A stretch of DNA of 64,000 nucleotides from Tidjanibacter sp. (GTDB taxonomy: Bacteria > Bacteroidota > Bacteroidia > Bacteroidales > Rikenellaceae), in the NCBI GenBank assembly GCA_045132795.1, contig JBGUSZ010000094.1:2338-66337 (forward strand). The letters run 5' to 3'. Of this stretch, positions 1 to 64,000 are shown piece after piece. Each line of letters opens with the position of its first letter. The first letter of the stretch is position 1. The position numbers and the translations under genes were made by a program. The notes under the pieces were generated by a model, which worked only from the letters and a program-made list of their open reading frames with translations, made no database searches and was not told where the DNA came from.

Positions 1-2439
1 ATTATCGGCCCGGCGGAAATCAAGGAACACTACGGCTTTGACGACCCTCGCAAGGTGATTGACATCTTGGCCCTCTGGGGCGACGCTTCGGACAACATCC
101 CTGGTGTTAAGGGTGTGGGTGAAAAGGGTGCCATAAAACTTGTAAACGAATTCGGTACGGTGGAGGATATTTTGGCCGACACCAGCCGACTGAAAGGCAA
201 ACAGAGGGAGAATGTGGAGGCCGGAGCAGAGCAGCTTAGGCTTTCGAAGGTGTTGGCTACCATCGCCCTCGACGCCCCCATTGACTTTGTCCCCTCGGAG
301 TTGGCTATGTGTGCCCCTGATTGCGAGGCCCTCAAAGAGATTTACCGCAGGCTGGACTTCAATATGTTCCTGCGAGAGATGGAGCTCTCGGCCCACTCGC
401 CATTCAACGGACTTGTGTGTCCCGAAGCAATGGCCCACCAGGAGGCAAACTGCGGAGAGAGAGAGAGTAAAGAAGAGGGTGTGGGTGCAGAAAACCCCCA
501 CACACCCACGGCAACAGACCTTTTTGGCAACCCCATAGCGGCCCCTGCGTCACAAAAGAGTGCCCCCGCGGTCGTGGAGCCCAATGGTGGTGGCTTTGAC
601 CTCTTTTCACAAAGCGCATCACCCTACAAGACCATCGACACCGCGGAGCACACCTACACCATTGCATCCACCCCCGAGGAGGTGGCAGCCTTGGTGGAGC
701 AACTGTTGAAGGCCGAGAGGGTGTCGTTTGACACCGAGACCTCGGGCCTCGACTACCACACCGACCACATCGTGGGCATTGGCCTTGCTGCCACTCCTCA
801 CACAGCATATTATATTCCCACAATTAGCGACAACCGAGCTGAAATAGTTGAGGCTCTGCGCCCGTTGTTGGAGTGCGAGAGTGTGGAGAAGGTGGGCCAG
901 AATGTGAAGTTCGACCTGCTGATGTTGCGTCGTGAGGGTGTTGAGGTTAAAGGCAAGCTGTGGGATACGATGATTATGCACTACCTCATCGACCCCGAGA
1001 GCCGTCACGGTATGAACCACCTTGCACAGACTTTATTGGGCTACCAGCCCATTGAGATAGAGTCGCTCATTGGTCGTGGAGCAAATCAACTAACGATGGA
1101 CAGAGTGGCAGTGGAGGATGTTGCTCCGTATTGTGCAGAGGATGCCGACATTACACTACAACTCTACGAAGTTCTTTTGCCCAAACTCCAAGAGGCGGGT
1201 GCGGAGGAGCTCTATAATACCATCGAAGAACCCCTCATTCGCACTCTTGCTGATATGGAGTGGGAGGGCGTGAAGGTGGATGTGGCTTTGCTGGCCGACT
1301 ATGGTAGGGAACTCAATGTGAAACTTGCTGAGTTGGAGAACGACATCCGTACCCTTGCGGGTATGCCTGCGCTCAACGTGAACTCCTCACGCCAACTTGG
1401 TGTTGCGCTCTTTGAGGTGCTCAAAATAGAGTCCAAACCTAAGCGCACCAAGACAAAACAATACAGCACCGAGGAGGAGTATCTGCAATTCCTTTCAGAC
1501 CGCCACCCCATTGTGCCAAAGATTTTGGAGTATAGGGGCATCAAAAAACTCCTTTCGACCTATGTTGAGGCTCTGCCTGCGCTTGTCAATCCTGCGACAG
1601 GACACATACACACCTCCTATAATCAGGCGGTAACGGCCACGGGCCGACTATCCTCGACCAACCCCAACCTCCAAAATATCCCCATCAGGGACGAGTTGGG
1701 CAAGCGTATCAGGGAGGCTTTTGTGGCTTCCGACAAAGACCACGTTCTTTTGGCTGCCGACTATTCGCAGGTGGAACTTCGACTGATGGCTCATATGAGT
1801 GGCGACGAGGCAATGATTGCGGCCTTCCGTAGTGGCGAGGATATCCACAGAGATACCGCATCGAGGTTGTTCCACGTTGCTCCGGCTGATGTAACCACCG
1901 ACCAACGTCGCAAGGCCAAGACCGCCAACTTTGGTATAATCTATGGCATTTCGGCCTTTGGTTTGCGGCAAAGGATGGGTAACGATATGTCGATGGGCGA
2001 GGCCAAAGCCCTCATTGATGGTTACTTTGCCTCCTATCCCAGTGTTAAGGAGTATATCGACCGCACCATTGCCGAGGCCAAAAACAATGGCTATGTGCAG
2101 ACCATTTTTGGTCGCAAACGATACCTACCCGACATTAACTCAGCCAATGCTACGGTGCGCTCACTTGCCGAGCGAAACGCCATAAACGCACCACTACAAG
2201 GTTCTGCTGCCGACATCATTAAAATTGCAATGGCGGAGGTGGCTCGCCGTTTCCAAAAGGAGGGCCTTCGCTCGAAGATGATTCTCCAAGTGCACGATGA
2301 GCTGATTGTGGACACATTGTTGAGCGAAAAGGCCCGAGTGGAAACAGTCTTGCGAGAGGCAATGGAGGGAGCGGCCTCTCTGCGTGTGCCACTTGTGGTG
2401 GATATTGGCGAGGGAGAAAATTGGCTCGAAGCACATTAG
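1..2439 (+). CDS. polA: DNA polymerase I (5' end lies upstream of the window)
   Basis: Frame 1 is open from base 1 (IIGPAEIKEHYGFDDPRKVIDILALWGDASDNIPGV, 5'-3' exonuclease/H3TH region). Also has a 3'-5' exo block VSFDTETSGLD and polymerase motifs LLAADYSQVELRLMAH, RRKAKTANFGIIYG and ILQVHDELIVD. Confidence 0.97.
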   Translation: MIGPAEIKEHYGFDDPRKVIDILALWGDASDNIPGVKGVGEKGAIKLVNEFGTVEDILADTSRLKGKQRENVEAGAEQLRLSKVLATIALDAPIDFVPSELAMCAPDCEALKEIYRRLDFNMFLREMELSAHSPFNGLVCPEAMAHQEANCGERESKEEGVGAENPHTPTATDLFGNPIAAPASQKSAPAVVEPNGGGFDLFSQSASPYKTIDTAEHTYTIASTPEEVAALVEQLLKAERVSFDTETSGLDYHTDHIVGIGLAATPHTAYYIPTISDNRAEIVEALRPLLECESVEKVGQNVKFDLLMLRREGVEVKGKLWDTMIMHYLIDPESRHGMNHLAQTLLGYQPIEIESLIGRGANQLTMDRVAVEDVAPYCAEDADITLQLYEVLLPKLQEAGAEELYNTIEEPLIRTLADMEWEGVKVDVALLADYGRELNVKLAELENDIRTLAGMPALNVNSSRQLGVALFEVLKIESKPKRTKTKQYSTEEEYLQFLSDRHPIVPKILEYRGIKKLLSTYVEALPALVNPATGHIHTSYNQAVTATGRLSSTNPNLQNIPIRDELGKRIREAFVASDKDHVLLAADYSQVELRLMAHMSGDEAMIAAFRSGEDIHRDTASRLFHVAPADVTTDQRRKAKTANFGIIYGISAFGLRQRMGNDMSMGEAKALIDGYFASYPSVKEYIDRTIAEAKNNGYVQTIFGRKRYLPDINSANATVRSLAERNAINAPLQGSAADIIKIAMAEVARRFQKEGLRSKMILQVHDELIVDTLLSEKARVETVLREAMEGAASLRVPLVVDIGEGENWLEAH

Positions 2440-2465
2440 TTGTTCGGTATAATATAGAATAGGAA

Positions 2466-2918
2466 ATGAGAGCACTTGTACAACGTGTTGCACACGCAGA
2501 TGTGGTGATTGAAGACGAGGAGGTCGCTCGTATTGGTGGAGGCCTGCTGGTCTTTGTGGGTGTTGCCACCGACGATACCTCTGCCGACGTGGATTACCTT
2601 GTGCGCAAGGTGTCGCAACTGCGCATCTTTGACGACGAGAATGGGGTGATGAACCTCGATGTTAGGCAAGTGGATGGCGAGGTGCTGGTGGTAAGCCAAT
2701 TTACGCTGCAAGCTGCCACGCGCAAAGGCAATCGCCCGAGTTATATCCACGCCGCAGGCGAAGCGGTTGCTGTGCCACTCTATGAGGAGTTCAAACAAAA
2801 ACTCTCCACTGCCATTGGCAAACCCACTCCTTGTGGTCGCTTTGGTGCGGATATGAAGGTGTCCTTGCTCAATGATGGCCCTGTAACCATCTGGCTTGAC
2901 AGCACAGAGAGCAGATAG
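2466..2918 (+). CDS. dtd: D-aminoacyl-tRNA deacylase
   Basis: 150 aa with an ATG start. MRALVQRV N-terminus, SQFTL and NDGPVT motifs typical of Dtd. Lies 26 nt after the polA stop. Confidence 0.95.
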   Translation: MRALVQRVAHADVVIEDEEVARIGGGLLVFVGVATDDTSADVDYLVRKVSQLRIFDDENGVMNLDVRQVDGEVLVVSQFTLQAATRKGNRPSYIHAAGEAVAVPLYEEFKQKLSTAIGKPTPCGRFGADMKVSLLNDGPVTIWLDSTESR

Positions 2919-2962
2919 GTAAGACAATGGTGTGGGGGCTGTTTGGTTTCCTGTCTCTAAAC

Positions 2963-2992
2963 AAAAAGCTCGGAGATAACTCCGAGCTTTTT
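2963..2992. terminator. Bidirectional intrinsic terminator between convergent dtd and the 3014-5020 gene
   Basis: Perfect 13-bp stem AAAAAGCTCGGAG / CTCCGAGCTTTTT with loop ATAA. A/T runs lie on both sides. Confidence 0.7.
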
Positions 2993-3013
2993 GTTTGTGC
3001 ATAACCTTTATCA

Positions 3014-5020
3014 CTACTTGGTTTTCCACGAACCGCTGGTCCACGAACCACTCAACGTGTAGAGGTTTTTGCCATCGGTGGGTATGATAAGGTCAGAAGT
3101 CTGGTTAACCTTATTATTCCAGTTGTTACCCGTACCTTTCATCGAGCAGAATATCACATTGTCGCCATAGCCTACGGGAATGTTTACCTCGTAGATTTTG
3201 TCGCCATCGCTATCGGTCATACTTGCCCAAGTGTTGGTGTTGGTTGTGGTATTCCAGAAGTAGGCTGCATAGCGGGTTGCGCCCGAGCCTGCGCTTACGC
3301 TACCAATCGAGAAGTAGATGGTTTTCTCTGTTGACTCGGGCTGTTCTGGCTCGGCCTCTTGACCATTGGCCGTTTGCTCTACAGCTTCGGTGTAGGGGGT
3401 ACCTGCGGTCATAAGGTAAACCCTCATTGCATTTTGGTCGAAGTAGATGTCATAGGTACCAGCTGCCACAACACTGATGTCGCCAGCATTATCGCCGGTA
3501 ACAGCAAAGTATTTGTTTGCCTCTGCAATGCTGATAGCGCCTGCGCCAATGTTCAGTTGATCCCAAGTACCAATGGTGCGAATCTTGAAGGCTTCACCAG
3601 CGTTGAAGGAGATGTTTTTGGCAACCAAAAGACCCTCGGTTGTGGTGGTTAAAAGGGAAATGTCGGTACCCCAGCTACTTGCTGCAAAACCACCAACAAC
3701 ACCCAAGCCGGATTCTTTGCCTGCGAGGTCTGTCGAGGGGTCATAGGCCGAGTTGTTCCAAGTACCTTGGCTCTTTTCAGTGCCCCAGCCGGTAATAAAG
3801 AAGTGGTTGTCTGGCTCAACGCCAATAACGAGGTCCTCGGTCTGGTTCCAAACGTGCTGCTCGGTTATCTGGTCGTTCTCCCACTTGTTCCAGCTAAATT
3901 CGGTCCATTGGGGGTTCATACGGCAGAAGATAACATTGGTCATGCCTGTGGGCACACCACACTCATACACACCGTCATTGTCGCTGTCGCTCATAACCAT
4001 TGTTGCTTCGCCATTGCCAAAGAAGTATGCCGCAAACCAGGCGCTTGCATCATTCCAAATACCCGGGTGGAGGTAGAGTGTGCCGTCGGTTATTACCTCT
4101 CCGCCGGTATTGCCACCCTCGTTGTCACCACCTTCGTTGCCTCCCTCTTCGGGGTCCTGACCAAACTGCAACTCATTGTCTGCAACCCAATCGCTGATGG
4201 TTGGGGTGAAGTCGGTGTAGATACTGTCGTCGGTGAGGGTGATATGGGCGGTGCTAACCTTGCCCGAAGAGAAGGTTACGGCGTTTTTGAGCTCAAAGGT
4301 AAATTGTTTCTTCGATACGGTTGTGACGACCAACTTGGGAGTAGCGTCAACTTGGGGGGCAAGTATTAAAGCCCAAGCAGGTTGCTCGGGGATAAGGGAT
4401 GTTGATGCAGCCTTGATGGTGCCCTTGTTGCCCGTGGCAATCACGCTACCATCGGTGAGGTCGACGGTGACATTGCCATAAACCTCTGCGAACCACACGT
4501 CGTCAATCTGCTCACCATTCAGTTGGTTGTCAACGGTGATAACAACTTTCGAGAGCACGTGTTTGAAGGGGAGTTCGATTGCCTCCGAGGTGGGTTTTGC
4601 ACTTGTGATGGCAACCATCAGGTCGGAAGCGGTGTATTTTGCGTATGTACTCTGATCGGCGTTCACTGAGAATGTGTACTTCTTGGTGTAGGCGCCGTCG
4701 GAAGAGTAGGGGTAGTAGCCGACAACTGTCGACACCTTATCTTCGGTATACCAATAGTTTGCCCTGGCACCAACCAAAGCACCATTTGTGTAGGTGAACA
4801 GAGCGTTGTTGAGCCAAGGGGTCTCGGTAACGATGTGCAGACCAACCCTGTCGCCCTCCTCAAAGGCGGTGTCGGTTGCGCGGTTGAAATTGGCAAGCGC
4901 TGGGGTTACACAGATTTCTTTTGCACCTCCCTCGGGGATGATACCTTCCGGCTCATTTTGGCAGGCGGTGGTGGCTACGGCAACCATAGCCAACATTGCG
5001 AAGAGTTTTCCGAATTTCAT
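3014..5020 (-). CDS. Fimbrillin (Mfa-like) family lipoprotein fused to three carbohydrate-binding-like modules
   Basis: Signal plus lipobox (VATTAC, Cys20). Fimbrillin blocks VVGYYPYSSDG and LPFKHVLSKVVITV, and an Arg47-Ala48 site. A G/E/N linker is followed by two paralogous modules (aa 313-412 and 566-668) sharing AAYF(F/W), M(S/T)DSD.D.(V/I)YE..(V/I)P, VIFC.M and QT.DL. Between them is a SusE/SusF-like module (GVVGGFAASSWG...AFKIRT...GTYDIYFD). Confidence 0.8.
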   Translation of the reverse strand: MKFGKLFAMLAMVAVATTACQNEPEGIIPEGGAKEICVTPALANFNRATDTAFEEGDRVGLHIVTETPWLNNALFTYTNGALVGARANYWYTEDKVSTVVGYYPYSSDGAYTKKYTFSVNADQSTYAKYTASDLMVAITSAKPTSEAIELPFKHVLSKVVITVDNQLNGEQIDDVWFAEVYGNVTVDLTDGSVIATGNKGTIKAASTSLIPEQPAWALILAPQVDATPKLVVTTVSKKQFTFELKNAVTFSSGKVSTAHITLTDDSIYTDFTPTISDWVADNELQFGQDPEEGGNEGGDNEGGNTGGEVITDGTLYLHPGIWNDASAWFAAYFFGNGEATMVMSDSDNDGVYECGVPTGMTNVIFCRMNPQWTEFSWNKWENDQITEQHVWNQTEDLVIGVEPDNHFFITGWGTEKSQGTWNNSAYDPSTDLAGKESGLGVVGGFAASSWGTDISLLTTTTEGLLVAKNISFNAGEAFKIRTIGTWDQLNIGAGAISIAEANKYFAVTGDNAGDISVVAAGTYDIYFDQNAMRVYLMTAGTPYTEAVEQTANGQEAEPEQPESTEKTIYFSIGSVSAGSGATRYAAYFWNTTTNTNTWASMTDSDGDKIYEVNIPVGYGDNVIFCSMKGTGNNWNNKVNQTSDLIIPTDGKNLYTLSGSWTSGSWKTK

Positions 5021-5077
5021 TTTGTTTATTTTTGTGATTATGGTTTGTCACATCCTTCGCTTATTACATAAGCGATG

Positions 5078-5085
5078 CAAAGATA
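5078..5085 (-). promoter_or_regulatory. Candidate Bacteroidetes -7 promoter box TATCTTTG
   Basis: Plus strand reads caaagata, so the minus strand reads TAtcTTTG and matches TAnnTTTG. It lies 58 nt upstream of the ATG at 5020. Confidence 0.35.
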
Positions 5086-6384
5086 TTAATTTTTCGTATG
5101 ACTTTGTCCCTGGCGATTGAAAATTATAGAGATAGCGACCATTAAGCCAATCAATACGGGATAGTAGAGGTGTTGGGCTATTGCTATGGGTGATATTCCT
5201 GCAAGTCCCGAAGCCATCAGTAGTTGTGCACCATAGGGCAGGATACCTTGCACAAAACAGGAGGTGGTGTCAATAATGCTGGCCGAGCGGCGGGGAGAGA
5301 TGCCGAACTTTTGCGATATGTCGCGCGCAATATCGCCTATGGTCAGTATGGCAATGGTGTTGTTGGCTGTACACACATTCGACAGCATTGTCAATAAGGC
5401 AATTGCGCCCTCACCTCCTCGGCGGTTGCGGATGTTGCGAGTAACTCCTCGTATGAGGTAATCAAGTCCACCACCCGTCTTTACAAGTTCGAGCAGACCT
5501 CCGGCCAACATTGTAACGATGATAAGCTCTCCCATAGAGCACATTCCCTCGCCCAATGATGCTGTGAAGTCGAAAAACGCCACCTCTCCTGCGCCAACAC
5601 CGATGATGCCTGTGGCAATAATTCCGCAAGTCAATACAATCAACACATTGACACCCACCAGAGCCATGATGATAACCAACGCGTAGGGGAGCACCTTCAC
5701 AATATCTGCTTGTGAGTAGTCCACACTCGCCACCTCTTCCATGCCGTTGCCACACAGGATGTAGATGATGAGCGAAATGATTGCTGCAGGAGCAACAAGT
5801 CGAAGGTTGGTACGGAACTTATCTCTCATTGCACAACCCTGGGTTTGTGTGGCGGCAATAGTGGTATCCGAGATAAACGAGAGGTTGTCGCCAAAGAATG
5901 CACCACCCACAACAATGGCCACCATCCACGCTGTATCTACACCCAACTGCGTCGCCAAGCCCGTAACTACGGGAGTTAGAGCGACAATCGTGCCAACGGA
6001 GGTGCCAATCGACATAGAGATAAAACAGGTTGCCAAGAATATGCCAGCAGGTATAAAGTTGTTTGGGATGGCTCTCAGGGCTAACTCCACCGTTGCGTCC
6101 ACAGCACCCATCGCTTTGGCCGAGGTGGCAAAAGCACCGGCAAGCACAAATATCCAAATCATATAGAGGATGCGGTTGGAGCCTGCTCCTTGTGAGAATT
6201 TTTCAATGTTTTTGGCGAGTCCTTTTTCGGGGGCAATCAGCAGGGCGTAGATGGTTGCCACAAGGAAAGCCAACGATATGGGTATGCGGTAGAAGTCGCC
6301 CGCAATCAGCGAGCCTGCCAAAAATACCACCAACATAACCATTAGGGGAGTGAGTGCCACAAGCCCCTTTTTACTACTTTTCAT
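5086..6384 (-). CDS. nhaC: Na+/H+ antiporter, NhaC family
   Basis: Polytopic membrane protein with NhaC-like sequence throughout. I prefer the ATG at 6384 (MKSSKKGLVALTPL...). The longest ORF (to 6426) would run through the nrdJ terminator hairpin at 6406-6433. Confidence 0.88.
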   Translation of the reverse strand: MKSSKKGLVALTPLMVMLVVFLAGSLIAGDFYRIPISLAFLVATIYALLIAPEKGLAKNIEKFSQGAGSNRILYMIWIFVLAGAFATSAKAMGAVDATVELALRAIPNNFIPAGIFLATCFISMSIGTSVGTIVALTPVVTGLATQLGVDTAWMVAIVVGGAFFGDNLSFISDTTIAATQTQGCAMRDKFRTNLRLVAPAAIISLIIYILCGNGMEEVASVDYSQADIVKVLPYALVIIMALVGVNVLIVLTCGIIATGIIGVGAGEVAFFDFTASLGEGMCSMGELIIVTMLAGGLLELVKTGGGLDYLIRGVTRNIRNRRGGEGAIALLTMLSNVCTANNTIAILTIGDIARDISQKFGISPRRSASIIDTTSCFVQGILPYGAQLLMASGLAGISPIAIAQHLYYPVLIGLMVAISIIFNRQGQSHTKN

Positions 6385-6405
6385 ACACGAGTTATTTTTA
6401 CAGCA

Positions 6406-6433
6406 AACCAGAGCGGGTTTTCCCACTCTGGTT
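6406..6433 (-). terminator. Stem-loop downstream of nrdJ
   Basis: AACCAGAG...CTCTGGTT outer stem with an inner GGG/CCC stem. It lies 56 nt after the nrdJ stop and is followed on the minus strand by TGCTGTAAAAATA. Confidence 0.5.
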
Positions 6434-6488
6434 CACAGGTTTTCGTTATTAGTACTTAAAAAATCTTCTTTCCTAATATCATCTGGCA

Positions 6489-9053
6489 CTACGAGCACTT
6501 GCTCCAACCGCACGAGTGGCAGGTGGGACAGCCGTTCTGATAAACAAGGCTCTCACTGCCGCAGTTGGGACATTTTTGTTTGCTCTTGGTGCCGTCTTTG
6601 ATATACTGTTTCAGTGCGCGAGCCACACCAGCTTTCCAAATGTTGATACCCTCGCTGGTAAATTGGAGACTGTCAACCAAGTTAACAACGTCCACGATGA
6701 GCATACCGTTGCGCAACACGCCCGAGATGAGCTTTGCATAGTTCCAGAACTCCATGTCGAACAAGCGGGAGATACCACCAATAATGTGGGGATAGCCCAT
6801 CTTGTCTTGGAAACGGAAGTCGTAACGCTTGGTGCCATCCTCCTCCCTTACTTTCACAATCCAACCCTTCTTGATGGATTTGGGAATATAGAGCGACTCC
6901 TCATCGAGTTGACCGGTGAAAATCTCGTATGGTTTGCCGTTGTGAGTACCTACAAACGCAATCCACTCCTCTTTGCCATTGCGGAAGCGAACAACGTCAG
7001 CCTCCAACTCGGCGGGACGTTTGATTGGGGCAGTCGACTGACTCTCCTCGCCAGCACCTTTCTTGCTCTTGGTGTCGATAAGCACACCGCTACGCGAGCC
7101 GTCACGATAGACGGTGATACCCTTACAGCCACACTCCCAAGCGGTCTTGTACACCTGTGCAACCAACTCCTCCGACACATCATTGGGGAGGTTTACGGTA
7201 ACCGAAATAGAGTGGTCAACCCACTTCTGAATAGCACCCTGCATCTTAACCTTTGCAACCCAATCGATATCGTTGGCCGTGGCGTGGTTGTAGGGCGAAG
7301 CGGCAACAAGTGCATCCATCTCTGCGTCGGAAAGGTCGGCCAGATTGTCAACATTGTGGCCCGTAACCTTCAACCACTCAACAAACTTGTGGTGGAATAC
7401 ATAGTACTCCTCAAAGCAGTCGCCTACCTCGTCCCTATAGGAAATCTTAACATTTTGATCAGTGGGGTTAACTTTCCTACGACGTTTGTATACGGGGCGG
7501 AACACGGGCTCAATACCCGAAGTGGTCTGCGACATCAGAGAAACGGTGCCTGTGGGTGCAATGGTCAACATTGCAACGTTCCTACGTCCATAGCGTACCA
7601 TATCGGCATACAACTCAGGGTCTGCATCTTTGATACGGTTAATCATCGGGTTGTTCTCCTCTTTGAGGTTGTCGTACATCGGGAATGAACCGCGTTCCTT
7701 GGCGAGCTTCACCGAAGCACGGTAGGCGTTAAGGCACAACTCCCTCTGGATGCCAACAGCAAAGTCGATAGCCTCGTCCGAGCCATAGGTCATACCGAGG
7801 GCTGCCAACATATCGCCCTCCGCGGTAATTCCCAAACCGGTACGACGGCCCTTGAGAGCTTTCTCTTTAATCTTCTCCCACAACGACAACTCAACCCTGC
7901 GAACATCCAACTCCTCGGGGTCTTTGCCAATCTTCTTGTGGATGAGGTCGATTTTCTCCAACTCCAAGTCGATGATGTCGTCCATCATCCTCATCGCCAT
8001 CTCGATGTGTTTTGCAAACTTCTCGTGGTTGAACGACGCCTCGGGGGTAAATGGCTTATCCACATAGCTGTAAAGGTTGAGGGCCAACAAGCGGCAACTA
8101 TCGTAGGGACACAAAGGAATCTCGCCACAAGGGTTGGTCGATACGGTACGGAAGCCCTCGTCTGCGTAGCAGTCGGGCACACTCTCCCTCAACACTGTAT
8201 CCCAGAACAAGCAGCCAGGCTCGGCGCTCTTCCAAGCGTTGTGGATAATCTTATCCCACAAAGCCGTAGCGTCAATCTCCTTCTCATAGAGGGGCTTCTC
8301 TGCATCGATGGGGAACTTCTGAGTGTATTTCTCGCCATTGATAACACAGCGCATAAATTCGTCGTCAATCTTGATGGACACGTTGGCACCCGTAACTTTA
8401 CCCTGAACGGTCTTGGCGTCAATGAAACGCTCTGCGTCGGGGTGTTTAATCGAAAGGGTGAGCATCAGTGCGCCCCTACGACCATCCTGTGCCACCTCGC
8501 GGGTGGAGTTGGAGTAACGCTCCATAAAGGGAACGATACCGGTGGAAGTGAGTGCACTGTTCAACACGGGACTGCCTGCGGGACGGAGGTGCGAGAGGTC
8601 GTGGCCCACACCACCCCTACGCTTCATCAACTGCACCTGCTCCTCGTCCATACGGATAATACCACCATAGGAGTCGGCAGGATTGCGGTGGCCGATAACG
8701 AAGCAGTTCGACAACGATGCAATTTGCAGGTTGTTGCCAATACCGGTCATAGGACCACCCTGGGGGATGATGTAACGGAACTGGTCGAGCAGTCCGAACA
8801 CATCCTCTGCGCTCATTGGGTTGGGGTAGTTGCTTTCGATGCGTGCGATTTCGTCGGCAATACGGTGGTGCATAGCTTCGGGCGAAGCCTCAAAGATGCG
8901 GTTGAAGGAATCTTTCAACGCATACTTGTTTACCCACACCATTGCGGCCAGGTCATCACCCTTGAAATACTCTTTGGCATTAGCCAAAACATCCTCGTAT
9001 TTCAGCTCTTTGAGTTCGGGGGATACGCCCCCATTCTCCATCTTCTCAGACAT
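6489..9053 (-). CDS. nrdJ: Adenosylcobalamin-dependent (class II) ribonucleotide reductase
   Basis: 854 aa. Active-site block STNPCGEIPL, TIAPTGTVS, and a C-terminal zinc-ribbon-like CPNCGSESLVYQNGCPTCHSCGWSKC. Confidence 0.95.
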   Translation of the reverse strand: MSEKMENGGVSPELKELKYEDVLANAKEYFKGDDLAAMVWVNKYALKDSFNRIFEASPEAMHHRIADEIARIESNYPNPMSAEDVFGLLDQFRYIIPQGGPMTGIGNNLQIASLSNCFVIGHRNPADSYGGIIRMDEEQVQLMKRRGGVGHDLSHLRPAGSPVLNSALTSTGIVPFMERYSNSTREVAQDGRRGALMLTLSIKHPDAERFIDAKTVQGKVTGANVSIKIDDEFMRCVINGEKYTQKFPIDAEKPLYEKEIDATALWDKIIHNAWKSAEPGCLFWDTVLRESVPDCYADEGFRTVSTNPCGEIPLCPYDSCRLLALNLYSYVDKPFTPEASFNHEKFAKHIEMAMRMMDDIIDLELEKIDLIHKKIGKDPEELDVRRVELSLWEKIKEKALKGRRTGLGITAEGDMLAALGMTYGSDEAIDFAVGIQRELCLNAYRASVKLAKERGSFPMYDNLKEENNPMINRIKDADPELYADMVRYGRRNVAMLTIAPTGTVSLMSQTTSGIEPVFRPVYKRRRKVNPTDQNVKISYRDEVGDCFEEYYVFHHKFVEWLKVTGHNVDNLADLSDAEMDALVAASPYNHATANDIDWVAKVKMQGAIQKWVDHSISVTVNLPNDVSEELVAQVYKTAWECGCKGITVYRDGSRSGVLIDTKSKKGAGEESQSTAPIKRPAELEADVVRFRNGKEEWIAFVGTHNGKPYEIFTGQLDEESLYIPKSIKKGWIVKVREEDGTKRYDFRFQDKMGYPHIIGGISRLFDMEFWNYAKLISGVLRNGMLIVDVVNLVDSLQFTSEGINIWKAGVARALKQYIKDGTKSKQKCPNCGSESLVYQNGCPTCHSCGWSKCS

Positions 9054-9133
9054 AGTTTCCCTTGTTTTATATATTTTTTCGATTTTTTGCTTGCGTCAAA
9101 ACTCTACACACCTGGCTATCAGATATATAGACG

Positions 9134-9160
9134 AGCAGAGTCGGGCATCCCGACTCTGCT
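9134..9160 (-). terminator. 12-bp hairpin between folB and nrdJ (weak U-tract)
   Basis: AGCAGAGTCGGG cat CCCGACTCTGCT. It lies 82 nt downstream of the folB stop. No clear T-run follows, so it could be a terminator or an RNA-stability element. Confidence 0.4.
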
Positions 9161-9241
9161 ACAAAGTTGAGGCTTATTTTTGGATAAAACAAGAGGTTTT
9201 TGTTGGTTTTTCAACAGGTTTTCAACAAAATTGTAAACACC

Positions 9242-9595
9242 TTATTTTGTTAGTGTTACGCTCACCTTTTCTACTTTTCCGCCAAGAGGCGGCGCAAGTT
9301 TGGAAACTTTTATTTTTGAGCTAACAATTTGATTAAAAGCACCATAAAGACATTCTTGAATGCGCCAAGCCACATTCTCGAGGGTGTCGGATGGGTGTTG
9401 CATCTCCTTTTGGACGAGCTGGTAAACGGTTAGGTAGTTGACACTTTTCAACAATTCATCCTTCTCTGCCGCCTCGCCAATTTCAACAACCAACAGCACA
9501 TCCACCAAAAAGCGATTTCCAACCACTTTTTCGAGGTCATAACAGCCGTGTGGAGCACGGAATTCAGCCCCTTCAAGTTCTATTGTTACCCTCAT
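9242..9595 (-). CDS. folB: Dihydroneopterin aldolase
   Basis: 117 aa. MRVTIELEGAEFRAPHGCYDLEKVVGNRFLVDV matches the FolB fold signature. The start abuts the stop of the upstream kinase gene. Confidence 0.88.
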   Translation of the reverse strand: MRVTIELEGAEFRAPHGCYDLEKVVGNRFLVDVLLVVEIGEAAEKDELLKSVNYLTVYQLVQKEMQHPSDTLENVAWRIQECLYGAFNQIVSSKIKVSKLAPPLGGKVEKVSVTLTK

Positions 9596-9596
9596 T

Positions 9597-10607
9597 TTAG
9601 AATAGATATTTCTCGGTTTTCACCCTTTCTACCAACGTGAAAATTTCCTTCCACGCATCCTCGCCAAAGGTTGTTCCGACAACCTCAATAACCTTACCCG
9701 CAGTGATGGCTCCGATGGTACCACATTGGCGCAAGTTCAGCCCTTGGCACAAACCGGCCATAAAGCCTGCTGCATAGAAGTCGCCTGCGCCGGTGGTGTC
9801 AACCCTTTTGGCAGCAGCCATAATACCAACGTGTATGCGTTCACAACATTTTTCCTTAATGAGCGCGCCTTTTGTGCCAATCTTCACAATGGCCAAGTCG
9901 CACCTAGCAGCGATAAATTCAAGAGCTTTTTCGGGGTCATCCTCGCCACTGAAAGCCGCGGCCTCCTGCTCGTTGGCGAAAATGATATCCACATATTTAT
10001 CTACCAAGTCCAGCAGGAACGCTCTGTTTTCCAACACCACATTATAACTTGCAAGGTCGATAGCCACCTTCAAACCACACCCCTTTGCGGTCTTGATGGC
10101 GTGGCGGATAACCGAGTGGCTCTGAACCATATAGCCCTCAATATAGAGGCAGTCATATCCCTCAAACACAGTGGGTGTAATGTCGGCTTCGCAGAGTTCG
10201 AGAGCAGCACCGAGGTAGGTTACCATTGTGCGCTCGCCATCGGGCGACACGAGTGCCAAGCATCTTCCCGAGCGATTATTGCCGTGGTAGATGTATGGCT
10301 CAACACCGAGGTTTTCGAGAGCCTGCTCGAAGAAGTGGCCGGTAGAGTCTTTGCCCACTTTACCGATAAGGCCCACCTGGGCACCAAGTCGTGACATACA
10401 GCGGATGGTGTTGGAGGCGCTGCCTCCAAGCGATAGGGTGTGTGGCAGGTCGGCTGTTTCTCCTTGAATCTTGCGCTGGAATTCCGAGTCAACAAGGTTC
10501 ATACTGCCTTTTCCGAGGTTGAGTCTTGTCAGAACATCATCGTTGCGCAGATTTACCAAAAAGTCTGTTAGGGCATTACCGATGCCAATTACCTTTTTCA
10601 CTTGCAT
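9597..10607 (-). CDS. PfkB-family kinase (adenosine kinase-like)
   Basis: 336 aa. N-terminal GIGNALTD, a GGSASN block, and the C-terminal DTTGAGDFYAAGF anion-hole motif of the ribokinase/PfkB family. Confidence 0.85.
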   Translation of the reverse strand: MQVKKVIGIGNALTDFLVNLRNDDVLTRLNLGKGSMNLVDSEFQRKIQGETADLPHTLSLGGSASNTIRCMSRLGAQVGLIGKVGKDSTGHFFEQALENLGVEPYIYHGNNRSGRCLALVSPDGERTMVTYLGAALELCEADITPTVFEGYDCLYIEGYMVQSHSVIRHAIKTAKGCGLKVAIDLASYNVVLENRAFLLDLVDKYVDIIFANEQEAAAFSGEDDPEKALEFIAARCDLAIVKIGTKGALIKEKCCERIHVGIMAAAKRVDTTGAGDFYAAGFMAGLCQGLNLRQCGTIGAITAGKVIEVVGTTFGEDAWKEIFTLVERVKTEKYLF

Positions 10608-10660
10608 TGTGGGTTGTGTTCGGGTTGTGGTTATTTCTTATATGATTAATTTTTAGGCTA

Positions 10661-11449
10661 TTAATACCTTTTGTACACCCACACGTCGGGTTGAATTTTC
10701 TTGTACTCTTTACGCATACGCTCGGCCTCGCCAAGGTTGTTGGTCGAGTGGGCAATCACCACCCACAGTCCGCTGGGGAAGGGGGCGATGGTGTAGTTTT
10801 CGGCACCAATACCGAGGGGATCCTGCTTCGCACATGCGCGCGCGTTATACTTAATGGAGAAAACACCCACAGCCACGTTGTAACGCTTGTCGGGAGCGGG
10901 TGGATTGCTTGCGGGTTTCTCGGGTTCGGCCACCACCTCCGGCTCCACAACCGCAGGGGCTACCTCTACAACCTCAACCTTCTCACACTCTCCCTTTGTG
11001 CATCCTTTGTTGCAGCAAGGGCAGAGTGCAAAAACAACTACGGCAGCTATGGCAACAGCGGCCAATACCCACCAAAACCAGCCACAGCGACAGCGTTTTT
11101 TGAGAATGGGTGCGGCTTTTTCTTCGTCGGCTCCGAGTGCACGGCGCAACTCATCGGCCATTTGGAAGCTTTGGGGCAGAATGACACCAACACCATCCAC
11201 CTTGATGGAGCCGTCCTCTCCTTTGGCACCTTCGAGCCAATCGCCATAGAGGGAGGTGGCTTGCTCGTCTGACAATGCGCCCTGCTCGGCGATAATGTCG
11301 GTTACGAGAATGTGGTTGTCGGAAATCTTTGTGGAGAAGGTTACCTTCTTGGGGCTGCCACCCACCTGCAATGAACCAACTTGTGGGAGTGCAACATTTC
11401 CATACTGCACAAGGCAGTTGAATATCAGCTTATTAACTACATTACTCAT
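10661..11449 (-). CDS. HU-like/SPOR domain membrane protein
   Basis: The N-terminus LVQYGNVALPQVGSLQV resembles HU-CCDC81-type domains. It has a central TM segment (WFWWVLAAVAIAAVVVFAL) and a C-terminal SPOR-like block (YNVAVGVFSIKYNARA...). Confidence 0.75.
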   Translation of the reverse strand: MSNVVNKLIFNCLVQYGNVALPQVGSLQVGGSPKKVTFSTKISDNHILVTDIIAEQGALSDEQATSLYGDWLEGAKGEDGSIKVDGVGVILPQSFQMADELRRALGADEEKAAPILKKRCRCGWFWWVLAAVAIAAVVVFALCPCCNKGCTKGECEKVEVVEVAPAVVEPEVVAEPEKPASNPPAPDKRYNVAVGVFSIKYNARACAKQDPLGIGAENYTIAPFPSGLWVVIAHSTNNLGEAERMRKEYKKIQPDVWVYKRY

Positions 11450-11495
11450 GGCGTAGAGAGTTGTTTATTATTCGTTTTACGGTTATTTTTATTGT

Positions 11496-12374
11496 CTATT
11501 TTTTGGCCTTTGGAGGGGCTACTTTTTTAGCTTTGGGTTTTTCCGGCTCCTCGGCCCACGCAATGTGCTGGGGTTTGTTTTTGAGTCCGATGACCACAAG
11601 CGCCACACCTGCAATCACAAATGGGATGCTCAGCAGCTGCCCCATATTCATACCAATAGCCGCCTTCATACCCTCCTCAAAAGCCACTTGGTCGTTTTTG
11701 ATATACTCCAAGAGGAAGCGCGAGAGGAAAATGCCGATAAGTCCAACACCAAACATCAGGCCCGGGTGCTTGCGGCCGGCATCTTTTTTATAGTAGAGCC
11801 ACAGCAGGACGACGAATACCAGCAGGTAGAAGAGTGCCTCATAAATTTGTGTTGGGTGCATAGGCTCCGTTTCGCCCGCCCTGCGGAAGATGAAGCCCCA
11901 AGGAAGGTCTGTGGGGCCGCCATAGATTTCGGAATTCATCAAGTTGCCGAGCCTTACGCCAGCACCACCCACCGCTACGGGTACCATAATGCGGTCGGCA
12001 GCCCACCAGAAGGGCATTTTGTTCCTCCACGCAAAGAGTGCCAGGCCGAGCAGGAAACCGAGTGCGGCTCCGTGGCTTGCCATTCCACCCTCGCGGATGT
12101 TGAGGATGCGTAACGGGTTGGCGAGGTAAATCTCAGGCTCATAGAACAGACAGTGTCCGAGCCTTGCTCCGAGGATGCCAAGAATGGTAGCATACCAGAA
12201 GAGTGAATCTACAAGTCTGTCGGGCAACTTTTCGCGCTTTGTAAAGTTGGTAAAGAAGTAGATACCGGCAATGAAGGCCAAAGCCCAGAAGACGCCATAG
12301 TATCGTATTTCGAGTCCAAAGAGGGTAATGAATGTGGGGTCCACATTCCACATTACCGAAGAAAAAATAGTCAT
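11496..12374 (-). CDS. lgt: Prolipoprotein diacylglyceryl transferase
   Basis: 292 aa polytopic protein with Lgt blocks REGGMASHGAALG and GVRLGNLMNSE. It has a Lys-rich C-terminal tail. Confidence 0.94.
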   Translation of the reverse strand: MTIFSSVMWNVDPTFITLFGLEIRYYGVFWALAFIAGIYFFTNFTKREKLPDRLVDSLFWYATILGILGARLGHCLFYEPEIYLANPLRILNIREGGMASHGAALGFLLGLALFAWRNKMPFWWAADRIMVPVAVGGAGVRLGNLMNSEIYGGPTDLPWGFIFRRAGETEPMHPTQIYEALFYLLVFVVLLWLYYKKDAGRKHPGLMFGVGLIGIFLSRFLLEYIKNDQVAFEEGMKAAIGMNMGQLLSIPFVIAGVALVVIGLKNKPQHIAWAEEPEKPKAKKVAPPKAKK

Positions 12375-12424
12375 TATTATTCTTGTTTAATTAGCTAACC
12401 GCCCGTAAAGGTAGTCAATTTTGG

Positions 12425-13477
12425 TTAATTCTTGCTGAGCGTAAAGGAAAAAGTGCTTCCCTTACCAAGTTCGCTACGCAGGTTGATGCTTTCGCCGTGG
12501 GCTTCAAGAACGTGTTTCACAATGGCAAGGCCAAGTCCCGTGCCACCCTGCTCGCGTGAGCGGTGTTTGTCGGTGCGGTAGAAACGCTCAAACACACGAG
12601 GAATGTCCTCCTTGTCAATTCCACGTCCGTTATCCCTCACCTCGATAAGGATTTTATCAAAGAGGTCAATAAATTTGACGTAGGTGTGGCCCCCTTGATT
12701 TCCATAACGTATAGAGTTGATTATCAGGTTGATTAATACCTGTTCGATGTAGTATCGGTCGGCCTTTACCCACACCGGCGGATAGGGCTGTTGTGAGTGC
12801 CAGCCGATGTCAATCGAGATATCCTTTTTGGTGGCCTCAAACTCGATGGTATCGACAATATCCCTTGTGAGCGAGGCGATGTCGAAACGTTCATATTTGA
12901 GGTTCAGCACGCCCGACTCCAACTTGGATATGGCCTCCAAATCGGTGGTGATATTGATGAGTCGGTCGATACTTTTTTCGGTACGTTCCAGGTAGCGTCG
13001 CATCATCACAGGGTCGTTCATTCCTCCATCAAGGAGTGTTGAAATGTAGCCCTGAATGTTGAAGATGGGGGTTTTTATCTCGTGCGACACATTGCCCACA
13101 AACTCCTTACGGTACTTTTCGTTCTCTTTGAGTCGTGCAATCTCTTTGCGGTTTTGCTCGGCCCAATGATTCAACTCGGCACTTATGGTACGCTCGGTTT
13201 TGTTGTTCTGTTCCAACTCGGCGGCGAGTTCGGCAGTCTTTACATCGCGCCCCAACACCACTCGGTAGAGGGGTTTAATGCGCTGAATGAAGAAACTCTT
13301 GATCACCTGTTTGGTGCTGAAAAACAACACAACAACGCACGCCAACGCAAAGAGCACACACCACCACCAATTGTCCGAGTGGATAAATCGTCCAATCACA
13401 GTGCCCACCGCCACACAAAAAAGGGTTACTATGCCGACAATTAGCGAGGCACCCTGTATGGTCTTAATCTTTATCAT
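12425..13477 (-). CDS. Sensor histidine kinase (two TM segments, HisKA + HATPase)
   Basis: H-box FVGNVSHEIKTPI, N-box LINLIINSIRYG, G1 VRDNGRGI, G2 GGTGLGLAIV. Confidence 0.9.
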   Translation of the reverse strand: MIKIKTIQGASLIVGIVTLFCVAVGTVIGRFIHSDNWWWCVLFALACVVVLFFSTKQVIKSFFIQRIKPLYRVVLGRDVKTAELAAELEQNNKTERTISAELNHWAEQNRKEIARLKENEKYRKEFVGNVSHEIKTPIFNIQGYISTLLDGGMNDPVMMRRYLERTEKSIDRLINITTDLEAISKLESGVLNLKYERFDIASLTRDIVDTIEFEATKKDISIDIGWHSQQPYPPVWVKADRYYIEQVLINLIINSIRYGNQGGHTYVKFIDLFDKILIEVRDNGRGIDKEDIPRVFERFYRTDKHRSREQGGTGLGLAIVKHVLEAHGESINLRSELGKGSTFSFTLSKN

Positions 13478-13505
13478 AGAAGAGTTGCTTGGTTTTTGTA
13501 TTGAG

Positions 13506-13513
13506 CAAAACTA
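13506..13513 (-). promoter_or_regulatory. Candidate -7 box TAGTTTTG for the histidine kinase gene
   Basis: Plus strand caaaacta gives minus strand TAgtTTTG. It lies 29 nt upstream of the ATG at 13477. Confidence 0.3.
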
Positions 13514-13571
13514 CAAAAAACTTGTGATGTTTCAAATAAAATTGCGACCTTTGTAGTTCTAAAAGAGCGTT

Positions 13572-13643
13572 GGCCCCGTAGTTTAATGGATAAAATGCGA
13601 GATTCCGGTTCTTGTGCTGGCGGTTCGATTCCGCCCGGGGCTA
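13572..13643 (+). tRNA. tRNA-Arg (anticodon CCG)
   Basis: Hand-folded cloverleaf. Acceptor GGCCCCG/CGGGGCT, D-stem GTTT/AAAT with a GG loop, anticodon stem CGAGA/TCTTG with loop TTCCGGT, and T-arm GGCGG-TTCGATT-CCGCC. Confidence 0.9.
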
Positions 13644-13653
13644 CAAATGGGAG

Positions 13654-13681
13654 TTCAAAATTCAAAATTCAGAATTCAAAA
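13654..13681 (+). repeat. Four tandem heptads TTCAAAA/TTCAAAA/TTCAGAA/TTCAAAA ending in the uvrB ATG
   Basis: Read directly from the sequence. The array fills most of the 37-nt gap between tRNA-Arg and uvrB. Confidence 0.9.
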
Positions 13682-15693
13682 TGGATTTCAAGTTAGTGTC
13701 GGACTATAAACCAACGGGCGACCAGCCCGAGGCCATCGAGGGCTTGGTGCGCTCGGTGGAGAGTGGTATGCCCCACACTACCTTGTTGGGTGTTACTGGT
13801 TCGGGCAAGACCTTTACCATCGCAAATACCGTCGCAAGGCTCAATCGCCCAACACTCGTACTCTCCCACAACAAAACCCTTGCGGCACAACTTTACAGCG
13901 AGTTCAAGGCCTTCTTCCCCGACAACGCTGTGGAGTACTTCGTGTCCTACTACGACTACTACCAGCCGGAGGCCTACCTACCCGCCAGCGATACCTACAT
14001 TGAAAAAGACCTCGCAATCAACGACGAGATTGAAAAACTGCGCCTCCACACCACCGCCTCGCTTCTTTCGGGGCGTAGGGATGTGATTGTGGTGTCGAGT
14101 GTGTCGTGTTTGTATGGTATTGGCAACCCCTCTGATTTTCACGCTAATAGCATCACATTGCGTGTGGGCGACGAGATACCCCAGCGCAAGCTTCTCTACC
14201 GATTTGTGGATGCACTCTACACTCGCACGGAGCGCAACTTGGAACCTGCAACATTCCGCGTTAAGGGCGATACCATCGACGTTATGCCCTCCTATGCCGA
14301 GAGCGAGGCCTTCCGTATCTCAATGTTTGGTGACGAGGTGGAGGCACTCTACCGCATTGACCCGATGACGGGCGCACGCACCGAGGAGTTGGACGAGATA
14401 ACCATCTTCCCCGCAAACCTCTTTGTTACCACCAAAGAGCGCACCGAGAAGGCTATCCGAGAGATTCAACTCGACCTCGGACAGCGCATTGAGGAGTTTG
14501 AGAAGGAGGGGCGCACCACCGAGGCGCAACGTATCAAGCAGAGGGTGGAGTATGACTTGGAGATGATAAAAGAGCTCGGATATTGTTCGGGCATCGAGAA
14601 CTACTCTCGCTATATGGACGGTCGTAAACCGGGCGAGAGACCGTTCTGTTTGTTGGACTATTTCCCCGAAGACTTCCTGCTTGTGATAGATGAGAGCCAT
14701 GTTACTGTTCCGCAGGTGAGGGCGATGTATGGCGGCGATAGGGCTCGCAAGGAAAACCTTGTTGAATATGGCTTCCGCCTGCCGGCAGCGGTGGATAATA
14801 GACCGCTGACTTTCAGCGAATTTGAAACATTTGGCCACAGCGTCATTTACTGTTCGGCAACCCCTGCCGACTATGAACTCATCAAGTGTGAGGGTGCGGT
14901 GGTGGAGCAGCTCATCAGGCCCACTGGATTGTTGGACCCCGAGATAGAGGTGCGACCTACAGATGGCCAGGTGGACGACCTCTTGGAGGAGGTGAACAAC
15001 TGTGTCCACAAAGGTCAAAGAGTGCTCGTTACAACGCTCACAAAGCGGATGGCCGAGGAACTCTCCAAATACTTCGACCGCATCGGTGTTCGCAACCGGT
15101 ACATCCATTCCGACGTGGACACCTTCGACCGTGTGCAGATTTTGGAGGATTTGAAGGCGGGCTCTTTCGATGTGTTGGTGGGTGTCAACCTGCTGCGTGA
15201 GGGACTCGACCTGCCCGAAGTGGCACTTGTGGCCATTTTGGATGCCGACAAAGAGGGCTTCCTGCGTAACGAAAAATCGCTTACCCAGACGGCCGGTCGT
15301 GCAGCCCGTAATGTAGAGGGTAGGGTTATTATGTATGCTGACAGAATTACCCCCGCAATGCAGGCAACCATTGCCGAGAGCACACGTCGTAGGAATAAAC
15401 AAATTGCTTATAATGAGGCCAATGGCATAACCCCAACACAGATTAAACGCTACACTCGAACGACCATTTCTGGCGCAACCTCTTCGCAAGCTTCGGAGCC
15501 CTATCCATTGGGTGGCTCGGGTGTGCAGATGGCTGCCGATAACAAGGGAGTATATTCGGCCTCGGAGAGGGAGGGCGCCATTGAAGATGCTCGCCGACGT
15601 ATGGAGGAGGCGGCCAGGGCGCTCGACTTTGCACAGGCGGCTCTGTGGCGTGATAGAATGTATGAGTTGCAGGGCAAAAAATATGGGCGTTAG
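13681..15693 (+). CDS. uvrB: Excinuclease ABC subunit B
   Basis: Start placed at MDFKLVSDYKPTGDQPEAI, because the longer ORF overlaps tRNA-Arg. Walker A GVTGSGKT, beta-hairpin region YYDYYQPEAY, helicase motifs, and a C-terminal UVR domain (FAQAALWRDRMYEL). Confidence 0.97.
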   Translation: MDFKLVSDYKPTGDQPEAIEGLVRSVESGMPHTTLLGVTGSGKTFTIANTVARLNRPTLVLSHNKTLAAQLYSEFKAFFPDNAVEYFVSYYDYYQPEAYLPASDTYIEKDLAINDEIEKLRLHTTASLLSGRRDVIVVSSVSCLYGIGNPSDFHANSITLRVGDEIPQRKLLYRFVDALYTRTERNLEPATFRVKGDTIDVMPSYAESEAFRISMFGDEVEALYRIDPMTGARTEELDEITIFPANLFVTTKERTEKAIREIQLDLGQRIEEFEKEGRTTEAQRIKQRVEYDLEMIKELGYCSGIENYSRYMDGRKPGERPFCLLDYFPEDFLLVIDESHVTVPQVRAMYGGDRARKENLVEYGFRLPAAVDNRPLTFSEFETFGHSVIYCSATPADYELIKCEGAVVEQLIRPTGLLDPEIEVRPTDGQVDDLLEEVNNCVHKGQRVLVTTLTKRMAEELSKYFDRIGVRNRYIHSDVDTFDRVQILEDLKAGSFDVLVGVNLLREGLDLPEVALVAILDADKEGFLRNEKSLTQTAGRAARNVEGRVIMYADRITPAMQATIAESTRRRNKQIAYNEANGITPTQIKRYTRTTISGATSSQASEPYPLGGSGVQMAADNKGVYSASEREGAIEDARRRMEEAARALDFAQAALWRDRMYELQGKKYGR

Positions 15694-15697
15694 GAGT

Positions 15698-16177
15698 ATG
15701 AAGTTAGCAGACAGGATAACCCAAATTATAGACTTTTTCTACATCAAACCCATTCGTAAGGTATTGCCCGTGCAGACCTTCCGTTATGCGGCGTGCGGTG
15801 GGGCCAATTTGGTTTTCAATTGGCTGCTCTATGCGCTGCTCTACGACGTGGTGTTGGGTTTCGACTATCTCAATCTTGGCATTGTATATATCTCGCGACA
15901 TATTGCAGCGCTTTGTATCACCTTCCCCATTACACTCCTCACGGGCTATTGGCTCCAAAGCCGAGTGTCGTTTGTAGGCTCGCCTCTGGGCGACAAGATT
16001 AGCGGCATACGCTACCTTATAACCACCCTCGGCTCGTTGGCAATCAACTATGTCTGCTTGAAATTGTTTGTGGAGTGGTGTGGCATCCACGCACCTGTGG
16101 CGCAGGTAATCACCTCGTTGATTACGGTTGTTTATAGCTACCTCCTCCAAAAACATTGGACTTTCCGAGGTGCATAA
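15698..16177 (+). CDS. GtrA-family membrane protein
   Basis: 160 aa with an ATG 5 nt after the uvrB stop. Four TM segments. FRYAACGGANLVFNWLLY and the ending YLLQKHWTFR are typical of the GtrA family. Confidence 0.82.
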   Translation: MKLADRITQIIDFFYIKPIRKVLPVQTFRYAACGGANLVFNWLLYALLYDVVLGFDYLNLGIVYISRHIAALCITFPITLLTGYWLQSRVSFVGSPLGDKISGIRYLITTLGSLAINYVCLKLFVEWCGIHAPVAQVITSLITVVYSYLLQKHWTFRGA

Positions 16178-16198
16178 GGAATAGTCAAACAACCACTA

Positions 16199-16225
16199 AC
16201 GACCGCCACAGGGCGGTCGTTTTTT
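16199..16225 (+). terminator. Intrinsic terminator after the GtrA-family gene
   Basis: ACGACCGCC acag GGCGGTCGT followed by TTTTT. Confidence 0.75.
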
Positions 16226-16299
16226 GCAAAATACAAAGTATTTTGTATTTTTACGTGCTAAATCTGCACATAAGCGCAACCATCCACAAGGACAACACA

Positions 16300-18267
16300 A
16301 TGATTGACAGAGCAACAGTAGATAAAATTTATGCCACAGCAAATGTGGTGGAGGTCATTAGCGACTTCATTTCGCTCCGCAAACAGGGAGTGAACTACAC
16401 TGCTTGTTGTCCGTTCCACAACGAAAAAACACCCTCTTTTGTGGTGTCGCCCGGCAAAGGACTCTACAAATGCTTTGGTTGTGGCAAGGGTGGTAATGCT
16501 GTAACCTTTGTGATGGAGCACGAAAAACTCACCTATGCCGAGGCCCTCAAATGGGTTGCTAAAAAATATGGCATCACGGTTGAGGAGCGAGAGGAGACCC
16601 CCGAGGAGAAACAACGCAACGACGATAGGGAGAGTATGATGATTGTCAATGCGTGGGCTTCGGACTACTTCATGAAGGCTCTCTATGACACCGACGAGGG
16701 TTTGAGTGTGGCTCGCAGCTATTTTGCAGGTCGAGGACTTACGGATGCAACCATCAAGAAATTCGGACTTGGCTATTGCCCCGGGCGTGGCGACCTGATG
16801 ACACAAGCGGCCCTCACGGGTGGCTATAAGGAGCGCTTCCTTGTCGACACAGGTCTTACCATTAAACGAGAAACGGGTGGCTACTACGATCGCTTCTGCG
16901 GGCGAGCAATGTTCCCCATCCAAACCATAAGCGGACGTGTTACGGCATTTAGTGGCCGCGCCCTTTCGGGCGACAACAAGGCCAAGTATGTCAACTCGCC
17001 AGAGAGTGTGGTTTACAGCAAGAGCAACAACCTCTATGGTATCTACTTTGCAAAGGGTGCCATAACAAGGGAGGACCACTGTATCTTGGTTGAGGGTAAC
17101 ATCGACGTTGTACAGATGCACCAAAAGGGTATCGAGAATGTGGTTGCTCCTCTTGGAACTGCTCTCACGGTGGAGCAGGTGAGGATTATCAGCCGCTTTA
17201 CTCGCAACATCACCCTCCTTTTTGATGGCGACAGCGCTGGTGTGAAGGCTGCCATCAAGGGTGTGGACTTGGTGTTGAAGGAGGGTATGAATGTGAGGGT
17301 TGTGGTTCTGCCCGAGGGCGAGGACCCCGATTCCTATGCACGCCACCATACCGCCGACCAGATACGTGAGTTTATTGCCCAAAATCGCAAGGACTTCATA
17401 TCCTTCAAGGCTTCGCTCTATGCCGAGCAGGTGCAGAGGGATCCTATTCGCAAGGCAGAACTTATCAGCGATATGGTGGGTAGCATTGCGCTCATCCCCG
17501 ACGAAATTCAACGCTCGGTATTCATTAAGGAGTGCGCCAAGACGATGGATGTGGAGGAGAGCCTACTTACGGGCGAGGTTATCCGCAAGCGTATGGGCAC
17601 CCAATATGACCGCCACACCCATGAGTTCATCCGCAACCAGCAGGCACGCCAGCGGGTAGAAGAGAGGGAGTTGAAAGAGGTTGTGAGTCTCGGTACGCAC
17701 AAGGCGGGTAGCAGCATCACCGAACTCGAAAAGGAGATTGCTGGCTACCTCATCAAATATGGCCACTGCTCGTTCAACTATCGTGATGGTCGTGTGGTTA
17801 CCCCCTTCAATGTTGCCGATACCATCTTTGCCGAGATTGAGGGTGAGGGGTTGTATTTCAGAGATGGGCGTTACAGGGCCATTATGGAGTGCTACAAGGC
17901 CAATCGTGGTGGCGTGGCCGAGGGAGAGAAGGTGCCCGAACACTTCTTTATTGAGATGAACGATCCCGAGGCTAGTAGTGCGGCGGTGGATATTCTCACA
18001 GAGAATGACAACTACAAGCAGTCGCAAATCTGGAAGAATCACGACATCTACATCGACTCCGAAGAGGAGCGACTTGGTAAGATAATCCCCAAGAGTATCT
18101 TGCTCTACAAATCCAAAGCTATCGAACTGCTTATTGAAGAGTTTGGGGCAAAGTTGGCCCAGATGGACGAGGAGGATGTTGAGTATATGTCGGTTGTGGA
18201 GAAGATTGCGCAGTTCAATGCGATGCGTAAGGGGATGGCCGAAAAAATACAACGTAACATACTATGA
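16300..18267 (+). CDS. dnaG: DNA primase
   Basis: Start at [23 protein letters not shown]. Zinc finger [12 protein letters not shown]...CFGCGKGG and TOPRIM blocks ILVEGNIDV and LFDGDSAG. The stop overlaps the smpB ATG (ATGA). Confidence 0.95.
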
Positions 18268-18728
18268 GCGACTATAAAAACATATCCATAAAGAATAAGC
18301 GCGCATACTTCAACTATGAGATTTTGGAGGAGTATGTGGCAGGCATTGTGCTGGCCGGTACGGAGATAAAATCGCTTCGCTTGGGCAAAGCGTCGTTGGT
18401 TGACTGCTATTGCTATTTTGCCAACCACGAACTCTTCATCCGAGGGATGAATATCGCCGAGTATGATTGGGGCAACCTCAACAACCACGCACCTCGCAGG
18501 GACCGTAAGTTGCTCCTCACGGGGCGTGAACTGACCAAGTTGGAGCGAGCCTCGCAGGACAAGGGTGTTACTATTGTGGGCCTGAGGATGTTCATCAACG
18601 AGAGGGGTTTTGCGAAGGTGGTCATCGGCTTGGCTCGTGGTAAACACGAGTATGACAAGCGTGAAACCATCAAAGCACGCGACACAAAACGAGAGTTGGA
18701 TACGATAAAGAAACAATATAGAAGATAG
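18264..18728 (+). CDS. smpB: SsrA-binding protein
   Basis: 154 aa. [31 protein letters not shown] is a typical SmpB N-terminus. Confidence 0.95.
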
Positions 18729-18730
18729 AG

Positions 18731-18785
18731 TTGAGGTTTGAAGTTGGGTTAATTCTCAATTCTCAATACTCAATTCTCAATTTTG
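18731..18785. repeat. Heptad array: three degenerate TTGARGT units followed by four AATTCTC-type units in inverse orientation
   Basis: ttgaggt ttgaagt tgggtta | aattctc aattctc aatactc aattctc aattttg. The array fills the smpB-tsaB spacer. Confidence 0.85.
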
Positions 18786-18788
18786 ACA

Positions 18789-19496
18789 ATGGCTCTGATT
18801 TTATGTATTGAAACAGGCACCGACATCTGTTCGGTGGCATTGGCGAGGGACGGCGAGATGATTGCCCTCAGGGAGAGCGACCTCGGACACGACCATGCAC
18901 GCAAGGTGGGAGTCTTCACCCAAGAACTCCTCCGAGAACACAACATATCACCCGACGAGTTGGATGCGGTGGCTGTGGGTAAGGGTCCTGGCTCATATAC
19001 GGGCCTGCGTATTGGCGTTTCGTTCGCCAAGGGTTTGTGCTATGCGCTGAACATTCCATTGATTTCGGTGGACTCTCTGCGCTCGCTGGCTGCCTGCTTG
19101 GTAGAGGAACACGAGGCGGGCATTGTGGAGGTGGAGGATTGGGACAACACAATGCTCTGCCCGATGATTGACGCACGCCGTATGGAGGTCTATGCCGAGT
19201 TGTTCGACACCAACCTTGCACCACAGAGCGAGGTCGTGGCAGAGGTGGTTACGGATAAGAGTTTCTTTGATGTGCAACTGATGCGCAAGAAGCTCCTCAT
19301 CTTTGGTAGTGGTGCCGAGAAGTGCCAGGGTGTGTTGGAGTGGGCCGACTATGTGGAGATTGCCCCCTCTGCACGAGGTTTGTGCGCCGAGGCCGAGAGG
19401 AAGTTGCAGGCAGGTGAGGTGGAGGATGTTGCCTATTTCGAGCCCTTCTACCTGAAAGACTTCATCGTTACGGCCTCCAAGAAAAAACTATTTTAG
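18789..19496 (+). CDS. tsaB: tRNA threonylcarbamoyladenosine biosynthesis protein TsaB
   Basis: ATG at 18789; the track ORF starts at a TTG two codons earlier. LCIETGTDICSVAL and GPGSYTGLRIG blocks. Confidence 0.9.
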   Translation: MALILCIETGTDICSVALARDGEMIALRESDLGHDHARKVGVFTQELLREHNISPDELDAVAVGKGPGSYTGLRIGVSFAKGLCYALNIPLISVDSLRSLAACLVEEHEAGIVEVEDWDNTMLCPMIDARRMEVYAELFDTNLAPQSEVVAEVVTDKSFFDVQLMRKKLLIFGSGAEKCQGVLEWADYVEIAPSARGLCAEAERKLQAGEVEDVAYFEPFYLKDFIVTASKKKLF

Positions 19497-19533
19497 GGCA
19501 GTGTCTTGATAGGAATTTAACTCAAACAACACA

Positions 19534-19974
19534 ATGGGATATAAGGAAGACAAACAGTTTCAACTCGACGACCGCTATATGCGTATGGCAAGGGTGTGGG
19601 CCGAAAACTCATACTGTATTCGCCGCCAGGTGGGTGCACTCATCGTTAAGGACAAGATGATTATCTCGGACGGTTACAATGGTACCCCGTCGGGCTTTGA
19701 GAACATTTGTGAGGACGAGGGCGGTGTAACCAAACCTTATGTTCTCCACGCTGAGGCTAATGCGATAACCAAACTCGCCAAGAGCCACAATAGCGGTAAT
19801 AACAGTACACTCTATGTTACCGCTTCGCCCTGTATGGAGTGTTCAAAATTGATTATCCAATCGGGCATAAAAAGGGTTGTGTATAGCGACCTCTACCACA
19901 ATACCGACGGAGTGGACCTTTTGAAGAGGAGTGGTATTGAGGTTGTTCAACACACGGTAGAAAACAGCAAATAA
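19534..19974 (+). CDS. Deoxycytidylate (dCMP) deaminase, ComEB family
   Basis: Zinc-binding cytidine-deaminase motifs HAEANAI and PCMECSKLI. 146 aa. Confidence 0.9.
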   Translation: MGYKEDKQFQLDDRYMRMARVWAENSYCIRRQVGALIVKDKMIISDGYNGTPSGFENICEDEGGVTKPYVLHAEANAITKLAKSHNSGNNSTLYVTASPCMECSKLIIQSGIKRVVYSDLYHNTDGVDLLKRSGIEVVQHTVENSK

Positions 19975-19976
19975 CC

Positions 19977-20032
19977 GAATTGAAGTTGAAAATCCGCATC
20001 GAAGATGCACCACAATTTTCCACTTTCAATTT
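19977..20032 (+). terminator. Long imperfect hairpin built from heptad repeats, after the dCMP deaminase gene
   Basis: Arms GAATTGAAGTTGAAAAT and ATTTTCCACTTTCAATTT pair over about 16 bp with one mismatch and one bulge. They enclose GCATC gaa GATGC and are followed by a T-rich TTCAATTTG. Confidence 0.55.
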
Positions 20033-20085
20033 TCAATTTGACAAGTCGTTAGACTTTCGACATTAGACGTTAGACAAAAAGATAT

Positions 20086-21513
20086 ATGGCACAAGTAATT
20101 CCGACAGAACTCGGAACGGAGAGTATTGGAAGGTTGTTGCGCAAGTATGCCATTCCGGCAATTATTGCAATGACCGCCTCTTCGTTGTATAATATGATTG
20201 ACAGCATCTTCATCGGTCAGGGTGTGGGCCCGCTGGCCATTTCGGGCCTTGCGGTAACCTTCCCGCTGATGAATATTTCGGCAGCCTTCGGCTCGTTGGT
20301 AGGCGTGGGTGCTTCGGCCATTGTGTCGATGTTGCTGGGCCAAAAGAACTATGGCGTGGCCCGCAAGGTGTTGGGCAATGTGATGACGATGAATGTGGTG
20401 CTGGGCGTGTTGCTGATGTTCTTCGGCTTGCTCTTTTTGGACCCCATTCTGTACTTCTTTGGTGCGAGCGAGAATATCATCAGCTACGCAAGGGAGTATA
20501 TGATTTACATCTTGCTGGGTAATGTTATCACCCACCTCTACCTCGGCCTTAATGCCGTGTTGAGGGCTGCGGGTAGGCCAAAGGTGGCAATGTGGCTCAC
20601 CATTCTGACTGTGGTGTTGAACGCCATCTTGGACCCACTGTTCATCTTTGTTTTCGACATGGGCATCAAGGGTGCGGCCATCGCCACAGTGTTGGCACAA
20701 ACGGTGTCGCTGGTGTGGCAGCTGCGCTTGCTTACAAACAAGAATGAGGTGCTGCATTTTGAGAACGGCAAGGTCTTTACCTACGACCGTAAGATTGCCC
20801 GTGAGTCGCTCAAAATTGGCCTTTCGCCCTTCTTGATGAATATGGCTTCGTGCTTTGTGGTGCTGTTGATTAACAACCAGCTGCGCCGCTATGGCGACCA
20901 GATGGGCGAGGGCGTGGGAGATATTGCCATCGGAGCCTATGGTATCGTCAACCGCATCATCTTCCTCTTTGTGATGATTGTGATGGGCTTCAACCAAGGT
21001 ATGCAACCCATTGCCGGCTACAACTACGGTGCAGGCAACTATGACCGAGTGTTGAAGGTCTTTTGGCAAACCGTCGGGTGGGCTACGTTGTGCACCACGC
21101 TCGGCTTTATGGTTGGTGTGTTTGTGCCGGAGGTAGCCGTGAGGTTGTTTACCAGCGATGCGACAATGATTGATATCGCAGCAAATGGCTTTACCATTGC
21201 GGTTGTGGCATTCCCCATAGTGGGTATCGGTATGGTGGCCTCCAACTTCTTCCAGAGTATCGGTATGGCGGGTAAGGCCATCTTCCTGTCGCTCTCACGC
21301 CAGGTGCTGTTCCTCATTCCGTGTTTGGTGGTGGTGCCTCTGTTCTTCGACATCAAGGGCGTGTGGATGGCATTGCCCATCTCGGATGCCATCTCGTCGG
21401 TCGTTTCGGTGGTGTTGATTTTGGGCCTTATTCGCAAGTTCAAACAGAGCCCCCAGACCATCGGCTTCAAGGGAGTTGAGGGTGTTGAAAGTGAAAACCA
21501 AACAAAGGAGTAG
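20086..21513 (+). CDS. MATE-family efflux transporter
   Basis: 475 aa with about 12 TM segments. The N-terminus IGRLLRKYAIPAIIAMTASSLYNMIDSIFIG is typical of MATE/NorM. Confidence 0.92.
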   Translation: MAQVIPTELGTESIGRLLRKYAIPAIIAMTASSLYNMIDSIFIGQGVGPLAISGLAVTFPLMNISAAFGSLVGVGASAIVSMLLGQKNYGVARKVLGNVMTMNVVLGVLLMFFGLLFLDPILYFFGASENIISYAREYMIYILLGNVITHLYLGLNAVLRAAGRPKVAMWLTILTVVLNAILDPLFIFVFDMGIKGAAIATVLAQTVSLVWQLRLLTNKNEVLHFENGKVFTYDRKIARESLKIGLSPFLMNMASCFVVLLINNQLRRYGDQMGEGVGDIAIGAYGIVNRIIFLFVMIVMGFNQGMQPIAGYNYGAGNYDRVLKVFWQTVGWATLCTTLGFMVGVFVPEVAVRLFTSDATMIDIAANGFTIAVVAFPIVGIGMVASNFFQSIGMAGKAIFLSLSRQVLFLIPCLVVVPLFFDIKGVWMALPISDAISSVVSVVLILGLIRKFKQSPQTIGFKGVEGVESENQTKE

Positions 21514-21515
21514 AT

Positions 21516-22124
21516 ATGGAGAAAAAACTTGTTGTTACCATAGGCCGCCAACTTGGTAGTGGCGGTAAGGCTGTGGCCGAAATGCTTGGTGCAAAACTCG
21601 GAGTGCCTGTCTATGACAAGCAGATTATCAACGAGGCGGCCAAAGAGAGCGGCCTGCTACCGTCCGTGTTTGAACAAGCGGACGAGAAGGAGAGCAAGAT
21701 GCGCCCGATGGGGTGGAACACTTGGGGCCTCAATTCGCAGGTCTATTCCGGATATATAAACAACGACACGCTGTTTGGCATCCAGAGCCAAACCATTGAG
21801 CACCTCGCACAGCAGGGCTCGTGTGTGATTGTGGGTAGGTGTGCCGACTATGTGCTGCGAGATGTGGAGGGTGTGTTGAGGGTGTTCATTACGGCCAACG
21901 AGGATGACCGCATCGCACGCATCTGTGAGTGTAGGGGCGTGAGCCAGAAGGAGGCTGCGCAGTGTATTGCCAACACCGAAAAACGCCGCTCGGCCTACTA
22001 CAACTACTACACCTTCCAGACCTGGGGTTCGGCCGAGAGCTACGACCTCTGCCTCAACTCCTCGCTGTTGGGCGTGGAGGGTTGCGTGGAGGTTATACTT
22101 GCCACGCTCGGCAGGCTCGGATGA
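21516..22124 (+). CDS. Cytidylate kinase-like family protein
   Basis: 202 aa. P-loop-like IGRQLGSGG. The overall pattern matches the Bacteroidetes cytidylate-kinase-like family. It starts 3 nt after the MATE stop. Confidence 0.78.
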   Translation: MEKKLVVTIGRQLGSGGKAVAEMLGAKLGVPVYDKQIINEAAKESGLLPSVFEQADEKESKMRPMGWNTWGLNSQVYSGYINNDTLFGIQSQTIEHLAQQGSCVIVGRCADYVLRDVEGVLRVFITANEDDRIARICECRGVSQKEAAQCIANTEKRRSAYYNYYTFQTWGSAESYDLCLNSSLLGVEGCVEVILATLGRLG

Positions 22125-22161
22125 GCAAACGGTTAAGCTGTCGCCTTGATGTTAATTCACT

Positions 22162-22210
22162 ACTCACGCCACTTTCCATCTTGCAATGGGAGTGGCGTGA
22201 GTGGGTTTTG
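22162..22210 (+). terminator. Intrinsic terminator after the cytidylate kinase-like gene
   Basis: 12-bp stem ACTCACGCCACT / AGTGGCGTGAGT with an inner CCAT/ATGG stem, followed by GGGTTTTGG. Confidence 0.65.
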
Positions 22211-22330
22211 GCAAAAAAAGTTTGGTGGGTGTGTTACAAAATCTGCGCTCAAACGTCTTATGGTTGAACGAGGAAAATTGAGCCCCCCTGCCGACAACAA
22301 ACCGAAAATACAAAACCCAACACAAAAGCA

Positions 22331-22828
22331 ATGACCTCCAAAGAGTTCCACAGTCAAATACTCCCCCTCGGCGACAAGATGTATCGCTTGGCACGAGCCA
22401 TTGTGGGAGAGGGTGGTGCAGGAGATGTGGTGCAGGATGTGATGGAACGCTTGTGGCGAGGCAGAGAGGGTTTGAGGCCCAACAACTGCGAGGCCTTTGT
22501 GATGCGCTCGGTGCGCAACCGCTCGCTCGATGTGGTCGGGTGCGAGAAGTTGAGGAGTGACAAAAGAGAGTCGGTGGCCTATGAACTCTACACGACAAGC
22601 ACCTCGCCCGAAGAGAACTTTGACCTGAGGGAAATTGCCGGTCGCATCATAGCCACACTACCGGAACAGCAACAAACAATCCTTCACCTGAGGGATGTCG
22701 AGGGCTACGAGTTCAACACCATTGCCGAGGTGGTTGGTATGGAGGTGGGCACTGTGAGGGTAAACCTCTCCCGGGCACGCCGAGAGGTCAAGGAGCAACT
22801 ACAACGAATTGTGAACTACGGCCTCTGA
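22331..22828 (+). CDS. ECF-type RNA polymerase sigma-70 factor
   Basis: 165 aa. Region 2 (DVVQDVMERLW) and a region 4 HTH (EGYEFNTIAEVVGMEVGTVRVNLSRARREV). Confidence 0.9.
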   Translation: MTSKEFHSQILPLGDKMYRLARAIVGEGGAGDVVQDVMERLWRGREGLRPNNCEAFVMRSVRNRSLDVVGCEKLRSDKRESVAYELYTTSTSPEENFDLREIAGRIIATLPEQQQTILHLRDVEGYEFNTIAEVVGMEVGTVRVNLSRARREVKEQLQRIVNYGL

Positions 22829-22879
22829 GGAAACAAACAATAGAGGTGTGATAAGAGAAAACTAATAGACGAGGGATGT

Positions 22880-23386
22880 ATGAAAGTCAACAAAGGGAAC
22901 ATAGAAGAGTTGGTGGAAAAGTGGCTCGATGGAGCGACCTCGCTCGAAGAGGAGCGTGCCCTTGAAGGCTATTTTGCCGATGGGGGCGAGGTGCCTGCTC
23001 ACCTTGCTTGGGCTGCTCCTTTGTTTGCGCGCAACGTCGCCGAACGCAGTGCACGCACCCCCTCTCGCCCTCAAAAACGAACCTTGCGCCCCACATTACG
23101 ATATGGACTTGTGGCCACCATATCTGTTGCCGCGGCCATAGCGGTTGGACTCTTTGTTACCACCCGCCATCCGGACACAACCACCCCGTGTGCCTACATA
23201 AATGGCGAAAAGGTGTGCGATAGGGCTGTCGTGATGGCGGTTGCGACTCCCGTGTTTGAACAATTAAGCCAATCACTGCAACTAATAAACAAAGTTTATG
23301 ACGGACTCTCCACGGTTAAGAGCTCGACCGAGAAGACCGCCGAACTGCTAAATAAGTATAACATCGAAAAACTCTTACAACAATGA
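22880..23386 (+). CDS. Putative membrane-anchored anti-sigma factor
   Basis: Position immediately after the ECF sigma gene. It has one TM segment (YGLVATISVAAAIAVGLFV). There is no recognisable enzymatic motif, so the call rests on context. Confidence 0.5.
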   Translation: MKVNKGNIEELVEKWLDGATSLEEERALEGYFADGGEVPAHLAWAAPLFARNVAERSARTPSRPQKRTLRPTLRYGLVATISVAAAIAVGLFVTTRHPDTTTPCAYINGEKVCDRAVVMAVATPVFEQLSQSLQLINKVYDGLSTVKSSTEKTAELLNKYNIEKLLQQ

Positions 23387-23838
23387 AACAGACACTCCTT
23401 ACACTATTTTCGGTCTTTCTGGTAGCACTTTGCCCGGCCGAGGCCCAATCAACCCCTATGACAGTTGAGCGTATCTACGAAAAATATGGCGAGCGCGACA
23501 ACATCGTAACGATGAACATACCCGGCGAAATGCTCTCTGAGAAGGGGACTGAGGTGACCAATATAACACAATTCATAATGATTGTGAGCGAGGCTCCGCT
23601 TGCCGATTTTGCCGCGGATGTCGATGCTCTCATCAAAGATGGCAAGTTTCAATCGCTGATGAGTGTCAATAACGAAGGCAATAGGGTGGGTTTTTATTTG
23701 AGCAAAAACAAAGATGAGTTCCTGATGGTCGTCCATAGCGCAGAAGGGGGTACTGTGCTGATGTGTGCACAGGGAGAGGACTTGAAGATGCAGGATATGA
23801 TGGCACTCAGCAAGAGCGCCATCAACTTGGGAATGTAG
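23383..23838 (+). CDS. DUF4252-like secreted protein
   Basis: ATGA overlap with the preceding gene. Signal peptide present. ERIYEKYGERDNIVTMNIPGEML resembles DUF4252 proteins, which commonly follow ECF sigma/anti-sigma pairs in Bacteroidetes. Confidence 0.7.
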   Translation: MKQTLLTLFSVFLVALCPAEAQSTPMTVERIYEKYGERDNIVTMNIPGEMLSEKGTEVTNITQFIMIVSEAPLADFAADVDALIKDGKFQSLMSVNNEGNRVGFYLSKNKDEFLMVVHSAEGGTVLMCAQGEDLKMQDMMALSKSAINLGM

Positions 23839-23894
23839 CTGCTGCTCTTGGTGGCCCCAACCCACACAGATAATAAGTAACAATTTTAGGATAA

Positions 23895-23982
23895 ATGTGT
23901 GCGTGCGCTCGCGATACGTGGGCGCACGCTCGCGTATATGCGTGCGCGCATATACGTACGAGCATGCGCGCACGCACACGCG
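23895..23982. repeat. GC-rich alternating purine-pyrimidine tract with nested inverted and direct repeats
   Basis: IR1 is GCGTGCGC (23901-08) / GCGCACGC (23922-29). IR2 is TGCGTGCGCGCAT (23939-51) / ATGCGCGCACGCA (23964-76), with a TACGTA palindrome in its loop. The direct repeat CGCTCGCG occurs at 23906 and 23927. Confidence 0.85.
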
Positions 23983-24055
23983 AAGGAACACAAATGGGCA
24001 CCGTTGTTGTAGGGGCGTGTGAGTGGTGTGTTTTTGTGTTTTGAAAAAATGTTTC

Positions 24056-24063
24056 TATATTTG
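24056..24063 (+). promoter_or_regulatory. Candidate -7 box TATATTTG for the acyltransferase gene
   Basis: Exact TAnnTTTG match 39 nt upstream of the ATG at 24102. Confidence 0.4.
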
Positions 24064-24101
24064 CAATATAGGGAGAAATATGTTTAACCAAAATTGAACC
24101 C

Positions 24102-25568
24102 ATGACAAAGGAGCTTTCACCTCGCAAGCCGGGTATTCCTGCCAAAATTTTCAGGGGATATCTGAAAGTTTTGCACGACAAGTTATACTACCGTCGCATC
24201 TATGTTGAGGGCCGTGAGCGTATGCCGGCTGATGGTACACCAACCGTTGCCGTGTCGCAACACCAGAACTGTTTGAATGACCCCCTGCTGTTGGGCTTTG
24301 CTCTCTCTGACCGCAAACCTCGTTTTCTTGCAAGGGCTAACGTATTCAAAAATCCCATTTTCAATTGGGCCATTCGTGGCTTGGGTGCACTGCCCGCCTA
24401 CCGTATGAAATATGACGGCTATGCTGCTGTGGGCAAAAACCAGCAGACCTTTCAAGAGGTTGCTTATGCACTGCGCAGGGGCGAAACCGTAATCCTCTAT
24501 CCCGAAGCAGGACACCAAGACAAGCGTTGGCTCGGTAACTTTTCGCCTGCCTATATCAAAATGGCCTTCAATGCCGCCGAGGAGAGTGAGTTCCAGAGGG
24601 AGGTCTTTGTGATGCCCTCGGCACACCACTACTCTGTTTATTCCCACGCAAGGGAGGATGCTTTGATGATGTTCGGTGAGCCTATCTCGCTGAAACCATA
24701 CTATGAGCTCTACAAGGAGCAACCTCGTGTGGCCATCCGTGAGGTGAACGTCCTTGTGCGCCAGCAGATTGAGGAGATGATGCTCAACATCAACGACCTT
24801 GAACACTACGAGCAGGTTGACTTCTTGCGTGATGGTGTCTATGGCGAGCAGTATGCCAAGGCCCAAGGATTCGACCCCAAACACCTGCCCTCCAAACTTA
24901 AATCCGACAAAGAACTTGTCAGGATGTTGGAGGATGCAACAGTGGCAGAGCCGGAGAAGATGGAGAAGATTTACGAGAAGGTGAGGAAGTTTGCCAAGGG
25001 TGTAAGAAAACTCGGAGTGCGTGAGTGGCTCTTTGAGCAGAAACGCACGGGCTTGGGTGGTATTGTTGGTAGGGCACTGCTGTTGTTGCTCGGCCTTCCA
25101 CTCTTCATTGCCTGCTTCATTCCCACGTTTGCAATGTTTGTGTTGCCGGAGATTTTCCTCAAAACATTCATCAAGGACCGAATGTTCCGCTCTTCGGTGA
25201 GGGTGGGTGTGCTGTTGTTGATAGTCTTCCCGCTCTTTTGCATTATTCCTGTGATTGTGATGCTGTGCTGTGGTAATTGGATTTCGGCGTTGTGCTACTT
25301 GATTGCATACCCGCTGATGGCAATCTACTGCTACAACTACATCATCTACTACACCAAATATGTGGGCTACAACCGCTTTGTGAGGCCCAAAAATCGTGAT
25401 AAGGTGGAGAAGTTGCGTGCAATGAGGGAGGACATCTACCTCGAATTGGACAAGATTTTGGCTCGTCACGAGGAGAATGCCAAGAAAGCTGCCGCTATTC
25501 GTGCGGAGATTGCCGCTGCCAAAGAGGCCGCTGCACAAGCCGCCGAAACGCAGGCCGCCATCGAGTAG
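24102..25568 (+). CDS. PlsC-like acyltransferase with C-terminal membrane domain
   Basis: The N-terminal half resembles 1-acyl-sn-glycerol-3-phosphate acyltransferases (VSQHQNCLNDP, YPEAGH). The C-terminal half has several TM segments and an Ala/Glu-rich tail. Confidence 0.75.
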   Translation: MTKELSPRKPGIPAKIFRGYLKVLHDKLYYRRIYVEGRERMPADGTPTVAVSQHQNCLNDPLLLGFALSDRKPRFLARANVFKNPIFNWAIRGLGALPAYRMKYDGYAAVGKNQQTFQEVAYALRRGETVILYPEAGHQDKRWLGNFSPAYIKMAFNAAEESEFQREVFVMPSAHHYSVYSHAREDALMMFGEPISLKPYYELYKEQPRVAIREVNVLVRQQIEEMMLNINDLEHYEQVDFLRDGVYGEQYAKAQGFDPKHLPSKLKSDKELVRMLEDATVAEPEKMEKIYEKVRKFAKGVRKLGVREWLFEQKRTGLGGIVGRALLLLLGLPLFIACFIPTFAMFVLPEIFLKTFIKDRMFRSSVRVGVLLLIVFPLFCIIPVIVMLCCGNWISALCYLIAYPLMAIYCYNYIIYYTKYVGYNRFVRPKNRDKVEKLRAMREDIYLELDKILARHEENAKKAAAIRAEIAAAKEAAAQAAETQAAIE

Positions 25569-25599
25569 GTGCGCGAAAAGTATTTTGTGGACACACATC

Positions 25600-25641
25600 A
25601 AACGCATAACGGCCCCCGAGATTGGGAGCCGTTATGCGTTT
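25600..25641. terminator. Shared terminator between convergent genes
   Basis: 14-bp stem AAACGCATAACGGC / GCCGTTATGCGTTT, followed by TTATTT on the plus strand. Confidence 0.7.
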
Positions 25642-25690
25642 TATTTGAGGCCGTTTGTTTCGTGCAGCCCCCCCCCTTAACTTTTGTTTT

Positions 25691-26341
25691 CTACCAGAGC
25701 AAAAAGTAGAAACCGACTCTAAGAACGGAGTTGCGATTGTTGGGGATGATTACACTGGGGTCGCTTGTTGAAGTGGCCATACCGGTGTGGGTAGGGGTAA
25801 GTCCTCGGGTGTAGCGCACCTCAAAGCCCATATCTAATTCAGGAACAGCGAGCCACCTCAAACCTATCGTAGCACCAAAGTCCCAGGGGCGGAATTTGCT
25901 ACTTTCCAAGTATCCCTTGCCGCTATCCAAGATGACGTCGCCGGACTCCGAAAGGCACTCGTATGTATATGGGGCCGTCAGGAAACATCCTGCCTGTATG
26001 CCTGCAATGATTGTGAGGTTGTGTTTGGGCAAATTGAAGGTTCCCAACAGGGGGAAGTTAAGGTAGTTGTAGCTGTATGTGTATAAATTGTTGCCAATGG
26101 AGTGCATTGCACCCTGCTCCGACCACGCAACATCTACCTCCAAGCCAAGTTTATCGTTGAATTTGTAGCCCACGCCAATCTCGGAGAAGATACCAACATT
26201 GGAGCTAGAGTCATCCAAACCCACAAGAGAGGAGAAGTTCAGACCATCGTTGATGATGACTTCAAACTTTTGGCCCCACGCAGGTGTGTGAAACAAAATA
26301 GCACCCACAGCAAACAGCATTATCAGTGTAAATTTCTTCAT
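25691..26341 (-). CDS. Small outer-membrane beta-barrel (porin-family) protein
   Basis: 216 aa. Signal peptide ending AWGQ, alternating-hydrophobic strands, and a C-terminal aromatic ending VGFYFLLW. Confidence 0.78.
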   Translation of the reverse strand: MKKFTLIMLFAVGAILFHTPAWGQKFEVIINDGLNFSSLVGLDDSSSNVGIFSEIGVGYKFNDKLGLEVDVAWSEQGAMHSIGNNLYTYSYNYLNFPLLGTFNLPKHNLTIIAGIQAGCFLTAPYTYECLSESGDVILDSGKGYLESSKFRPWDFGATIGLRWLAVPELDMGFEVRYTRGLTPTHTGMATSTSDPSVIIPNNRNSVLRVGFYFLLW

Positions 26342-26371
26342 GTTTGATATGTTTTTAGGTTAAACTTTCCA

Positions 26372-26379
26372 CAAATGTA
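26372..26379 (-). promoter_or_regulatory. Candidate -7 box TACATTTG
   Basis: Plus strand caaatgta. It lies 31 nt upstream of the ATG at 26341. Confidence 0.35.
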
Positions 26380-26479
26380 TGCAAAAATTCCCGAAGATGT
26401 CCCCACTGTATGTGCTATTTTGACCAATAAGCCCTAATTCTTTAATCGCCATAGCCATACAATCCTCTCCAAAAACCAC

Positions 26480-26510
26480 AAAAAAAAGAGAAGTCCTCTC
26501 GAACTTCTCT
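26480..26510 (-). terminator. Intrinsic terminator after tRNA-Leu
   Basis: The minus strand reads AGAGAAGT tcgagagg ACTTCTCT followed by T8. Confidence 0.72.
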
Positions 26511-26515
26511 TCTCG

Positions 26516-26599
26516 TACCCGGAGCCGGGATCGAACCGGCACAGGGGTGAACCTATTGGTGTTTGAGACCAACGCGTCTACCAATTCCGCCATCCGGGC
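26516..26599 (-). tRNA. tRNA-Leu (anticodon CAA), long variable arm
   Basis: The reverse complement reads GCCCGGATGGCGGAATTGGTAGACGCGTTGGTCTCAAACACCAA...GCCGGTTCGATCCCGGCTCCGGGTA. The anticodon loop is CTCAAAC. The overlapping 91-aa ORF is a translation artefact. Confidence 0.93.
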
Positions 26600-26613
26600 C
26601 TCTTTTGAGTGCA

Positions 26614-26621
26614 CAAAGATA
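26614..26621 (-). promoter_or_regulatory. Candidate -7 box TATCTTTG for tRNA-Leu
   Basis: Plus strand caaagata. It lies 15 nt upstream of the mature tRNA 5' end. Confidence 0.45.
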
Positions 26622-26742
26622 CTGATAAAATTCAATATTCCAACTCCCCAACCTCATTTTTTCGAAAGAATAGTTGTTTTTTCGCCCACAATGTCACAAT
26701 AAATTCTCTCCGAAACAGCACACTTCCACTCAATAGGCACAC

Positions 26743-26773
26743 AAAAAGGGGAGTACCAAGTGGCGCTCCCCTT
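26743..26773 (-). terminator. Intrinsic terminator after the 26796-27434 gene
   Basis: The minus strand reads AAGGGGAG cgccacttggta CTCCCCTT followed by TTTGTGTG, with the T-run continuing directly from the stem. It lies 23 nt after the stop. Confidence 0.68.
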
Positions 26774-26795
26774 GTGTTACATCGAAAAAACTCCC

Positions 26796-27434
26796 CTAGA
26801 AGCGGAACGATGCGCCGAGGTTGAGGATTGCAAGGCCACCGCCAAGTTCGAGGTTGGCAGCAATCTTCTCTGTAAACCAATAGCGGGCACCCAGGCTGAT
26901 GCCCAAGCCGAGCTGTGCAGCGGTGGTGTTGGTCGATTCTACGGCCAAGTCTTCGCCATACTCACCCCACAATCTTGTGTTTTCAATAACCATACCCACG
27001 GAGATAGCAGCGTAGGTGTCGAGTTTCTTCACCTCCACGCCAAAAGCGCCAAGAACGTCATAGTGTACATAACCCTTGGCCGCAGCGCGGATGACGTTGA
27101 AAGTGTAGCCATACTCGGACTCAACCTCGCCAGTGATGATGTTTCCCCAGGTCATAAGGTCGATTGCATTGGTGTAGCCCAGCGAGCCGCCCACGCCAAT
27201 CGAGAGGCCCTCGATGTCAAAGGCGTTCTCCAACAAACCATACTCATACGAGAGTTCAATGGGAGGGAACTTGCTATCCCAGTCACCGGTGGGGAAAAAT
27301 ACGTTGCCCAAGCCGATGGTACCAGATACAATTTGGTCGCCCTTGTTAAGATAGGGGTTTGTTCCTTCGCCACTCTGTGCCGAAAGCGAGAAAGATGCAA
27401 CCAATGCAGCTGCCACGAGTAATAATTTCTTCAT
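26796..27434 (-). CDS. Small outer-membrane beta-barrel protein
   Basis: 212 aa. Signal peptide ending SAQ, Gly/aromatic-rich alternating strands, and a terminal LNLGASFRF beta-signal. Confidence 0.78.
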   Translation of the reverse strand: MKKLLLVAAALVASFSLSAQSGEGTNPYLNKGDQIVSGTIGLGNVFFPTGDWDSKFPPIELSYEYGLLENAFDIEGLSIGVGGSLGYTNAIDLMTWGNIITGEVESEYGYTFNVIRAAAKGYVHYDVLGAFGVEVKKLDTYAAISVGMVIENTRLWGEYGEDLAVESTNTTAAQLGLGISLGARYWFTEKIAANLELGGGLAILNLGASFRF

Positions 27435-27601
27435 AATGTTATAGGTTTTAGTTTGATAAATATGTCCTACAATCTAATTGTGCGCTCTCTTGTTGTGGCA
27501 AGTTACGAATAGTTTGTCAAACACCCAAAGAAACCCTCCGGAAAAATAGATTCAATGTGAAAATTCCACATAAGAGAGAAAAAATGTGCCTATGTTTTAT
27601 C

Positions 27602-28507
27602 CTATTTTGCAAAGTTGGGTGTGTCGAAAGAGAAACTCACACCGAGCCTAATCTGGTGGTAGGGCCAATCGACCAAGCCCACTTGGTGGCCCACTCGCAA
27701 CCACACATCTCCAACCCTCCACGACACATTGGTTTTGAGCGTCATCGGACTGTCGCCATCGCCTTCCCAACCAACATATCCGCCCAAGCAGGTGTCTATG
27801 GCAAGCCTATTGTTTGCTCTTGGGGGTCTATACGCCAGCAGAAGGCCATACATCACAGCGTCGTTTTGTCTTCCATTGTCGGTTTGCCAACACAGAAAAC
27901 CTCCGCTTGCAGCCACTCTCAGTCCGCTATTGCCCACCTGACGCCCTGCGGCCACGTCAAAGAAATAGCCGGGGGAGTCGTAGCAACGTCCGTCGGCCCA
28001 CTTGTTGGCCGAGGCGGTCTTTATTGCCGCCCTCACCGATACATCAATGCCGTGTTGTGCCTCATTAAATAGGTTTATGTCGGTGGAAACATAGACATCA
28101 CCCGAGTCCACACCCCTCAAATTACCCTTGTGTTGCAGGCGTCGCAGGGCATTCACTTCGGCCGAGGTATAGTATGACTCAACGATGGGCATCCACACCG
28201 TAAGGTTGGCCCTTGGGGTAAATAGCGGGGTGGTTAGGCGGACAAACACATCACCCGTGAGGTCGTCGCCCACGCGCCCCGTGGTTGTTCCCAAGAAGCA
28301 GTCGCCATAGAGCTCTACCTTCATTGTGGGCGAGGTTCGACCATCGAGCATATCGGGTACGGGGAAGGCGTTAGGGCCGAAGTAGGCAGGGCCAATCTTG
28401 CTTGGAATGGCATAGTTTGGCCCCACGATGGAGGTTTGTGCGTTGCTGTTTATGCAACACACTGCCAAACCAAGCATCAATACACACAAGGATACAAGTC
28501 GTTTCAT
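27602..28507 (-). CDS. Uncharacterised secreted, barrel-like protein (last gene of the pilus operon)
   Basis: Start placed at ATG 28507 (MKRLVSLCVLMLGLAVCCINSNAQ signal). It is 28 nt after the stop of the 1092-aa gene. The sequence is Gly/Asp/aromatic-rich with alternating segments and a near-terminal IRLGVSFSF. I recognise no family. Confidence 0.6.
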   Translation of the reverse strand: MKRLVSLCVLMLGLAVCCINSNAQTSIVGPNYAIPSKIGPAYFGPNAFPVPDMLDGRTSPTMKVELYGDCFLGTTTGRVGDDLTGDVFVRLTTPLFTPRANLTVWMPIVESYYTSAEVNALRRLQHKGNLRGVDSGDVYVSTDINLFNEAQHGIDVSVRAAIKTASANKWADGRCYDSPGYFFDVAAGRQVGNSGLRVAASGGFLCWQTDNGRQNDAVMYGLLLAYRPPRANNRLAIDTCLGGYVGWEGDGDSPMTLKTNVSWRVGDVWLRVGHQVGLVDWPYHQIRLGVSFSFDTPNFAK

Positions 28508-28535
28508 TACAAACAGGGCTCCTTCTTTATAGAGG

Positions 28536-31500
28536 CTATAACAAGCCCTCGGCCTCCAACTCCTCCACCGAAGCATCACGTACACATCGTGGAACTCCAA
28601 CGCCATGGGTGTCCACCATAAAGATGTTGCCGCCCTGGATACCCCATCCAGCCTTGGGCTCTTTGGCTACACCAGGTTCTCCGAGGACACCAAACGAGTA
28701 GTAGGTGCGGCAGAAAGGTAGCCCCTCGTTAACATAATCCGGGAAATAGAGAAGCATCATTGCCAACTCGTTTTGGTTGGGAATACGGTAGCCCTCTGGG
28801 CAGTGGCCACTCAACACACTACTACCCACGTCCGAGATATACCTATTGTGGTTTACCCACGACATGTTATGGTTGTATGACGCAGGCAGAGTGGGTAGTG
28901 ATGCTACCTTTGTGGGTGCGATGTAGAATCTCTTGGAGAGTCGGTTGATTTCGCGGTTCTCATCACTGAACGGAAGGTCTATGGATGATTGGTCTCTAAG
29001 GGCCTTTTCGTCGAGCCTTACGCAGGTGATGGAGAGCTTTTCGGTGTCATACTCAACGTATGGGTCTGGCTCCTGTCTGAGGTCATAGCCCGTTGACATC
29101 GTTTCATTGGTGGTGCCGAGGTTGCGCACACAGCGTACCGTCCATTGATAGACACGTCCAACATTACCACCCGTGTTACTCCAACGCCACGAGTTGTACA
29201 AGTCGCCCGTGGAGCACAACTCTTCGGCCCACACGATGGTTGGGTTGTTGCTGTTGCTGCCATACATAGTGCTCGAAACAACGTGCTGCCTCCACACCGA
29301 GTTGTCCATACTCATTCGCTCCTCCGAGGTGCGGTGGTAGAGCCTCGAATCGAACTTCAAAAGGCCCTGGCCGATGGTCATACCCGTCAATTGACGGATG
29401 GCGGCAGTGTACCAACGAATCTCGTCTTGGTCAATCACACCATTGCCATTGTTGTCCCTGTTGCGGGTCATGCATGAGTAGCGTATTTTTTGGTATCCGT
29501 CTCGTAGCTGTGGCACCTCGTTTTCCACCTCCCAATTCACATAGTCGGTCCACTTGACATTGGCTTTGATGGCGGTGTTGCTGGTAAATAGATTCCACTC
29601 TTTGATGGAGTTGAGTCGTCCGTTATCCTGTGAGTCGTTTCCTCGGTTTTGGGCGGGATTTACATTTGGCTCTTCATACTTTGTGGTTGGAGCATTCTGG
29701 TCGTAGCGCCATATTCCACTATGCTCGTCTGTGTACTCAACACCCCACGCTGTGTGGAAAGAGGTGTTGGCTGGATTTGTGTCGTAGATGGACTGGATGG
29801 GCCTCTGCTGGATGGTAATTACAGAGCCCTTCGATGAACTCTCCTGGTCGTTGGACATAAAGGCGTCGCTCAAAATATAAAGATACCTATCCTGTGGTGC
29901 ATTTACATACTGTTTCCAGAAGTCGTCGGGAATCTCAGCGTTCGGGTCGCGAGGGTCGTAGTCGTAGTAGAACTCGTCCACAAAGGCAGTGACGCAAATC
30001 TTGGGGCCATTGGGGTCTTTGTCGAAGTCGCCCAGAGTGCTATACCCCTTGCTGCTGTCGTAGCCTTCAAGGAATAGGTCGTGCTGGGTTTTGATATATT
30101 TTACCAATTGGCTGACGTTCATAATGCCGTCGGGCGAATTCGTTTCGTGGTATTCGACATTGGTATACTCGCGGCGCAAGTCAGAGAAATAAACGCCATT
30201 GCTGTTCATCTTGTTGATGCGGAATTTCACCCACTTGTAGTCCAACCCAGGGGGGATAATATCATTGCCATCGGCGTCAATTTCGGGGCCACCTTCACCA
30301 AAGGGTGTGTTTACAAGCCAGGTAAGAGGTTTCTCTCCGCTGATATTTTTGGCGTGGAAGGTGATGGTGCGGGAAGAATAGTGGCAGTCGCAGTGGGCGA
30401 TCTCCTCCGTTGCTACAACAATATTACCGAAAGCTCCAGGTTGGGTTTCGCTTGGTTGGCGACCATTTTCATCCACCGACTCTCCACGTGCATCCACCTC
30501 AATGGCGATGCTGTTCAGACCGTTGATGGTAACCGTGTAGTGATAATATGTGTTGCGGTTTACGTTGAAGTTGTTCACCTGCTCTTTGGTTTGTCCTTTG
30601 CCGAAGTTGCCGAGGTGGAGAAGGTATTGTACGTCACCACCAAGCTCTTGTCCGGCTTGCTCTCCTTCGAGCTCAGTTTTTACACTACACTTAATTAGGG
30701 CATAAGTCGATAGATTGTCGGCATACATAAAATCTCTGTTGCCATCTTCGTCAATGCCGTTAAGCCACCATGTGCCGTCTTGGTATTTTGTCTGTCGGCT
30801 GCGCTCATGGAAGGGGGCGTAGTTAGGCACGGCACTGTTGGTCAAAGGAATCTCCACTTTGGGACTACGGCGGTTTTCCAGCATATAGAACCACGCCTCA
30901 TAGGTACTTGTGGTACGTCCGGAGGCGGTAGTTTGCGAAACCTCATCAAAGGAGTTGAATCCATAGTCGAAGAAGTCCTCGGAGGAGGTCGTTGCGTCGT
31001 GTCCGGTAGTGGTGTCTGTTGCTCCCTCCACCCTCATCTCATAGGGGAATGCATAGCCTATCTTGGGGAGATTCACCACTTTTATTTCGGCATTGGTAAG
31101 ACTCATAACCTTGTCGCCCTGTTTGAGAGTGATGTGAATCTTGGCATCCATGTGGTGGAGTTGGACGGTGGCGGTATTGTTGGTGTTATTTCCTGTGAAG
31201 ATTTTAACCACACCATTGTTGTCTTTGTGAATCTTCACATTTTCCAACACACCACTCATTTGCAGAGCGCCATTGCGTGAGAGGGTTTGTTGAATCATAC
31301 GTCCTCTGATGTTGAGAAGCTCCTGCTCGTCTTGTACCTGTGAGAGTCGGTCGGAGGAGATATCGACCATGTCGGCATCAAGATTAGTGATAATGTAAAT
31401 TTGATAGGTATCCTCTTCGTCAACTGTGGTGTGGATGTTAACCACGCCGGCTGTTTTTGTGCCGGCCGATGAGGAGTTGTTCACAAACCAACAGTCTTCC

Positions 31501-31814
31501 GTGGCACTATGTACTTGTGCTTGAGATGTTTTGAGGTTGGTGTTGTCATAATACTGTGAGTAAACCCTGTCGCCAGACGAGTCGAAGAGAAATACAAACA
31601 TATTGAGCACTCGGTTCTCGTCGAGGTAGTTGAGGTTGTAGGCTCGGCTACGAACTTCGATGTTCTCCACTTGTGGAGGTGCAAAGTGGAGTATTATGCC
31701 ATTGGTGGTGGGATTTTTCACATCCTCACCCATAAGGTCGTTGGTACAGCCCATTAGTGTCAAACCACCAATCAGCAGTGCCATCAACATTGATATATAT
31801 TTGCTCTTTATCAT
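28536..31814 (-). CDS. Giant pilin-like lipoprotein: FimA-type pilin module plus two DUF1566/Fib_succ-like lectin-type modules (predicted tip adhesin)
   Basis: Start at ATG 31814 (MIKSKYISMLMALLIGGLTLMGC). Arg57-Ala58 site. FimA-like blocks (NRVLNMFVFLFD, VQLHHMDAKIHITL, VNRNTYYHYTVTINGL). Two modules end in WTVRCVRNLG and GVPRCVRDAS, the second also containing CPEGYRIPNQNELAMML. There is a DNNGNGVIDQDE Ca-loop-like motif. Confidence 0.75.
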   Translation of the reverse strand: MIKSKYISMLMALLIGGLTLMGCTNDLMGEDVKNPTTNGIILHFAPPQVENIEVRSRAYNLNYLDENRVLNMFVFLFDSSGDRVYSQYYDNTNLKTSQAQVHSATEDCWFVNNSSSAGTKTAGVVNIHTTVDEEDTYQIYIITNLDADMVDISSDRLSQVQDEQELLNIRGRMIQQTLSRNGALQMSGVLENVKIHKDNNGVVKIFTGNNTNNTATVQLHHMDAKIHITLKQGDKVMSLTNAEIKVVNLPKIGYAFPYEMRVEGATDTTTGHDATTSSEDFFDYGFNSFDEVSQTTASGRTTSTYEAWFYMLENRRSPKVEIPLTNSAVPNYAPFHERSRQTKYQDGTWWLNGIDEDGNRDFMYADNLSTYALIKCSVKTELEGEQAGQELGGDVQYLLHLGNFGKGQTKEQVNNFNVNRNTYYHYTVTINGLNSIAIEVDARGESVDENGRQPSETQPGAFGNIVVATEEIAHCDCHYSSRTITFHAKNISGEKPLTWLVNTPFGEGGPEIDADGNDIIPPGLDYKWVKFRINKMNSNGVYFSDLRREYTNVEYHETNSPDGIMNVSQLVKYIKTQHDLFLEGYDSSKGYSTLGDFDKDPNGPKICVTAFVDEFYYDYDPRDPNAEIPDDFWKQYVNAPQDRYLYILSDAFMSNDQESSSKGSVITIQQRPIQSIYDTNPANTSFHTAWGVEYTDEHSGIWRYDQNAPTTKYEEPNVNPAQNRGNDSQDNGRLNSIKEWNLFTSNTAIKANVKWTDYVNWEVENEVPQLRDGYQKIRYSCMTRNRDNNGNGVIDQDEIRWYTAAIRQLTGMTIGQGLLKFDSRLYHRTSEERMSMDNSVWRQHVVSSTMYGSNSNNPTIVWAEELCSTGDLYNSWRWSNTGGNVGRVYQWTVRCVRNLGTTNETMSTGYDLRQEPDPYVEYDTEKLSITCVRLDEKALRDQSSIDLPFSDENREINRLSKRFYIAPTKVASLPTLPASYNHNMSWVNHNRYISDVGSSVLSGHCPEGYRIPNQNELAMMLLYFPDYVNEGLPFCRTYYSFGVLGEPGVAKEPKAGWGIQGGNIFMVDTHGVGVPRCVRDASVEELEAEGLL

Positions 31815-31879
31815 AGTCAAAACATTTTTTCTTTCACAACCTTGTTCTTTTGCCCGACACATATAGCCGGGAAACGCCC

Positions 31880-33466
31880 TTAATCAAATGTGGCATCTCC
31901 GCCAAAGCCCTCCTTCCAGGGCACAACCTCGAAGTTAAAATAGCCATCTTCGGGGTTGAAGAAGACGTTCACACCCACCTTGATGTGTGCGTTGCGTCGT
32001 ACCTCTGTTAGCGGAATGGTTCGACCGCTCGAATCAATGATGGTCAACTGCGCCGAGTGTGTGGCTTCATTGTTATTCCACGGGGCTTTTGACCAGCCGG
32101 TTGCCTGCTTGGGGGTATAGAGGTACCACAGTTGGGCAGAGCTGGTTGTGGAGTTGGCATTACGACTACCTCGTGAAAGCACTGGAGAGTTGCCACTATT
32201 GGTGGTGAGGAAGTATTTGTAGTATCTTTCCGTGTAGGAAGAGCGAAACCAAGTGGTTTGGTTGTAGCTACCAAAGGCGAATGTTTCGGCATTGTTCACA
32301 TTGGAGTTCAACGAGAGCGAGGTGCTGCTACGCCTGAGGTAGAGTCCGGTGCCAACGTTTTGGATTGTTCCCGATGTGTTGCCAGAGAATACCCATAGGT
32401 AGTTGTCGTAGTTTGATGTGGGAGCCGTTTGCGAGAATGCCAACGTGTTATTGTTGACGTAGAGATATCGGTTGTTGCTCACATTGCGTACAAAGTAGTG
32501 GTGCCCAGCGATGATGTCGTAGTGACTCTTGGAGGTGTCGGGGCCGCCTGTTGTTGTGGTAATTTGGGGAACCTCTTTGATCTCCGCATTGCTACTGTCA
32601 GGGTTGAATGTATTATTGTCAAAGACGGCGACTTTCAACTCCATGGTGTAGTTGTCACTAGGGGCGCTACCCTCATAGATGTAATCGTCAAATAGAGTAA
32701 ATTCGCCACCATTGCTAATGTAATGTGAGTCGGAGTTAACCGCAAAACCATTCCAAGCAACACCGTTGGGGGCGGTGTAGTCGTGGTTAAAAAGGTATGT
32801 GTTGGAGGCGTTGAAGTTACCAAGCGAGAAGCCCGCCACAACAATCCTGTAATCTTCGTCCAACACGTGGTTGTGGACCACAATGCTAATCCTTGCGACC
32901 ACTCTCTCCACTTCGCCATCGATGATGTTGACACCTTGTTTGAACGACACGGGAATGACTGCTGTCATAGGCATACCTTTCTCTTCGGAGAATGCAGGGG
33001 TGTTGGTGCCGGAGAGTGCGCCCACCAGCGCATCTTTCAGGTTGGCCACAGATGCATCTTCGGCCATATAGCGACTCAAATCGATGGGGGTGTTGGCGAT
33101 GAGATAAATCTCGTGGTCACCCCTATCCAGATTCTCAAACGACACCAAGGCCTCTGTCCTGTCGGCGTTAAACTCAGCGCTACTCTCGTTGAGTGCGAGC
33201 CACTTGTGAACCACTCCGCTTTTGGTTATAAACACCGTGAGGTTGTTCATCTTCTCTCCGGCCATAGCGGTGCCGGTGCCACCTATGGCACGCCCCTCTT
33301 CTGCCACGAGAGGCGAACTTATGGAGATGACCACAGATGCATCCTTGGGGCCACCATTATTACCTCCGCCCACATCGGGCATCTCGGGGGTGATGTTGGT
33401 ACAGCCGACCAACATCATCAGTCCTGCGATTACGAGGGAGAATATGTTTCTGTTGTTACGAATCAT
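31880..33466 (-). CDS. Pilin-like lipoprotein with inserted beta-trefoil-like triple repeat
   Basis: Lipobox MLVGC (Cys22) and an Arg59-Ala60 site. FimA-like EVERVVARISIVV. Three roughly 40-aa pseudo-repeats at aa 315-452 end in YLWVF, ETFAF and QLWYLY. The C-terminal strand is PWKEGFGGDATFD. Confidence 0.7.
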   Translation of the reverse strand: MIRNNRNIFSLVIAGLMMLVGCTNITPEMPDVGGGNNGGPKDASVVISISSPLVAEEGRAIGGTGTAMAGEKMNNLTVFITKSGVVHKWLALNESSAEFNADRTEALVSFENLDRGDHEIYLIANTPIDLSRYMAEDASVANLKDALVGALSGTNTPAFSEEKGMPMTAVIPVSFKQGVNIIDGEVERVVARISIVVHNHVLDEDYRIVVAGFSLGNFNASNTYLFNHDYTAPNGVAWNGFAVNSDSHYISNGGEFTLFDDYIYEGSAPSDNYTMELKVAVFDNNTFNPDSSNAEIKEVPQITTTTGGPDTSKSHYDIIAGHHYFVRNVSNNRYLYVNNNTLAFSQTAPTSNYDNYLWVFSGNTSGTIQNVGTGLYLRRSSTSLSLNSNVNNAETFAFGSYNQTTWFRSSYTERYYKYFLTTNSGNSPVLSRGSRNANSTTSSAQLWYLYTPKQATGWSKAPWNNNEATHSAQLTIIDSSGRTIPLTEVRRNAHIKVGVNVFFNPEDGYFNFEVVPWKEGFGGDATFD

Positions 33467-33499
33467 TGTGTGTCAGTCTTTGTTGGTTTCACAGTGTGT

Positions 33500-34585
33500 T
33501 TACTGTATGTAGATGTCTTGGTTGGACTTCACCTCCGTCCACTCCTTGATGCTCACGGTGATGTTTGCCGAAGCGCCACTGAGTTCCATTGTAAAGACAT
33601 ATTTTTTGCCTGGTTCGAACGTTATTGCGGGGAGGTAGGCGCGGTGAATAGCCGTATTACCGGCTTGTGTTTTGAAGACGAACGACACTTGCTGCTCGTC
33701 AATGGTTTGAGGAATAGCGAAGATTACGCCATCACCATCGAATGCCACGGCGGCACTGCTGTCGGTCCTACCGATGGTCTTGGAGCCTTTCCACAGATAG
33801 TTGTTGTTGGAGGGCTGCGAGGGAGTCCAGTGTATGTTGGTTGCGGAGTCACCCTCCATCATCACACCATAGTATAACACGCCCGATGCGGCAATGCCGT
33901 CGATGTATGCTTCGGTGAGTATATCGGTGCTTTCGATTTTGTGTTTGATGCGGAATTGGAGCGCCGAGAGGACGTGCTGAAATTCCAACCTAACCTTATT
34001 CATACCCTCTGCGTCTTTTGTAGGGTTGCGGAGGGTGCGTGCGACCATCAGGTCGAACTTGTTGGTCTGGGTGTAATAGTTGAGTACCAACTTGGTTGCG
34101 TCGCTCATCGCCTGGATGTTCTCCGGAGGCAGGCCGTTGACGTGGTCGTTACCGTCGGCATTGAAAGGCAGGAAGGCCCTAAATTCGTGGTCGAGGAGTC
34201 GATGCCAAGGTCTGCGAGGCTCCTCGTCGGTGCCGCAGTTGTATTTGGAGGTGTCGCCATAGACCCATTGGTCGGTGTGTGTTGCGCCTTTGGCATCACG
34301 GAAGCTGGCCACATAGGAGAGAACCTCGGGGTGGTTGAGGAAGATGTTGTCGCCTGTTTCGTATCTGCCGAAGAGGGCAATCTCGTAGTTTTGGATATTG
34401 CTTGCTGCGATGGTAGTCGAGCCGGCACCGGCTCGTCCTGATTCGGAGAGCGGCAAAGCTTCGGTGGGAGCCTCAAAAGAGAGCACAGCCTCCCCTTCGG
34501 GTTGTGGAGTTTCAACCTCGGGAGTGTTGCAGGCTGCCAGTGCGAGTAGGGCCAGCACAAAGGCGTATGTTGTAAATTTCTTCAT
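33500..34585 (-). CDS. Fimbrillin (Mfa-like) family lipoprotein, paralogue 4
   Basis: Start at ATG 34585 (MKKFTTYAFVLALLALAAC). Arg51-Ala52 site. Blocks FRAFLPFNADG and LEFQHVLSALQFRI. C-terminus EWTEVKSNQDIYIQ. Confidence 0.75.
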   Translation of the reverse strand: MKKFTTYAFVLALLALAACNTPEVETPQPEGEAVLSFEAPTEALPLSESGRAGAGSTTIAASNIQNYEIALFGRYETGDNIFLNHPEVLSYVASFRDAKGATHTDQWVYGDTSKYNCGTDEEPRRPWHRLLDHEFRAFLPFNADGNDHVNGLPPENIQAMSDATKLVLNYYTQTNKFDLMVARTLRNPTKDAEGMNKVRLEFQHVLSALQFRIKHKIESTDILTEAYIDGIAASGVLYYGVMMEGDSATNIHWTPSQPSNNNYLWKGSKTIGRTDSSAAVAFDGDGVIFAIPQTIDEQQVSFVFKTQAGNTAIHRAYLPAITFEPGKKYVFTMELSGASANITVSIKEWTEVKSNQDIYIQ

Positions 34586-34641
34586 CTTTCTACCAAGATT
34601 TAGCAAAGTTTTTTCTTTTCTTTCAACAACCGCTCTCACCA

Positions 34642-35583
34642 CTAATCGTCGATGATGGCGCTAATGTTGTCGTGTAGGAAACCGAGGCTGTCAGTGTACA
34701 CTTTCAGGGAGTAGAGATATCCCACACCGGGTTGCCATGCAACGCTTTTGGACACCTCCAACACCTGGTTGGGGAGAGTTGCGTTTTCGTATACGAAATC
34801 GCACAGGAGTTTAATGTGGGCGGTGGTTACTTGTGGTAGCAACCACTTGGCCTCTCCGAGTAGTCGTACCTCGCCGGGCCTTACTGTTTCGCTGCCTTCG
34901 AACACCACCTGCTCACACAGCTCACCTGTTGTGGTCCACGACGGCTCGGGGAGAGAAGAGAAACTGCCTTGGTGCTGTAACTGTCCTATGGATATTTTGC
35001 GCACCACAACACTGATGTGGTCTGGTAGGTGGGGTATTACAGCGAACTGCACCGAGCAGAGAGCGTGCTTGAAGGGGATGGTGATGACACCTCCGCCCAC
35101 TCCGTATTCTTTGTCGCAGATGGGGCCTGCGAACATCAACTCCTCGGAGCCTTTGTTCAACACATCCACGTCGCTGAAAACCACGCCCTCTTTGTTGGAG
35201 AAGGAGGCCTGTGCGCTTGCGGGCGAGTAGGCTGCCACGGTGAGGATTTTCTCGGCGGGCCAAGCGTGTGGCGTTGAGGTGTTCCACTCTGTGCCGTTCC
35301 AACCAACCACCCCACGGTCTACCATCATATTGGCGTAGTCTTTGTCATATTTCCAGGTGAGGTTGTCGTCGAGCGCAGCCACCCACACTCCGAAGGAGTC
35401 ATCCTTGGAATAGATGTTGTGGTTGCCCTCACCACCCTCATCGGCTCTGGAGACCTGCGACATCATCACCACGGGCTCGTAGGAGATGGGGCCCAGGTCG
35501 GGCCACACCTTTTCGGTGCAACTGCTCAGTGCGAGTGCTGCCACGATAGCGAGGAGGGTGAATATGTTCTCTTTTTTCTTCAT
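34642..35583 (-). CDS. Fimbrillin (Mfa-like) family lipoprotein, paralogue 3
   Basis: Start at ATG 35583 (MKKKENIFTLLAIVAALALSSC). Arg46-Ala47 site. Blocks LTVAAYSPASA and IPFKHALCSVQFAV. Confidence 0.75.
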   Translation of the reverse strand: MKKKENIFTLLAIVAALALSSCTEKVWPDLGPISYEPVVMMSQVSRADEGGEGNHNIYSKDDSFGVWVAALDDNLTWKYDKDYANMMVDRGVVGWNGTEWNTSTPHAWPAEKILTVAAYSPASAQASFSNKEGVVFSDVDVLNKGSEELMFAGPICDKEYGVGGGVITIPFKHALCSVQFAVIPHLPDHISVVVRKISIGQLQHQGSFSSLPEPSWTTTGELCEQVVFEGSETVRPGEVRLLGEAKWLLPQVTTAHIKLLCDFVYENATLPNQVLEVSKSVAWQPGVGYLYSLKVYTDSLGFLHDNISAIIDD

Positions 35584-35611
35584 TTGTGCAGTTTGGTATT
35601 TGAGGTGTGGA

Positions 35612-36694
35612 CTACTCGATTTCGATGACAAAATCGCCACCGCTCATCCAGTCGGCGGAGATGATGGGCTTGTCAAACTCAATGAAACTTGTTGCACCCT
35701 TGTCCCAAGTGAGGTAGTATGTGTAGTAGTTTCCGCGTCCCCAATAGCTGTTGGTAAATTTCTGTCGGAGGTTGATGATTGCGCTCTCCACGGCTCTGTT
35801 GTAGGAGTCGTACCACTCCACGAATATTTCGGCCTGTGTACCCTCTATGCCCTCTTGGTGTGCTTGGGGAAGCAGGAGTGTGGGCTCGCCCACTTGGTTG
35901 GCGCTCATGTCCAGCACAATGCCATCGGTTCCTTCGTTGCGATAGTCATAGAGGACAATGGTTTTGGGTTGGGATTGTGCATCCCAACGCGATGTGGCGG
36001 AGGAGTAGTTGCCTCGGGTGAATATTTGTCGCAATTCCACACGTTGCAGGGTAATGTTGTATGTTCTGCCACCAACCACATACTCAGAGGCAAGGCCGGC
36101 GATGACCTGCACTTGGGAGAGGGTGTGACGGAACACGGTTGGGACACCTCCGAGGGTGTTGTCCTGGTGACGATCCTTCTGCCCTTCGCCCACCTCGGCA
36201 ATCATCAGGTCGATTCCTTTGGTTGCACTGTCATACGTATCCCATCCGGTTACGATTGTTGCATCATTGGCGGTGTTGATGGTGATGTTGGTTATCTGGT
36301 TGCCGTTGTTGTCGGCCCAGGGGGAGTGTGCGAAGAAGGTGAGGGTGTGGGTGTAGGGCCAGCGTTGTTTGGGGTTGGCCACCCACGCTCCGAGGCTCTC
36401 GTTCCACTCCACCTTGACACCTGCAAAATACTCCTCTGCGAGGTCGTTCTTGCTCTGGTCCCAGAAGTAGTCGCGTGGCATCCAGTAGGCAGTGGCGGCA
36501 AATGGGCGGTCGGTGGGGTAGACAAGTTGTTTACCCGCACGCACCACGTCGGGAAGCCCCACTACGGTCTGAAATCCGATAGTGTTGTCCTCCTGTGGTG
36601 TCGGCTCGGGGCCGAAATTGACACACCCCGCCAAGGCGAGGGCCAGGGCCATTGCCGCGAGTAGTGCCGATATGTGCGCTCTGGTGTTTAACAT
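35612..36694 (-). CDS. Fimbrillin (Mfa-like) family lipoprotein, paralogue 2
   Basis: Preferred start is ATG 36694 (MLNTRAHISALLAAMALALALAGC), with an alternative ATG at 36736. Arg52-Ala53 site. Blocks LTFFAHSPWAD and TVFRHTLSQVQVIA. C-terminus DWMSGGDFVIEIE. Confidence 0.75.
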   Translation of the reverse strand: MLNTRAHISALLAAMALALALAGCVNFGPEPTPQEDNTIGFQTVVGLPDVVRAGKQLVYPTDRPFAATAYWMPRDYFWDQSKNDLAEEYFAGVKVEWNESLGAWVANPKQRWPYTHTLTFFAHSPWADNNGNQITNITINTANDATIVTGWDTYDSATKGIDLMIAEVGEGQKDRHQDNTLGGVPTVFRHTLSQVQVIAGLASEYVVGGRTYNITLQRVELRQIFTRGNYSSATSRWDAQSQPKTIVLYDYRNEGTDGIVLDMSANQVGEPTLLLPQAHQEGIEGTQAEIFVEWYDSYNRAVESAIINLRQKFTNSYWGRGNYYTYYLTWDKGATSFIEFDKPIISADWMSGGDFVIEIE

Positions 36695-36894
36695 CCTTAC
36701 AACCAAATCTCTGTTTTCTTCTTTTTTCCCCCTCATGCCTATTCTATATGTCGTGTGTGGGCACAACACACAAAATCTTGTGTTTGTCTGTTTGTCTGTT
36801 TGTGCCCCGGGGGAGTAGTCGGCTCCCTCCGAGGCTTGGTTGGCGCAGGAGGCTTGTGTGCCTTTGCGCCTTGGGGGTGTTCTATACCACCGTA

Positions 36895-37917
36895 TTAGAT
36901 TTCGATGATGTAGGAGTTTGTGTCGGACTGATCCCAACCCTCTTCGGTGGGAGCCCAAATAATCTGCTCAACATCACCGATGGTGAGGTTGTAGCTAATC
37001 ACCTCGTTGATACCCCAACGCTGGTCTACAGTATCGAGGTCGTGGAGCGAGATTTTAACATTCACGGTCTCGGTAGCGTGGCCGCTCTCTACGGTGTAGG
37101 TAACCTCCAGCTGGCTGGCCGAGGTGAATGCCTGAGGAATAACATACTTGTGGTCCAGGGGCACAACAGCGGTTGCGTTAGTTACGGTGATGGCCTTTGA
37201 GGGGTCGGTAATGCCGTCAAACAACACACAGCTCTCGCTGCTGGGGCCGGCAGCCACAGTCCAATAGTCGTTCACACCGCTGGTGCCGGGAACGTGGTTG
37301 TAGGGCATAGTGTAGGTACCGGAGTGGTAAACACCATTGAGTTTCACCTGGGTCAGAGTGATGGTACGATCATCATCGGCAGCCTTGGTGATACCAACCT
37401 TGATTTGGGTGAGTTTGTGGCGGAACACGGTGTTCACGGGGTTACCCTTTGCCTCTTTCACGATGTCGGCAACCATAAAGTCTACGTTTTTGTTGGTCTC
37501 CACGCTGAAGTCGGCAAACACATAGTTCCTGTCTGCATCCCAGCTGCGGGTAGCGGAGATGCCATCAGGAGCATAGGCGAAGAAGGTCAGGCTACCCTTG
37601 GCAGGCCAATAGTAGGCGGTGCTGGTGGTCCAAACCTCCTCGCCACCGAGCGACCTCTTCTCAACTTTCTCGTTGGCGAAGTATTGTTCGGCGGTGGTGT
37701 GTACACCGGCCCAAGTCTCACCCTCATTCAAGAGGAAGGCAGCTGCCACAAAGTGGTTGTGGCTGGTGTAGGCGGCACGGCCATCGGTCTGCAAACCCGA
37801 AACGGTTGCAAAGTCGATCCTCTCACCCTGTGCAAAGTTACCACTGAAATCAACCTCGTTCTTCACGCAGCTTGCAAGTGCTACACATGCTGCTGCAATA
37901 GCGATAAGTTTTTTCAT
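36895..37917 (-). CDS. Fimbrillin (Mfa-like) family lipoprotein, paralogue 1 (candidate major stalk subunit)
   Basis: Lipobox ALASC (Cys17) and an Arg47-Ala48 site. Blocks LTFFAYAPDG and TVFRHKLTQIKVGI. C-terminus EGWDQSDTNSYIIEI. It is set apart by long untranslated regions on both sides. Confidence 0.75.
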   Translation of the reverse strand: MKKLIAIAAACVALASCVKNEVDFSGNFAQGERIDFATVSGLQTDGRAAYTSHNHFVAAAFLLNEGETWAGVHTTAEQYFANEKVEKRSLGGEEVWTTSTAYYWPAKGSLTFFAYAPDGISATRSWDADRNYVFADFSVETNKNVDFMVADIVKEAKGNPVNTVFRHKLTQIKVGITKAADDDRTITLTQVKLNGVYHSGTYTMPYNHVPGTSGVNDYWTVAAGPSSESCVLFDGITDPSKAITVTNATAVVPLDHKYVIPQAFTSASQLEVTYTVESGHATETVNVKISLHDLDTVDQRWGINEVISYNLTIGDVEQIIWAPTEEGWDQSDTNSYIIEI

Positions 37918-38076
37918 AGTTTTGATTGTTTTAGAAAAGTTAATAAATGTTAATTGGTTTGTTTGTGTTTTGTTTGTTGGTTGATTGTTTGATTGTTTCT
38001 GTTATTTGCGTTTTTTGATGTTGTCTGTTGTGTCTGTTTCGTGTTGTCAAGTTTTATTTTGGTTAGTTTATTTTCA

Positions 38077-39096
38077 TTACAATTCCAAGTCGAAGTGCTC
38101 CTCTTTCCAATCCTCCATTTCGGGCTTAAAGCCACCACCTGCCGTGGGAGGCGTGGAGGGTTTGTCGATGGTGATAACCTCATCCAGCAACAACCAGTTG
38201 TGGTCCCTGCATTCGGGGCTATCAAACAGGGCCGAAATGTTGAAATCCCTATTCTCAACACGACCGTCCACCGTGTTGATGTTGAACGACACCCACAACT
38301 CGTTGTTTGAGTGGTCAATGTGGCCAAAGGAGTTGAACACGCTGCACAGCACCGCCGCGCCCTTGTCGTCGCTCTTCTGCAAGGAGAAATAGATGGCCGT
38401 TTCGGGAATGTCCACCCTCTGGCGGCTACCAAGCATATTACTTCCCGCCATACCCGTGAGGATGGCCTGCGCACTCGACACCCACTCCAAGCCCTCAACT
38501 TTCACTTGCAAGTAGAAGGTCTCGGTTACGGGTGTGGCCGTAGTCTTGATGGTATAGAGGTCGTCGTGCCAGGGGATGCTCCTTTTGGCATCGGTGGCCA
38601 CCCATAGTAGGTTTGGCTGGTGGCGGATGTCCACAGGCTCGTCAGCTCGAGTGTTGAAACGACTCGCCAGCACCTCCGAAACCGATTGGGTGTAGGCCTC
38701 AATGGTGGGGTGGCTGTAATCGTTGCGGATGTAGGTCGAAGGGGTATCGAAGTTGTAGATGACCATCTCGTAGTCGCCGGGCAGGATGCCCACACGGCCC
38801 GAAACGACGTGGCGACCCTCCGAGTCGGTCGATACGTTGCTGATGTAGCTCTCGCCCGCAATCCTATCCTTGCCGGGCTCATAGAACAACACCCTCAGCA
38901 TCTCGGGGTCGGTTTGTTGGGGTTGTATCTTGGGATTATATATGTCGCACGTTACGTTGTGCATACCCTCGTCGTCGATGACAACCTGCAACTCGGCGGT
39001 GAAGCTGGGGTCCAACAGAGGCCTGCGCTCACAGCCAAACGCCGCAAGCAACCCCATCACAAGGAGTATGGCCCTATGTCTTAACGCCCCTCTCAT
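38077..39096 (-). CDS. FimB/Mfa2-like (DUF5119-like) fimbrial anchor candidate
   Basis: Lipobox AAFGC (Cys22). There is no Arg-Ala dipeptide in the roughly 65 residues after the Cys. The C-terminal GGGFKPEMEDWKEEHFDLEL tail resembles anchor-type subunits. The start overlaps the upstream stop (TAATG). Confidence 0.65.
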   Translation of the reverse strand: MRGALRHRAILLVMGLLAAFGCERRPLLDPSFTAELQVVIDDEGMHNVTCDIYNPKIQPQQTDPEMLRVLFYEPGKDRIAGESYISNVSTDSEGRHVVSGRVGILPGDYEMVIYNFDTPSTYIRNDYSHPTIEAYTQSVSEVLASRFNTRADEPVDIRHQPNLLWVATDAKRSIPWHDDLYTIKTTATPVTETFYLQVKVEGLEWVSSAQAILTGMAGSNMLGSRQRVDIPETAIYFSLQKSDDKGAAVLCSVFNSFGHIDHSNNELWVSFNINTVDGRVENRDFNISALFDSPECRDHNWLLLDEVITIDKPSTPPTAGGGFKPEMEDWKEEHFDLEL

Positions 39097-40343
39097 TACC
39101 TTTGGCCTCCTTTCGTCTTAATGGTGAGGGGGACAACAAGCGAAATCTCCGCCTTGGTGGGACCAACCCAGTGAAGTCGGCCGGCGTTGAACTTATCCCT
39201 GATGAGGTCTTGCCAGTCGTCCGTGGGGACATAGTGGCGGTAGGGGATGCTGGCGTAGCCCACCGAGAGTGAGAACTCGATGTTCATTCGTTTGCCCAGC
39301 GGTGCCGAGTAGCCATAAGTGAGGCCGGCACTCCAAAACTCGCCCTGATAGCAAGCCCAGGTGTTGGCCTGAAAGTCGAACTTTCCACTCATAGCATAGG
39401 CTCCGAGGAAGTGACCCACAAGCCTATCCCTGCCGGGGAAGGTGTCGCTGCGAGGAACGGGTTTGGGCGCAAACCACCATCTCGCCTCGCCACCAATGGA
39501 GAGCAGCTGCAAGCAGTAGCGGTTGTTCTCCGTTAGCCACCAGGGGCAGATGTGGTTATAAACCAGCGAGAAGCGGTCGCCAATGGGTGCCTCCACTGCA
39601 AAGTTCACAACCGTAGCCACGTCATAGAGCGCGTTAGTTTTCAGTGCCAAGATGGTCTTACGGGCAGGCCTTAGGTCGGGCAGGGGTCTAAATTGCAGGT
39701 GGGAGGGAAGGGTTATTTCGGATGTTACATCCTTTCGGGGTGCGGTGGTGGGAAGTGCCGCCACGTGCTGCGACCAATAGATAACAAGTGTGGTCGCTGT
39801 TCGCAGGTAGGGAAGGTGGTGGCGGTCGATGTAGGAATATGCTTGACCTTTGCGCAACTTCATCAGTTGGCGCATCTTCTTATCGGGGTGTACACCCTTA
39901 CGACGCAAAATCTGCAAAACCTCTTTCTTAAACGGAACCTTCGAGTCGGCCTCCACGCGTTCGATAAGGCCGGTGAAGTCCTCACCCAGAGGCTCCTCCC
40001 TCATCTGTTCCAGCCCCAAACTTTTATAGCGTTTTAGCAACCAATATTTGGTAGTACCGGCACGGCGGGCCGAAAGTTTCTGGTTGTAGCGAAGAGGTCC
40101 CTCGGGCGATGCGTAGGCAACAATGGAGACGCTGTCGATATACTTTCCGTTTGCCTCAAAGAAGTTGTCGAGGGATTGGATGGTTTGGCGGTTGGAGAGG
40201 TAGCTCTCGTCGAGGACATATTTGTCGTGGCGGAAATAGAGAGTTGCAGACATTGTGTGGGACTCCTTCTTTTGGGCCCAAAGTGAAGTCGCGCACACAA
40301 TTGTGGCGAGCAACACAACTATCCTTCTGCAATAACTTTTCAT
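39096..40343 (-). CDS. Outer-membrane protein: OmpA-like (DUF3868-like) N-terminal region + DUF3575-like barrel
   Basis: Signal peptide ending LWAQ. An OmpA-like block (SVSIVAYASPEGPLRYNQKLSARRAGTTKYWL). The C-terminal half has DUF3575-type strands (ILALKTNALYDVATVVNFAVEAPIGDRFSLVYNHICPWW...GGEARWWF...EFSLSVGYASIPYRHY). Confidence 0.72.
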   Translation of the reverse strand: MKSYCRRIVVLLATIVCATSLWAQKKESHTMSATLYFRHDKYVLDESYLSNRQTIQSLDNFFEANGKYIDSVSIVAYASPEGPLRYNQKLSARRAGTTKYWLLKRYKSLGLEQMREEPLGEDFTGLIERVEADSKVPFKKEVLQILRRKGVHPDKKMRQLMKLRKGQAYSYIDRHHLPYLRTATTLVIYWSQHVAALPTTAPRKDVTSEITLPSHLQFRPLPDLRPARKTILALKTNALYDVATVVNFAVEAPIGDRFSLVYNHICPWWLTENNRYCLQLLSIGGEARWWFAPKPVPRSDTFPGRDRLVGHFLGAYAMSGKFDFQANTWACYQGEFWSAGLTYGYSAPLGKRMNIEFSLSVGYASIPYRHYVPTDDWQDLIRDKFNAGRLHWVGPTKAEISLVVPLTIKTKGGQR

Positions 40344-40500
40344 CGGTTTCTCTCTAATATCCCTAACCCGTCTGTATGACTCGGTTTGTGCCTACATTTT
40401 GCAACCAGATTTGCGCCTGCGCAGTCTGGTTGTGCGTGTTTGTTGGGTGGTGTCCGTTGCTCTTTTCCCCAAGGGGAAAGCCATACAGCCCACCAAACAA

Positions 40501-40508
40501 CAAAATTA
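40501..40508 (-). promoter_or_regulatory. Candidate -7 box TAATTTTG for the pilus operon
   Basis: This is the only TAnnTTTG match on the minus strand between the AraC terminator and the ATG at 40343. It lies 158 nt upstream of that ATG. Confidence 0.35.
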
Positions 40509-40587
40509 GTTGATATTTTGCGTAGATACAACAGCCGATGTAATATGTGGCAAAAAAACAGGTACTTTTTTCCTTATTTTAGCCCAT

Positions 40588-40596
40588 GGGGGGGGG
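40588..40596. repeat. G9 (C9 on the coding strand) homopolymer upstream of the pilus operon
   Basis: Read directly: catGGGGGGGGGtatt. It lies 80 nt upstream of the candidate -7 box. Confidence 0.9.
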
Positions 40597-40672
40597 TATT
40601 TTGAATATTTGCTTGGAAAAATTGCACATGTTGTTTTCAGCGGGGCGACTATCCCTATCTTCTCCAACAAGA

Positions 40673-40701
40673 ACAGCCCGCAACGTGGTGTTGCGGGCTG
40701 T
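40673..40701 (-). terminator. Hairpin terminator after the AraC-family gene
   Basis: Perfect 12-bp stem ACAGCCCGCAAC / GTTGCGGGCTGT with a 5-nt loop, 33 nt after the stop. T-rich flanks lie on both strands. Confidence 0.65.
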
Positions 40702-40733
40702 CTTTTGTCTTTGTGTCAAGTGAGGTTTTGTGG

Positions 40734-41636
40734 TTAATCACTAACACTCTGGCGCCACTGCTGTGGAGTCATTCCCGTGTAGCGCTTGAAATAGCGGCAG
40801 AAGAACGAAGGAGTTGCAAAGTTCATCCTATCGCTCACAATGGTGGTCGACAGGCTCGCATTGAGCAACAGTCGTTTGGCATTTTTGATTACCATCTCCG
40901 CAATCATATCGGAAGGAGTGATGCCCGTAACCCTCTTGATTTTGCCCGAAAACTGCTTGGCGCTCATACCAAACAACTCGGCGTAGTATTCCACATCGCG
41001 GTGCTCGAACGAGCTAGCTGTAAGCATCATACTAAACCTCTTGGCCAACTGTTCGCTAGCAGAGCTCTCCTTCACGGCGAGGTTGCGACGCAGGAAAATG
41101 TCAACCAACTCCGAGCGCAGAATGGCCAATGTGTTGCGGTCAATGTCGGCACGATTGTAGTTGCGATAGTTGGTCGAGCTGGCGGCAATATATTCCATCA
41201 GCGCAGTCATCACCCTATTTTCCTGTTTCAGCAACGAGATTACAGGGCATTGCCTTAGGCGGGGGAAGGTGTTTACAATACTGCTCACCGATGCCTCTTC
41301 GTTGATACGTCCTACGATGGTTGATGCCAAAAAGTCGGGCGATACGGTGGTGAAACGGCAGTAGGTTCCGGCAAAGATGATGAGCATCTGTCCGGCCCTA
41401 ACAATATGGGAGGTTCCATCAACAGAAACCTGTACGCTACCGGCCTTGCATACCCACATTATCACTCCGTCTTTGAACATGATGGAGCGGTCCATCATCG
41501 AACTTGTCATCGCATCGCCACCGGCTATCTCGAAGTAGTGAAACGAAGGCTCAGGACGCAATTGCAGACTCTTGACCATAAAGTCAAAGTCGAAAATTCG
41601 GTTAGGGTTTTGGGAATTATTGTGCTGTGTCGGCAT
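40734..41636 (-). CDS. AraC-family transcriptional regulator
   Basis: 300 aa. The C-terminal double-HTH region is (YYAELFGMSAKQFSGKIKRVTGITPSDMI...FATPSFFCRYFKRYTGMTPQQWR). The N-terminal region is a cupin-like sensor. Confidence 0.9.
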   Translation of the reverse strand: MPTQHNNSQNPNRIFDFDFMVKSLQLRPEPSFHYFEIAGGDAMTSSMMDRSIMFKDGVIMWVCKAGSVQVSVDGTSHIVRAGQMLIIFAGTYCRFTTVSPDFLASTIVGRINEEASVSSIVNTFPRLRQCPVISLLKQENRVMTALMEYIAASSTNYRNYNRADIDRNTLAILRSELVDIFLRRNLAVKESSASEQLAKRFSMMLTASSFEHRDVEYYAELFGMSAKQFSGKIKRVTGITPSDMIAEMVIKNAKRLLLNASLSTTIVSDRMNFATPSFFCRYFKRYTGMTPQQWRQSVSD

Positions 41637-41670
41637 AGAATAATGTGTTTTTTAGTATGTCGTTACGGCG

Positions 41671-41678
41671 CAAATATA
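41671..41678 (-). promoter_or_regulatory. Candidate -7 box TATATTTG for the AraC-family gene
   Basis: Plus strand caaatata. It lies 35 nt upstream of the ATG at 41636, in an AT-rich spacer. Confidence 0.4.
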
Positions 41679-41899
41679 ATGATTTGTGCAAAACCTCCTA
41701 TACAAAAGATAAATTTGACATAAAAAATGCACAATTTTCATATATATTCCGAAATAGAAGCGAAAAACAGAGCAAGAAAGTTAGATATTTGAACATCTCA
41801 ATACTCTTTTTTTACCACTCTTATGTGTAAAACACCGCGCAATAATGGTGCTATTTCGCTCCCCCCTTGTACAAAAATTACGTAGACAAAAAGTGATGA

Positions 41900-42763
41900 T
41901 TATCGCTCAATTTGACCACCCACAATGTCGAGTAATTCGGTAGTGATGGCCTGTTGGCGTTGCTTGTTGTATTCGAGTGCGAGCTCACCGATAAGCTTGT
42001 CGGCATTGTCGGTGGCGGCCTGCATTGCAATCATCCTCGCTGCGTGTTCGGAGGCCAAAGCCGAGAGGGCCACGGAGTAGAGTTTAAGGGTGATTTGGCG
42101 GGGCACAATCTCCGCAATAAGTTGCTCCCTATCGGGCTCCAAGATATACTCCGTGGAGAGAGAGTCGCTACCCTCCGAGCACTCCATTTCGATTGGTAGA
42201 AGCTGCTCACAAACAAGCTTTTGAGTGCCTGCCGAGAGAAATTTGTGGTAGATAAGTTCAACCCTATCCGTATCCCCCGCAAGGTATTCTTTCATCATTC
42301 GTTGGGCCATATCGGAAGCCATCTCATAGGTGGGCCTGTCGGCCAATACTTCGTGGCCCTCCTCGCACTCAAATCCCTCACGACACACCCCCTTGGCAAG
42401 TTGTTCGCCAACGGCAATAATGCTCACTTTAATACCCTTGGCTTCCCACTCTCGGGCACTCTTTGTGGTGCGCCTTACCACGTTGCCATTGTAGGCTCCA
42501 CAGAGTGTTCCGTTGGATGCAAAACCCACAAGCGTAACTCTTTCTATGGTGCGTGGCGTGGCCAAAGCAACGGGGGTGCTTTCCTCGTTACCAACCAGAT
42601 GAGAGGTGATTTTTTGCAACTCGTCGGAGTAGGGCACAAGTGCACCAATGGCCCTTTGGGTGCGGTGCAGTTTTGCTGCCGCAACCATCTTCATAGCCGA
42701 GGTGATCTTGCGCGTGCTACGCACCGATGCAATTCTCTCTTTTATCTCCCTGAGCGATGCCAC
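41900..42763 (-). CDS. atpG: F1 ATP synthase subunit gamma
   Basis: MASLREIKERIASVRSTRKITSAMKMVAAAKL N-terminus and a C-terminal ITTELLDIVGG. It uses a GTG start codon. Confidence 0.95.
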   Translation of the reverse strand: MASLREIKERIASVRSTRKITSAMKMVAAAKLHRTQRAIGALVPYSDELQKITSHLVGNEESTPVALATPRTIERVTLVGFASNGTLCGAYNGNVVRRTTKSAREWEAKGIKVSIIAVGEQLAKGVCREGFECEEGHEVLADRPTYEMASDMAQRMMKEYLAGDTDRVELIYHKFLSAGTQKLVCEQLLPIEMECSEGSDSLSTEYILEPDREQLIAEIVPRQITLKLYSVALSALASEHAARMIAMQAATDNADKLIGELALEYNKQRQQAITTELLDIVGGQIER

Positions 42764-42782
42764 GATTGTTGTGTGTTGTTGA

Positions 42783-44366
42783 TTATGAGTTTATTGCAGC
42801 AATGGTTTCGGCTGCTGTTTTTTCTATTCCGGAGATGACCTCCTCGTTGATAATACCCGCCTTTAAGCACCCCAACACATCCTCCGAGTGGGTTGCTCGC
42901 AGCAGTTCCAAGAAGTGCCTCTCAAAGGCTCTCACTTGCTCGGTCGGAAGCTCTTTGAGGAGTCCGTTCACACCACAGTAGAGCACCGCAATCTGCTCCT
43001 CTACGGGCATGGGTGCATACTGTGGTTGGATGAGCAGCTCGGTGTTTTTGTGGCCCTTGTCGATAACGTAGGCCGTAACGGGGTCCAAATCGCCGCCAAA
43101 CTTCGTAAAGGCCTCTAACTCACGATATTGCGCTTGGTCTATTTTGAGCGTACCGGCCACCTTCTTCATCGCCTTGATTTGTGCATTGCCACCCACACGA
43201 CTCACCGAGATACCAACATTGATAGCTGGTCTTACACCCTGATTGAAGAGGTCGCTTTCGAGAAATATCTGACCGTCGGTAATGGAAATCACATTGGTTG
43301 GAATGTAGGCCGAAACGTCGCCTGCCTGGGTTTCGATGATGGGTAGTGCTGTCAGTGAGCCTCCGCCCTTGACCTTGCCACGCAGGCACTCCGGAAGGTC
43401 GTTCATCTTCTCGGCCACCGAGTCGTTGGCGATGATTTTGGCTGCCCTTTCCAAGAGTCGGGAGTGGAGATAGAAGATGTCGCCTGGGTAGGCCTCCCTG
43501 CCCGAAGGACGGCGCAGGATTAGCGACACCTCACGATAGGAGACAGCCTGCTTCGAGAGGTCGTCATAGACCACCAATGCGTGGCGGCCCGTATCTCGGA
43601 ACCACTCGCCAATGGCCGCACCTGCAAAGGGTGCAAAATATTGCAAAGCCGCAGGGTCCGAGGCTGTGGCTGCCACCACTACCGTATAGTCCATTGCCCC
43701 CTTTTCGCGGAGGGTGTTGACGATGTTGGCCACCGTTGAACCCTTCTGTCCCACGGCAACATAGATGCAATAGACGGGCTTGCCGTTGAGGTAGTTATCC
43801 CTCTGGTTGATGATGGTGTCGATGGCAATGGCGGTCTTGCCCGTTTGGCGGTCGCCGATGATAAGCTCCCTCTGGCCCCTACCGATGGGAATCATTGCAT
43901 CCACCGCTTTGAGGCCCGTTTGAAGGGGCTCGTTTACGGGTTGGCGGAAGATAACACCGGGGGCTTTGCGCTCCAACGGCATTGAGAACTTCTCGCCCTC
44001 AATATCGCCCCTGCCATCAAGGGTTTCGCCCAGAGGGTTAATCACCCTTCCCACCACATTGTCGTTGACCTCAATCGACACAATCCTCTCGGTGCGCCTT
44101 ACCATTTGTCCCTCTTTGATGTGGTCGGTGGGGCCCAGCAGTACGGCACCCACATTGTCCTCTTCGAGGTTCATCACAACGCCCGACACGCCACCCTCAA
44201 ACTCCAACAATTCGCCACTCTCGGCATTGTTGAGTCCGTAGATGCGTGCCACACCGTCGCTCACCTGCAACACGGTGCCCACCTCTTCAAATTTTACTGT
44301 GGTGTCGATGCCGGCAAGTTGTTCTTGCAAAATGCGGCTCACCTCGCTTGGTCTTATCTCTGCCAT
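42783..44366 (-). CDS. atpA: F1 ATP synthase subunit alpha
   Basis: 527 aa. Walker A GDRQTGKT. Canonical alpha-subunit sequence throughout. Confidence 0.98.
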
Positions 44367-44439
44367 TTTCTGTCATTTTAGGTTGTGCGCTCGTTCCTAT
44401 ATTTATGGTGTAAAGAGCGGAGCCACAACACTTTAAATC

Positions 44440-45006
44440 CTATACAAGTGTTTTGTTTTTGCGGAGAAACTCTCTGCGAATCTTCTCCAACTGCCCCTTC
44501 AACGAGGCGTCCAGCAGCAGGTCGTCAACCTGCAAAACGAAGCCACCCTCGATGTCGGGCGAGGTGTGGACTCTCACCTCTGCCACGCCTCCTGTGCGCT
44601 CCTCGACGATGGATTTCAATCGTGCAAGGAGGGCCTCGTCGGGTTGAGTGATAGTGGTGAGTCGCACCCTCACAAGGCCACGACTCTTGCGGTAGAGCCT
44701 CACATATCCGAGCGACATCTCTCCCAGCCACCTTTCTCGGTGGTGGGCGAGTACCAAATCTACAAACCTACCCAGCAGGGCCCTACACTCCTCCGAACAA
44801 CCCTCCTCCACCAACGAGAGTAGAATGTTGCGTTTTTTCTCCGGCGACACCATCGGGTTGTTGAGCACCTCTCTCACCTTGTGTGACCCCATCAGCAGGT
44901 GGGCCAGCTGCTCCATTGTGGGGTAGAGGGCCTCGGCCTGCCCAATGCTGTCGGCTTGGGCAAGGAGTGCTTTGGCGTAGCGACCTGTGAGAATGCTGTC
45001 GTTCAT
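44440..45006 (-). CDS. atpH: F1 ATP synthase subunit delta (OSCP)
   Basis: 188 aa. YAKALL-type N-terminus and operon position between atpF and atpA. Confidence 0.88.
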   Translation of the reverse strand: MNDSILTGRYAKALLAQADSIGQAEALYPTMEQLAHLLMGSHKVREVLNNPMVSPEKKRNILLSLVEEGCSEECRALLGRFVDLVLAHHRERWLGEMSLGYVRLYRKSRGLVRVRLTTITQPDEALLARLKSIVEERTGGVAEVRVHTSPDIEGGFVLQVDDLLLDASLKGQLEKIRREFLRKNKTLV

Positions 45007-45033
45007 AGGTGTTGACGGTGCTGGGTTGGGTGG

Positions 45034-45546
45034 TTATGCATTGGTTTTGGGCGAGTTGTCTTCGGCTTCGGCTATGAGCCTTTCGATGTAACCTGCCTGT
45101 GCTGCGGAGTCCTTCATCTTCTCCCTCAGCACCTTTTCGGCCACATCCAGTGAGAGCATAGCGACCTCCTTACGCAACTCCCCCAGAGCCTTCTGCTTTT
45201 CGATTTCGATTTGGGAAAGAGCCGCCTCCACCCTTGCGGTAGCCTCGGCTTCGGCCTTTTGGCGTGCACCCTCAATGATGCGACGGCTGTCGGCCATTGC
45301 ATCGGCTACAATTTCGGACTGCTTTTTCTGAGCTTCGGCCAACATCTTCTCGGCCTCCTGCTCTACACCTTGGAGTCTTTCGGTGGCCTCTTTGGCGGCC
45401 AAAAGCCCCTCCTCAATGCGAGCACGACGCTTATCCACCATCCCCGTAATCACCGGGAAGCCGAACTTCGCCAGCACCCCAAAGACTATCAGGAATGAGA
45501 GGAGCATCCAGAAAAGGAGTCCCAATTCGGGAGTCAGTAACGACAT
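45034..45546 (-). CDS. atpF: Fo ATP synthase subunit b
   Basis: 170 aa. A single N-terminal TM segment followed by a long charged helix (AEAQKKQSEIVADA...). Confidence 0.9.
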   Translation of the reverse strand: MSLLTPELGLLFWMLLSFLIVFGVLAKFGFPVITGMVDKRRARIEEGLLAAKEATERLQGVEQEAEKMLAEAQKKQSEIVADAMADSRRIIEGARQKAEAEATARVEAALSQIEIEKQKALGELRKEVAMLSLDVAEKVLREKMKDSAAQAGYIERLIAEAEDNSPKTNA

Positions 45547-45590
45547 AGTTTTTCCTCTGTTGTATTAGTTTTTCTCCGACCAACAGCCCA

Positions 45591-45833
45591 CTACAAGGCC
45601 ATCAGGCAGACTACAATAGCAAAGAGGGTTGCACCCTCAATCAGAGCTGCCGACACAATCATTGCGGTCTGCAACGAGCCTGCCGCCTCGGGCTGGCGAG
45701 CCATAGCCTCCAATGCGTTGGAACCAATTTTACCGATACCCCAAGCGGCACCGAGAACTGCCAAAGCAGCACCAATGGGTGCAACTGCCGAACCGAGGTT
45801 GATTGCCTGCAAAAGTGTAATGAATGCTAACAT
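45591..45833 (-). CDS. atpE: Fo ATP synthase subunit c
   Basis: 80 aa. A two-TM hairpin with the conserved carboxylate in AALIEGATLFA. Confidence 0.95.
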   Translation of the reverse strand: MLAFITLLQAINLGSAVAPIGAALAVLGAAWGIGKIGSNALEAMARQPEAAGSLQTAMIVSAALIEGATLFAIVVCLMAL

Positions 45834-45877
45834 AGTGTTTTGAGTTTTAGTTGTTTATAATATTGTTTTTTGTGTTT

Positions 45878-47005
45878 CTATTTCTTGTGTGCGGCGTGGT
45901 GTTCCTTGCGCGAGAGGCCAATGAAGACTGCCGAAAGCATTGTGAACACATAGGCCTGAATGTAGGCTACCAACACTTCCAACACCAACATAAAGACCGA
46001 CAACAGCACCGAAAAGACCGTCATCACGCCATTCATCGTTGCGCCCATATTCACCGTTATAAACACCAAACAGGTGAGGGCAATGAGCACTGTGTGTCCG
46101 GCCATAATGTTGGCAAACAGACGGATGGTGAGTGCAAAGGGCTTGGAGATGATGCCGAAGAGTTCAATGACGGGCATCAGCGGAATGGGCACCTTCATCC
46201 ACACCGGCACGTCGGGCCACAGTATCTCTTTCCAATACTCCTTGTTGCCAAATACGTTCACCGCAAACATAGTGGCGAGTGCCAACACCAGCGTTACGGC
46301 AATGTTGCCCGTAACGTTTGCACCACCAGGGAAGATGGGCACCAAGCCCAGCAGGTTGCTTACAAAGATGAAGAAGAAGGCCGTGAGCAGGTAGGGCGAA
46401 TAGCGCTTGTAGTCCTTACCCACCGAGGGCCTTATTACGTCATCCTCTACGCTCGTGATGAGCATTTCCACGGCACCCACAAAGCCTCTCGGTATGGCGT
46501 TTATGTCGTAGTTGCGGCGGCGATACCAACCCGCCACACCAAGTATTATCACAATGACAACCAACGAGTTGAACATCACTCCTGCGGCATTTTTGGTTAT
46601 CGACAGGTCGAGTGGTCGGTAGAGTTCGCCCTCATTATTGTAGGCCACGAGCTTACCCTTCCATTGCTCCCCTTCGTGGTTTATGAAAAAAACCTCGTGG
46701 GAGAGTCCGTGGGCAACCCTTGCCGACGAGAAGGCATACCATCGTCCCTCCTGCGAGCGCACAATGCAGAGCAGAGGAATCTCAATGTGGTGGTCGCCAA
46801 TGGTTGTGATGTGCCACGAATAGCTGTCGCCAATGTGTTCGAAAATCAACCCCACAACATCGAGTTTGGCCTCCTCTTGCTCGGCAGGGCTCTCCTCTGT
46901 GGTGACATTATCTGTGGGCTCAACCGTGGGCATACTCCACCCCGACAGCACTCCAATGGTGAGTGCCACCCACAAGAGTAGTGTATGTCGCAACAGCCTC
47001 TTCAC
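45878..47005 (-). CDS. atpB: Fo ATP synthase subunit a (with long N-terminal extension)
   Basis: 375 aa with a GTG start. The C-terminal part carries the subunit-a blocks LTIRLFANIMAGH and VFTMLSAVFI. Confidence 0.92.
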   Translation of the reverse strand: MKRLLRHTLLLWVALTIGVLSGWSMPTVEPTDNVTTEESPAEQEEAKLDVVGLIFEHIGDSYSWHITTIGDHHIEIPLLCIVRSQEGRWYAFSSARVAHGLSHEVFFINHEGEQWKGKLVAYNNEGELYRPLDLSITKNAAGVMFNSLVVIVIILGVAGWYRRRNYDINAIPRGFVGAVEMLITSVEDDVIRPSVGKDYKRYSPYLLTAFFFIFVSNLLGLVPIFPGGANVTGNIAVTLVLALATMFAVNVFGNKEYWKEILWPDVPVWMKVPIPLMPVIELFGIISKPFALTIRLFANIMAGHTVLIALTCLVFITVNMGATMNGVMTVFSVLLSVFMLVLEVLVAYIQAYVFTMLSAVFIGLSRKEHHAAHKK

Positions 47006-47017
47006 ACTTTGCAGTTA

Positions 47018-47407
47018 TCAGATCTCCTTGTTCTTATTATACACGCTCACACTCCACGTTTCGCAGGCCGAGGTGAGCACATAATATATTAAGGTATAGA
47101 GCAGGAAGTGGACCCTGCCAGCCAACCCCAACTTCACATAGACAACCATCAGGGCAGCCACCCCAAGGAATTTCACTCCTCTCATAATCATTGAGGTTGT
47201 CAACACCTTATCGGGCTTCATATTCCCATAGCGCCCCAGCAGCCACATAAAAACCACCTCGTAGAGATAGAAAAAGGCGGGTGTAATCCAGAACACAGGG
47301 CTCCACACCTCGGGCCACTTGGATTTGATGACCAGCACTGCCAAGCCAAAGAGGATGGTTGCGCCAATGGATAGTTCAACCGCGGTATTTGTTTTCATCT
47401 GTTTCAT
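47018..47407 (-). CDS. Small four-TM membrane protein inside the atp operon (AtpI/AtpZ-like by position)
   Basis: 129 aa and hydrophobic, located between atpC and atpB. The assignment rests on position and topology only. Confidence 0.55.
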   Translation of the reverse strand: MKQMKTNTAVELSIGATILFGLAVLVIKSKWPEVWSPVFWITPAFFYLYEVVFMWLLGRYGNMKPDKVLTTSMIMRGVKFLGVAALMVVYVKLGLAGRVHFLLYTLIYYVLTSACETWSVSVYNKNKEI

Positions 47408-47429
47408 ACTTAGATTGCGTTTTTTTTGC

Positions 47430-47675
47430 CTATTCGGTACACACCCTCACAACATCCCCCTTGACCTCCACAAAGCCGCCGCCGACCTCGATGGAGCACT
47501 CCTCGCCTGCCTCGTTGGTGTAGCGAATAACTCCTTTGGTGAGCGACGAAATCAGCGGAGCGTGCATGGGCAGCACCACAAAGGGGGCCTTTGCGCCCGG
47601 TAGCAACACCTTCGCCACCGAGCCGTTGAACACTTCACCTGTGGGGGAAATGATATGAAGTTGCAACATTTTCAT
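47430..47675 (-). CDS. atpC: F1 ATP synthase subunit epsilon (short form)
   Basis: 81 aa. A beta-sandwich-only epsilon (LQLHIISPTGEVFNGSVAKVLLPGAKAPFVVLPMHAPLIS). Confidence 0.88.
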   Translation of the reverse strand: MKMLQLHIISPTGEVFNGSVAKVLLPGAKAPFVVLPMHAPLISSLTKGVIRYTNEAGEECSIEVGGGFVEVKGDVVRVCTE

Positions 47676-47685
47676 CTTTAATCAC

Positions 47686-49239
<1,554 letters not shown>

Positions 49240-49255
49240 TCAATCGTTTTCTACA

Positions 49256-50656
49256 CTAATTCTCTGCCATAAAGGCCTCGATTTCGTCCACCGTAACGGG
49301 GATGTGCTTGTCGCCGCCGAGCATAATATTTCCGCTCTCGGTAATCAACAGGTCGTCCTCAATACGGATACCGCCAAAGTTGTAGAGAGCCTCCAACTTG
49401 GAGTAGTTGATAAACTCCTCACACTTCCTTTCGGCCTTCCACTGCTCGATGTAGGCGGGGATGAAGTAGATGCCGGGTTCGTCGGTCAACACCGTGCCGG
49501 GGCGCAACTGCCACCTATCACGGATGATGCAGGTGTCAATCTCGTCGGCCCTTGCCAACATTGCGCCGTAGTCTGCCATACCCCTTTCGCCCATAGCCTC
49601 GCAGTCGTGGACATCCATACCGAGTCCGTGTCCCAAGCCGTGGGGCATAAAGAGCCTTACGGCACCTGCCGCCACAGCCTCATCAGCGTTACCCTTCATC
49701 AGCCCCAACCCAATGAGTCCTTCGGCCAGAGCCTTGTAGGAGGCGTTGTGCAGGTCGGTGTACTTGCCGGGCTTGGCAATACGCAGCACCTCGTCGTGTG
49801 CGTGGAGTACAACATTATAGATATCCCTTTGCAGGGGTGTGAATTTTCCACTCACGGGGAATGTACGGGTGTGGTCCGAGCAGTAGTTGTTTACGGTCTC
49901 GCCACCGGCGTCAACCAAAAGCAGTCGGCCGTTTTCGCAAATGCCGTCGTGGGAGTGGTTGTGGAGAGTCTCGCCGTGTTGCGACACGATGGAGTGGAAC
50001 GACACTCCGTCGCCCATCTGGTGGGTTACACCCTCCATTGCACCCGCAATCACCCTCTCGCTCACACCCTCTTTGGTGAGGCGCATAGCGGTTGTGTGCA
50101 TTGCATAGCCAATCTGGAAGGCCCTCTCCATCTCCTCAATCTCCTCGGCACTCTTCACCTCCCTCATTGCGGCCACGTTGATGGCAAGGTCGGTGGAGTA
50201 GTGGTTGTAGTGTTCGGAGGTTTTGATGCCTGTGAGTTTGCTCATCAACAGTACACCCTCACCACGATAGGGTACAAGGTAGTGAACCTTGCGACCGGCT
50301 CTGGTGGCTGCCTGCACGCAATCCCTTGCGGCTGCAAATGGTGCGCTCTGGCCAACGCCCACGCTCTCGGCTAACTCCCGAATGGAGGGCTGGGGGCCCA
50401 TCCAGATGATGTCATCGACGGTGTAGTCGTCGCCAAAGAGAGTGTCCACCTCGTTGTCGAGGTCGATCACGCCCACGAGGTTGGCATTTTGGAGTCCGAA
50501 GTAATAGAGAAAAGTGCTGTCCTGACGGAAGCCATAGGCATTGTCGAAATAGTTACGGGGTGCTTCGCCATTACCGATAAGCACCACGATTCCCCCTTTG
50601 GGCATACGCCTGCGCAGTTCGTTGCGGCGGGCGATGTAGGTCTGTTTTGCAAACAT
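49256..50656 (-). CDS. pepP: Xaa-Pro aminopeptidase (M24B family)
   Basis: 466 aa. Metal-ligand blocks LLVDAGGE, HGLGHGLGMDVHD and IRIEDDLLIT. Confidence 0.9.
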   Translation of the reverse strand: MFAKQTYIARRNELRRRMPKGGIVVLIGNGEAPRNYFDNAYGFRQDSTFLYYFGLQNANLVGVIDLDNEVDTLFGDDYTVDDIIWMGPQPSIRELAESVGVGQSAPFAAARDCVQAATRAGRKVHYLVPYRGEGVLLMSKLTGIKTSEHYNHYSTDLAINVAAMREVKSAEEIEEMERAFQIGYAMHTTAMRLTKEGVSERVIAGAMEGVTHQMGDGVSFHSIVSQHGETLHNHSHDGICENGRLLLVDAGGETVNNYCSDHTRTFPVSGKFTPLQRDIYNVVLHAHDEVLRIAKPGKYTDLHNASYKALAEGLIGLGLMKGNADEAVAAGAVRLFMPHGLGHGLGMDVHDCEAMGERGMADYGAMLARADEIDTCIIRDRWQLRPGTVLTDEPGIYFIPAYIEQWKAERKCEEFINYSKLEALYNFGGIRIEDDLLITESGNIMLGGDKHIPVTVDEIEAFMAEN

Positions 50657-50672
50657 ATCTCAAAAAGTGTTT

Positions 50673-51269
50673 TTAGTGCAATTTTGCGCCAATCAAGTCG
50701 AGGAACTCTTGGCGTGTGAGTTGTTGGTTGAGGAAGGCACCGCTGAAAGCAGAGGTGGTGGTGATGGAGTTCTGCTTCTGCACACCCCTCATCTGCATAC
50801 ACATATGCGCAGCCTCTATCACAACGGCGACACCCAGCGGGTTGAGTGTCTCCTGTATACAATCCCTAATCTGCATTGTGAGCCTCTCTTGTACCTGCAA
50901 CCTTCGGGCAAAACTCTCCACACAGCGTGGAATTTTCGAAAGCCCCGTAATCTGGCCATTGGGAATGTAGGCAACGTGTGCCTTGCCGTAGAAGGGCAGC
51001 ATATGGTGTTCGCACAGGGAGTAGATTTCGATGTCCTTCACGATGACCATCTGTTTGTAGTCCTCCTTGAAAATTGCCGAGCGAAGAATCTCCGCAGGGT
51101 CTTCGTTGTAGCCTTTGGTGAGAAACTGCATACACTTGGCCACCCTCTCGGGTGTTTTCAGCAGGCCCTCACGCTGGGCATCTTCGCCGAGGAGTCGGAG
51201 GATAGCCTCGTAGTGCTCCATCAGTTCGGCGGTGGTTTTGGGGTCGTAGATTTCCTCTTTTGTGTACAT
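50673..51269 (-). CDS. folE: GTP cyclohydrolase I
   Basis: 198 aa. [20 protein letters not shown] and [15 protein letters not shown] blocks. Confidence 0.95.
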
Positions 51270-51274
51270 AGTGT

Positions 51275-52222
51275 CTATTTTGTTTTTTTACTCCTATTCT
51301 TACTTTTCTTTTTAGCCTTCTCTTTGGCTTCGGCGGCCTCCTTTGCGCGTTTTTCCATAGCGGCTAACGAGTCGCGCGAAAGCATTGGTATTGTGGCATC
51401 CAGCGAGCCATAGACCTCCACCGAGTCGCAGAGTACAATGTTGGGTTTGAAACTCATCACCGAATCCATGTGTGCGAGAGCCTCTTCGCTGGGTGGTATG
51501 TAGGTTATACGCAGGGAGTCGATGGTGATGTAGGGCTTCTCCTCCCTCTTGGCGTAGTCGGCAAATTGGATGAAATATTCGGAGGCTCCCTTCTTGGGGC
51601 GCAGGGTTGTCTTGTAGCTCTTACGCTCGCCGTGCGTGAGCGAGGTGCGCAGATAGTGGTTTCGCACGCTATCTGCCGTGAGGGTCCATTGGGTACTTTG
51701 GAGGTGGGTATTCTTGTCGAGGGTGTCGATGTGGTAGTTGTAGGAGATGACATATTCGCCCACATCCCTGATGGGCAACGAGAGGACAAGTTTGGCGGTA
51801 TCTCTCAACCTCCTAACCCTGATTTTATCCACACTCATAACCTCCTTTGTGCACATCGCTTTGGCCAATGAGTCGATGTAGTTGAGGTTGCGCAGCTTCT
51901 GCTCATAGCCGTTAGCCATCGATTCGAGTGAGGAGATGGTGCTCTCAATCACATCGCTCAATCGTGCACTCTTGCGTTTTTGGAAGTTGGCAAGGGTGTT
52001 GAAAAAGTCATCCTGTGTGTAGCCATATTTTTCCAAAATGGGGGTGTAGATGTCGAGGCTATCGGTTTTGATGCTCTGAGCCTGTGCATAGGCATTAACA
52101 AGGAACATCTCCCTTGTGATTTTCTCCAACTCCCTATCGGGAATGACCTCGCTCCTTGAACAGCCACTCGCAACGAGTACAAAGGCTACAACAAAAAGAA
52201 TATTTCTAATAACGTGTTTCAT
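51275..52222 (-). CDS. DUF4296-like lipoprotein
   Basis: ATG at 52222 gives [36 protein letters not shown] resembles DUF4296 proteins. The C-terminus is Lys-rich. It overlaps the upstream permease gene by 17 nt. Confidence 0.62.
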
Positions 52223-53456
52223 CGGGTTTATCAATCTTCGGAACCATCCTCCGAACGGTAAGTTTTGTTATCACATAATTGACGGCCACAACCGCCACAA
52301 CTATCACAATAATGTCGGTGAGCCTGACCTCCACAGGGTAGTTCTCAACCAAAAAGGTATTGCCGGGCATCTTCACAAGTCCAAACCTAATTTGTGCAAA
52401 GCACACCACAAGGCCACCAATCACACCCCACACTGCACCTCGTAGGCCAATGAGGAGCCCTTCGAGGGTGAAAACTTTTCTCACAAACGCATTTTTGGCT
52501 CCAATGGCATAGAGTGTTGCCGTGTCGTTGCGCTTCTCGATGATAAGCATCACCAGCGAGCCGATAATTGACACCGTGGCGATGAGTGTAACCAGCAATA
52601 AAATCAGGAAGATACTTGCCTTCTCCACCTTCATAACCTTGTAGAGGGCCTCGTTGCGTTGGTAGCGATTCTCCACCTTCCACCCCTCGCCCAAACTCTT
52701 TTGCAGCTCGGCTTGCACCCTCTCGATACTCTTTCCCTCGGCCACCCTAACAGCCACAGCCGAAGCCTTATCCTTTGCTGCCAAGAGCTCTTCGGCCACG
52801 TCGAGCGATACAAAGAGGTGGTTTACAAGTTCGGTGGCCGCATCGGAGAGTGTTCCTGCGTGGTCAACCCTCACGGTGCGTATGGCACTCATAGGAAGGA
52901 GCGACGATATGTTCTCCCTGCGTAGTGCGTGGAGTGAGAGTTTGCCGTGTAGTGCCGCATTGCGCACCGAGTAGCCGTCGGCAAAGATGTTGTCCAACTC
53001 AAAGCCCACCACGGCTCTGCGCCTATCACCGTGTACCAACTTCCACTCTCCATACCACATCACACCGCTGTCGGCCAATGGCACCACCTTCGCATAGTGT
53101 TCATCCACACCCCTCAGTGTGGCAAACATCTGTTTGCGCCCATACTCGGCCAACACACTCTCCTCCAGGTAGAACGAGAAAGACTCTACCCCCTCGGTCG
53201 CCACCAATACCCCTTGTGGTAAGCTCTCACGGGCAAAGAGTGTTCCCTTGGCGGGCGATACCACTAGGTCTGCCTCGGTGGTGTTGTGTATGGAGTGGAG
53301 AATGGAGTTGAAGCCATTCATCACCGACAGCAGTATCACCATAGCCGCCACAGCCACACCAATAGCCACCGAGCTCACTGTCGCAGTGGTATTAATCACC
53401 GAGAGCGACTTTTTGGAGCGCAGGTAGCGGCGGGCGAATAGTAGTGGTAGGCGCAT
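52206..53456 (-). CDS. FtsX-like ABC transporter permease (LolE-like)
   Basis: 416 aa. N-terminus LLFARRYLRSKKS, a large periplasmic loop, and a C-terminal FtsX-type three-TM bundle. Confidence 0.88.
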   Translation of the reverse strand: MRLPLLFARRYLRSKKSLSVINTTATVSSVAIGVAVAAMVILLSVMNGFNSILHSIHNTTEADLVVSPAKGTLFARESLPQGVLVATEGVESFSFYLEESVLAEYGRKQMFATLRGVDEHYAKVVPLADSGVMWYGEWKLVHGDRRRAVVGFELDNIFADGYSVRNAALHGKLSLHALRRENISSLLPMSAIRTVRVDHAGTLSDAATELVNHLFVSLDVAEELLAAKDKASAVAVRVAEGKSIERVQAELQKSLGEGWKVENRYQRNEALYKVMKVEKASIFLILLLVTLIATVSIIGSLVMLIIEKRNDTATLYAIGAKNAFVRKVFTLEGLLIGLRGAVWGVIGGLVVCFAQIRFGLVKMPGNTFLVENYPVEVRLTDIIVIVVAVVAVNYVITKLTVRRMVPKIDKPDETRY

Positions 53457-53468
53457 GGTGTGTAGGGC

Positions 53469-53822
53469 CTATTTTTTGAGGAGGTTATCGATGTTCTCGA
53501 TGTACTCCAACGAGTCGTCAAGGAAGAAGGTTATCTCGGGTACTACGCGGAGCTGGTTACGCATCCTTGCACCAAGCAGCTTACGAACTCTCCACGCATC
53601 GGCCTCAATGCGAGCCATTACCGCTTCGTGTTTGTCGAAGGGGAAGATGCTCAAATAGATTTTGGCATACTCCAAGTCGGGACTAACCCTCACGGCTGTT
53701 ACCGACACAATCACACCCTTCACCAAGTCGGCGCACTCCTTCAAAAAGAGTTCGCTGATGTCTTTTTGTATCTGACGAGCAACCTTTTGTTGTCTTGTGC
53801 TCTCTCCTGCAATGTTCTCCAT
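53469..53822 (-). CDS. rbfA: Ribosome-binding factor A
   Basis: 117 aa. RQQKVARQIQKDISELF and VTAVRVSPDLEYAKIY blocks. Confidence 0.92.
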   Translation of the reverse strand: MENIAGESTRQQKVARQIQKDISELFLKECADLVKGVIVSVTAVRVSPDLEYAKIYLSIFPFDKHEAVMARIEADAWRVRKLLGARMRNQLRVVPEITFFLDDSLEYIENIDNLLKK

Positions 53823-53852
53823 ATTTTCCGTTTTTTATATTTTCTAAACTCT

Positions 53853-54662
53853 TTAATTCTGAATTTCCACATTCTCAGGCAACTCCTCGGCGATCTCTTT
53901 GGCCTTTCTTGCTGCAGCCCTCTGTGTGGGACTCCAAGCCCACGAGCCGGAGTGGTCCCAATGGTAGGCGACACCAATACTCAGGTTGATGTTGTCCAAC
54001 GGTGAGCGCAGGAATTGTGTTCCCGAGTAGATAGTCTTTCGCTTAACAATGTCAGAGTAGCCGAAGTAGTATCTAAACTCACTCATTATCTCCCACTTTC
54101 CAAAACTGAAACCACCGCCAAGTCCCACCACCAAGCCATAGGCAAAGCGGTTATCCCTAACGGTCATCCACTCGTAGTCAAACTCCTCAACCGCTCCCGT
54201 TTCATTGTCGATGTAGAACTCCGTGGAATTGAGGTTGAAAGAGCCTGTAACACCTGCGTTAAGGTAGAGGCGCAACCTATCGTTGGCCAACAACACGTGT
54301 GGTTGCCACATCAAAGGCACCATTATGGAGTTGATGTGTCTGCCGTAGGTGTATCGTTTGGTGTTTCGGTCGAGTGCGGCATACTGAAACCCCCTTTGGA
54401 GGAACTCAACCTCCACACTGATACCTCCTGCCACGTTGTCGTACAAGTAGGAGTTGGGCTTGTCGCCTCCGTAGTAGACCCAAAAGAAGCCACCGTTGAG
54501 AGCGCCCCACAGAGGAGGGCTTGTCCAGTGGGGATATAGGCGCACGTCGGCCGTACCATAGCCGCCCTTTACACCAACGTATTGGCGTTGTGCAGCAGCC
54601 TTGTGGTTTACTCCACACAGCATTGTCAACACCGTCGTTGCTATAATCAAAAATCTCTTCAT
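53853..54662 (-). CDS. Outer-membrane beta-barrel (porin-family) protein with charged C-terminal tail
   Basis: Signal peptide ending AAAQ and alternating strands. The last strand (NLSIGVAYHW) is followed by a 36-aa tail (DHSGSWAWSPTQRAAARKAKEIAEELPENVEIQN). Confidence 0.72.
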   Translation of the reverse strand: MKRFLIIATTVLTMLCGVNHKAAAQRQYVGVKGGYGTADVRLYPHWTSPPLWGALNGGFFWVYYGGDKPNSYLYDNVAGGISVEVEFLQRGFQYAALDRNTKRYTYGRHINSIMVPLMWQPHVLLANDRLRLYLNAGVTGSFNLNSTEFYIDNETGAVEEFDYEWMTVRDNRFAYGLVVGLGGGFSFGKWEIMSEFRYYFGYSDIVKRKTIYSGTQFLRSPLDNINLSIGVAYHWDHSGSWAWSPTQRAAARKAKEIAEELPENVEIQN

Positions 54663-54705
54663 TCGCTTTTGTCTTTCTTTTTGGTTGTCGTTGAGTCAAC
54701 GTTGG

Positions 54706-56877
54706 TTATCTGCCTGTAACACTACCGACAGCACCCCTCATACTACCCATACCTGCGCCGAAGCCACCCAAGCCTCCGCCATTCTGACTCTCTTGCTCTC
54801 GTTTGAGGGCCTCCAAGCGCTTCTTCTCCCTCTCTTCGAGTATCTTTTTGAGCCTTGCCGCCTCGGTTTTACGCAGCTGTTCGTTGACGCTCTCAAAGGT
54901 GATGGGGGCAAAGATGGTGTTCATGTTGGCATTAATCTCTACCTCCCAGTTGGCCTTTACACTCATAATCTCCTCGCCCTTCTCATCCACATAGGGCTCC
55001 GTGCGCTCGGGTTGCCTGCGCTCAATGAGGTTGCCGGTGTCCCACACGCCGTTGTTGTTCTTGTCCTCCAACACACCAACTCTCACATCGCCGGGTTTTA
55101 CGTAGTTGAATCGGTGAGCTCCACTCTTTGCACCCCTTATCTCGTCAATCACTTTACCGTTGGAATCTTTCAAGTAGAGCACATAGGTATCATCGGGGGT
55201 TTTGCCCGCCACGTTGACAATCACACTGCCGAACTCCTCGGGATTGAGGGTTTTGAACTCGTTTTTCAAGGTGTCGTTCTGTTGGCCTGCCACGTTGTGG
55301 AACACGCCCGCAGGTATCATGAGCTTATATTTCGTTGCGGGCTTCCACTCTGCACGTAGATGCCACATCTTCATGTCGGTTGTGTCTTGCTCCAACCGAT
55401 ACTCCACCTTGGGCATTGCTGCCTCTGCTGCCGCTTCTGCCTCTGCTGCCGCATCCCTCTCTTGTTGGTTTTTGGGCTTGGGTTTATTTTCGGCTTCCTC
55501 CTCGGCTTTTTTATCCACTGCGCCGGCCATCAAAAGTTCAATGGCAGCGGTGTCAATCTGTGTGAGAGGCATTGCAAATTTGAGTGTGATGGTCTTCTCC
55601 GGATTGAGGTCGCCTTTGAAGAGGTCCACCTTGAATGGGTTTGGTTTAACTGGTGGCACATACTCCACACTATCTTTGAGCGCCTTTTCCATCTTCTTTT
55701 CCTCCTCTTCGCGAGCCTTCTTCTCCTCCTTGCTCTCGAAGTATTTCCAGAAGAGTTCCAACTTGGCTGTGTCGGGCACGAGGTTGTTTACCGAGTCGTG
55801 TTTCATATAGACCACTCGGCCCCTCAGGGTGTCGCCCAATCGTTCCGAGGGCACATTGAGCCAGTAGTTTACCGTGTCCCTATCTTTGGTTACATACTCC
55901 GTGACAATCTCCTCGGATGCAATGCTGTCAATCGAAAAGTCAAGAACCTCGGGGTAAGGGGCGCCAAAGAAGAGAGTAATCTTGTGTTGCTCATCGCGCT
56001 TCGATTCCGAGAGGTTTTGACGTTTGAACCTTCCGTCCGTAAACATCTTGAAGTAGAGCTGCGGATTGGCCGTCAGGTAGTGGCGGGTGGTATCATACCA
56101 CACCTGGAAGTCGGGGCCTGTCAAGGGATTGTAAACCGAGTCTTGAAAACCCACCATATCGGTTTCGGGGTCGTAGGTGAAGTTGTTGTTCTTATCCTCG
56201 ATAGCGTAAATCTTGTAGTCAATGGGTTTGAGGTTTTGGGCGATGAAGATACCATTATTCGCCGCCCTTGCCACAGCAACCGGCTTGTATTTGAGCAATA
56301 GGGAGTCGTACTCGGGAATGGAGTCGGCCTCGGCAGGGTAGAAGAAGATGAGCGATTTGCTCACACTATCGCCCTTACTTGCACTTACAGTGTAGCCACT
56401 CATCACCATGGAGTCAATCCTATCACCTGTGGAAAAGACATAGCGGAGATCGCTCAATACGTTGCCCTCGTTGTTGTCAACGATACTATTACCAAAGTTG
56501 AGCGCATAGGTCTGATTCTCTTCCAGCGTATCGAGGATAGTGATACGTATACCCTTACCACTTGTGGTAATCGTTGGGTTGCGCTTCATCATCGGCGAGG
56601 TAAAAAACTCCTTCTGCTGGTCTTTGATGACCACATACTCGTTGAAACCGATGTAGATTTCCTTGCCTTTGAAATTGGTGGCACCAAAACCGGGAGCTGC
56701 GCTCACAATGATTGGGGGTAAGGAGTCCTTGGGGCCACCCTGGGGCGAAGAGATGTTGGCACAACGCCATAAGAAGGCACTTGCGAACATCACAAGGACA
56801 CCCGCACGTAACCACCTCTTAACCATCAACCCTCCGTTTGTCATACTCTCCCTGTTGTGTTCCAAACCTCTACTCAT
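54706..56877 (-). CDS. Ig-like (SbsA/Big_5-type) domain protein with charged low-complexity inserts
   Basis: The N-terminal block SSPQGGPKDSLPPIIVSAAPGFGATNF is typical of this conserved Bacteroidetes family. The ATG at 56877 overlaps the folK stop by 8 nt (ATGAGTAG). Alternative ATGs lie at 56844 and 56826 (MVKRWLRAGVLVMFASAFLWRC). Confidence 0.7.
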   Translation of the reverse strand: MSRGLEHNRESMTNGGLMVKRWLRAGVLVMFASAFLWRCANISSPQGGPKDSLPPIIVSAAPGFGATNFKGKEIYIGFNEYVVIKDQQKEFFTSPMMKRNPTITTSGKGIRITILDTLEENQTYALNFGNSIVDNNEGNVLSDLRYVFSTGDRIDSMVMSGYTVSASKGDSVSKSLIFFYPAEADSIPEYDSLLLKYKPVAVARAANNGIFIAQNLKPIDYKIYAIEDKNNNFTYDPETDMVGFQDSVYNPLTGPDFQVWYDTTRHYLTANPQLYFKMFTDGRFKRQNLSESKRDEQHKITLFFGAPYPEVLDFSIDSIASEEIVTEYVTKDRDTVNYWLNVPSERLGDTLRGRVVYMKHDSVNNLVPDTAKLELFWKYFESKEEKKAREEEEKKMEKALKDSVEYVPPVKPNPFKVDLFKGDLNPEKTITLKFAMPLTQIDTAAIELLMAGAVDKKAEEEAENKPKPKNQQERDAAAEAEAAAEAAMPKVEYRLEQDTTDMKMWHLRAEWKPATKYKLMIPAGVFHNVAGQQNDTLKNEFKTLNPEEFGSVIVNVAGKTPDDTYVLYLKDSNGKVIDEIRGAKSGAHRFNYVKPGDVRVGVLEDKNNNGVWDTGNLIERRQPERTEPYVDEKGEEIMSVKANWEVEINANMNTIFAPITFESVNEQLRKTEAARLKKILEEREKKRLEALKREQESQNGGGLGGFGAGMGSMRGAVGSVTGR

Positions 56878-57370
56878 TGTCGTTCTGCTCCATCTCCTCG
56901 AAGAGGGTGTGCACGGTTTTGTTCAACACGGGGTGAATCTTGTCGGGGGCCACCTCGTTCAGCGGACGTAGCACAAAATCCCTATCCTGAATGAGAGGGT
57001 GGGGAATGGTCAGTCTTGGAGTCTCCATCACGAGGTCATCGTAGAAGAGGATGTCGATATCGATAGCCCTCGGAGCAAACCTCTCGCCCGTTTGGGCCTT
57101 TACGGCAGCCTCCTCCTCTCGATTACGACCGAGCTTCAACTCTATCTCCAACACCTTGTCGAGCAACTCCTCGGGGGAGAAGTCGGTATCGACAATGATA
57201 GCCTGATTATAAAAATTCTCTGCCGAGGTAAAGCCCCACGCTTTGCTCTCGTAGCTGTGCGAACAACGCATAATAACTCCGAGCGAGAAGTTGATCTCCT
57301 GCTGTGCACGGCGCAAAGTATCCTTCACGTCGCCCACGTTGCCTCCGGTCATCAAAATAGCTTTTGCCAT
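56870..57370 (-). CDS. folK: 6-hydroxymethyldihydropterin pyrophosphokinase
   Basis: 166 aa. AILMTGGNVGD, PRAIDIDILFYD and LTIPHP blocks. Confidence 0.92.
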   Translation of the reverse strand: MAKAILMTGGNVGDVKDTLRRAQQEINFSLGVIMRCSHSYESKAWGFTSAENFYNQAIIVDTDFSPEELLDKVLEIELKLGRNREEEAAVKAQTGERFAPRAIDIDILFYDDLVMETPRLTIPHPLIQDRDFVLRPLNEVAPDKIHPVLNKTVHTLFEEMEQNDNE

Positions 57371-57447
57371 AGTGTTATAGTGGTCTTAGTTTTGAACAAA
57401 TATTATGTTGTTGTGTTGTTGCTTGTTGTGCTGTTTTCTACACTCCT

Positions 57448-58590
57448 CTATCCTCGCATTGCAATCAACTTGCTCATTGCCAGGGCAAAGTGGGTAAATA
57501 CGATTTTGGCGTTACCATTTTGGCCCACATCCCTGAGGGCTCTTTCGATTTCCGCCACAATGGCCTCCACGTTGTGGTTTGCCACAAAGGGTGCAAATTT
57601 CGAGCAAAAAGCTTTCTCGTCGCCCCAAAGATAGCTCACGCTCTCCATTCCGGCCGTGAGCATATAGCTCTCCCTGATGAGGCGCAGCGAGTATTCCAAA
57701 AAACTCTTTTGGTTCTCTCGGCCCATTGCAGCCACTTGTTCGGCCCACTCGAAGAGGTCGAGGTGCTTGTTACTATACGACAGCCTCATAAGGCGAGTGA
57801 AGAGTTCAAAGTTGTCAGCGGCACTGCCATCACTCCCCTCGGCCACAACCCTACGCAGGGTCAGAAGTGAGCCGTCGGCCAGCCTTGAAGCCACCTCGGC
57901 TTGCTCTTCGGTTGCGCCAAGTGAGCGTGTGGCATAGCTGCGGAGAGCTTCCTGTTCAATGCGGCCCACGTTGACACTCTGGCAGCGCGAAATGATGGTG
58001 TCGAGGAGCGTTTCGGGGTGTTCGCTAATGAGGATAAACACCGTGTTCTCCCACGGCTCCTCCAATATTTTCAGCAGTGCATTGGTGCAGTTGGGGTGCA
58101 TCTTTTCGGGTGCCCAGATAATCACGCTCTTCCATTTTCCCTCAAAAGCTTTGTAGGAGAGTTTGCGGATAATCTCGTCGGCCTCCTTTGCGGTAATCAG
58201 ACCTTGTGCGTTGTCGGCGCCTATGGCCTCATACCAAGCGTGCTCGTCGAAGCAGGCATCGTTCTCGCCAACCACCTCCCTCCACTGCTCGATGTAGAGG
58301 TCGCTGGTTGGGGGTGTTGAGGAGCCTTTGGGCTTGATTGTGGGATAGACAAAGTGAACGTCGGGGTGGGTGAGCGACTGCATCTGCACACACGATGGGC
58401 ACACGCCACAAGGTTCGCCATTTGTGCGATTGGGGCAGTGGAGATACTGCACATAGGCCAGAGCGAGTTGAAGCGTACCCCACCCGTGGTTGCCCACAAA
58501 GAGTTGTGCGTGGCTCACTCGTCCCTCGTCAATGTTCGTGCGAAGGCGTTCTTTAAGCTGCTCGTGTCCTGTAACTTGTGCGAATTTCAT
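57448..58590 (-). CDS. holB: DNA polymerase III subunit delta'
   Basis: 380 aa. SHAQLFVG, a zinc module CGVCPSCVQM, and ALLKILEEP. Confidence 0.88.
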   Translation of the reverse strand: MKFAQVTGHEQLKERLRTNIDEGRVSHAQLFVGNHGWGTLQLALAYVQYLHCPNRTNGEPCGVCPSCVQMQSLTHPDVHFVYPTIKPKGSSTPPTSDLYIEQWREVVGENDACFDEHAWYEAIGADNAQGLITAKEADEIIRKLSYKAFEGKWKSVIIWAPEKMHPNCTNALLKILEEPWENTVFILISEHPETLLDTIISRCQSVNVGRIEQEALRSYATRSLGATEEQAEVASRLADGSLLTLRRVVAEGSDGSAADNFELFTRLMRLSYSNKHLDLFEWAEQVAAMGRENQKSFLEYSLRLIRESYMLTAGMESVSYLWGDEKAFCSKFAPFVANHNVEAIVAEIERALRDVGQNGNAKIVFTHFALAMSKLIAMRG

Positions 58591-58661
58591 CTCTGCATTT
58601 GCTTGTTTGTGGTGGCCCTATGGGAGAGTGCCTATACCCTTTTAGGGTATATCCCAAAATG

Positions 58662-58669
58662 CAAAGATA
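58662..58669 (-). promoter_or_regulatory. Candidate -7 box TATCTTTG for holB
   Basis: Plus strand caaagata. It lies 72 nt upstream of the ATG at 58590. An 8-bp palindrome TATACCCT/AGGGTATA (58633-58651) lies in the leader. Confidence 0.35.
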
Positions 58670-58678
58670 CTCAATAAA

Positions 58679-58706
58679 TTGAAAATTGAAAATTGAAAGT
58701 TGAAAA
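58679..58706. repeat. Four tandem heptads TTGAAAA/TTGAAAA/TTGAAAG/TTGAAAA
   Basis: Read directly. The array sits between the dut terminator and the candidate holB -7 box. Confidence 0.9.
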
Positions 58707-58725
58707 TTAAGGGTTGGTCGAAAAC

Positions 58726-58765
58726 AAAAACTCTCGGGTGTCATTTTTGTTACCCGAGAGTTTTT
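58726..58765 (-). terminator. Intrinsic terminator after dut (symmetric A/T flanks)
   Basis: AAAAACTCTCGGGT ... ACCCGAGAGTTTTT, a 14-bp stem that includes the A/T runs, with a 12-nt loop. Confidence 0.75.
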
Positions 58766-58798
58766 GTGATTGGTTGGTTGACGGTCGATGGTTGTCGG

Positions 58799-59230
58799 CT
58801 ATTTACCCGTACTGCCGAAGCCGCCTGCGCCACGGGTGGTGTCGCTCAACTCCTCCGCCTGCTCCCACTCAACCTGTTCGTGGCGTGCCACCACGAGTTG
58901 CGCAATGCGCTCGCCATCGTTGATGGTGAACTCCTCGCCCGAAAGGTTTGCAAGGATAACCTTCACCTCGCCACGGTAGTCGGCATCAATGGTGCCGGGG
59001 GCGTTGAGTACGGTGAGTCCAAACTTGGCAGCCAGACCACTGCGAGGCCTAACCTGCATCTCGAAGCCTGCGGGTAGTTCCACGAACAAGCCCGTGGGGA
59101 CGAGCGCTCGTGCGAGGGGTTTGAGAACGATGGGCTCGGAGAGGTTGGCTCTAATATCCATACCGGCCGAGAGGGCTGTTTCATAGCGTGGCAGGTCGTG
59201 CTTGGAACGGTTGATAACTTTCACTTTCAT
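58799..59230 (-). CDS. dut: dUTP diphosphatase
   Basis: 143 aa. [27 protein letters not shown] and a C-terminal [10 protein letters not shown]. Confidence 0.95.
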
Positions 59231-59251
59231 AGTTTATGGTCTTTTTTGTTG

Positions 59252-60718
59252 CTATTTTCTCTTCAAAATGGCCTTCAACATACCCCCGATGTTGATTCTC
59301 TCACGGCGGATGGCATAGAGGACAAATAAAATGAGTAGTATGCTGTTAATAAGTAGTTTAACAATTCCCGTGCTGTCGCCACACAAGAGCGATATACCAT
59401 ACACTCCGCCACCGATAACGACATATTCGGCAATGCGTTTCAAATCGTAAGGTATGGGGTAGTGCTTCTGTCCGAGGCGGTAGCTGACAAGAACCATCGC
59501 AACCTCACACAAAAGCCTTGCAACGGCTGCGCCCATATAGCCCAATGTGGGCACCAACAAGATGTTGAACACAACCGTAAAGAGAAGGCCCACACCCGTG
59601 ATGAGAATGGCATAGGTGGTGGCTCCAAGTTGCTTGTACCAAAACGAGAGGTTGAGCACAATGCCAGAGAGGGCGTTGCTTATCAAAACCACGGGAAGAA
59701 TGTACATACCTTCCCTGAAATCAGGGCCTACGATGAGTGCAAATAGGTCGCTGAATAGTGTGATAAACAAGAAGATAAAGACACTAACCAGCACGAAATA
59801 TTTCATTGCCGCAGCGTTGCTCTCCTTGAACTCCTCCTTCTTGAATTCGGCCAAAAAGAATGGCTCGGCAGCCAGGCGGTACATCTGTGTAAAGAGCAAC
59901 ATCACCACCCCGATTTTCACCACTGCACCATAGATTCCGAGTGCAGCAAGGCTCTCCTCGGCAGGCATCAGGAACTTAATCATCTGGCGGTCTATGAACT
60001 CGTTTGCCGTGCCAGCAATGCCACTAATGAGAAGTGGCAGCGAGTAGAGGAAGATGGTTTTAAGGGTGCGTCCGTGGATGTGCGAATGGGCCCCTTTACA
60101 CGACACAAGTAACAAAATGAAAGTCAAACCGCTTGCCACAAGGTTGGCCACAAAGGCATAGCCTGGGTCAGTGGCGGTGGAAAACATCCTACACCACTCT
60201 GGTTGGCCGTTGTAGAACCACAAACAGAGTCCTATGTTGACGATTACAGATAGTAACCTTATGCTCACATATCGCCCTGCACGTCCCTCTTGTCGCAGGC
60301 GAGCAAAGGGTATTGCTCCGGCCACATCGAGAAAGATAATCAGGGCCGTAATCCACACATAATCTTGCCCCGCATAGCCGAGCGTGGCAGAAATTGGGGC
60401 TTCGAAAAGCAGTACGATACCCAAGAAAACGGAGGCCACAAGCGTTACAATGCCCCACGTTGTGCCATAAACTCTCCTTCTCTCCTCCTCGTCCGCAGCC
60501 TTGGCCGCAAAGCGGAAATAGCCACTCTCCATTCCCATAGTCAGCACAACAAGAGCAAAAGGTATGAGGGCGTAGATGTCGGTGATGACACCATACTCGG
60601 CAGGCGACATAATGCGTGTATAATATGGCACAAGCAGGTAGTTCAGTAGTCGTGCAACGACGCTACTGATGCCATATATTGCCACTTGGCCTGCGAGTTT
60701 GGAGAGGTTTTTTCCCAT
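59252..60718 (-). CDS. Wzx/MOP-superfamily oligosaccharide flippase-like protein
   Basis: 488 aa with about 12-14 TM segments. The N-terminus LAGQVAIYGISSVVARLLNYLLVPYYTR is typical of polysaccharide-biosynthesis flippases. Confidence 0.82.
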   Translation of the reverse strand: MGKNLSKLAGQVAIYGISSVVARLLNYLLVPYYTRIMSPAEYGVITDIYALIPFALVVLTMGMESGYFRFAAKAADEEERRRVYGTTWGIVTLVASVFLGIVLLFEAPISATLGYAGQDYVWITALIIFLDVAGAIPFARLRQEGRAGRYVSIRLLSVIVNIGLCLWFYNGQPEWCRMFSTATDPGYAFVANLVASGLTFILLLVSCKGAHSHIHGRTLKTIFLYSLPLLISGIAGTANEFIDRQMIKFLMPAEESLAALGIYGAVVKIGVVMLLFTQMYRLAAEPFFLAEFKKEEFKESNAAAMKYFVLVSVFIFLFITLFSDLFALIVGPDFREGMYILPVVLISNALSGIVLNLSFWYKQLGATTYAILITGVGLLFTVVFNILLVPTLGYMGAAVARLLCEVAMVLVSYRLGQKHYPIPYDLKRIAEYVVIGGGVYGISLLCGDSTGIVKLLINSILLILFVLYAIRRERINIGGMLKAILKRK

Positions 60719-60739
60719 AGGTTTTTTGTTTTCGGGCCA

Positions 60740-61756
60740 CTATTTTCTTCCTGCCTCACCGGAGAGGAGGCCACAGGCGGCTTTTATGTCTTCGCCACGT
60801 GAGGCTCGTATGGTGGTGTGTATACCCTTGCGGGTGAGCGAATCGCGGAACCACAACATCTTGTCGTTGTCGGGACTCACAAATGGCGAGTCGGGGATGG
60901 CGTGGAAGCGAATGAGGTTGATGCGGCATTTGAGTCCGTCGAGAAGGCGGGCCAACTCTTTGATGTGTTCGGGTGTGTCGTTGGTGTTTTTCAACACGAT
61001 ATACTCGAAACTAACCCTGCGCTGGTGGCTGAAATCATATTGTTTCAGTAGAGCAACAACTTCCCTAATGGGAAAAGCCTTTTCCACGGGCATAATATCC
61101 CTTCTCTGGTCGCTGAATGGGTTGTGCAACGACACGGCAAGGTGGCATTGCGACTCGTCAAGGAATCGTTTGAGGTTGGGAATAACACCAACAGTGGAGA
61201 GTGTGATGCGTGTGGGGCTCCACCCAAAACCCCACGCCGAGGTCATTACCTCCAATGCCCTCAACACATTGTCGGGGTTATCCAGCGGCTCGCCCATACC
61301 CATCAGCACGATGTTGGTCAGGCTATCCCTCTCGGGTAGAGAGCATATCTGGTTGAGGATTTCGGCTGTGGAGAGTTGTCCGTGGTAGCCACCTCGCCCC
61401 GTAAAACAGAACTTACACCCCATCTTACATCCCGCTTGGGAGGAGATACAGAGGGTTGCACGGTCGCCATCAGGGATGTAGGCACTCTCGATGCGTTGTC
61501 CACTCTCGACCACAAAGATATATTTCTTTGTGCCATCCGCACTCTCGGCCACACTCACCGGTGCACTCAACCCCAGCGAGTATCGCTCGGCAAGGGCCTT
61601 GCGCCCTGCGAGGGATATGTTGGTCATCTGGTCGAAAGAGGTTGCTCCCTTTTTGTAGAGCCACTCGGCAAGTTGTGTGGCGGCAAATTTGGGCAACCCC
61701 ACACTTGCGGCCACTTCTCGCAACTCCGCTATATTTTTACCCAACAGACTTTCCAT
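60740..61756 (-). CDS. rlmN: 23S rRNA/tRNA adenine-C2 methyltransferase RlmN (radical SAM)
   Basis: 338 aa. Radical-SAM cluster CKMGCKFC, MGMGEPLDN, and a C-terminal GEDIKAACGLL. Confidence 0.95.
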   Translation of the reverse strand: MESLLGKNIAELREVAASVGLPKFAATQLAEWLYKKGATSFDQMTNISLAGRKALAERYSLGLSAPVSVAESADGTKKYIFVVESGQRIESAYIPDGDRATLCISSQAGCKMGCKFCFTGRGGYHGQLSTAEILNQICSLPERDSLTNIVLMGMGEPLDNPDNVLRALEVMTSAWGFGWSPTRITLSTVGVIPNLKRFLDESQCHLAVSLHNPFSDQRRDIMPVEKAFPIREVVALLKQYDFSHQRRVSFEYIVLKNTNDTPEHIKELARLLDGLKCRINLIRFHAIPDSPFVSPDNDKMLWFRDSLTRKGIHTTIRASRGEDIKAACGLLSGEAGRK

Positions 61757-61788
61757 AGTACAAATATATGGATAATAATCGAATTAGC

Positions 61789-62472
61789 CTACCAAACGAG
61801 TGGCACAATGTGCCAGCGCACCCTCTTGCAGTAGTCGGCATAGCCCTCCAACTCCTTTGTGAGTAGTTTTTCTTCGTCAAGTGCACGCACCACAATCACA
61901 GGTACATAGCCCACGAATGGCACCGCGGCCCACCACGATCCTAGCACCAAAGGCATCGCAAGAAACATCAGCAGAGTGGCTAGGTACATCGGGTGGCGCA
62001 CAACGCCATAGAGCCCTTTGTCGATGACTTTTTGCCCTTCACTAACCTCAATGGTGCGTGAGAGCCACACGTTCTCCCTCATAACCTCGGCATAGAGCAG
62101 GTAGCCCACAATAAAGACTCCACACGCAATCCCGATGGTTGTTTGCGAAACATTGCTCCACCCAAAGCGGAAGTCCAGTCCTGCAACCACAAAACCCACA
62201 ACAAAGAGTAGGCCCGAGAGTCGCACCACACCACTCTGGGTTGTACGCACCTCTTTCGATTTGAGCCTGCGAGCCAGCAGGTCGGGCGAGAGGATGAGTG
62301 CTGCGAGGCCGAAGATAATCATCGGTATAAACAGCACTGCCAACAATCTCCACGCACCAACGTAGCCCAACGAGCCTGCCGGAGCAAACAATAGTGCGGC
62401 AACGGCAACAACTCCGACAAGAAATTTTGTCAGAGCACTCACTGCAAGTGAGCCCTTTTGTGTGGTTTTCAT
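61789..62472 (-). CDS. Isoprenylcysteine carboxyl methyltransferase (ICMT)-family membrane methyltransferase
   Basis: 227 aa and polytopic. GLYGVVRHPMYLATLLMF block. Confidence 0.78.
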   Translation of the reverse strand: MKTTQKGSLAVSALTKFLVGVVAVAALLFAPAGSLGYVGAWRLLAVLFIPMIIFGLAALILSPDLLARRLKSKEVRTTQSGVVRLSGLLFVVGFVVAGLDFRFGWSNVSQTTIGIACGVFIVGYLLYAEVMRENVWLSRTIEVSEGQKVIDKGLYGVVRHPMYLATLLMFLAMPLVLGSWWAAVPFVGYVPVIVVRALDEEKLLTKELEGYADYCKRVRWHIVPLVW

Positions 62473-62485
62473 TACAGAGGGTGTG

Positions 62486-63454
62486 TTATTGTAGTTTGAT
62501 TTCGTCGAGGCTTACAAGGTGGTTTGCAATGGCATAGATTGTAAGTCCCGCAGGGGTGTGTATCTGCAATTTGCTGGTGATGTTGCGACGGTGGGTGGTA
62601 ACGGTGTGGACCGAAAGACACAATTTGTCGGCTATCTCCTTGCTGGTCATACCCTTGGCCACACACGCAACAATCTCTTTTTCACGCTGTGAGAGCTGTT
62701 CGGAGGGGTTGTCTATGTCGTCTGTTGCCATTTCGCAATAGTTGGCCCCCTGTTGTCGTACGTCCTCTTCCATCTTCTTCACTGCGGGGATGAAAATCTT
62801 GTCCTCCACGGCACAATGGAGCGCAAGGTCGTTCTCGCAGTTGATGATGTCGAACAACACCGAGTGGAGCGAATAGCCATTGGTCTCTTGCGGATAGTAT
62901 CGGATGATTACGTTTTTCAGGTCGGAGAGTTTGTCTTCGAGGCGAGAGTCGCGGTTGGAGTGCATCTCTGCAAAGGTTTCGATGGTGTACTCACGATTAA
63001 GATAGCCCTTCATTAGCGAGTCGGCATAGGTGAAAACCGTTGAGTTTTCGTGTCCCATATGCTCCCTAACTTCGGTTACGAAGTTGTCGTAAAACTTCAA
63101 AATTAGCAGTGCCACCTCGTCCTTGCCTGAGCAGTCAATAGCCTCGATAATCTTGCGACGGATGGCGGGCAGGTTGAACTCCAAAAACCAGGTGTGGGCA
63201 CGGCGAAGGTAGTTTATCAATGCCGAGAGCGAGATTTCGCCATCGTCGGTAGTGCGGTGGCACACATAGTTGGCTACGGCAAGAAAGGTTGCCGTGTCAA
63301 CTCCCTGTGTTGCACACACTTCGCCCACCGACTTGTCGCCAAATCCGAGTGGAATACCAAAGCGGCTCAGAACAAATAGGATGTTGCCATTGTCGTCGAT
63401 AACCTCCCTCATCATATCGGAGGCGTGGTATTTTGTGCGGGCGATGCGTGTCAT
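62486..63454 (-). CDS. LuxR-type HTH regulator with RIC/ScdA-like N-terminus and hemerythrin-like domain
   Basis: Start at ATG 63454 (MTRIARTKYHASDMM). ScdA_N-like FVLSRFGIPLGFGDKSVGEVCATQGVD. His/Glu blocks RRAHTWFLE, VREHMGHENSTVF and LHCAVEDKIFIPA. C-terminal LuxR HTH SQREKEIVACVAKGMTSKEIADKLCLSVHTVTTHRRNI. Confidence 0.78.
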   Translation of the reverse strand: MTRIARTKYHASDMMREVIDDNGNILFVLSRFGIPLGFGDKSVGEVCATQGVDTATFLAVANYVCHRTTDDGEISLSALINYLRRAHTWFLEFNLPAIRRKIIEAIDCSGKDEVALLILKFYDNFVTEVREHMGHENSTVFTYADSLMKGYLNREYTIETFAEMHSNRDSRLEDKLSDLKNVIIRYYPQETNGYSLHSVLFDIINCENDLALHCAVEDKIFIPAVKKMEEDVRQQGANYCEMATDDIDNPSEQLSQREKEIVACVAKGMTSKEIADKLCLSVHTVTTHRRNITSKLQIHTPAGLTIYAIANHLVSLDEIKLQ

Positions 63455-63560
63455 TGGGTCGGAGTTTGTGTTTTTTTTGTTGGCACAAAGGTAGTGTGTT
63501 TTTTGATGACAGAAATACCAATTCATTGGTATTTTTGCCACGCCCCCACTTCTTTATGCC

Positions 63561-64000
63561 CTATTTGATGTATATTTCGAGCACCTTGCCGCTGCCTTTC
63601 AGCACGACGTCGGTGGTTTCAGCGGGTAGCAGGAGTGTTTGCAGGGCGGAGAGTTTTTCGCTCTCGCCACAGGCCTTAACCTCCACCTCACCCTCGGTAC
63701 ACATATAGGCCACAAAGCTATCCAGCGGTGCGTAGTCCAACTCCAATGCGCCATCCACCCACAACAGATTTACGGTGAATTGGTCGCACGAGGCTAACTC
63801 CACAGCCTTTCCCTTTTCGGCCGGCTTGGTGATGTTGAGTCCCTGCTGCGGGGTGAGATTGACCACCTCGGCTGCCAGGTCGGTGTGGAGCTCTCGGGTA
63901 TTGCCGGAGGTGTCCTGGCGGTTCCAATCGAAGATGCGGTAGGTGATGTCGGATGTCTCTTGCACCTCGGCCAAAAGTACACCTTTGTCAATGGAGTGGA
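63561..64000 (-). CDS. manA: Mannose-6-phosphate isomerase, class I (C-terminal part; N-terminus beyond the window)
   Basis: The frame stays open to the window edge. EVQETSDITYRIFDWNR and the C-terminal jelly-roll sequence match type I PMI. Confidence 0.85.
   Translation of the reverse strand, partial: HSIDKGVLLAEVQETSDITYRIFDWNRQDTSGNTRELHTDLAAEVVNLTPQQGLNITKPAEKGKAVELASCDQFTVNLLWVDGALELDYAPLDSFVAYMCTEGEVEVKACGESEKLSALQTLLLPAETTDVVLKGSGKVLEIYIK

Follow-up and report, generated by a model that had tools for sequence, protein, structure and literature searches.

The best explanation, in which we place high confidence as a whole, is that eight consecutive minus-strand genes (g1–g8, positions 40343 to 28536) make up an operon, located on the chromosome, for a type V pilus of the FimA/Mfa class. 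The genes lie within a 64,000-nucleotide stretch of DNA, referred to here as the window; the host is a Tidjanibacter-like member of the Rikenellaceae, a gut Bacteroidales bacterium, and the operon adjoins the ATP synthase operon. From its gene content, the operon appears to be real yet ordinary, with a layout that recurs in many related genomes. The operon class is widespread: an OmpA-like/DUF3575 outer-membrane protein and a DUF5119 anchor come first, then two to seven Mfa-like pilins, next an accessory pilin that probably bears a lectin domain (∼500 aa), and finally the tip protein (∼1050–1100 aa).

Genes of the operon and their relatives

The ORF listing confirms nine minus-strand open reading frames with plausible start codons, running from 40343 to 27602. 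The junctions from g1 to g9, recomputed from the coordinates, measure -1, 159, 200, 28, 56, 33, 65, and 28 nt, identical to those of a preliminary description of this DNA.

39096–40343, minus strand: g1, outer-membrane protein, 415 aa (Pfam DUF3575, E = 6e-31; weak OmpA match)
38077–39096, minus strand: g2, anchor pilin, 339 aa lipoprotein, FimB/Mfa2-type role (Pfam DUF5119, E = 2e-16)
36895–37917, minus strand: g3, Mfa_like_1 pilin, 340 aa (Pfam Mfa_like_1, E = 2.4e-20; lipobox, R47↓A48)
35612–36694, minus strand: g4, Mfa-like pilin paralogue, 360 aa (AGC lipobox, R52↓A motif, W-tail)
34642–35583, minus strand: g5, Mfa-like pilin paralogue, 313 aa (SSC lipobox, R46↓A motif)
33500–34585, minus strand: g6, Mfa_like_1 pilin paralogue, 361 aa (Pfam Mfa_like_1, E = 9e-14; AAC lipobox, R51↓A, W-tail)
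31880–33466, minus strand: g7, accessory pilin, 528 aa (P_gingi_FimA, E = 1e-3, just under the gathering score)
28536–31814, minus strand: g8, tip-type lipoprotein, 1092 aa (MGC lipobox, R↓S motif)
27602–28507, minus strand: g9, predicted 12-stranded outer-membrane barrel, 301 aa (AlphaFold2 pLDDT 78, pTM 0.73)

All seven lipobox cysteines claimed for g2–g8 are present, in the order FGC, ASC, AGC, SSC, AAC, VGC, and MGC. The earlier assignment of these products to the fimbrillin/Mfa-class lipoproteins is upheld by Pfam matches, paralogy, orthologues, and profile comparison, and the products also divide as described into an anchor-like subunit, four paralogues of stalk type, and a pair of large subunits, here taken as accessory. 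The profile-HMM check that had been proposed places g1 in DUF3575, g2 in DUF5119, and g3 and g6 in Mfa_like_1. The family profile of the anchor aligns along its entire length with PDB 5cag_A (E = 4e-35). The C-terminal tail of g2 is of the DDW...DIxI type, and motif inspection of the product found no Arg cleavage motif.

The blocks described as common to four consecutive products, LTFFAYAP/TVFRHKLTQIKV and others, are found in g3–g6. Paralogy among the pilins is detected by BLASTP between g3 and g4 (E = 1e-13), g3 and g5 (E = 5e-12), and g4 and g5 (E = 1e-4). Mfa_like_1 is listed for g4 and g5 in the precomputed Pfam table, whereas a fresh hmmscan of the two products did not recover it. The g3 product is 56–60% identical to every orthologue, and the flanking genes are 99–100% identical to those of locus L006. 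On this pattern, g3 reads as a different allele from that of an otherwise near-identical strain, with the allele apparently replaced between strains.

The g7 product contains a lipobox, an R59↓A site, a FimA-like N-terminal domain, and a donor-strand-like C-terminal tail (...PWKEGFGGDATFD); among its 22 orthologues, six match P_gingi_FimA and three match RicinB_lectin_2. A marginal PDB profile match of the g7 family to the SeviL lectin (E = 0.02) adds to this signal, and the insert at residues ∼310–450 is a probable lectin-like beta-trefoil. A Pfam search of g8 itself gave no significant match. Its N-terminus aligns with g7 in hhalign (98% probability, E = 1.5e-13), its orthologues match DUF4906 (12/19) and P_gingi_FimA (10/19), and its family profile marginally matches Mfa4 (4rdb, E = 0.02). 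The g8 C-terminus, ...RCVRD, is common to 20 or more orthologues and lacks a donor-strand tail. Orthologues and profile–profile comparison together assign g7 and g8 to the FimA-related family. The claim that both subunits bear lectin domains is weakly supported for g7 and unsupported for g8, which matches none of DUF1566, Fib_succ_major, or ricin.

The prevalence of the layout was surveyed in 80 metagenome loci harboring a g1 relative, with counts limited to loci with enough downstream sequence. The g1-type gene is almost always the first in such operons; of the 62 loci where space allows, ∼61 continue with an anchor gene, and Mfa-like pilins come next in 39 of 40 (2–7 per locus, with exactly four in four loci). 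The pilins are usually followed by g7-like and g8-like genes. The same architecture is kept in close relatives at the identical chromosomal site and is also present in distant loci of Alistipes (L090) and Bacteroidaceae (L092). The g1–anchor–pilins–g7–g8 layout is the norm in the surveyed metagenome loci, rather than the expanded variant or undescribed system that had been suggested. In Bacteroides fragilis alone, pilin genes number 93 and are spread over 22 operons (bioRxiv 10.1101/2024.11.15.621889), and an Mfa1-type fimbrillin is listed with DUF3868 and DUF3575 proteins in the BT4227–BT4234 region of B. thetaiotaomicron (PMC10434189). The DUF3575–DUF5119–fimbrillin operons of Bacteroides and Alistipes share the domain order, the content, and the tight g1/anchor overlap of the present operon, which differs from them only in its four Mfa-like paralogues (2–7 elsewhere), its AraC gene, its ATP synthase neighborhood, and its g3 allele.

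Regulator, promoter, and RNA elements

Five further features lie upstream of the operon or around g3.

40734–41636, minus strand: AraC-family transcription regulator, 300 aa (Pfam HTH_18, E = 7.6e-19; also HTH_AraC)
40673–40701, minus strand: terminator-like hairpin 3' of the AraC gene (12–13 bp stem, -27.3 kcal/mol, z = -5.6)
40501–40508, minus strand: candidate Bacteroidetes-type -7 promoter box TAATTTTG, ∼158 nt 5' of the g1 ATG
37918–38076, minus strand: A/C-rich, structure-free leader 5' of g3, 159 nt (minimum free energy 0 kcal/mol for 149 nt)
36804–36870, minus strand: conserved twin hairpin directly 3' of the g3 stop (folding energy of the whole 200-nt gap -67.5 kcal/mol, z = -5.1)

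The upstream AraC gene and its insulating hairpin were correctly described: the gene has its HTH_18 match, and a fold as good as that of the hairpin arose in 0 of 200 shuffles, although the tail downstream of the stem is just moderately U-rich. The same AraC gene also lies between atpG and g1 in L006, L007/L008, and L009 (72–95% aa identity), and only one of 47 more distant g1-type loci has one upstream. The regulator is specific to this lineage, in which the AraC-family protein is likely a local regulator of the operon. From 27 to 42 kb the minus strand contains only four TAnnTTTG matches, the promoter box among them; the box is weak evidence because such a match in the gap has a chance expectation of ∼0.15.

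The twin hairpin after g3 recurs in L006, L009, L010, and L007, and in the last of these the stem changes are compensatory. No Rfam family was matched by the hairpins of the g3–g4 gap; the element is a candidate attenuator or mRNA-stabilizing structure. The unstructured leader, the conserved 3' hairpin pair, and the strain-to-strain allele replacement make g3 the likely candidate for the major stalk subunit.

Proposed assembly and the Porphyromonas gingivalis fimbriae

Among type V pilins, Mfa1 is cleaved at Arg49↓Ala50 and FimA at Arg46↓Ala47, whereas donor strands are absent from tip pilins (PMC13655056). A scan of related loci for an R/K-[AST] site 16–50 aa after the lipobox Cys detected it in 110/117 pilins, 15/15 g7-like proteins, and 19/20 g8-like proteins, and in just 13/55 anchors. 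Donor-like tails containing a W are present in the anchors, pilins, and g7, and are replaced by the RCVRD ending in g8.

These motifs are consistent with the following route. Transcription would start 5' of g1, and the neighboring AraC-family protein may control it. The g2–g8 products would undergo Sec export, lipidation at the lipobox Cys, and surface delivery, as is established for the family. An Arg-specific surface protease, of which none was identified within the window, would then cut g3–g8 at the R↓A motif (R↓S in g8), 24–37 residues after the Cys. The cut would open a groove that accepts the 'W...x-hydrophobic-x' donor strand at the C-terminus of the next subunit. The g8 protein would sit at the tip, since it has a cleavage site and no donor tail, with g7 and g4–g6 as adaptors or minor stalk subunits and g3 presumably forming most of the stalk. 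Conversely, g2 has a donor tail and no cleavage site, so it would end the fiber and hold it lipid-anchored.

[quoted passage not shown] The fim and mfa (mfa1–5) systems resemble the present operon in the lipobox Cys, the Arg↓Ala site ∼25–35 residues further on, the C-terminal donor strands, the single FimB/Mfa2-like anchor or terminator, and the placing of larger accessory or tip proteins last in the operon. Allelic diversity of the major subunit is a further likeness (fimA genotypes and g3), and an outer-membrane protein, PgmA, is likewise encoded early in the fim cluster (PMC3436787, PMC13655056, PMC7482747), a likeness of position. In contrast with P. gingivalis, the anchor gene here precedes the stalk genes, four Mfa_like_1 paralogues take the place of one stalk gene, and the first gene encodes a fusion of OmpA-like and DUF3575 domains whose translation is coupled to that of the anchor. 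An AraC-type regulator stands in place of the FimS/FimR two-component system, and the tip protein is DUF4906-related and belongs to an 1100-aa family, unlike Mfa5 (vWF/T9SS).

Outer-membrane proteins and alternative readings

The g1 gene is dedicated to pilus operons and is translationally coupled to g2. The g1 stop and g2 start overlap by 1 nt (TAATG) in the window, and related loci mostly have an overlap of 4 nt at this junction (54 of 68). The product consists of a signal peptide, a periplasmic OmpA_C-like peptidoglycan-binding domain (residues ∼29–190), a disordered linker (203–223), and a DUF3575 barrel (229–408). The AlphaFold2 model (mean pLDDT 84) has the OmpA_C-like domain followed by a C-terminal barrel of ∼8 strands, and its best Foldseek matches are the OmpA-like domains of A. 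baumannii OmpA, OprF, PorE, and Pal. An NxxLSxxRA motif, E81, and R94 are invariant across 46 homologues. The predicted fold, this motif, and the eight-stranded barrel are shared with the OmpA/Pal/PorE family. In g1, however, the order is reversed, the periplasmic domain lying at the N-terminus and the barrel at the C-terminus. Glu (E81) takes the place of the usual Asp in the DAP-binding site, and the barrel is DUF3575 rather than the OmpA membrane domain. The small predicted barrel and the periplasmic domain make g1 unlike a protein-conducting pore, which argues against its proposed role as a barrel for pilin export. In the proposed mechanism, g1 would most likely serve as an envelope tether, holding the base of the pilus, or the outer membrane, to the cell wall, rather than as a translocon.

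The signal peptide of the g9 product is of the ordinary kind (...NSNAQ↓T), with no lipobox, and its predicted barrel has an invariant N-terminal segment; searches of Pfam and NCBIfam gave no match. In Foldseek, g9 scores best against FapF and the COG4313 channel (TM 0.5–0.65). These 12-stranded channels resemble g9 in their size and in the N-terminal segment as a possible plug; they differ in that identity is ∼10%, no profile matches, and g9 has no fap-type neighbors and a variable, housekeeping-like genomic context.

The preliminary description regarded all nine genes as one dedicated system, bracketed by and hard-wired to two barrels, in which g1 and g9 would supply the missing machinery for type V pilin export or assembly. 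Its premise that the route of type V pilins to the surface is not settled agrees with the literature, which still calls the sorting step unknown (PMC13655056). For P. gingivalis, PgmA was 'suggested to be the usher' (PMC7482747). The near-constant leading position of g1 and the likeness of g9 to the FapF amyloid-secretion channel, its closest solved structure (TM ∼0.55–0.6), are compatible with such a system. Co-transcription of g9 with g8 may also occur in this lineage, as only 28 nt separate them and no terminator or -7 box was recognized between them, and the adjacency recurs in the closest Tidjanibacter MAG (L010). Against this, in 79 of the 80 species-representative loci examined neither tblastn nor profile HMMs found a g1–g8 relative within 10 kb of the g9-type gene, which marks g9 as an incidental neighbor outside the pilus system. 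The 1319 g9 homologues are spread across Bacteroidales, their neighbors vary (LpxL/GT2, DnaJ/GrpE, RuvB), and none of the 80 g1-type metagenome loci has a g9 relative. With 62–70% identity across Alistipes, g9 is far more conserved than the pilins, a pattern that fits a housekeeping gene. The FapF likeness is that of a generic 12-strand barrel, as COG4313, NanC, and autotransporter beta-domains also score; g1 does not resemble known protein translocons, and fimX and pgmA are dispensable for FimA assembly (PMC3436787). A dedicated nine-gene system is hence very improbable.

The eight pilus genes could alternatively encode fimbrillin-fold surface lipoprotein adhesins that build no filament but a short cell-surface or OMV complex, similar to P. 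gingivalis PG1881/Ffp1. Fimbrillin-family loci of Bacteroides are hard to visualize as fibers (PMC12632263), OMV-targeted fimbria-like lipoproteins are reported (PMC11225709), and four divergent paralogues with no single dominant stalk gene could assemble into a hetero-oligomeric complex. This reading is nevertheless given little credence, as the full set of polymerization features is kept across the family: an anchor lacking a cleavage site, R↓A sites in the other subunits, donor-like tails throughout except in the last subunit, and a final gene of the tip type. A filamentous pilus also accords better with g3, which looks like a major subunit with high expression.

Gene content and assembly signals

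The locus is an eight-gene type V pilus operon, and its kind is known and very common. The nine co-directional minus-strand ORFs reported in the preliminary description are all present in the ORF listing, with starts placed at the start codons that yield proper signal peptides, and the recomputed junctions are identical to those reported: -1 (TAATG), 159, 200, 28, 56, 33, 65, and 28 nt. The lipoboxes FGC, ASC, AGC, SSC, AAC, VGC, and MGC were found in g2-g8, as were the sequence blocks described as common to g3-g6. The long ORFs on the plus strand here are shadows of the genes on the minus strand.

Genes of the locus, in the direction of transcription
40734-41636, minus: AraC-family gene; HTH_18, E = 8e-19
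39096-40343, minus: g1, OmpA-like/DUF3575 outer-membrane protein; DUF3575, E = 6e-31, and a weak OmpA match (Pfam)
38077-39096, minus: g2, predicted anchor pilin; DUF5119, E = 2e-16 (Pfam)
36895-37917, minus: g3, Mfa-like pilin; Mfa_like_1, E = 2e-20 (Pfam)
35612-36694, minus: g4, Mfa-like pilin; paralogue of g3, BLASTP E = 1e-13
34642-35583, minus: g5, Mfa-like pilin; paralogue of g3, BLASTP E = 5e-12
33500-34585, minus: g6, Mfa-like pilin; Mfa_like_1, E = 9e-14 (Pfam)
31880-33466, minus: g7, putative accessory/tip subunit; P_gingi_FimA, E = 1e-3, just below threshold (Pfam)
28536-31814, minus: g8, putative accessory/tip subunit; family placed via orthologues and profiles
27602-28507, minus: g9, downstream barrel gene; no Pfam or NCBIfam match

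Matches above the Pfam gathering score were obtained for g2 (DUF5119) and for g3 and g6 (Mfa_like_1), and the family profile of g2 gives a full-length match to 5cag_A, a solved structure (E = 4e-35). A fresh hmmscan of g4 and g5 against Pfam-A was empty even at E ≤ 5, whereas a precomputed table lists Mfa_like_1 for identical proteins on the MAG contig JBGVQD010000392; this probably reflects a difference in version or method. Both are counted as Mfa-like because they are clear BLASTP paralogues of g3. The two large subunits are placed through orthologues and profiles only. P_gingi_FimA matches 6 of 22 g7 orthologues, and the 19 g8 orthologues include 12 with a DUF4906 match and 10 with a P_gingi_FimA match. 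The g8 family profile gives marginal matches to Mfa4 (4rdb, 5dhm) and 3r4r, a 'fimbrial assembly protein', and the first ~260 residues of g8 show homology to the g7 N-terminus (hhalign 98%, E = 1.5e-13); g8 alone returns nothing significant in Pfam at E ≤ 5 or in other profile and sequence searches. The proposed fimbrillin/Mfa-class membership of g2-g8 is thereby supported, and the sequences are read as a type V pilus gene set comprising one anchor-type, four Mfa-like, and two large accessory/tip subunits.

The preliminary description had also regarded g7 and g8 as lectin-bearing. Neither protein matches DUF1566, Fib_succ_major, or ricin-B in permissive scans (Pfam at E ≤ 5, NCBIfam at E ≤ 0.01), PDB sequence searches with the window proteins gave no significant lectin match, and the idea was set aside for the proteins as they stand in the window. 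The resemblance of g8 to such families is presumably at the level of motifs only (GYRIPNQNEL, RCVRD). Among the 22 g7 orthologues, RicinB_lectin_2 matches three (best E = 1.8e-5), and positions 311-442 of the g7 profile touch the beta-trefoil lectin SeviL at E = 0.02.

The signals carried by g2-g8 follow the published route of type V pilin maturation, in which Mfa1 is cut at Arg49|Ala50 and FimA at Arg46|Ala47, the anchor pilin retains its lipid, and C-terminal donor strands are carried by anchor and stalk pilins and absent in tip pilins (PMC13655056; review PMC12632263). All seven lipoboxes fit [LVIAFM]-x-[GASV]-C, and a lipobox is present in 117 of 131 pilins and 55 of 57 anchors of related loci. 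An Arg|Ala pair lies 24-37 residues past the lipobox Cys in g3-g7 (R47, R52, R46, R51, and R59); g8 has Arg|Ser instead, and g2 has no such site. In related metagenome loci, an R/K-[AST] site 16-50 aa after the Cys occurs in 110/117 Mfa-like pilins, 15/15 g7-like, and 19/20 g8-like proteins and in merely 13/55 anchors, so that family-wide the site marks 94-100% of pilin, g7-like, and g8-like proteins versus 24% of anchors. A predicted Arg/Lys protease site is thus found in stalk and tip pilins and is absent from the g2 anchor, as in type V pili. As a sequence pattern, the C-terminal tail D/E-W-x(5-8)-[ITF]-x-[IFL] is present in g2-g7 and in orthologous anchors, pilins, and g7-like proteins; g8 and g8-like proteins end in ...RCVRD and not in the W-containing tail. 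Since these motifs match the published mechanism, g8 would be the tip, g2 the terminator and anchor, and g3-g7 the subunits that both accept and donate strands, with g2-g8 polymerising into a putative surface filament.

Recurrence of the operon and independence of g9

The locus had been presented as an expanded, undescribed system of nine genes bracketed by two dedicated outer-membrane barrels. The array from the AraC gene through g8 adjoins the ATP synthase operon in the close relatives' loci L006-L009 (g1 identity 66-98%); a search for similar plasmid DNA found none. Among more distant loci, an Alistipes contig carries DUF3575, DUF5119, two Mfa_like_1 genes, and genes of 685 and 1048 aa without an AraC gene, and a Bacteroidaceae MAG harbors AraC, DUF3575, DUF5119, and Mfa_like_1 in two copies. 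A scan of metagenome contigs with the g1 alignment revealed 80 further loci (29-48% identity), which were annotated by HMMs. The anchor gene directly follows g1 in 53 of the 62 loci with room for it when counted by script, and in ~61 of 62 after ORF-start artefacts, which account for most of the remaining loci and leave the anchor ORF visibly in place. Between two and seven Mfa-like pilins are present in 39 of the 40 metagenome loci with at least 6 kb downstream (two pilins in 13 loci, three in 19, four in 4, and six to seven in 3), usually followed by g7-like and g8-like genes. Four loci with exactly four pilins (L107, L121, L122, and L123) have the layout precisely as in the window. Variants on this layout were noticed at L127 (1-15100) and L131 (4300-20900): some metagenome loci contain a divergent, back-to-back pair of g1-anchor-pilin operons, and others carry up to seven tandem Mfa-like pilins without a g7-like or g8-like gene.

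The published record likewise shows pilin operons of several genes to be abundant and modular. In Bacteroides fragilis 638R, 22 operons account for 93 pilin genes (bioRxiv 10.1101/2024.11.15.621889), Bacteroides thetaiotaomicron BT4227-BT4234 has an Mfa1-type fimbrillin accompanied by DUF3868 and DUF3575 proteins (PMC10434189), and the Porphyromonas gingivalis fim cluster comprises seven genes, fimX-pgmA-fimA-E (PMC7482747, PMC3436787). The labels 'expanded' and 'undescribed' are therefore withdrawn, and the gene-neighborhood survey shows the architecture to be common, which is one part of a refuting outcome named in the preliminary description; experimental characterisation of the operon class was absent from the literature searched. 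Taken singly, the locus carries little weight: it extends the list of type V pilus operons by one, from a gut Rikenellaceae lineage that is uncultured. The survey is more useful, as it outlines a whole operon class headed by an OmpA-like/DUF3575 protein whose stop overlaps the anchor start.

The ninth gene does not belong to this class. The g9 survey covered 80 genomes, each representing a species and carrying a g9 relative (41-90% identity), from Rikenellaceae, Cryptobacteroides, Muribaculaceae, Bacteroidaceae, and Paludibacteraceae. By tblastn, a g1-g8 relative lies within 10 kb of g9 in one of the 80, the closest Tidjanibacter MAG (L010); the other 79 loci have no match to profile HMMs for g1, anchors, pilins, or g7. 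Conversely, none of the 80 g1-type metagenome loci carries a g9 relative. In Alistipes, g9 comes after genes for TP_methylase, a lipid A acyltransferase, and a pair of GT2 proteins; outside Alistipes, neighbor clustering gives DnaJ/GrpE, RuvB, and others. Based on this genomic context, a role of g9 as part of the pilus system is rejected, and with it the pair of bracketing barrels: g9 encodes an outer-membrane protein conserved in its own right, with the pilus operon merely upstream in the present lineage. The 28-nt gap between g8 and g9 has neither a terminator nor a -7 box; co-transcription is possible and would not imply a common function.

The g9 protein, with 1319 homologues, is a member of a large unnamed Bacteroidales outer-membrane family that includes the loci L011-L089 and has no Pfam model. 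It has an ordinary signal peptide, and its structural model (pLDDT 78, pTM 0.73) contains a 12-stranded barrel at residues 62-294. Residues 25-60, ahead of the barrel, are nearly invariant across the family and predicted with low confidence; the almost invariant N-terminal motif PAYFGPNAFPVPDMLDGRT could be a plug. The best structural matches are FapF and a COG4313 channel (TM ~0.5-0.65, ~10% identity), and many other 12-16-stranded barrels also score. The likeness to these channels is one of fold, without a sequence-family match, and the g9 relatives examined have no fap-like and, L010 apart, no pilus-linked surroundings.

Two more small outer-membrane barrel genes are present downstream of g9 and flank a tRNA gene:
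within 25691-27434: barrel gene, 212 aa; weak OMP_b-brl match
within 25691-27434: barrel gene, 216 aa; OMP_b-brl_2, E = 1.6e-13
26515-26599: tRNA-Leu(CAA)

The OmpA-like protein heading the operon

The AlphaFold2 model of g1 (46-sequence alignment, mean pLDDT 84) consists of a signal peptide, an alpha/beta domain (29-190), a disordered linker (203-223), and a C-terminal barrel of ~8 strands (229-408) that corresponds to the DUF3575 region. Almost all of the top 50 Foldseek matches are OmpA-like peptidoglycan-binding domains, including those of Acinetobacter baumannii OmpA, Salmonella OmpA, OprF, PorE, Pal, RmpM, and TagL, with E values of 1e-5 to 1e-4 for the OmpA, OprF, PorE, and Pal domains. 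Across 46 g1 homologues there is no variation in the motif NQKLSARRA (NxxLSxxRA) or at residues N87, L90, R94, and E81, the last two corresponding to the acidic/Arg pair by which such domains bind DAP; the Pfam OmpA match scores 20 bits against a gathering score of 27. Fold and motif agree in identifying the N-terminal half as a predicted OmpA-like peptidoglycan-binding domain, and g1 is modeled as a 'reversed OmpA', in which a periplasmic wall-binding domain precedes a small barrel.

This architecture bears on how g1 might serve the pilus. Usher barrels have 24 strands, and we know of no precedent for an ~8-stranded barrel acting as a protein-conducting pore. With a monomer model of ~8 strands and an OmpA-like domain rather than a large barrel or oligomeric pore, g1 does not look like a dedicated outer-membrane translocon. 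The gene order offers another role. The g1 stop overlaps the g2 start in the window (TAATG, junction -1), and the overlap takes the form of a 4-nt ATGA in 54 of 68 related loci (~80%), which suggests coupled expression and probably a physical partnership of g1 with the anchor pilin. In the reading we prefer, g1 would tether the pilus base, or the surrounding outer membrane, to peptidoglycan. The stronger version, in which g1 is a dedicated type V pilus-base component that forms a peptidoglycan-tethered outer-membrane platform docking the lipidated anchor pilin, is tentative and on balance doubtful. If true, the platform could confer shear resistance on a lipid-anchored fiber or help pilin lipoproteins to reach the outer leaflet, and the class would have a convenient example in the present locus. 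The current pilus model has the fiber held by its lipid tail alone, and a peptidoglycan-linked anchor partner would change this view of anchoring. The role of the OmpA-like/DUF3575 protein that heads the operon class and is coupled to the anchor pilin is a question of some interest beyond the present locus. The P. gingivalis outer-membrane protein PgmA was 'suggested to be the usher' (PMC7482747), yet fimA on its own is enough for fimbriation (PMC3436787). The literature searched mentions DUF3575, DUF5119, and DUF3868 in gene lists only, DUF3575 in those of four papers.

Expression signals and sequence variation

The AraC-family gene is followed, as previously described, by a hairpin at 40673-40701 (12-13 bp stem, -27.3 kcal/mol, z = -5.6). 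A Bacteroidetes-type -7 box, TAATTTTG, is present at 40508-40501, 158 nt upstream of g1, and a second, TATATTTG, upstream of araC; other matches on the minus strand between 27 and 42 kb fall inside g3 and g8 only. With a chance expectation of ~0.15 per gap, the boxes are weak evidence for putative promoters upstream of araC and g1 only. A scan for sigma-70-type promoters, a motif not suited to Bacteroidetes, showed no enrichment over shuffles. A window-like AraC gene is found upstream of g1 in just one of 47 metagenome loci, and the gene stays with the locus only in the Tidjanibacter-like clade and is sporadic elsewhere.

Four observations point to g3 as the major subunit. The g3 leader (37918-38076, minus) is 159 nt long, extremely A/C-rich, and has a predicted MFE of 0 kcal/mol, consistent with a structure-free translation initiation region of a highly expressed gene. 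Twin strong hairpins lie directly 3' of the g3 stop (36804-36870, minus; gap folding z = -5.1), with the stems GGCGCA...UGCGCC and GCCUCG.GGGAG...CUCCCCCGAGGC. They are common to L006, L009, L010, and L007, with compensatory stem changes in L007, are better conserved than the g3 coding sequence, and may act as an attenuator or 3'-end stabiliser. A search of the intergenic hairpins against Rfam identified no family, and returned only tRNA-Leu and sub-threshold noise. Lastly, g1, g2, and g5-g8 are 99-100% identical between the window and L006, and the segment 38000-36250, which spans g3 and the 5' part of g4, has 43-81% DNA identity. The window g3 is 56-60% identical to every orthologue, versus 86% between the g3 of L006 and that of L009. 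This divergence from L006 and all orthologues indicates that the window carries a replaced allele of the putative major pilin, which recalls the P. gingivalis fimA genotypes.

The accessory subunit g7 varies on a smaller scale. A hypervariable patch of ~180 nt with 3-nt indels distinguishes the window from L006 at 32085-32260 (g7 residues ~402-460); it sits inside the putative beta-trefoil lectin region, and its flanks are 99-100% identical. A diversity-generating retroelement was considered as the source and rejected, as 3-nt indels are present and the changes are not confined to adenines; neither a template repeat nor a YxDD reverse-transcriptase ORF was found within the window. The strain-level g3 allele swap and the g7 patch point to selection on parts that are exposed at the surface and parts that bind ligands, in parallel with the P. 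gingivalis fimA genotypes.

Follow-up and report, generated by a model that had tools for sequence, protein, structure and literature searches.

The gene at 28536..31814 encodes a large surface protein of a livestock-gut Bacteroidales bacterium, in which a type V pilus subunit is joined to a three-part binding head, and this protein probably sits at the tip of the fimbria. The explanation that we prefer, and hold with moderate confidence, is that the protein serves a type V pilus as its distal (tip) subunit in a Tidjanibacter-like Rikenellaceae gut bacterium, and that its head is adhesive. The gene lies on the minus strand of the window (the whole 64-kb stretch of DNA that was analyzed), within an open reading frame spanning 28536..31862, and translation from the ATG at 31814 yields a 1092-aa product that begins MIKSKYISMLMALLIGGLTLMGC, which forms a lipoprotein signal whose lipobox cysteine is Cys23. 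The reading frame given in the preliminary description (28536-31814, 1092 aa) is therefore real and was correctly placed. Its parts are as follows:

28536..31814, minus strand: whole gene, pilin-head fusion, 1092 aa (open reading frame and translation; stop codon 28536-28538)
31746..31814, minus strand: lipoprotein signal peptide with lipobox LMGC, aa 1-23 (sequence reading)
31644..31745, minus strand: pro-region, comprising the A1 strand (aa 40-45) and a loop ending at basic R57, a putative maturation cleavage site
30480..31643, minus strand: two-domain type V pilin body, aa 58-445 (Foldseek, and Pfam in homologues)
29655..30479, minus strand: middle domain, aa 446-720, mixed beta/alpha (pLDDT about 90)
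29100..29654, minus strand: module 1, aa 721-905, with C-terminal end VRCVRNLG (EF-hand Pfam models in homologues)
29421..29456, minus strand: 12-residue EF-hand loop D787-N-N-G-N-G-V-I-D-Q-D-E798, a putative Ca2+ site
28539..29099, minus strand: module 2, aa 906-1092, a divergent Fib_succ_major / Lcl_C (DUF1566) module with CPEGYRIPNQNEL and RCVRD (Pfam in homologues)

Six motifs had been quoted from the product, and all are present at the positions given for them: NRVLNMFVFLFD (aa 67-78), VQLHHMDAKIHITL (aa 217-230), VNRNTYYHYTVTINGLNSIAIEV (aa 418-440), YQWTVRCVRNLG (aa 889-900), CPEGYRIPNQNELAMML (aa 1005-1021) and HGVGVPRCVRDAS (aa 1070-1082). The nucleotide coordinates originally assigned to modules 1 and 2 correspond to aa 779-898 and aa 984-1081. 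These motifs are not products of chance: in an alignment of 64 sequences, they occupy columns with little or no variation, including C895, R897, C1005, G1008, R1010, E1016, R1076 and D1080. The whole 1092-aa protein had no match in Pfam or NCBIfam at E<=0.01 and scored below the gathering threshold of every Pfam model, and phmmer found no match among PDB sequences. Metatranscriptome contigs span parts of the gene and its operon, a thin signal in which DNA carry-over is possible, and a promoter and terminator scan gave chance-level counts with a sigma-70 consensus that is ill-suited to Bacteroidota.

The proposal that the N-terminal ~445 residues form a type V pilin was borne out by both fold and family comparisons. 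In Foldseek searches, the best matches of the pilin part were two tip/accessory pilins of P. gingivalis, Mfa4 (4rdb/5dhm, E=3e-10) and Mfa3 (5nf4, E=2.7e-9), and Bacteroides fimbrial proteins were also matched; the Foldseek probability was 1.00 to 4rdb, 5dhm, 5nf4, 4gpv, 3up6, 3r4r and 4qdg, with E-values from 3e-10 to 2e-6. Mfa4 also ranked first in a sequence-profile comparison. Among 45 homologues, 29 matched the Pfam family P_gingi_FimA and 17 matched DUF4906, a 73-residue model that lies within the second pilin domain (aa 316-417 in homologue P0111). The window protein itself is sub-threshold for both models (15 bits against a cut-off of 21.4 for P_gingi_FimA, and 13.6 against 27.7 for DUF4906), and homologues exceed these cut-offs, as seen for P0093 on P_gingi_FimA (33.6 bits) and P0111 on DUF4906 (32.1 bits). 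The lipobox cysteine, Cys23, is kept in 77 of 81 sequences, with gaps in the remaining four. Position 57, within the motif V-x-T-[KR]-A, is K or R in all 64 homologous sequences, and the structure model predicts a strand at residues 40-45 and a pLDDT below 50 for residues 51-58. This conserved basic position fits the expected maturation cleavage site, and we regard cleavage there as putative, judging from the sequence. The lipobox cysteine, the A1 strand with K/R57, the two-domain beta-sandwich fold and the pilin operon are all traits of a type V pilin.

The preliminary description also held that a C-terminal donor strand is absent, and we reached the same result: the protein stops 12 residues past the second RCVR, without a W-x(8-12)-hydrophobic tail, while the stalk paralogues do end, as described, in ...DWMSGGDFVIEIE and ...EGWDQSDTNSYIIEI. 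The proteins of 80 relatives end a median of 5 residues past their last RCV[RK] (RCVRD), indicating that the family as a whole is without a donor strand, and most neighboring pilins keep one. The same condition is found in Mfa3 and Mfa4, which are without the C-terminal linker strands present in Mfa1 and Mfa2 (PMC8512630). The vWA domain and T9SS C-terminal domain of an Mfa5-type tip had no Pfam match in the window protein or in the 45 homologues.

The pilus-operon setting is likewise conserved, with the target in last place. In almost every related locus, the order is DUF3575, DUF5119, several fimbrillins, a 528-aa pilin and then the pilin-head gene. The corresponding features in the window are:

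31880..33466, minus strand: 528-aa pilin, immediately upstream of the target, with donor-like C-terminal tail VVPWKEGFGGDATFD (weak P_gingi_FimA match, E=0.0011)
33500..37917, minus strand: four fimbrillin-like lipoprotein genes, stalk/adaptor (33500-34642, 34642-35640, 35612-36958 and 36895-37917)
38077-39096, minus strand: DUF5119 lipoprotein (Pfam)
39096-40343, minus strand: DUF3575 outer-membrane protein with an OmpA-like N-terminus (Pfam)
40734..41636, minus strand: AraC-family regulator, upstream of the operon (Pfam HTH_18, HTH_AraC)

The DUF3575 and DUF5119 genes are the first two of the operon, and their synteny holds in nearly every locus that has sufficient flanking sequence; the AraC-family regulator is kept upstream in Tidjanibacter loci L001-L003 and L008. 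All four fimbrillin-like products carry a lipobox and are paralogous by tblastn, and two of them match Mfa_like_1. The W-x(8-12)-hydrophobic tail is found on three of the four, and is absent from the product of 34642-35640. The 528-aa pilin is likely to be the partner that docks into the pilin-head protein; about 70 of 80 related loci have a detected homologue of it on the upstream side of the target, mostly directly adjacent. A beta-trefoil insert in this pilin was a guess without Pfam support, and we discarded it.

In the tip-subunit explanation, the precursor would be exported as a lipoprotein by way of lipobox Cys23 and brought to the cell surface, and a protease would cut after R57, so that the lipid and the A1 strand are lost and a groove opens in the pilin body (aa 58-445). 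This groove would receive the donor strand at the C-terminus of the following subunit, for which the upstream, co-conserved 528-aa pilin is the most likely candidate, and because the target is itself without a donor strand, it could only cap the filament. The rigid 650-residue head would point outward and mediate adhesion to a glycan or protein ligand, with the terminal Fib_succ_major/DUF1566-type module most likely determining specificity. The verified Bacteroides tip adhesins BfrT, BthT and BunT occupy the same last-gene position in their operons (bioRxiv 10.1101/2024.11.15.621889).

It is conceivable, although in our judgment improbable, that the protein is instead a cell-surface lipoprotein adhesin with a pilin-like stalk, which never polymerizes and shows its head from the outer membrane, either lipid-anchored or released. 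The lipobox of the target is compatible with such a protein, the related C-lectin protein LdtA of Legionella is a surface lipoprotein (PMC5758913), and the Bacteroides pilin-related DGR proteins BovT and BfiT are not incorporated into pili (bioRxiv 10.1101/2024.11.15.621889). However, basic position 57 is fully conserved in the disordered loop after the A1 strand, and there would be little reason to retain it without processing, which counts against an unpolymerized lipoprotein, as does the strict co-location of the gene with genes of anchor and stalk type and, directly upstream, with a pilin that bears a donor strand.

The head proved to be more complex than the two modules originally described as following the pilin. 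Its ~650 residues are predicted by the structure model (pLDDT 89.4, pTM 0.89) to form three units, at aa 446-720, 721-905 and 906-1082, the first of which is a 275-residue domain that had been overlooked and is without known relatives. The C-type-lectin-like fold suggested for the head was not confirmed by fold search, since the 652-residue model had no match in PDB or BFVD at E<=1e-3; searching with this whole model, dectin-1 (2bpe) and KLRG1 (3ff9) were returned at E=0.52 and E=0.59, with target-normalized TM-scores (TMt) of 0.39-0.43. The top hits were to Ig-like receptors and to the lectin domains of chaperone-usher adhesins, and we place no weight on them (E of 0.02 or worse, low probability). 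Longer members of the family carry added Big_2, PKD and F5/8-type-C-like domains, as is often the case in adhesins.

The suggestion of two tandem lectin-type modules stands for module 2 in its relationship to Fib_succ_major and Lcl_C (DUF1566), and fails for module 1, which matches neither family. Among 72 homologous copies of module 2, Fib_succ_major was matched by 44 (at E<0.1, best E=4.4e-8) and Lcl_C by 12. Module 2 of the window protein reached only E=0.13 and 12.9 bits against Fib_succ_major, below the 33.9-bit cut-off, and that of P0093, the one homologue with a recorded score, was also below it at 30.9 bits; at the level of sequence, the kinship is visible for the family only. The module 2 family profile had no match among PDB sequences even at E<=10. 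Module 2 fits what we take to be the signature of Fib_succ_major/Lcl_C domains, namely C-P-x-G-[WY]-R-[LI]-P-x-x-x-E-[LW] with a terminal R-C-V-[RK]-D and paired cysteines: residues C1005, P1006, G1008, Y1009, R1010, P1012, E1016, R1076, C1077 and D1080 vary little or not at all, and the cysteine pair co-occurs in 76 of 81 sequences. Fib_succ_major and DUF1566 are regarded as C-lectin-type ligand-binding domains in DGR targets, and are frequent in lipoproteins (PMC5758913).

Module 1 has only the RCVR end of that signature. Profile-profile comparison of the two modules aligned 14–16 residues around RCVR with a probability of 31–55%, and the alignment was limited to this region with or without removal of the EF-hand loop. 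Among Pfam models, only EF-hand families recur in module 1 homologues: EF-hand_1 matches 48 of 75 homologous modules (best E-value 3.4e-4), with 16.8 bits against a 25.4-bit cut-off in P0093, the one homologue for which a score was recorded. The short alignment, together with the restriction of module 1 matches to EF-hands, means that a tandem pair of lectin-type modules is not established. The loop follows the canonical pattern D-x-[DN]-x-[DN]-G-x-I-[DE]-x-x-E (D787, N789, N791, G792, I794, D795 and E798), and its positions 1, 3, 5, 8 and 12 are kept in 81 of 81 sequences; Cys781 and Cys895 of the module are co-conserved in 80 of 81. Searching PDB sequences with the module 1 profile returned calmodulin-type EF-hand loops only. 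Module 1 has a single EF-hand-like loop, set within a different fold, rather than a paired helix-loop-helix EF-hand domain, and Ca2+ is the predicted ligand.

Conservation within the head is highest in the middle domain and module 1, with median identities to the query of 0.48-0.50 (0.48 for the middle domain) compared to 0.33 for module 2. The homologues share no recurrent Pfam family in the middle domain, and it has no significant PDB sequence match. Invariant polar residues of the head in the 64-sequence alignment include D476, H478, E614, R643, D656 and E693, and the middle domain contains an invariant Cys475-Asp476-x-His478 motif. Because these two parts are the most conserved and hold many invariant polar residues, the conserved function may reside in them, and need not be lectin-like. 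We can tentatively postulate, as a minority view of our own data, that the functional core is the middle domain and EF-hand module rather than the terminal module, which would then be an add-on, like the additional Ig-like domains of longer relatives.

A further proposal, which we consider doubtful, is that the middle domain and EF-hand module have a Ca2+-dependent enzymatic or other non-lectin activity at the end of the pilus, such as a hydrolase or processing activity on host or microbial surface polymers, and that module 2 serves in targeting only. The high conservation of the two units, their many invariant D, H, E, R, S and Q residues together with the Cys475-Asp476-x-His478 motif, and the failure of both to match any known binding-domain family are consistent with this proposal. 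However, no catalytic family or fold was detected, and conserved polar residues would be expected just as much of a conserved ligand pocket or of an interface between domains. The enzyme-like matches of the middle-domain profile among PDB sequences were at chance level only (LapG 4fgo, E=0.6; a zinc-protease domain, E=0.5), and a LapG-type protease was rejected as a relative because the order of the conserved residues is inconsistent with it.

That the target is a DGR variable protein like BfrT or BthT, with a hypermutated C-terminal C-lectin module, has next to no chance of being correct: although its architecture resembles those proteins (bioRxiv 10.1101/2024.11.15.621889) and the DUF1566/Fib_succ_major DGR targets that are sometimes fused to P_gingi_FimA (PMC5758913), the family shows no variation in the columns of its C-terminal motifs. 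The 64-kb window contains no second copy of the pilin-head gene, whole or partial, and 76 related loci have no template-like repeat of the module 2 DNA within ~10 kb, and we therefore rejected this reading, which is essentially ruled out for the window.

Gut and oral Bacteroidales carry type V pili as their main fimbriae, and to our knowledge, very few of these pili have a known receptor or tip adhesin. The family to which the target belongs is widespread and unstudied, and the target is not a one-off. Among species-representative genomes we found 360 family loci, with a maximum of three copies in one genome, as well as 243 full-length homologues in a 90%-identity protein collection, and ~990 clusters at 50% identity. 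The interest of this abundant family lies in its fixed place at the operon end and in its confidently predicted, rigid head with an invariant predicted calcium site. If the target is a true tip adhesin, it would offer a tractable entry to the gut targets bound by Rikenellaceae, Muribaculaceae and their relatives, and would show a non-DGR lineage varying its specificity through exchange or divergence of the terminal module.

The fusion had been thought to lie outside the canonical systems. Given the 360 loci, and published precedents both for P_gingi_FimA fused to DUF1566/Fib_succ_major (PMC5758913) and for C-lectin heads on the tip adhesins of type V pili in the DGR context of Bacteroides (bioRxiv 10.1101/2024.11.15.621889), it is not unusual. 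The annotation is sound, and the gene is a variant of an already known protein type that extends the current picture of type V pili without altering it.

Several known systems resemble the target in part. Its Tidjanibacter relatives, which are 50–59% identical, full-length, and share its architecture and operon position, carry the NCBI name "DUF4906 domain-containing protein". This name covers the second pilin domain only and is silent on the head or function, and the term appears in the literature as isolated single mentions only. Like the target, Mfa3 and Mfa4 of P. gingivalis are made as lipoprotein precursors, have a pilin body of two domains without C-terminal polymerization strands, and are encoded downstream of shaft and anchor genes. 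In contrast to the target, they have ~300–330 residues and no appended head; identity over the fold alignment is 13–14%, and the target operon differs from that of Mfa in starting with DUF3575 and DUF5119 genes and in having no Mfa5-type vWA protein. Fib_succ_major (PF09603 / TIGR02145) and Lcl_C / DUF1566 (PF07603) domains share with module 2 the C-P-x-G-[YW]-R-x-P-x-x-x-E-L and R-C-V-R-D motifs and two cysteines. BfrT, BthT and BunT also combine pilin domains with a C-terminal C-lectin-type head, a lipobox cysteine, a cleavable Arg and an extra connecting domain between pilin and head, and are encoded by the last gene of the operon after anchor and stalk pilins (bioRxiv 10.1101/2024.11.15.621889). 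They are set apart by their descriptions as DGR-diversified proteins on conjugative elements, whereas the target has no template repeat, invariant head motifs, and a much larger, three-unit head with an EF-hand module.

Translation of the minus-strand ORF 28536..31862, detected by an ORF scan of the window, gave from the ATG at 31814 a 1092-aa product with the N-terminus MIKSKYISMLMALLIGGLTLMGC, which is a lipoprotein signal with its lipobox cysteine at position 23. The gene (28536-31814) is thus real and correctly placed, and every motif quoted for it in the preliminary description was found at its assigned position. The best-supported reading of the product, drawn from homology and conservation, is that it is the tip subunit of a type V pilus. 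The full-length AlphaFold model had a pLDDT of 85 and a pTM of 0.84, and the best PDB matches to the pilin part (aa 1-445) were Mfa4 (4rdb, E=3e-10; 5dhm, E=2e-9) and Mfa3 (5nf4, E=2.7e-9), followed by fimbrial proteins of Bacteroides and Parabacteroides, all with a probability of 1.00. The family sequence profile also ranked Mfa4 first, at a marginal E=0.014. P_gingi_FimA matched 29 of 45 homologues and DUF4906 matched 17 of the 45, the latter lying inside the second pilin domain and not in the extension.

The C-terminus of the protein lies 12 residues past the second RCVR motif, and the two neighbouring pilin genes terminate in DWMSGGDFVIEIE and EGWDQSDTNSYIIEI. Because the family tail past RCV[RK] has a median length of only 5 residues, the family has no C-terminal donor strand; such strands are absent from Mfa3 and Mfa4, and present in Mfa1 and Mfa2 (PMC8512630). 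All 64 of 64 sequences had K or R at position 57, as part of the motif V-x-T-[KR]-A, and the model places this residue in a loop with pLDDT below 50 that directly follows a strand predicted at aa 40-45. We infer that the protein is cut here during maturation, on the model of FimA, Mfa1 and the experimentally tested Bacteroides tip adhesin BfrT. The earlier proposal of a tip adhesin was reasonable, and has gained support from the Mfa3/Mfa4 fold match, the missing donor strand and the last-gene position.

Neighbours of the gene include the following:

39096-40343, minus strand: first operon gene, with a weak OmpA-like N-terminal region (Pfam, E=7e-4) and a DUF3575 domain (E=6e-31)
36895-37917, minus strand: first fimbrillin after the DUF5119 gene
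31880-33466, minus strand: 528-aa pilin with a donor-like, W-containing C-terminal tail; most related loci have a homologue of it upstream of the target
27602-28507, minus strand: 301-aa signal-peptide protein, starting 28 nt past the target stop codon

Genes for DUF3575, DUF5119, two to four fimbrillins, a homologue of the 528-aa pilin and, last, the target follow one another on one strand, an order conserved in almost every related locus having enough flanking sequence. The DUF3575 gene, which carries the OmpA-like N-terminus, is the leading gene of nearly all related operons, and an AraC-family regulator lies upstream of it in the closest genomes. Two ORFs just upstream of this regulator (41900-44366, minus strand) have translations that read like ATP synthase gamma and alpha subunits; this region is ordinary chromosomal context, showing no sign of a mobile element. 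Beyond the target, the 301-aa protein had no Pfam match and was kept in only one close Tidjanibacter genome (L003). Since its gene begins so close to the target, and a strong terminator-like hairpin (26514-26483, minus strand) occurs after the next gene, the transcription unit may run past the target.

Compared with the closest Tidjanibacter genomes (L001-L003), the first fimbrillin gene past DUF5119, which probably encodes the main shaft subunit, showed an identity of only 57-59%, whereas the target was 88-90% identical in these nearest relatives, and the target, DUF3575 and DUF5119 genes were mostly at 87-90%. Comparison of the fimbrillin and target identities suggests a variable shaft bearing a conserved tip. 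A surface lipoprotein adhesin that does not polymerise is a less likely alternative: it would leave unexplained both the invariant basic residue at position 57 and the strict linkage to the operon. As a pilus tip subunit, the target would undergo export as a lipoprotein and then cleavage behind R57, and its opened groove would take up a donor strand supplied by the next subunit, which is probably the adjacent 528-aa pilin; lacking a donor strand of its own, it would cap the filament and present the head. An insert at about aa 320-470 of the 528-aa pilin shows a three-fold pattern (YLWVF, TTWFR, QLWYLY) that looks by eye like a beta-trefoil lectin, and no Pfam model matched it.

The head (aa 446-1092), modelled alone, gave a pLDDT of 89.4 and a pTM of 0.89, and comprised three units:

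aa 446-720: middle domain, of mixed beta/alpha structure
aa 721-905: module 1, with a textbook EF-hand loop, D787-N-N-G-N-G-V-I-D-Q-D-E798, and the end VRCVRNLG
aa 906-1082: module 2, carrying CPEGYRIPNQNEL, RCVRD and the co-conserved pair Cys1005 and Cys1077

A search with the whole head fold returned nothing at E<=1e-3 in PDB or BFVD, and the C-type lectins dectin-1 and KLRG1 appeared only at E~0.5. The preliminary description had recognized two lectin modules, whose ranges correspond to aa 779-898 and aa 984-1081 of the protein. At the level of family matches this holds for module 2, of whose 72 homologues 44 matched Fib_succ_major (best E=4.4e-8) and 12 matched Lcl_C (DUF1566), the window's own copy falling far under the Fib_succ_major threshold (E=0.13), but not for module 1, which matched neither family. 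EF-hand models matched 48 of 75 homologues of module 1, every match weak, its profile picked up calmodulin-type loops in PDB, and loop positions 1, 3, 5, 8 and 12 were conserved in 81/81 sequences; Cys781 and Cys895 were co-conserved. Only 14-16 residues around RCVR aligned between the profiles of the two modules. A common fold is nevertheless plausible, because the predicted order of secondary structure is alike in both: a short strand (R-W-Y or Y-R-I), a helix, and three to four strands leading to the CVR strand.

The middle domain showed no recurring Pfam family among 54 homologues and no significant PDB sequence match. Many of its polar residues are invariant, a C475-D476-x-H478 motif among them, and such residues would suit an enzymatic core in the head, an idea that we consider improbable. 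By median identity to the query, module 1 (0.50) and the middle domain (0.48) were the best-conserved parts, and module 2 (0.33) and the first pilin domain (0.35) the least conserved. The variable terminal module would be the likeliest determinant of specificity, and the invariant EF-hand loop may confer Ca2+-dependent stability or binding.

From 5.8 billion protein clusters, 243 homologues were recovered; nearly all are complete, at about 1020-1140 aa, and those few that carry a name are listed as a "DUF4906 domain-containing protein" of Tidjanibacter or Bacteroidales. Scanning 185,579 species genomes yielded 360 relatives, and because the best of these, at 88-90% identity, came from metagenome-assembled genomes (MAGs) of Tidjanibacter, the window is assigned to a Tidjanibacter-like member of the Rikenellaceae. 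Other genome relatives belonged to Alistipes, Muribaculaceae, Cryptobacteroides and unclassified Bacteroidales. Each of two Bacteroidales MAGs held three separate family copies (loci L012, L041, L055 and L011, L045, L057), suggesting that the family has expanded by paralogy inside single genomes. Near-identical DNA occurred in bovine gut, pig gut and manure metagenomes, and short metatranscriptome contigs covering pieces of the gene and its operon at >=95% identity are weak evidence of transcription. Among 1.84 billion representatives clustered at 50% identity, a search with the head only returned 989 matches at E<=1e-3, 252 of them at E<=1e-30, most with the architecture of the target; some relatives reached 1466-2307 aa (e.g. 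proteins P0180, P0228 and P0199), with Big_2, PKD-like and F5/8-type-C-like domains after the head. Relatives also lay on 11 IMG/VR contigs classed as viral (L081-L091), at 26-28% identity over aa 357-1080. On L081, the contig inspected closely, the relative (4942-8058) sits within a similar pilus operon, and its adjoining genes look phage-like by eye, though no Pfam model matched them; in this copy the WRLPNQRELALM motif is canonical, and module 1, terminating in VRAVRNLG, lacks the cysteine.

The literature searched contained no functional study of this family, and only two of its papers used the term DUF4906, once each. The novelty claimed earlier for the fusion was overstated, since FimA-type pilins fused to DUF1566/Fib_succ_major C-lectins were recorded in 2017 among targets of diversity-generating retroelements (DGRs) (PMC5758913), and later work identified, by experiment or prediction, the Bacteroides proteins BfrT, BthT and BunT as tip adhesins of type V pili that combine a C-lectin head, connecting domain, lipobox, cleavable Arg and last-gene position (bioRxiv 10.1101/2024.11.15.621889). 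That the target is itself diversified by a DGR is essentially excluded, as no part of the gene was repeated within the window and no module 2 repeat occurred in 76 related loci. The target family follows the same overall logic as BfrT, BthT and BunT, but is not DGR-linked, is tied to an operon headed by DUF3575 and DUF5119, and has a much larger head, to which a domain that matched no family and an EF-hand module are added; the conserved middle domain together with the EF-hand module is its chief interest.
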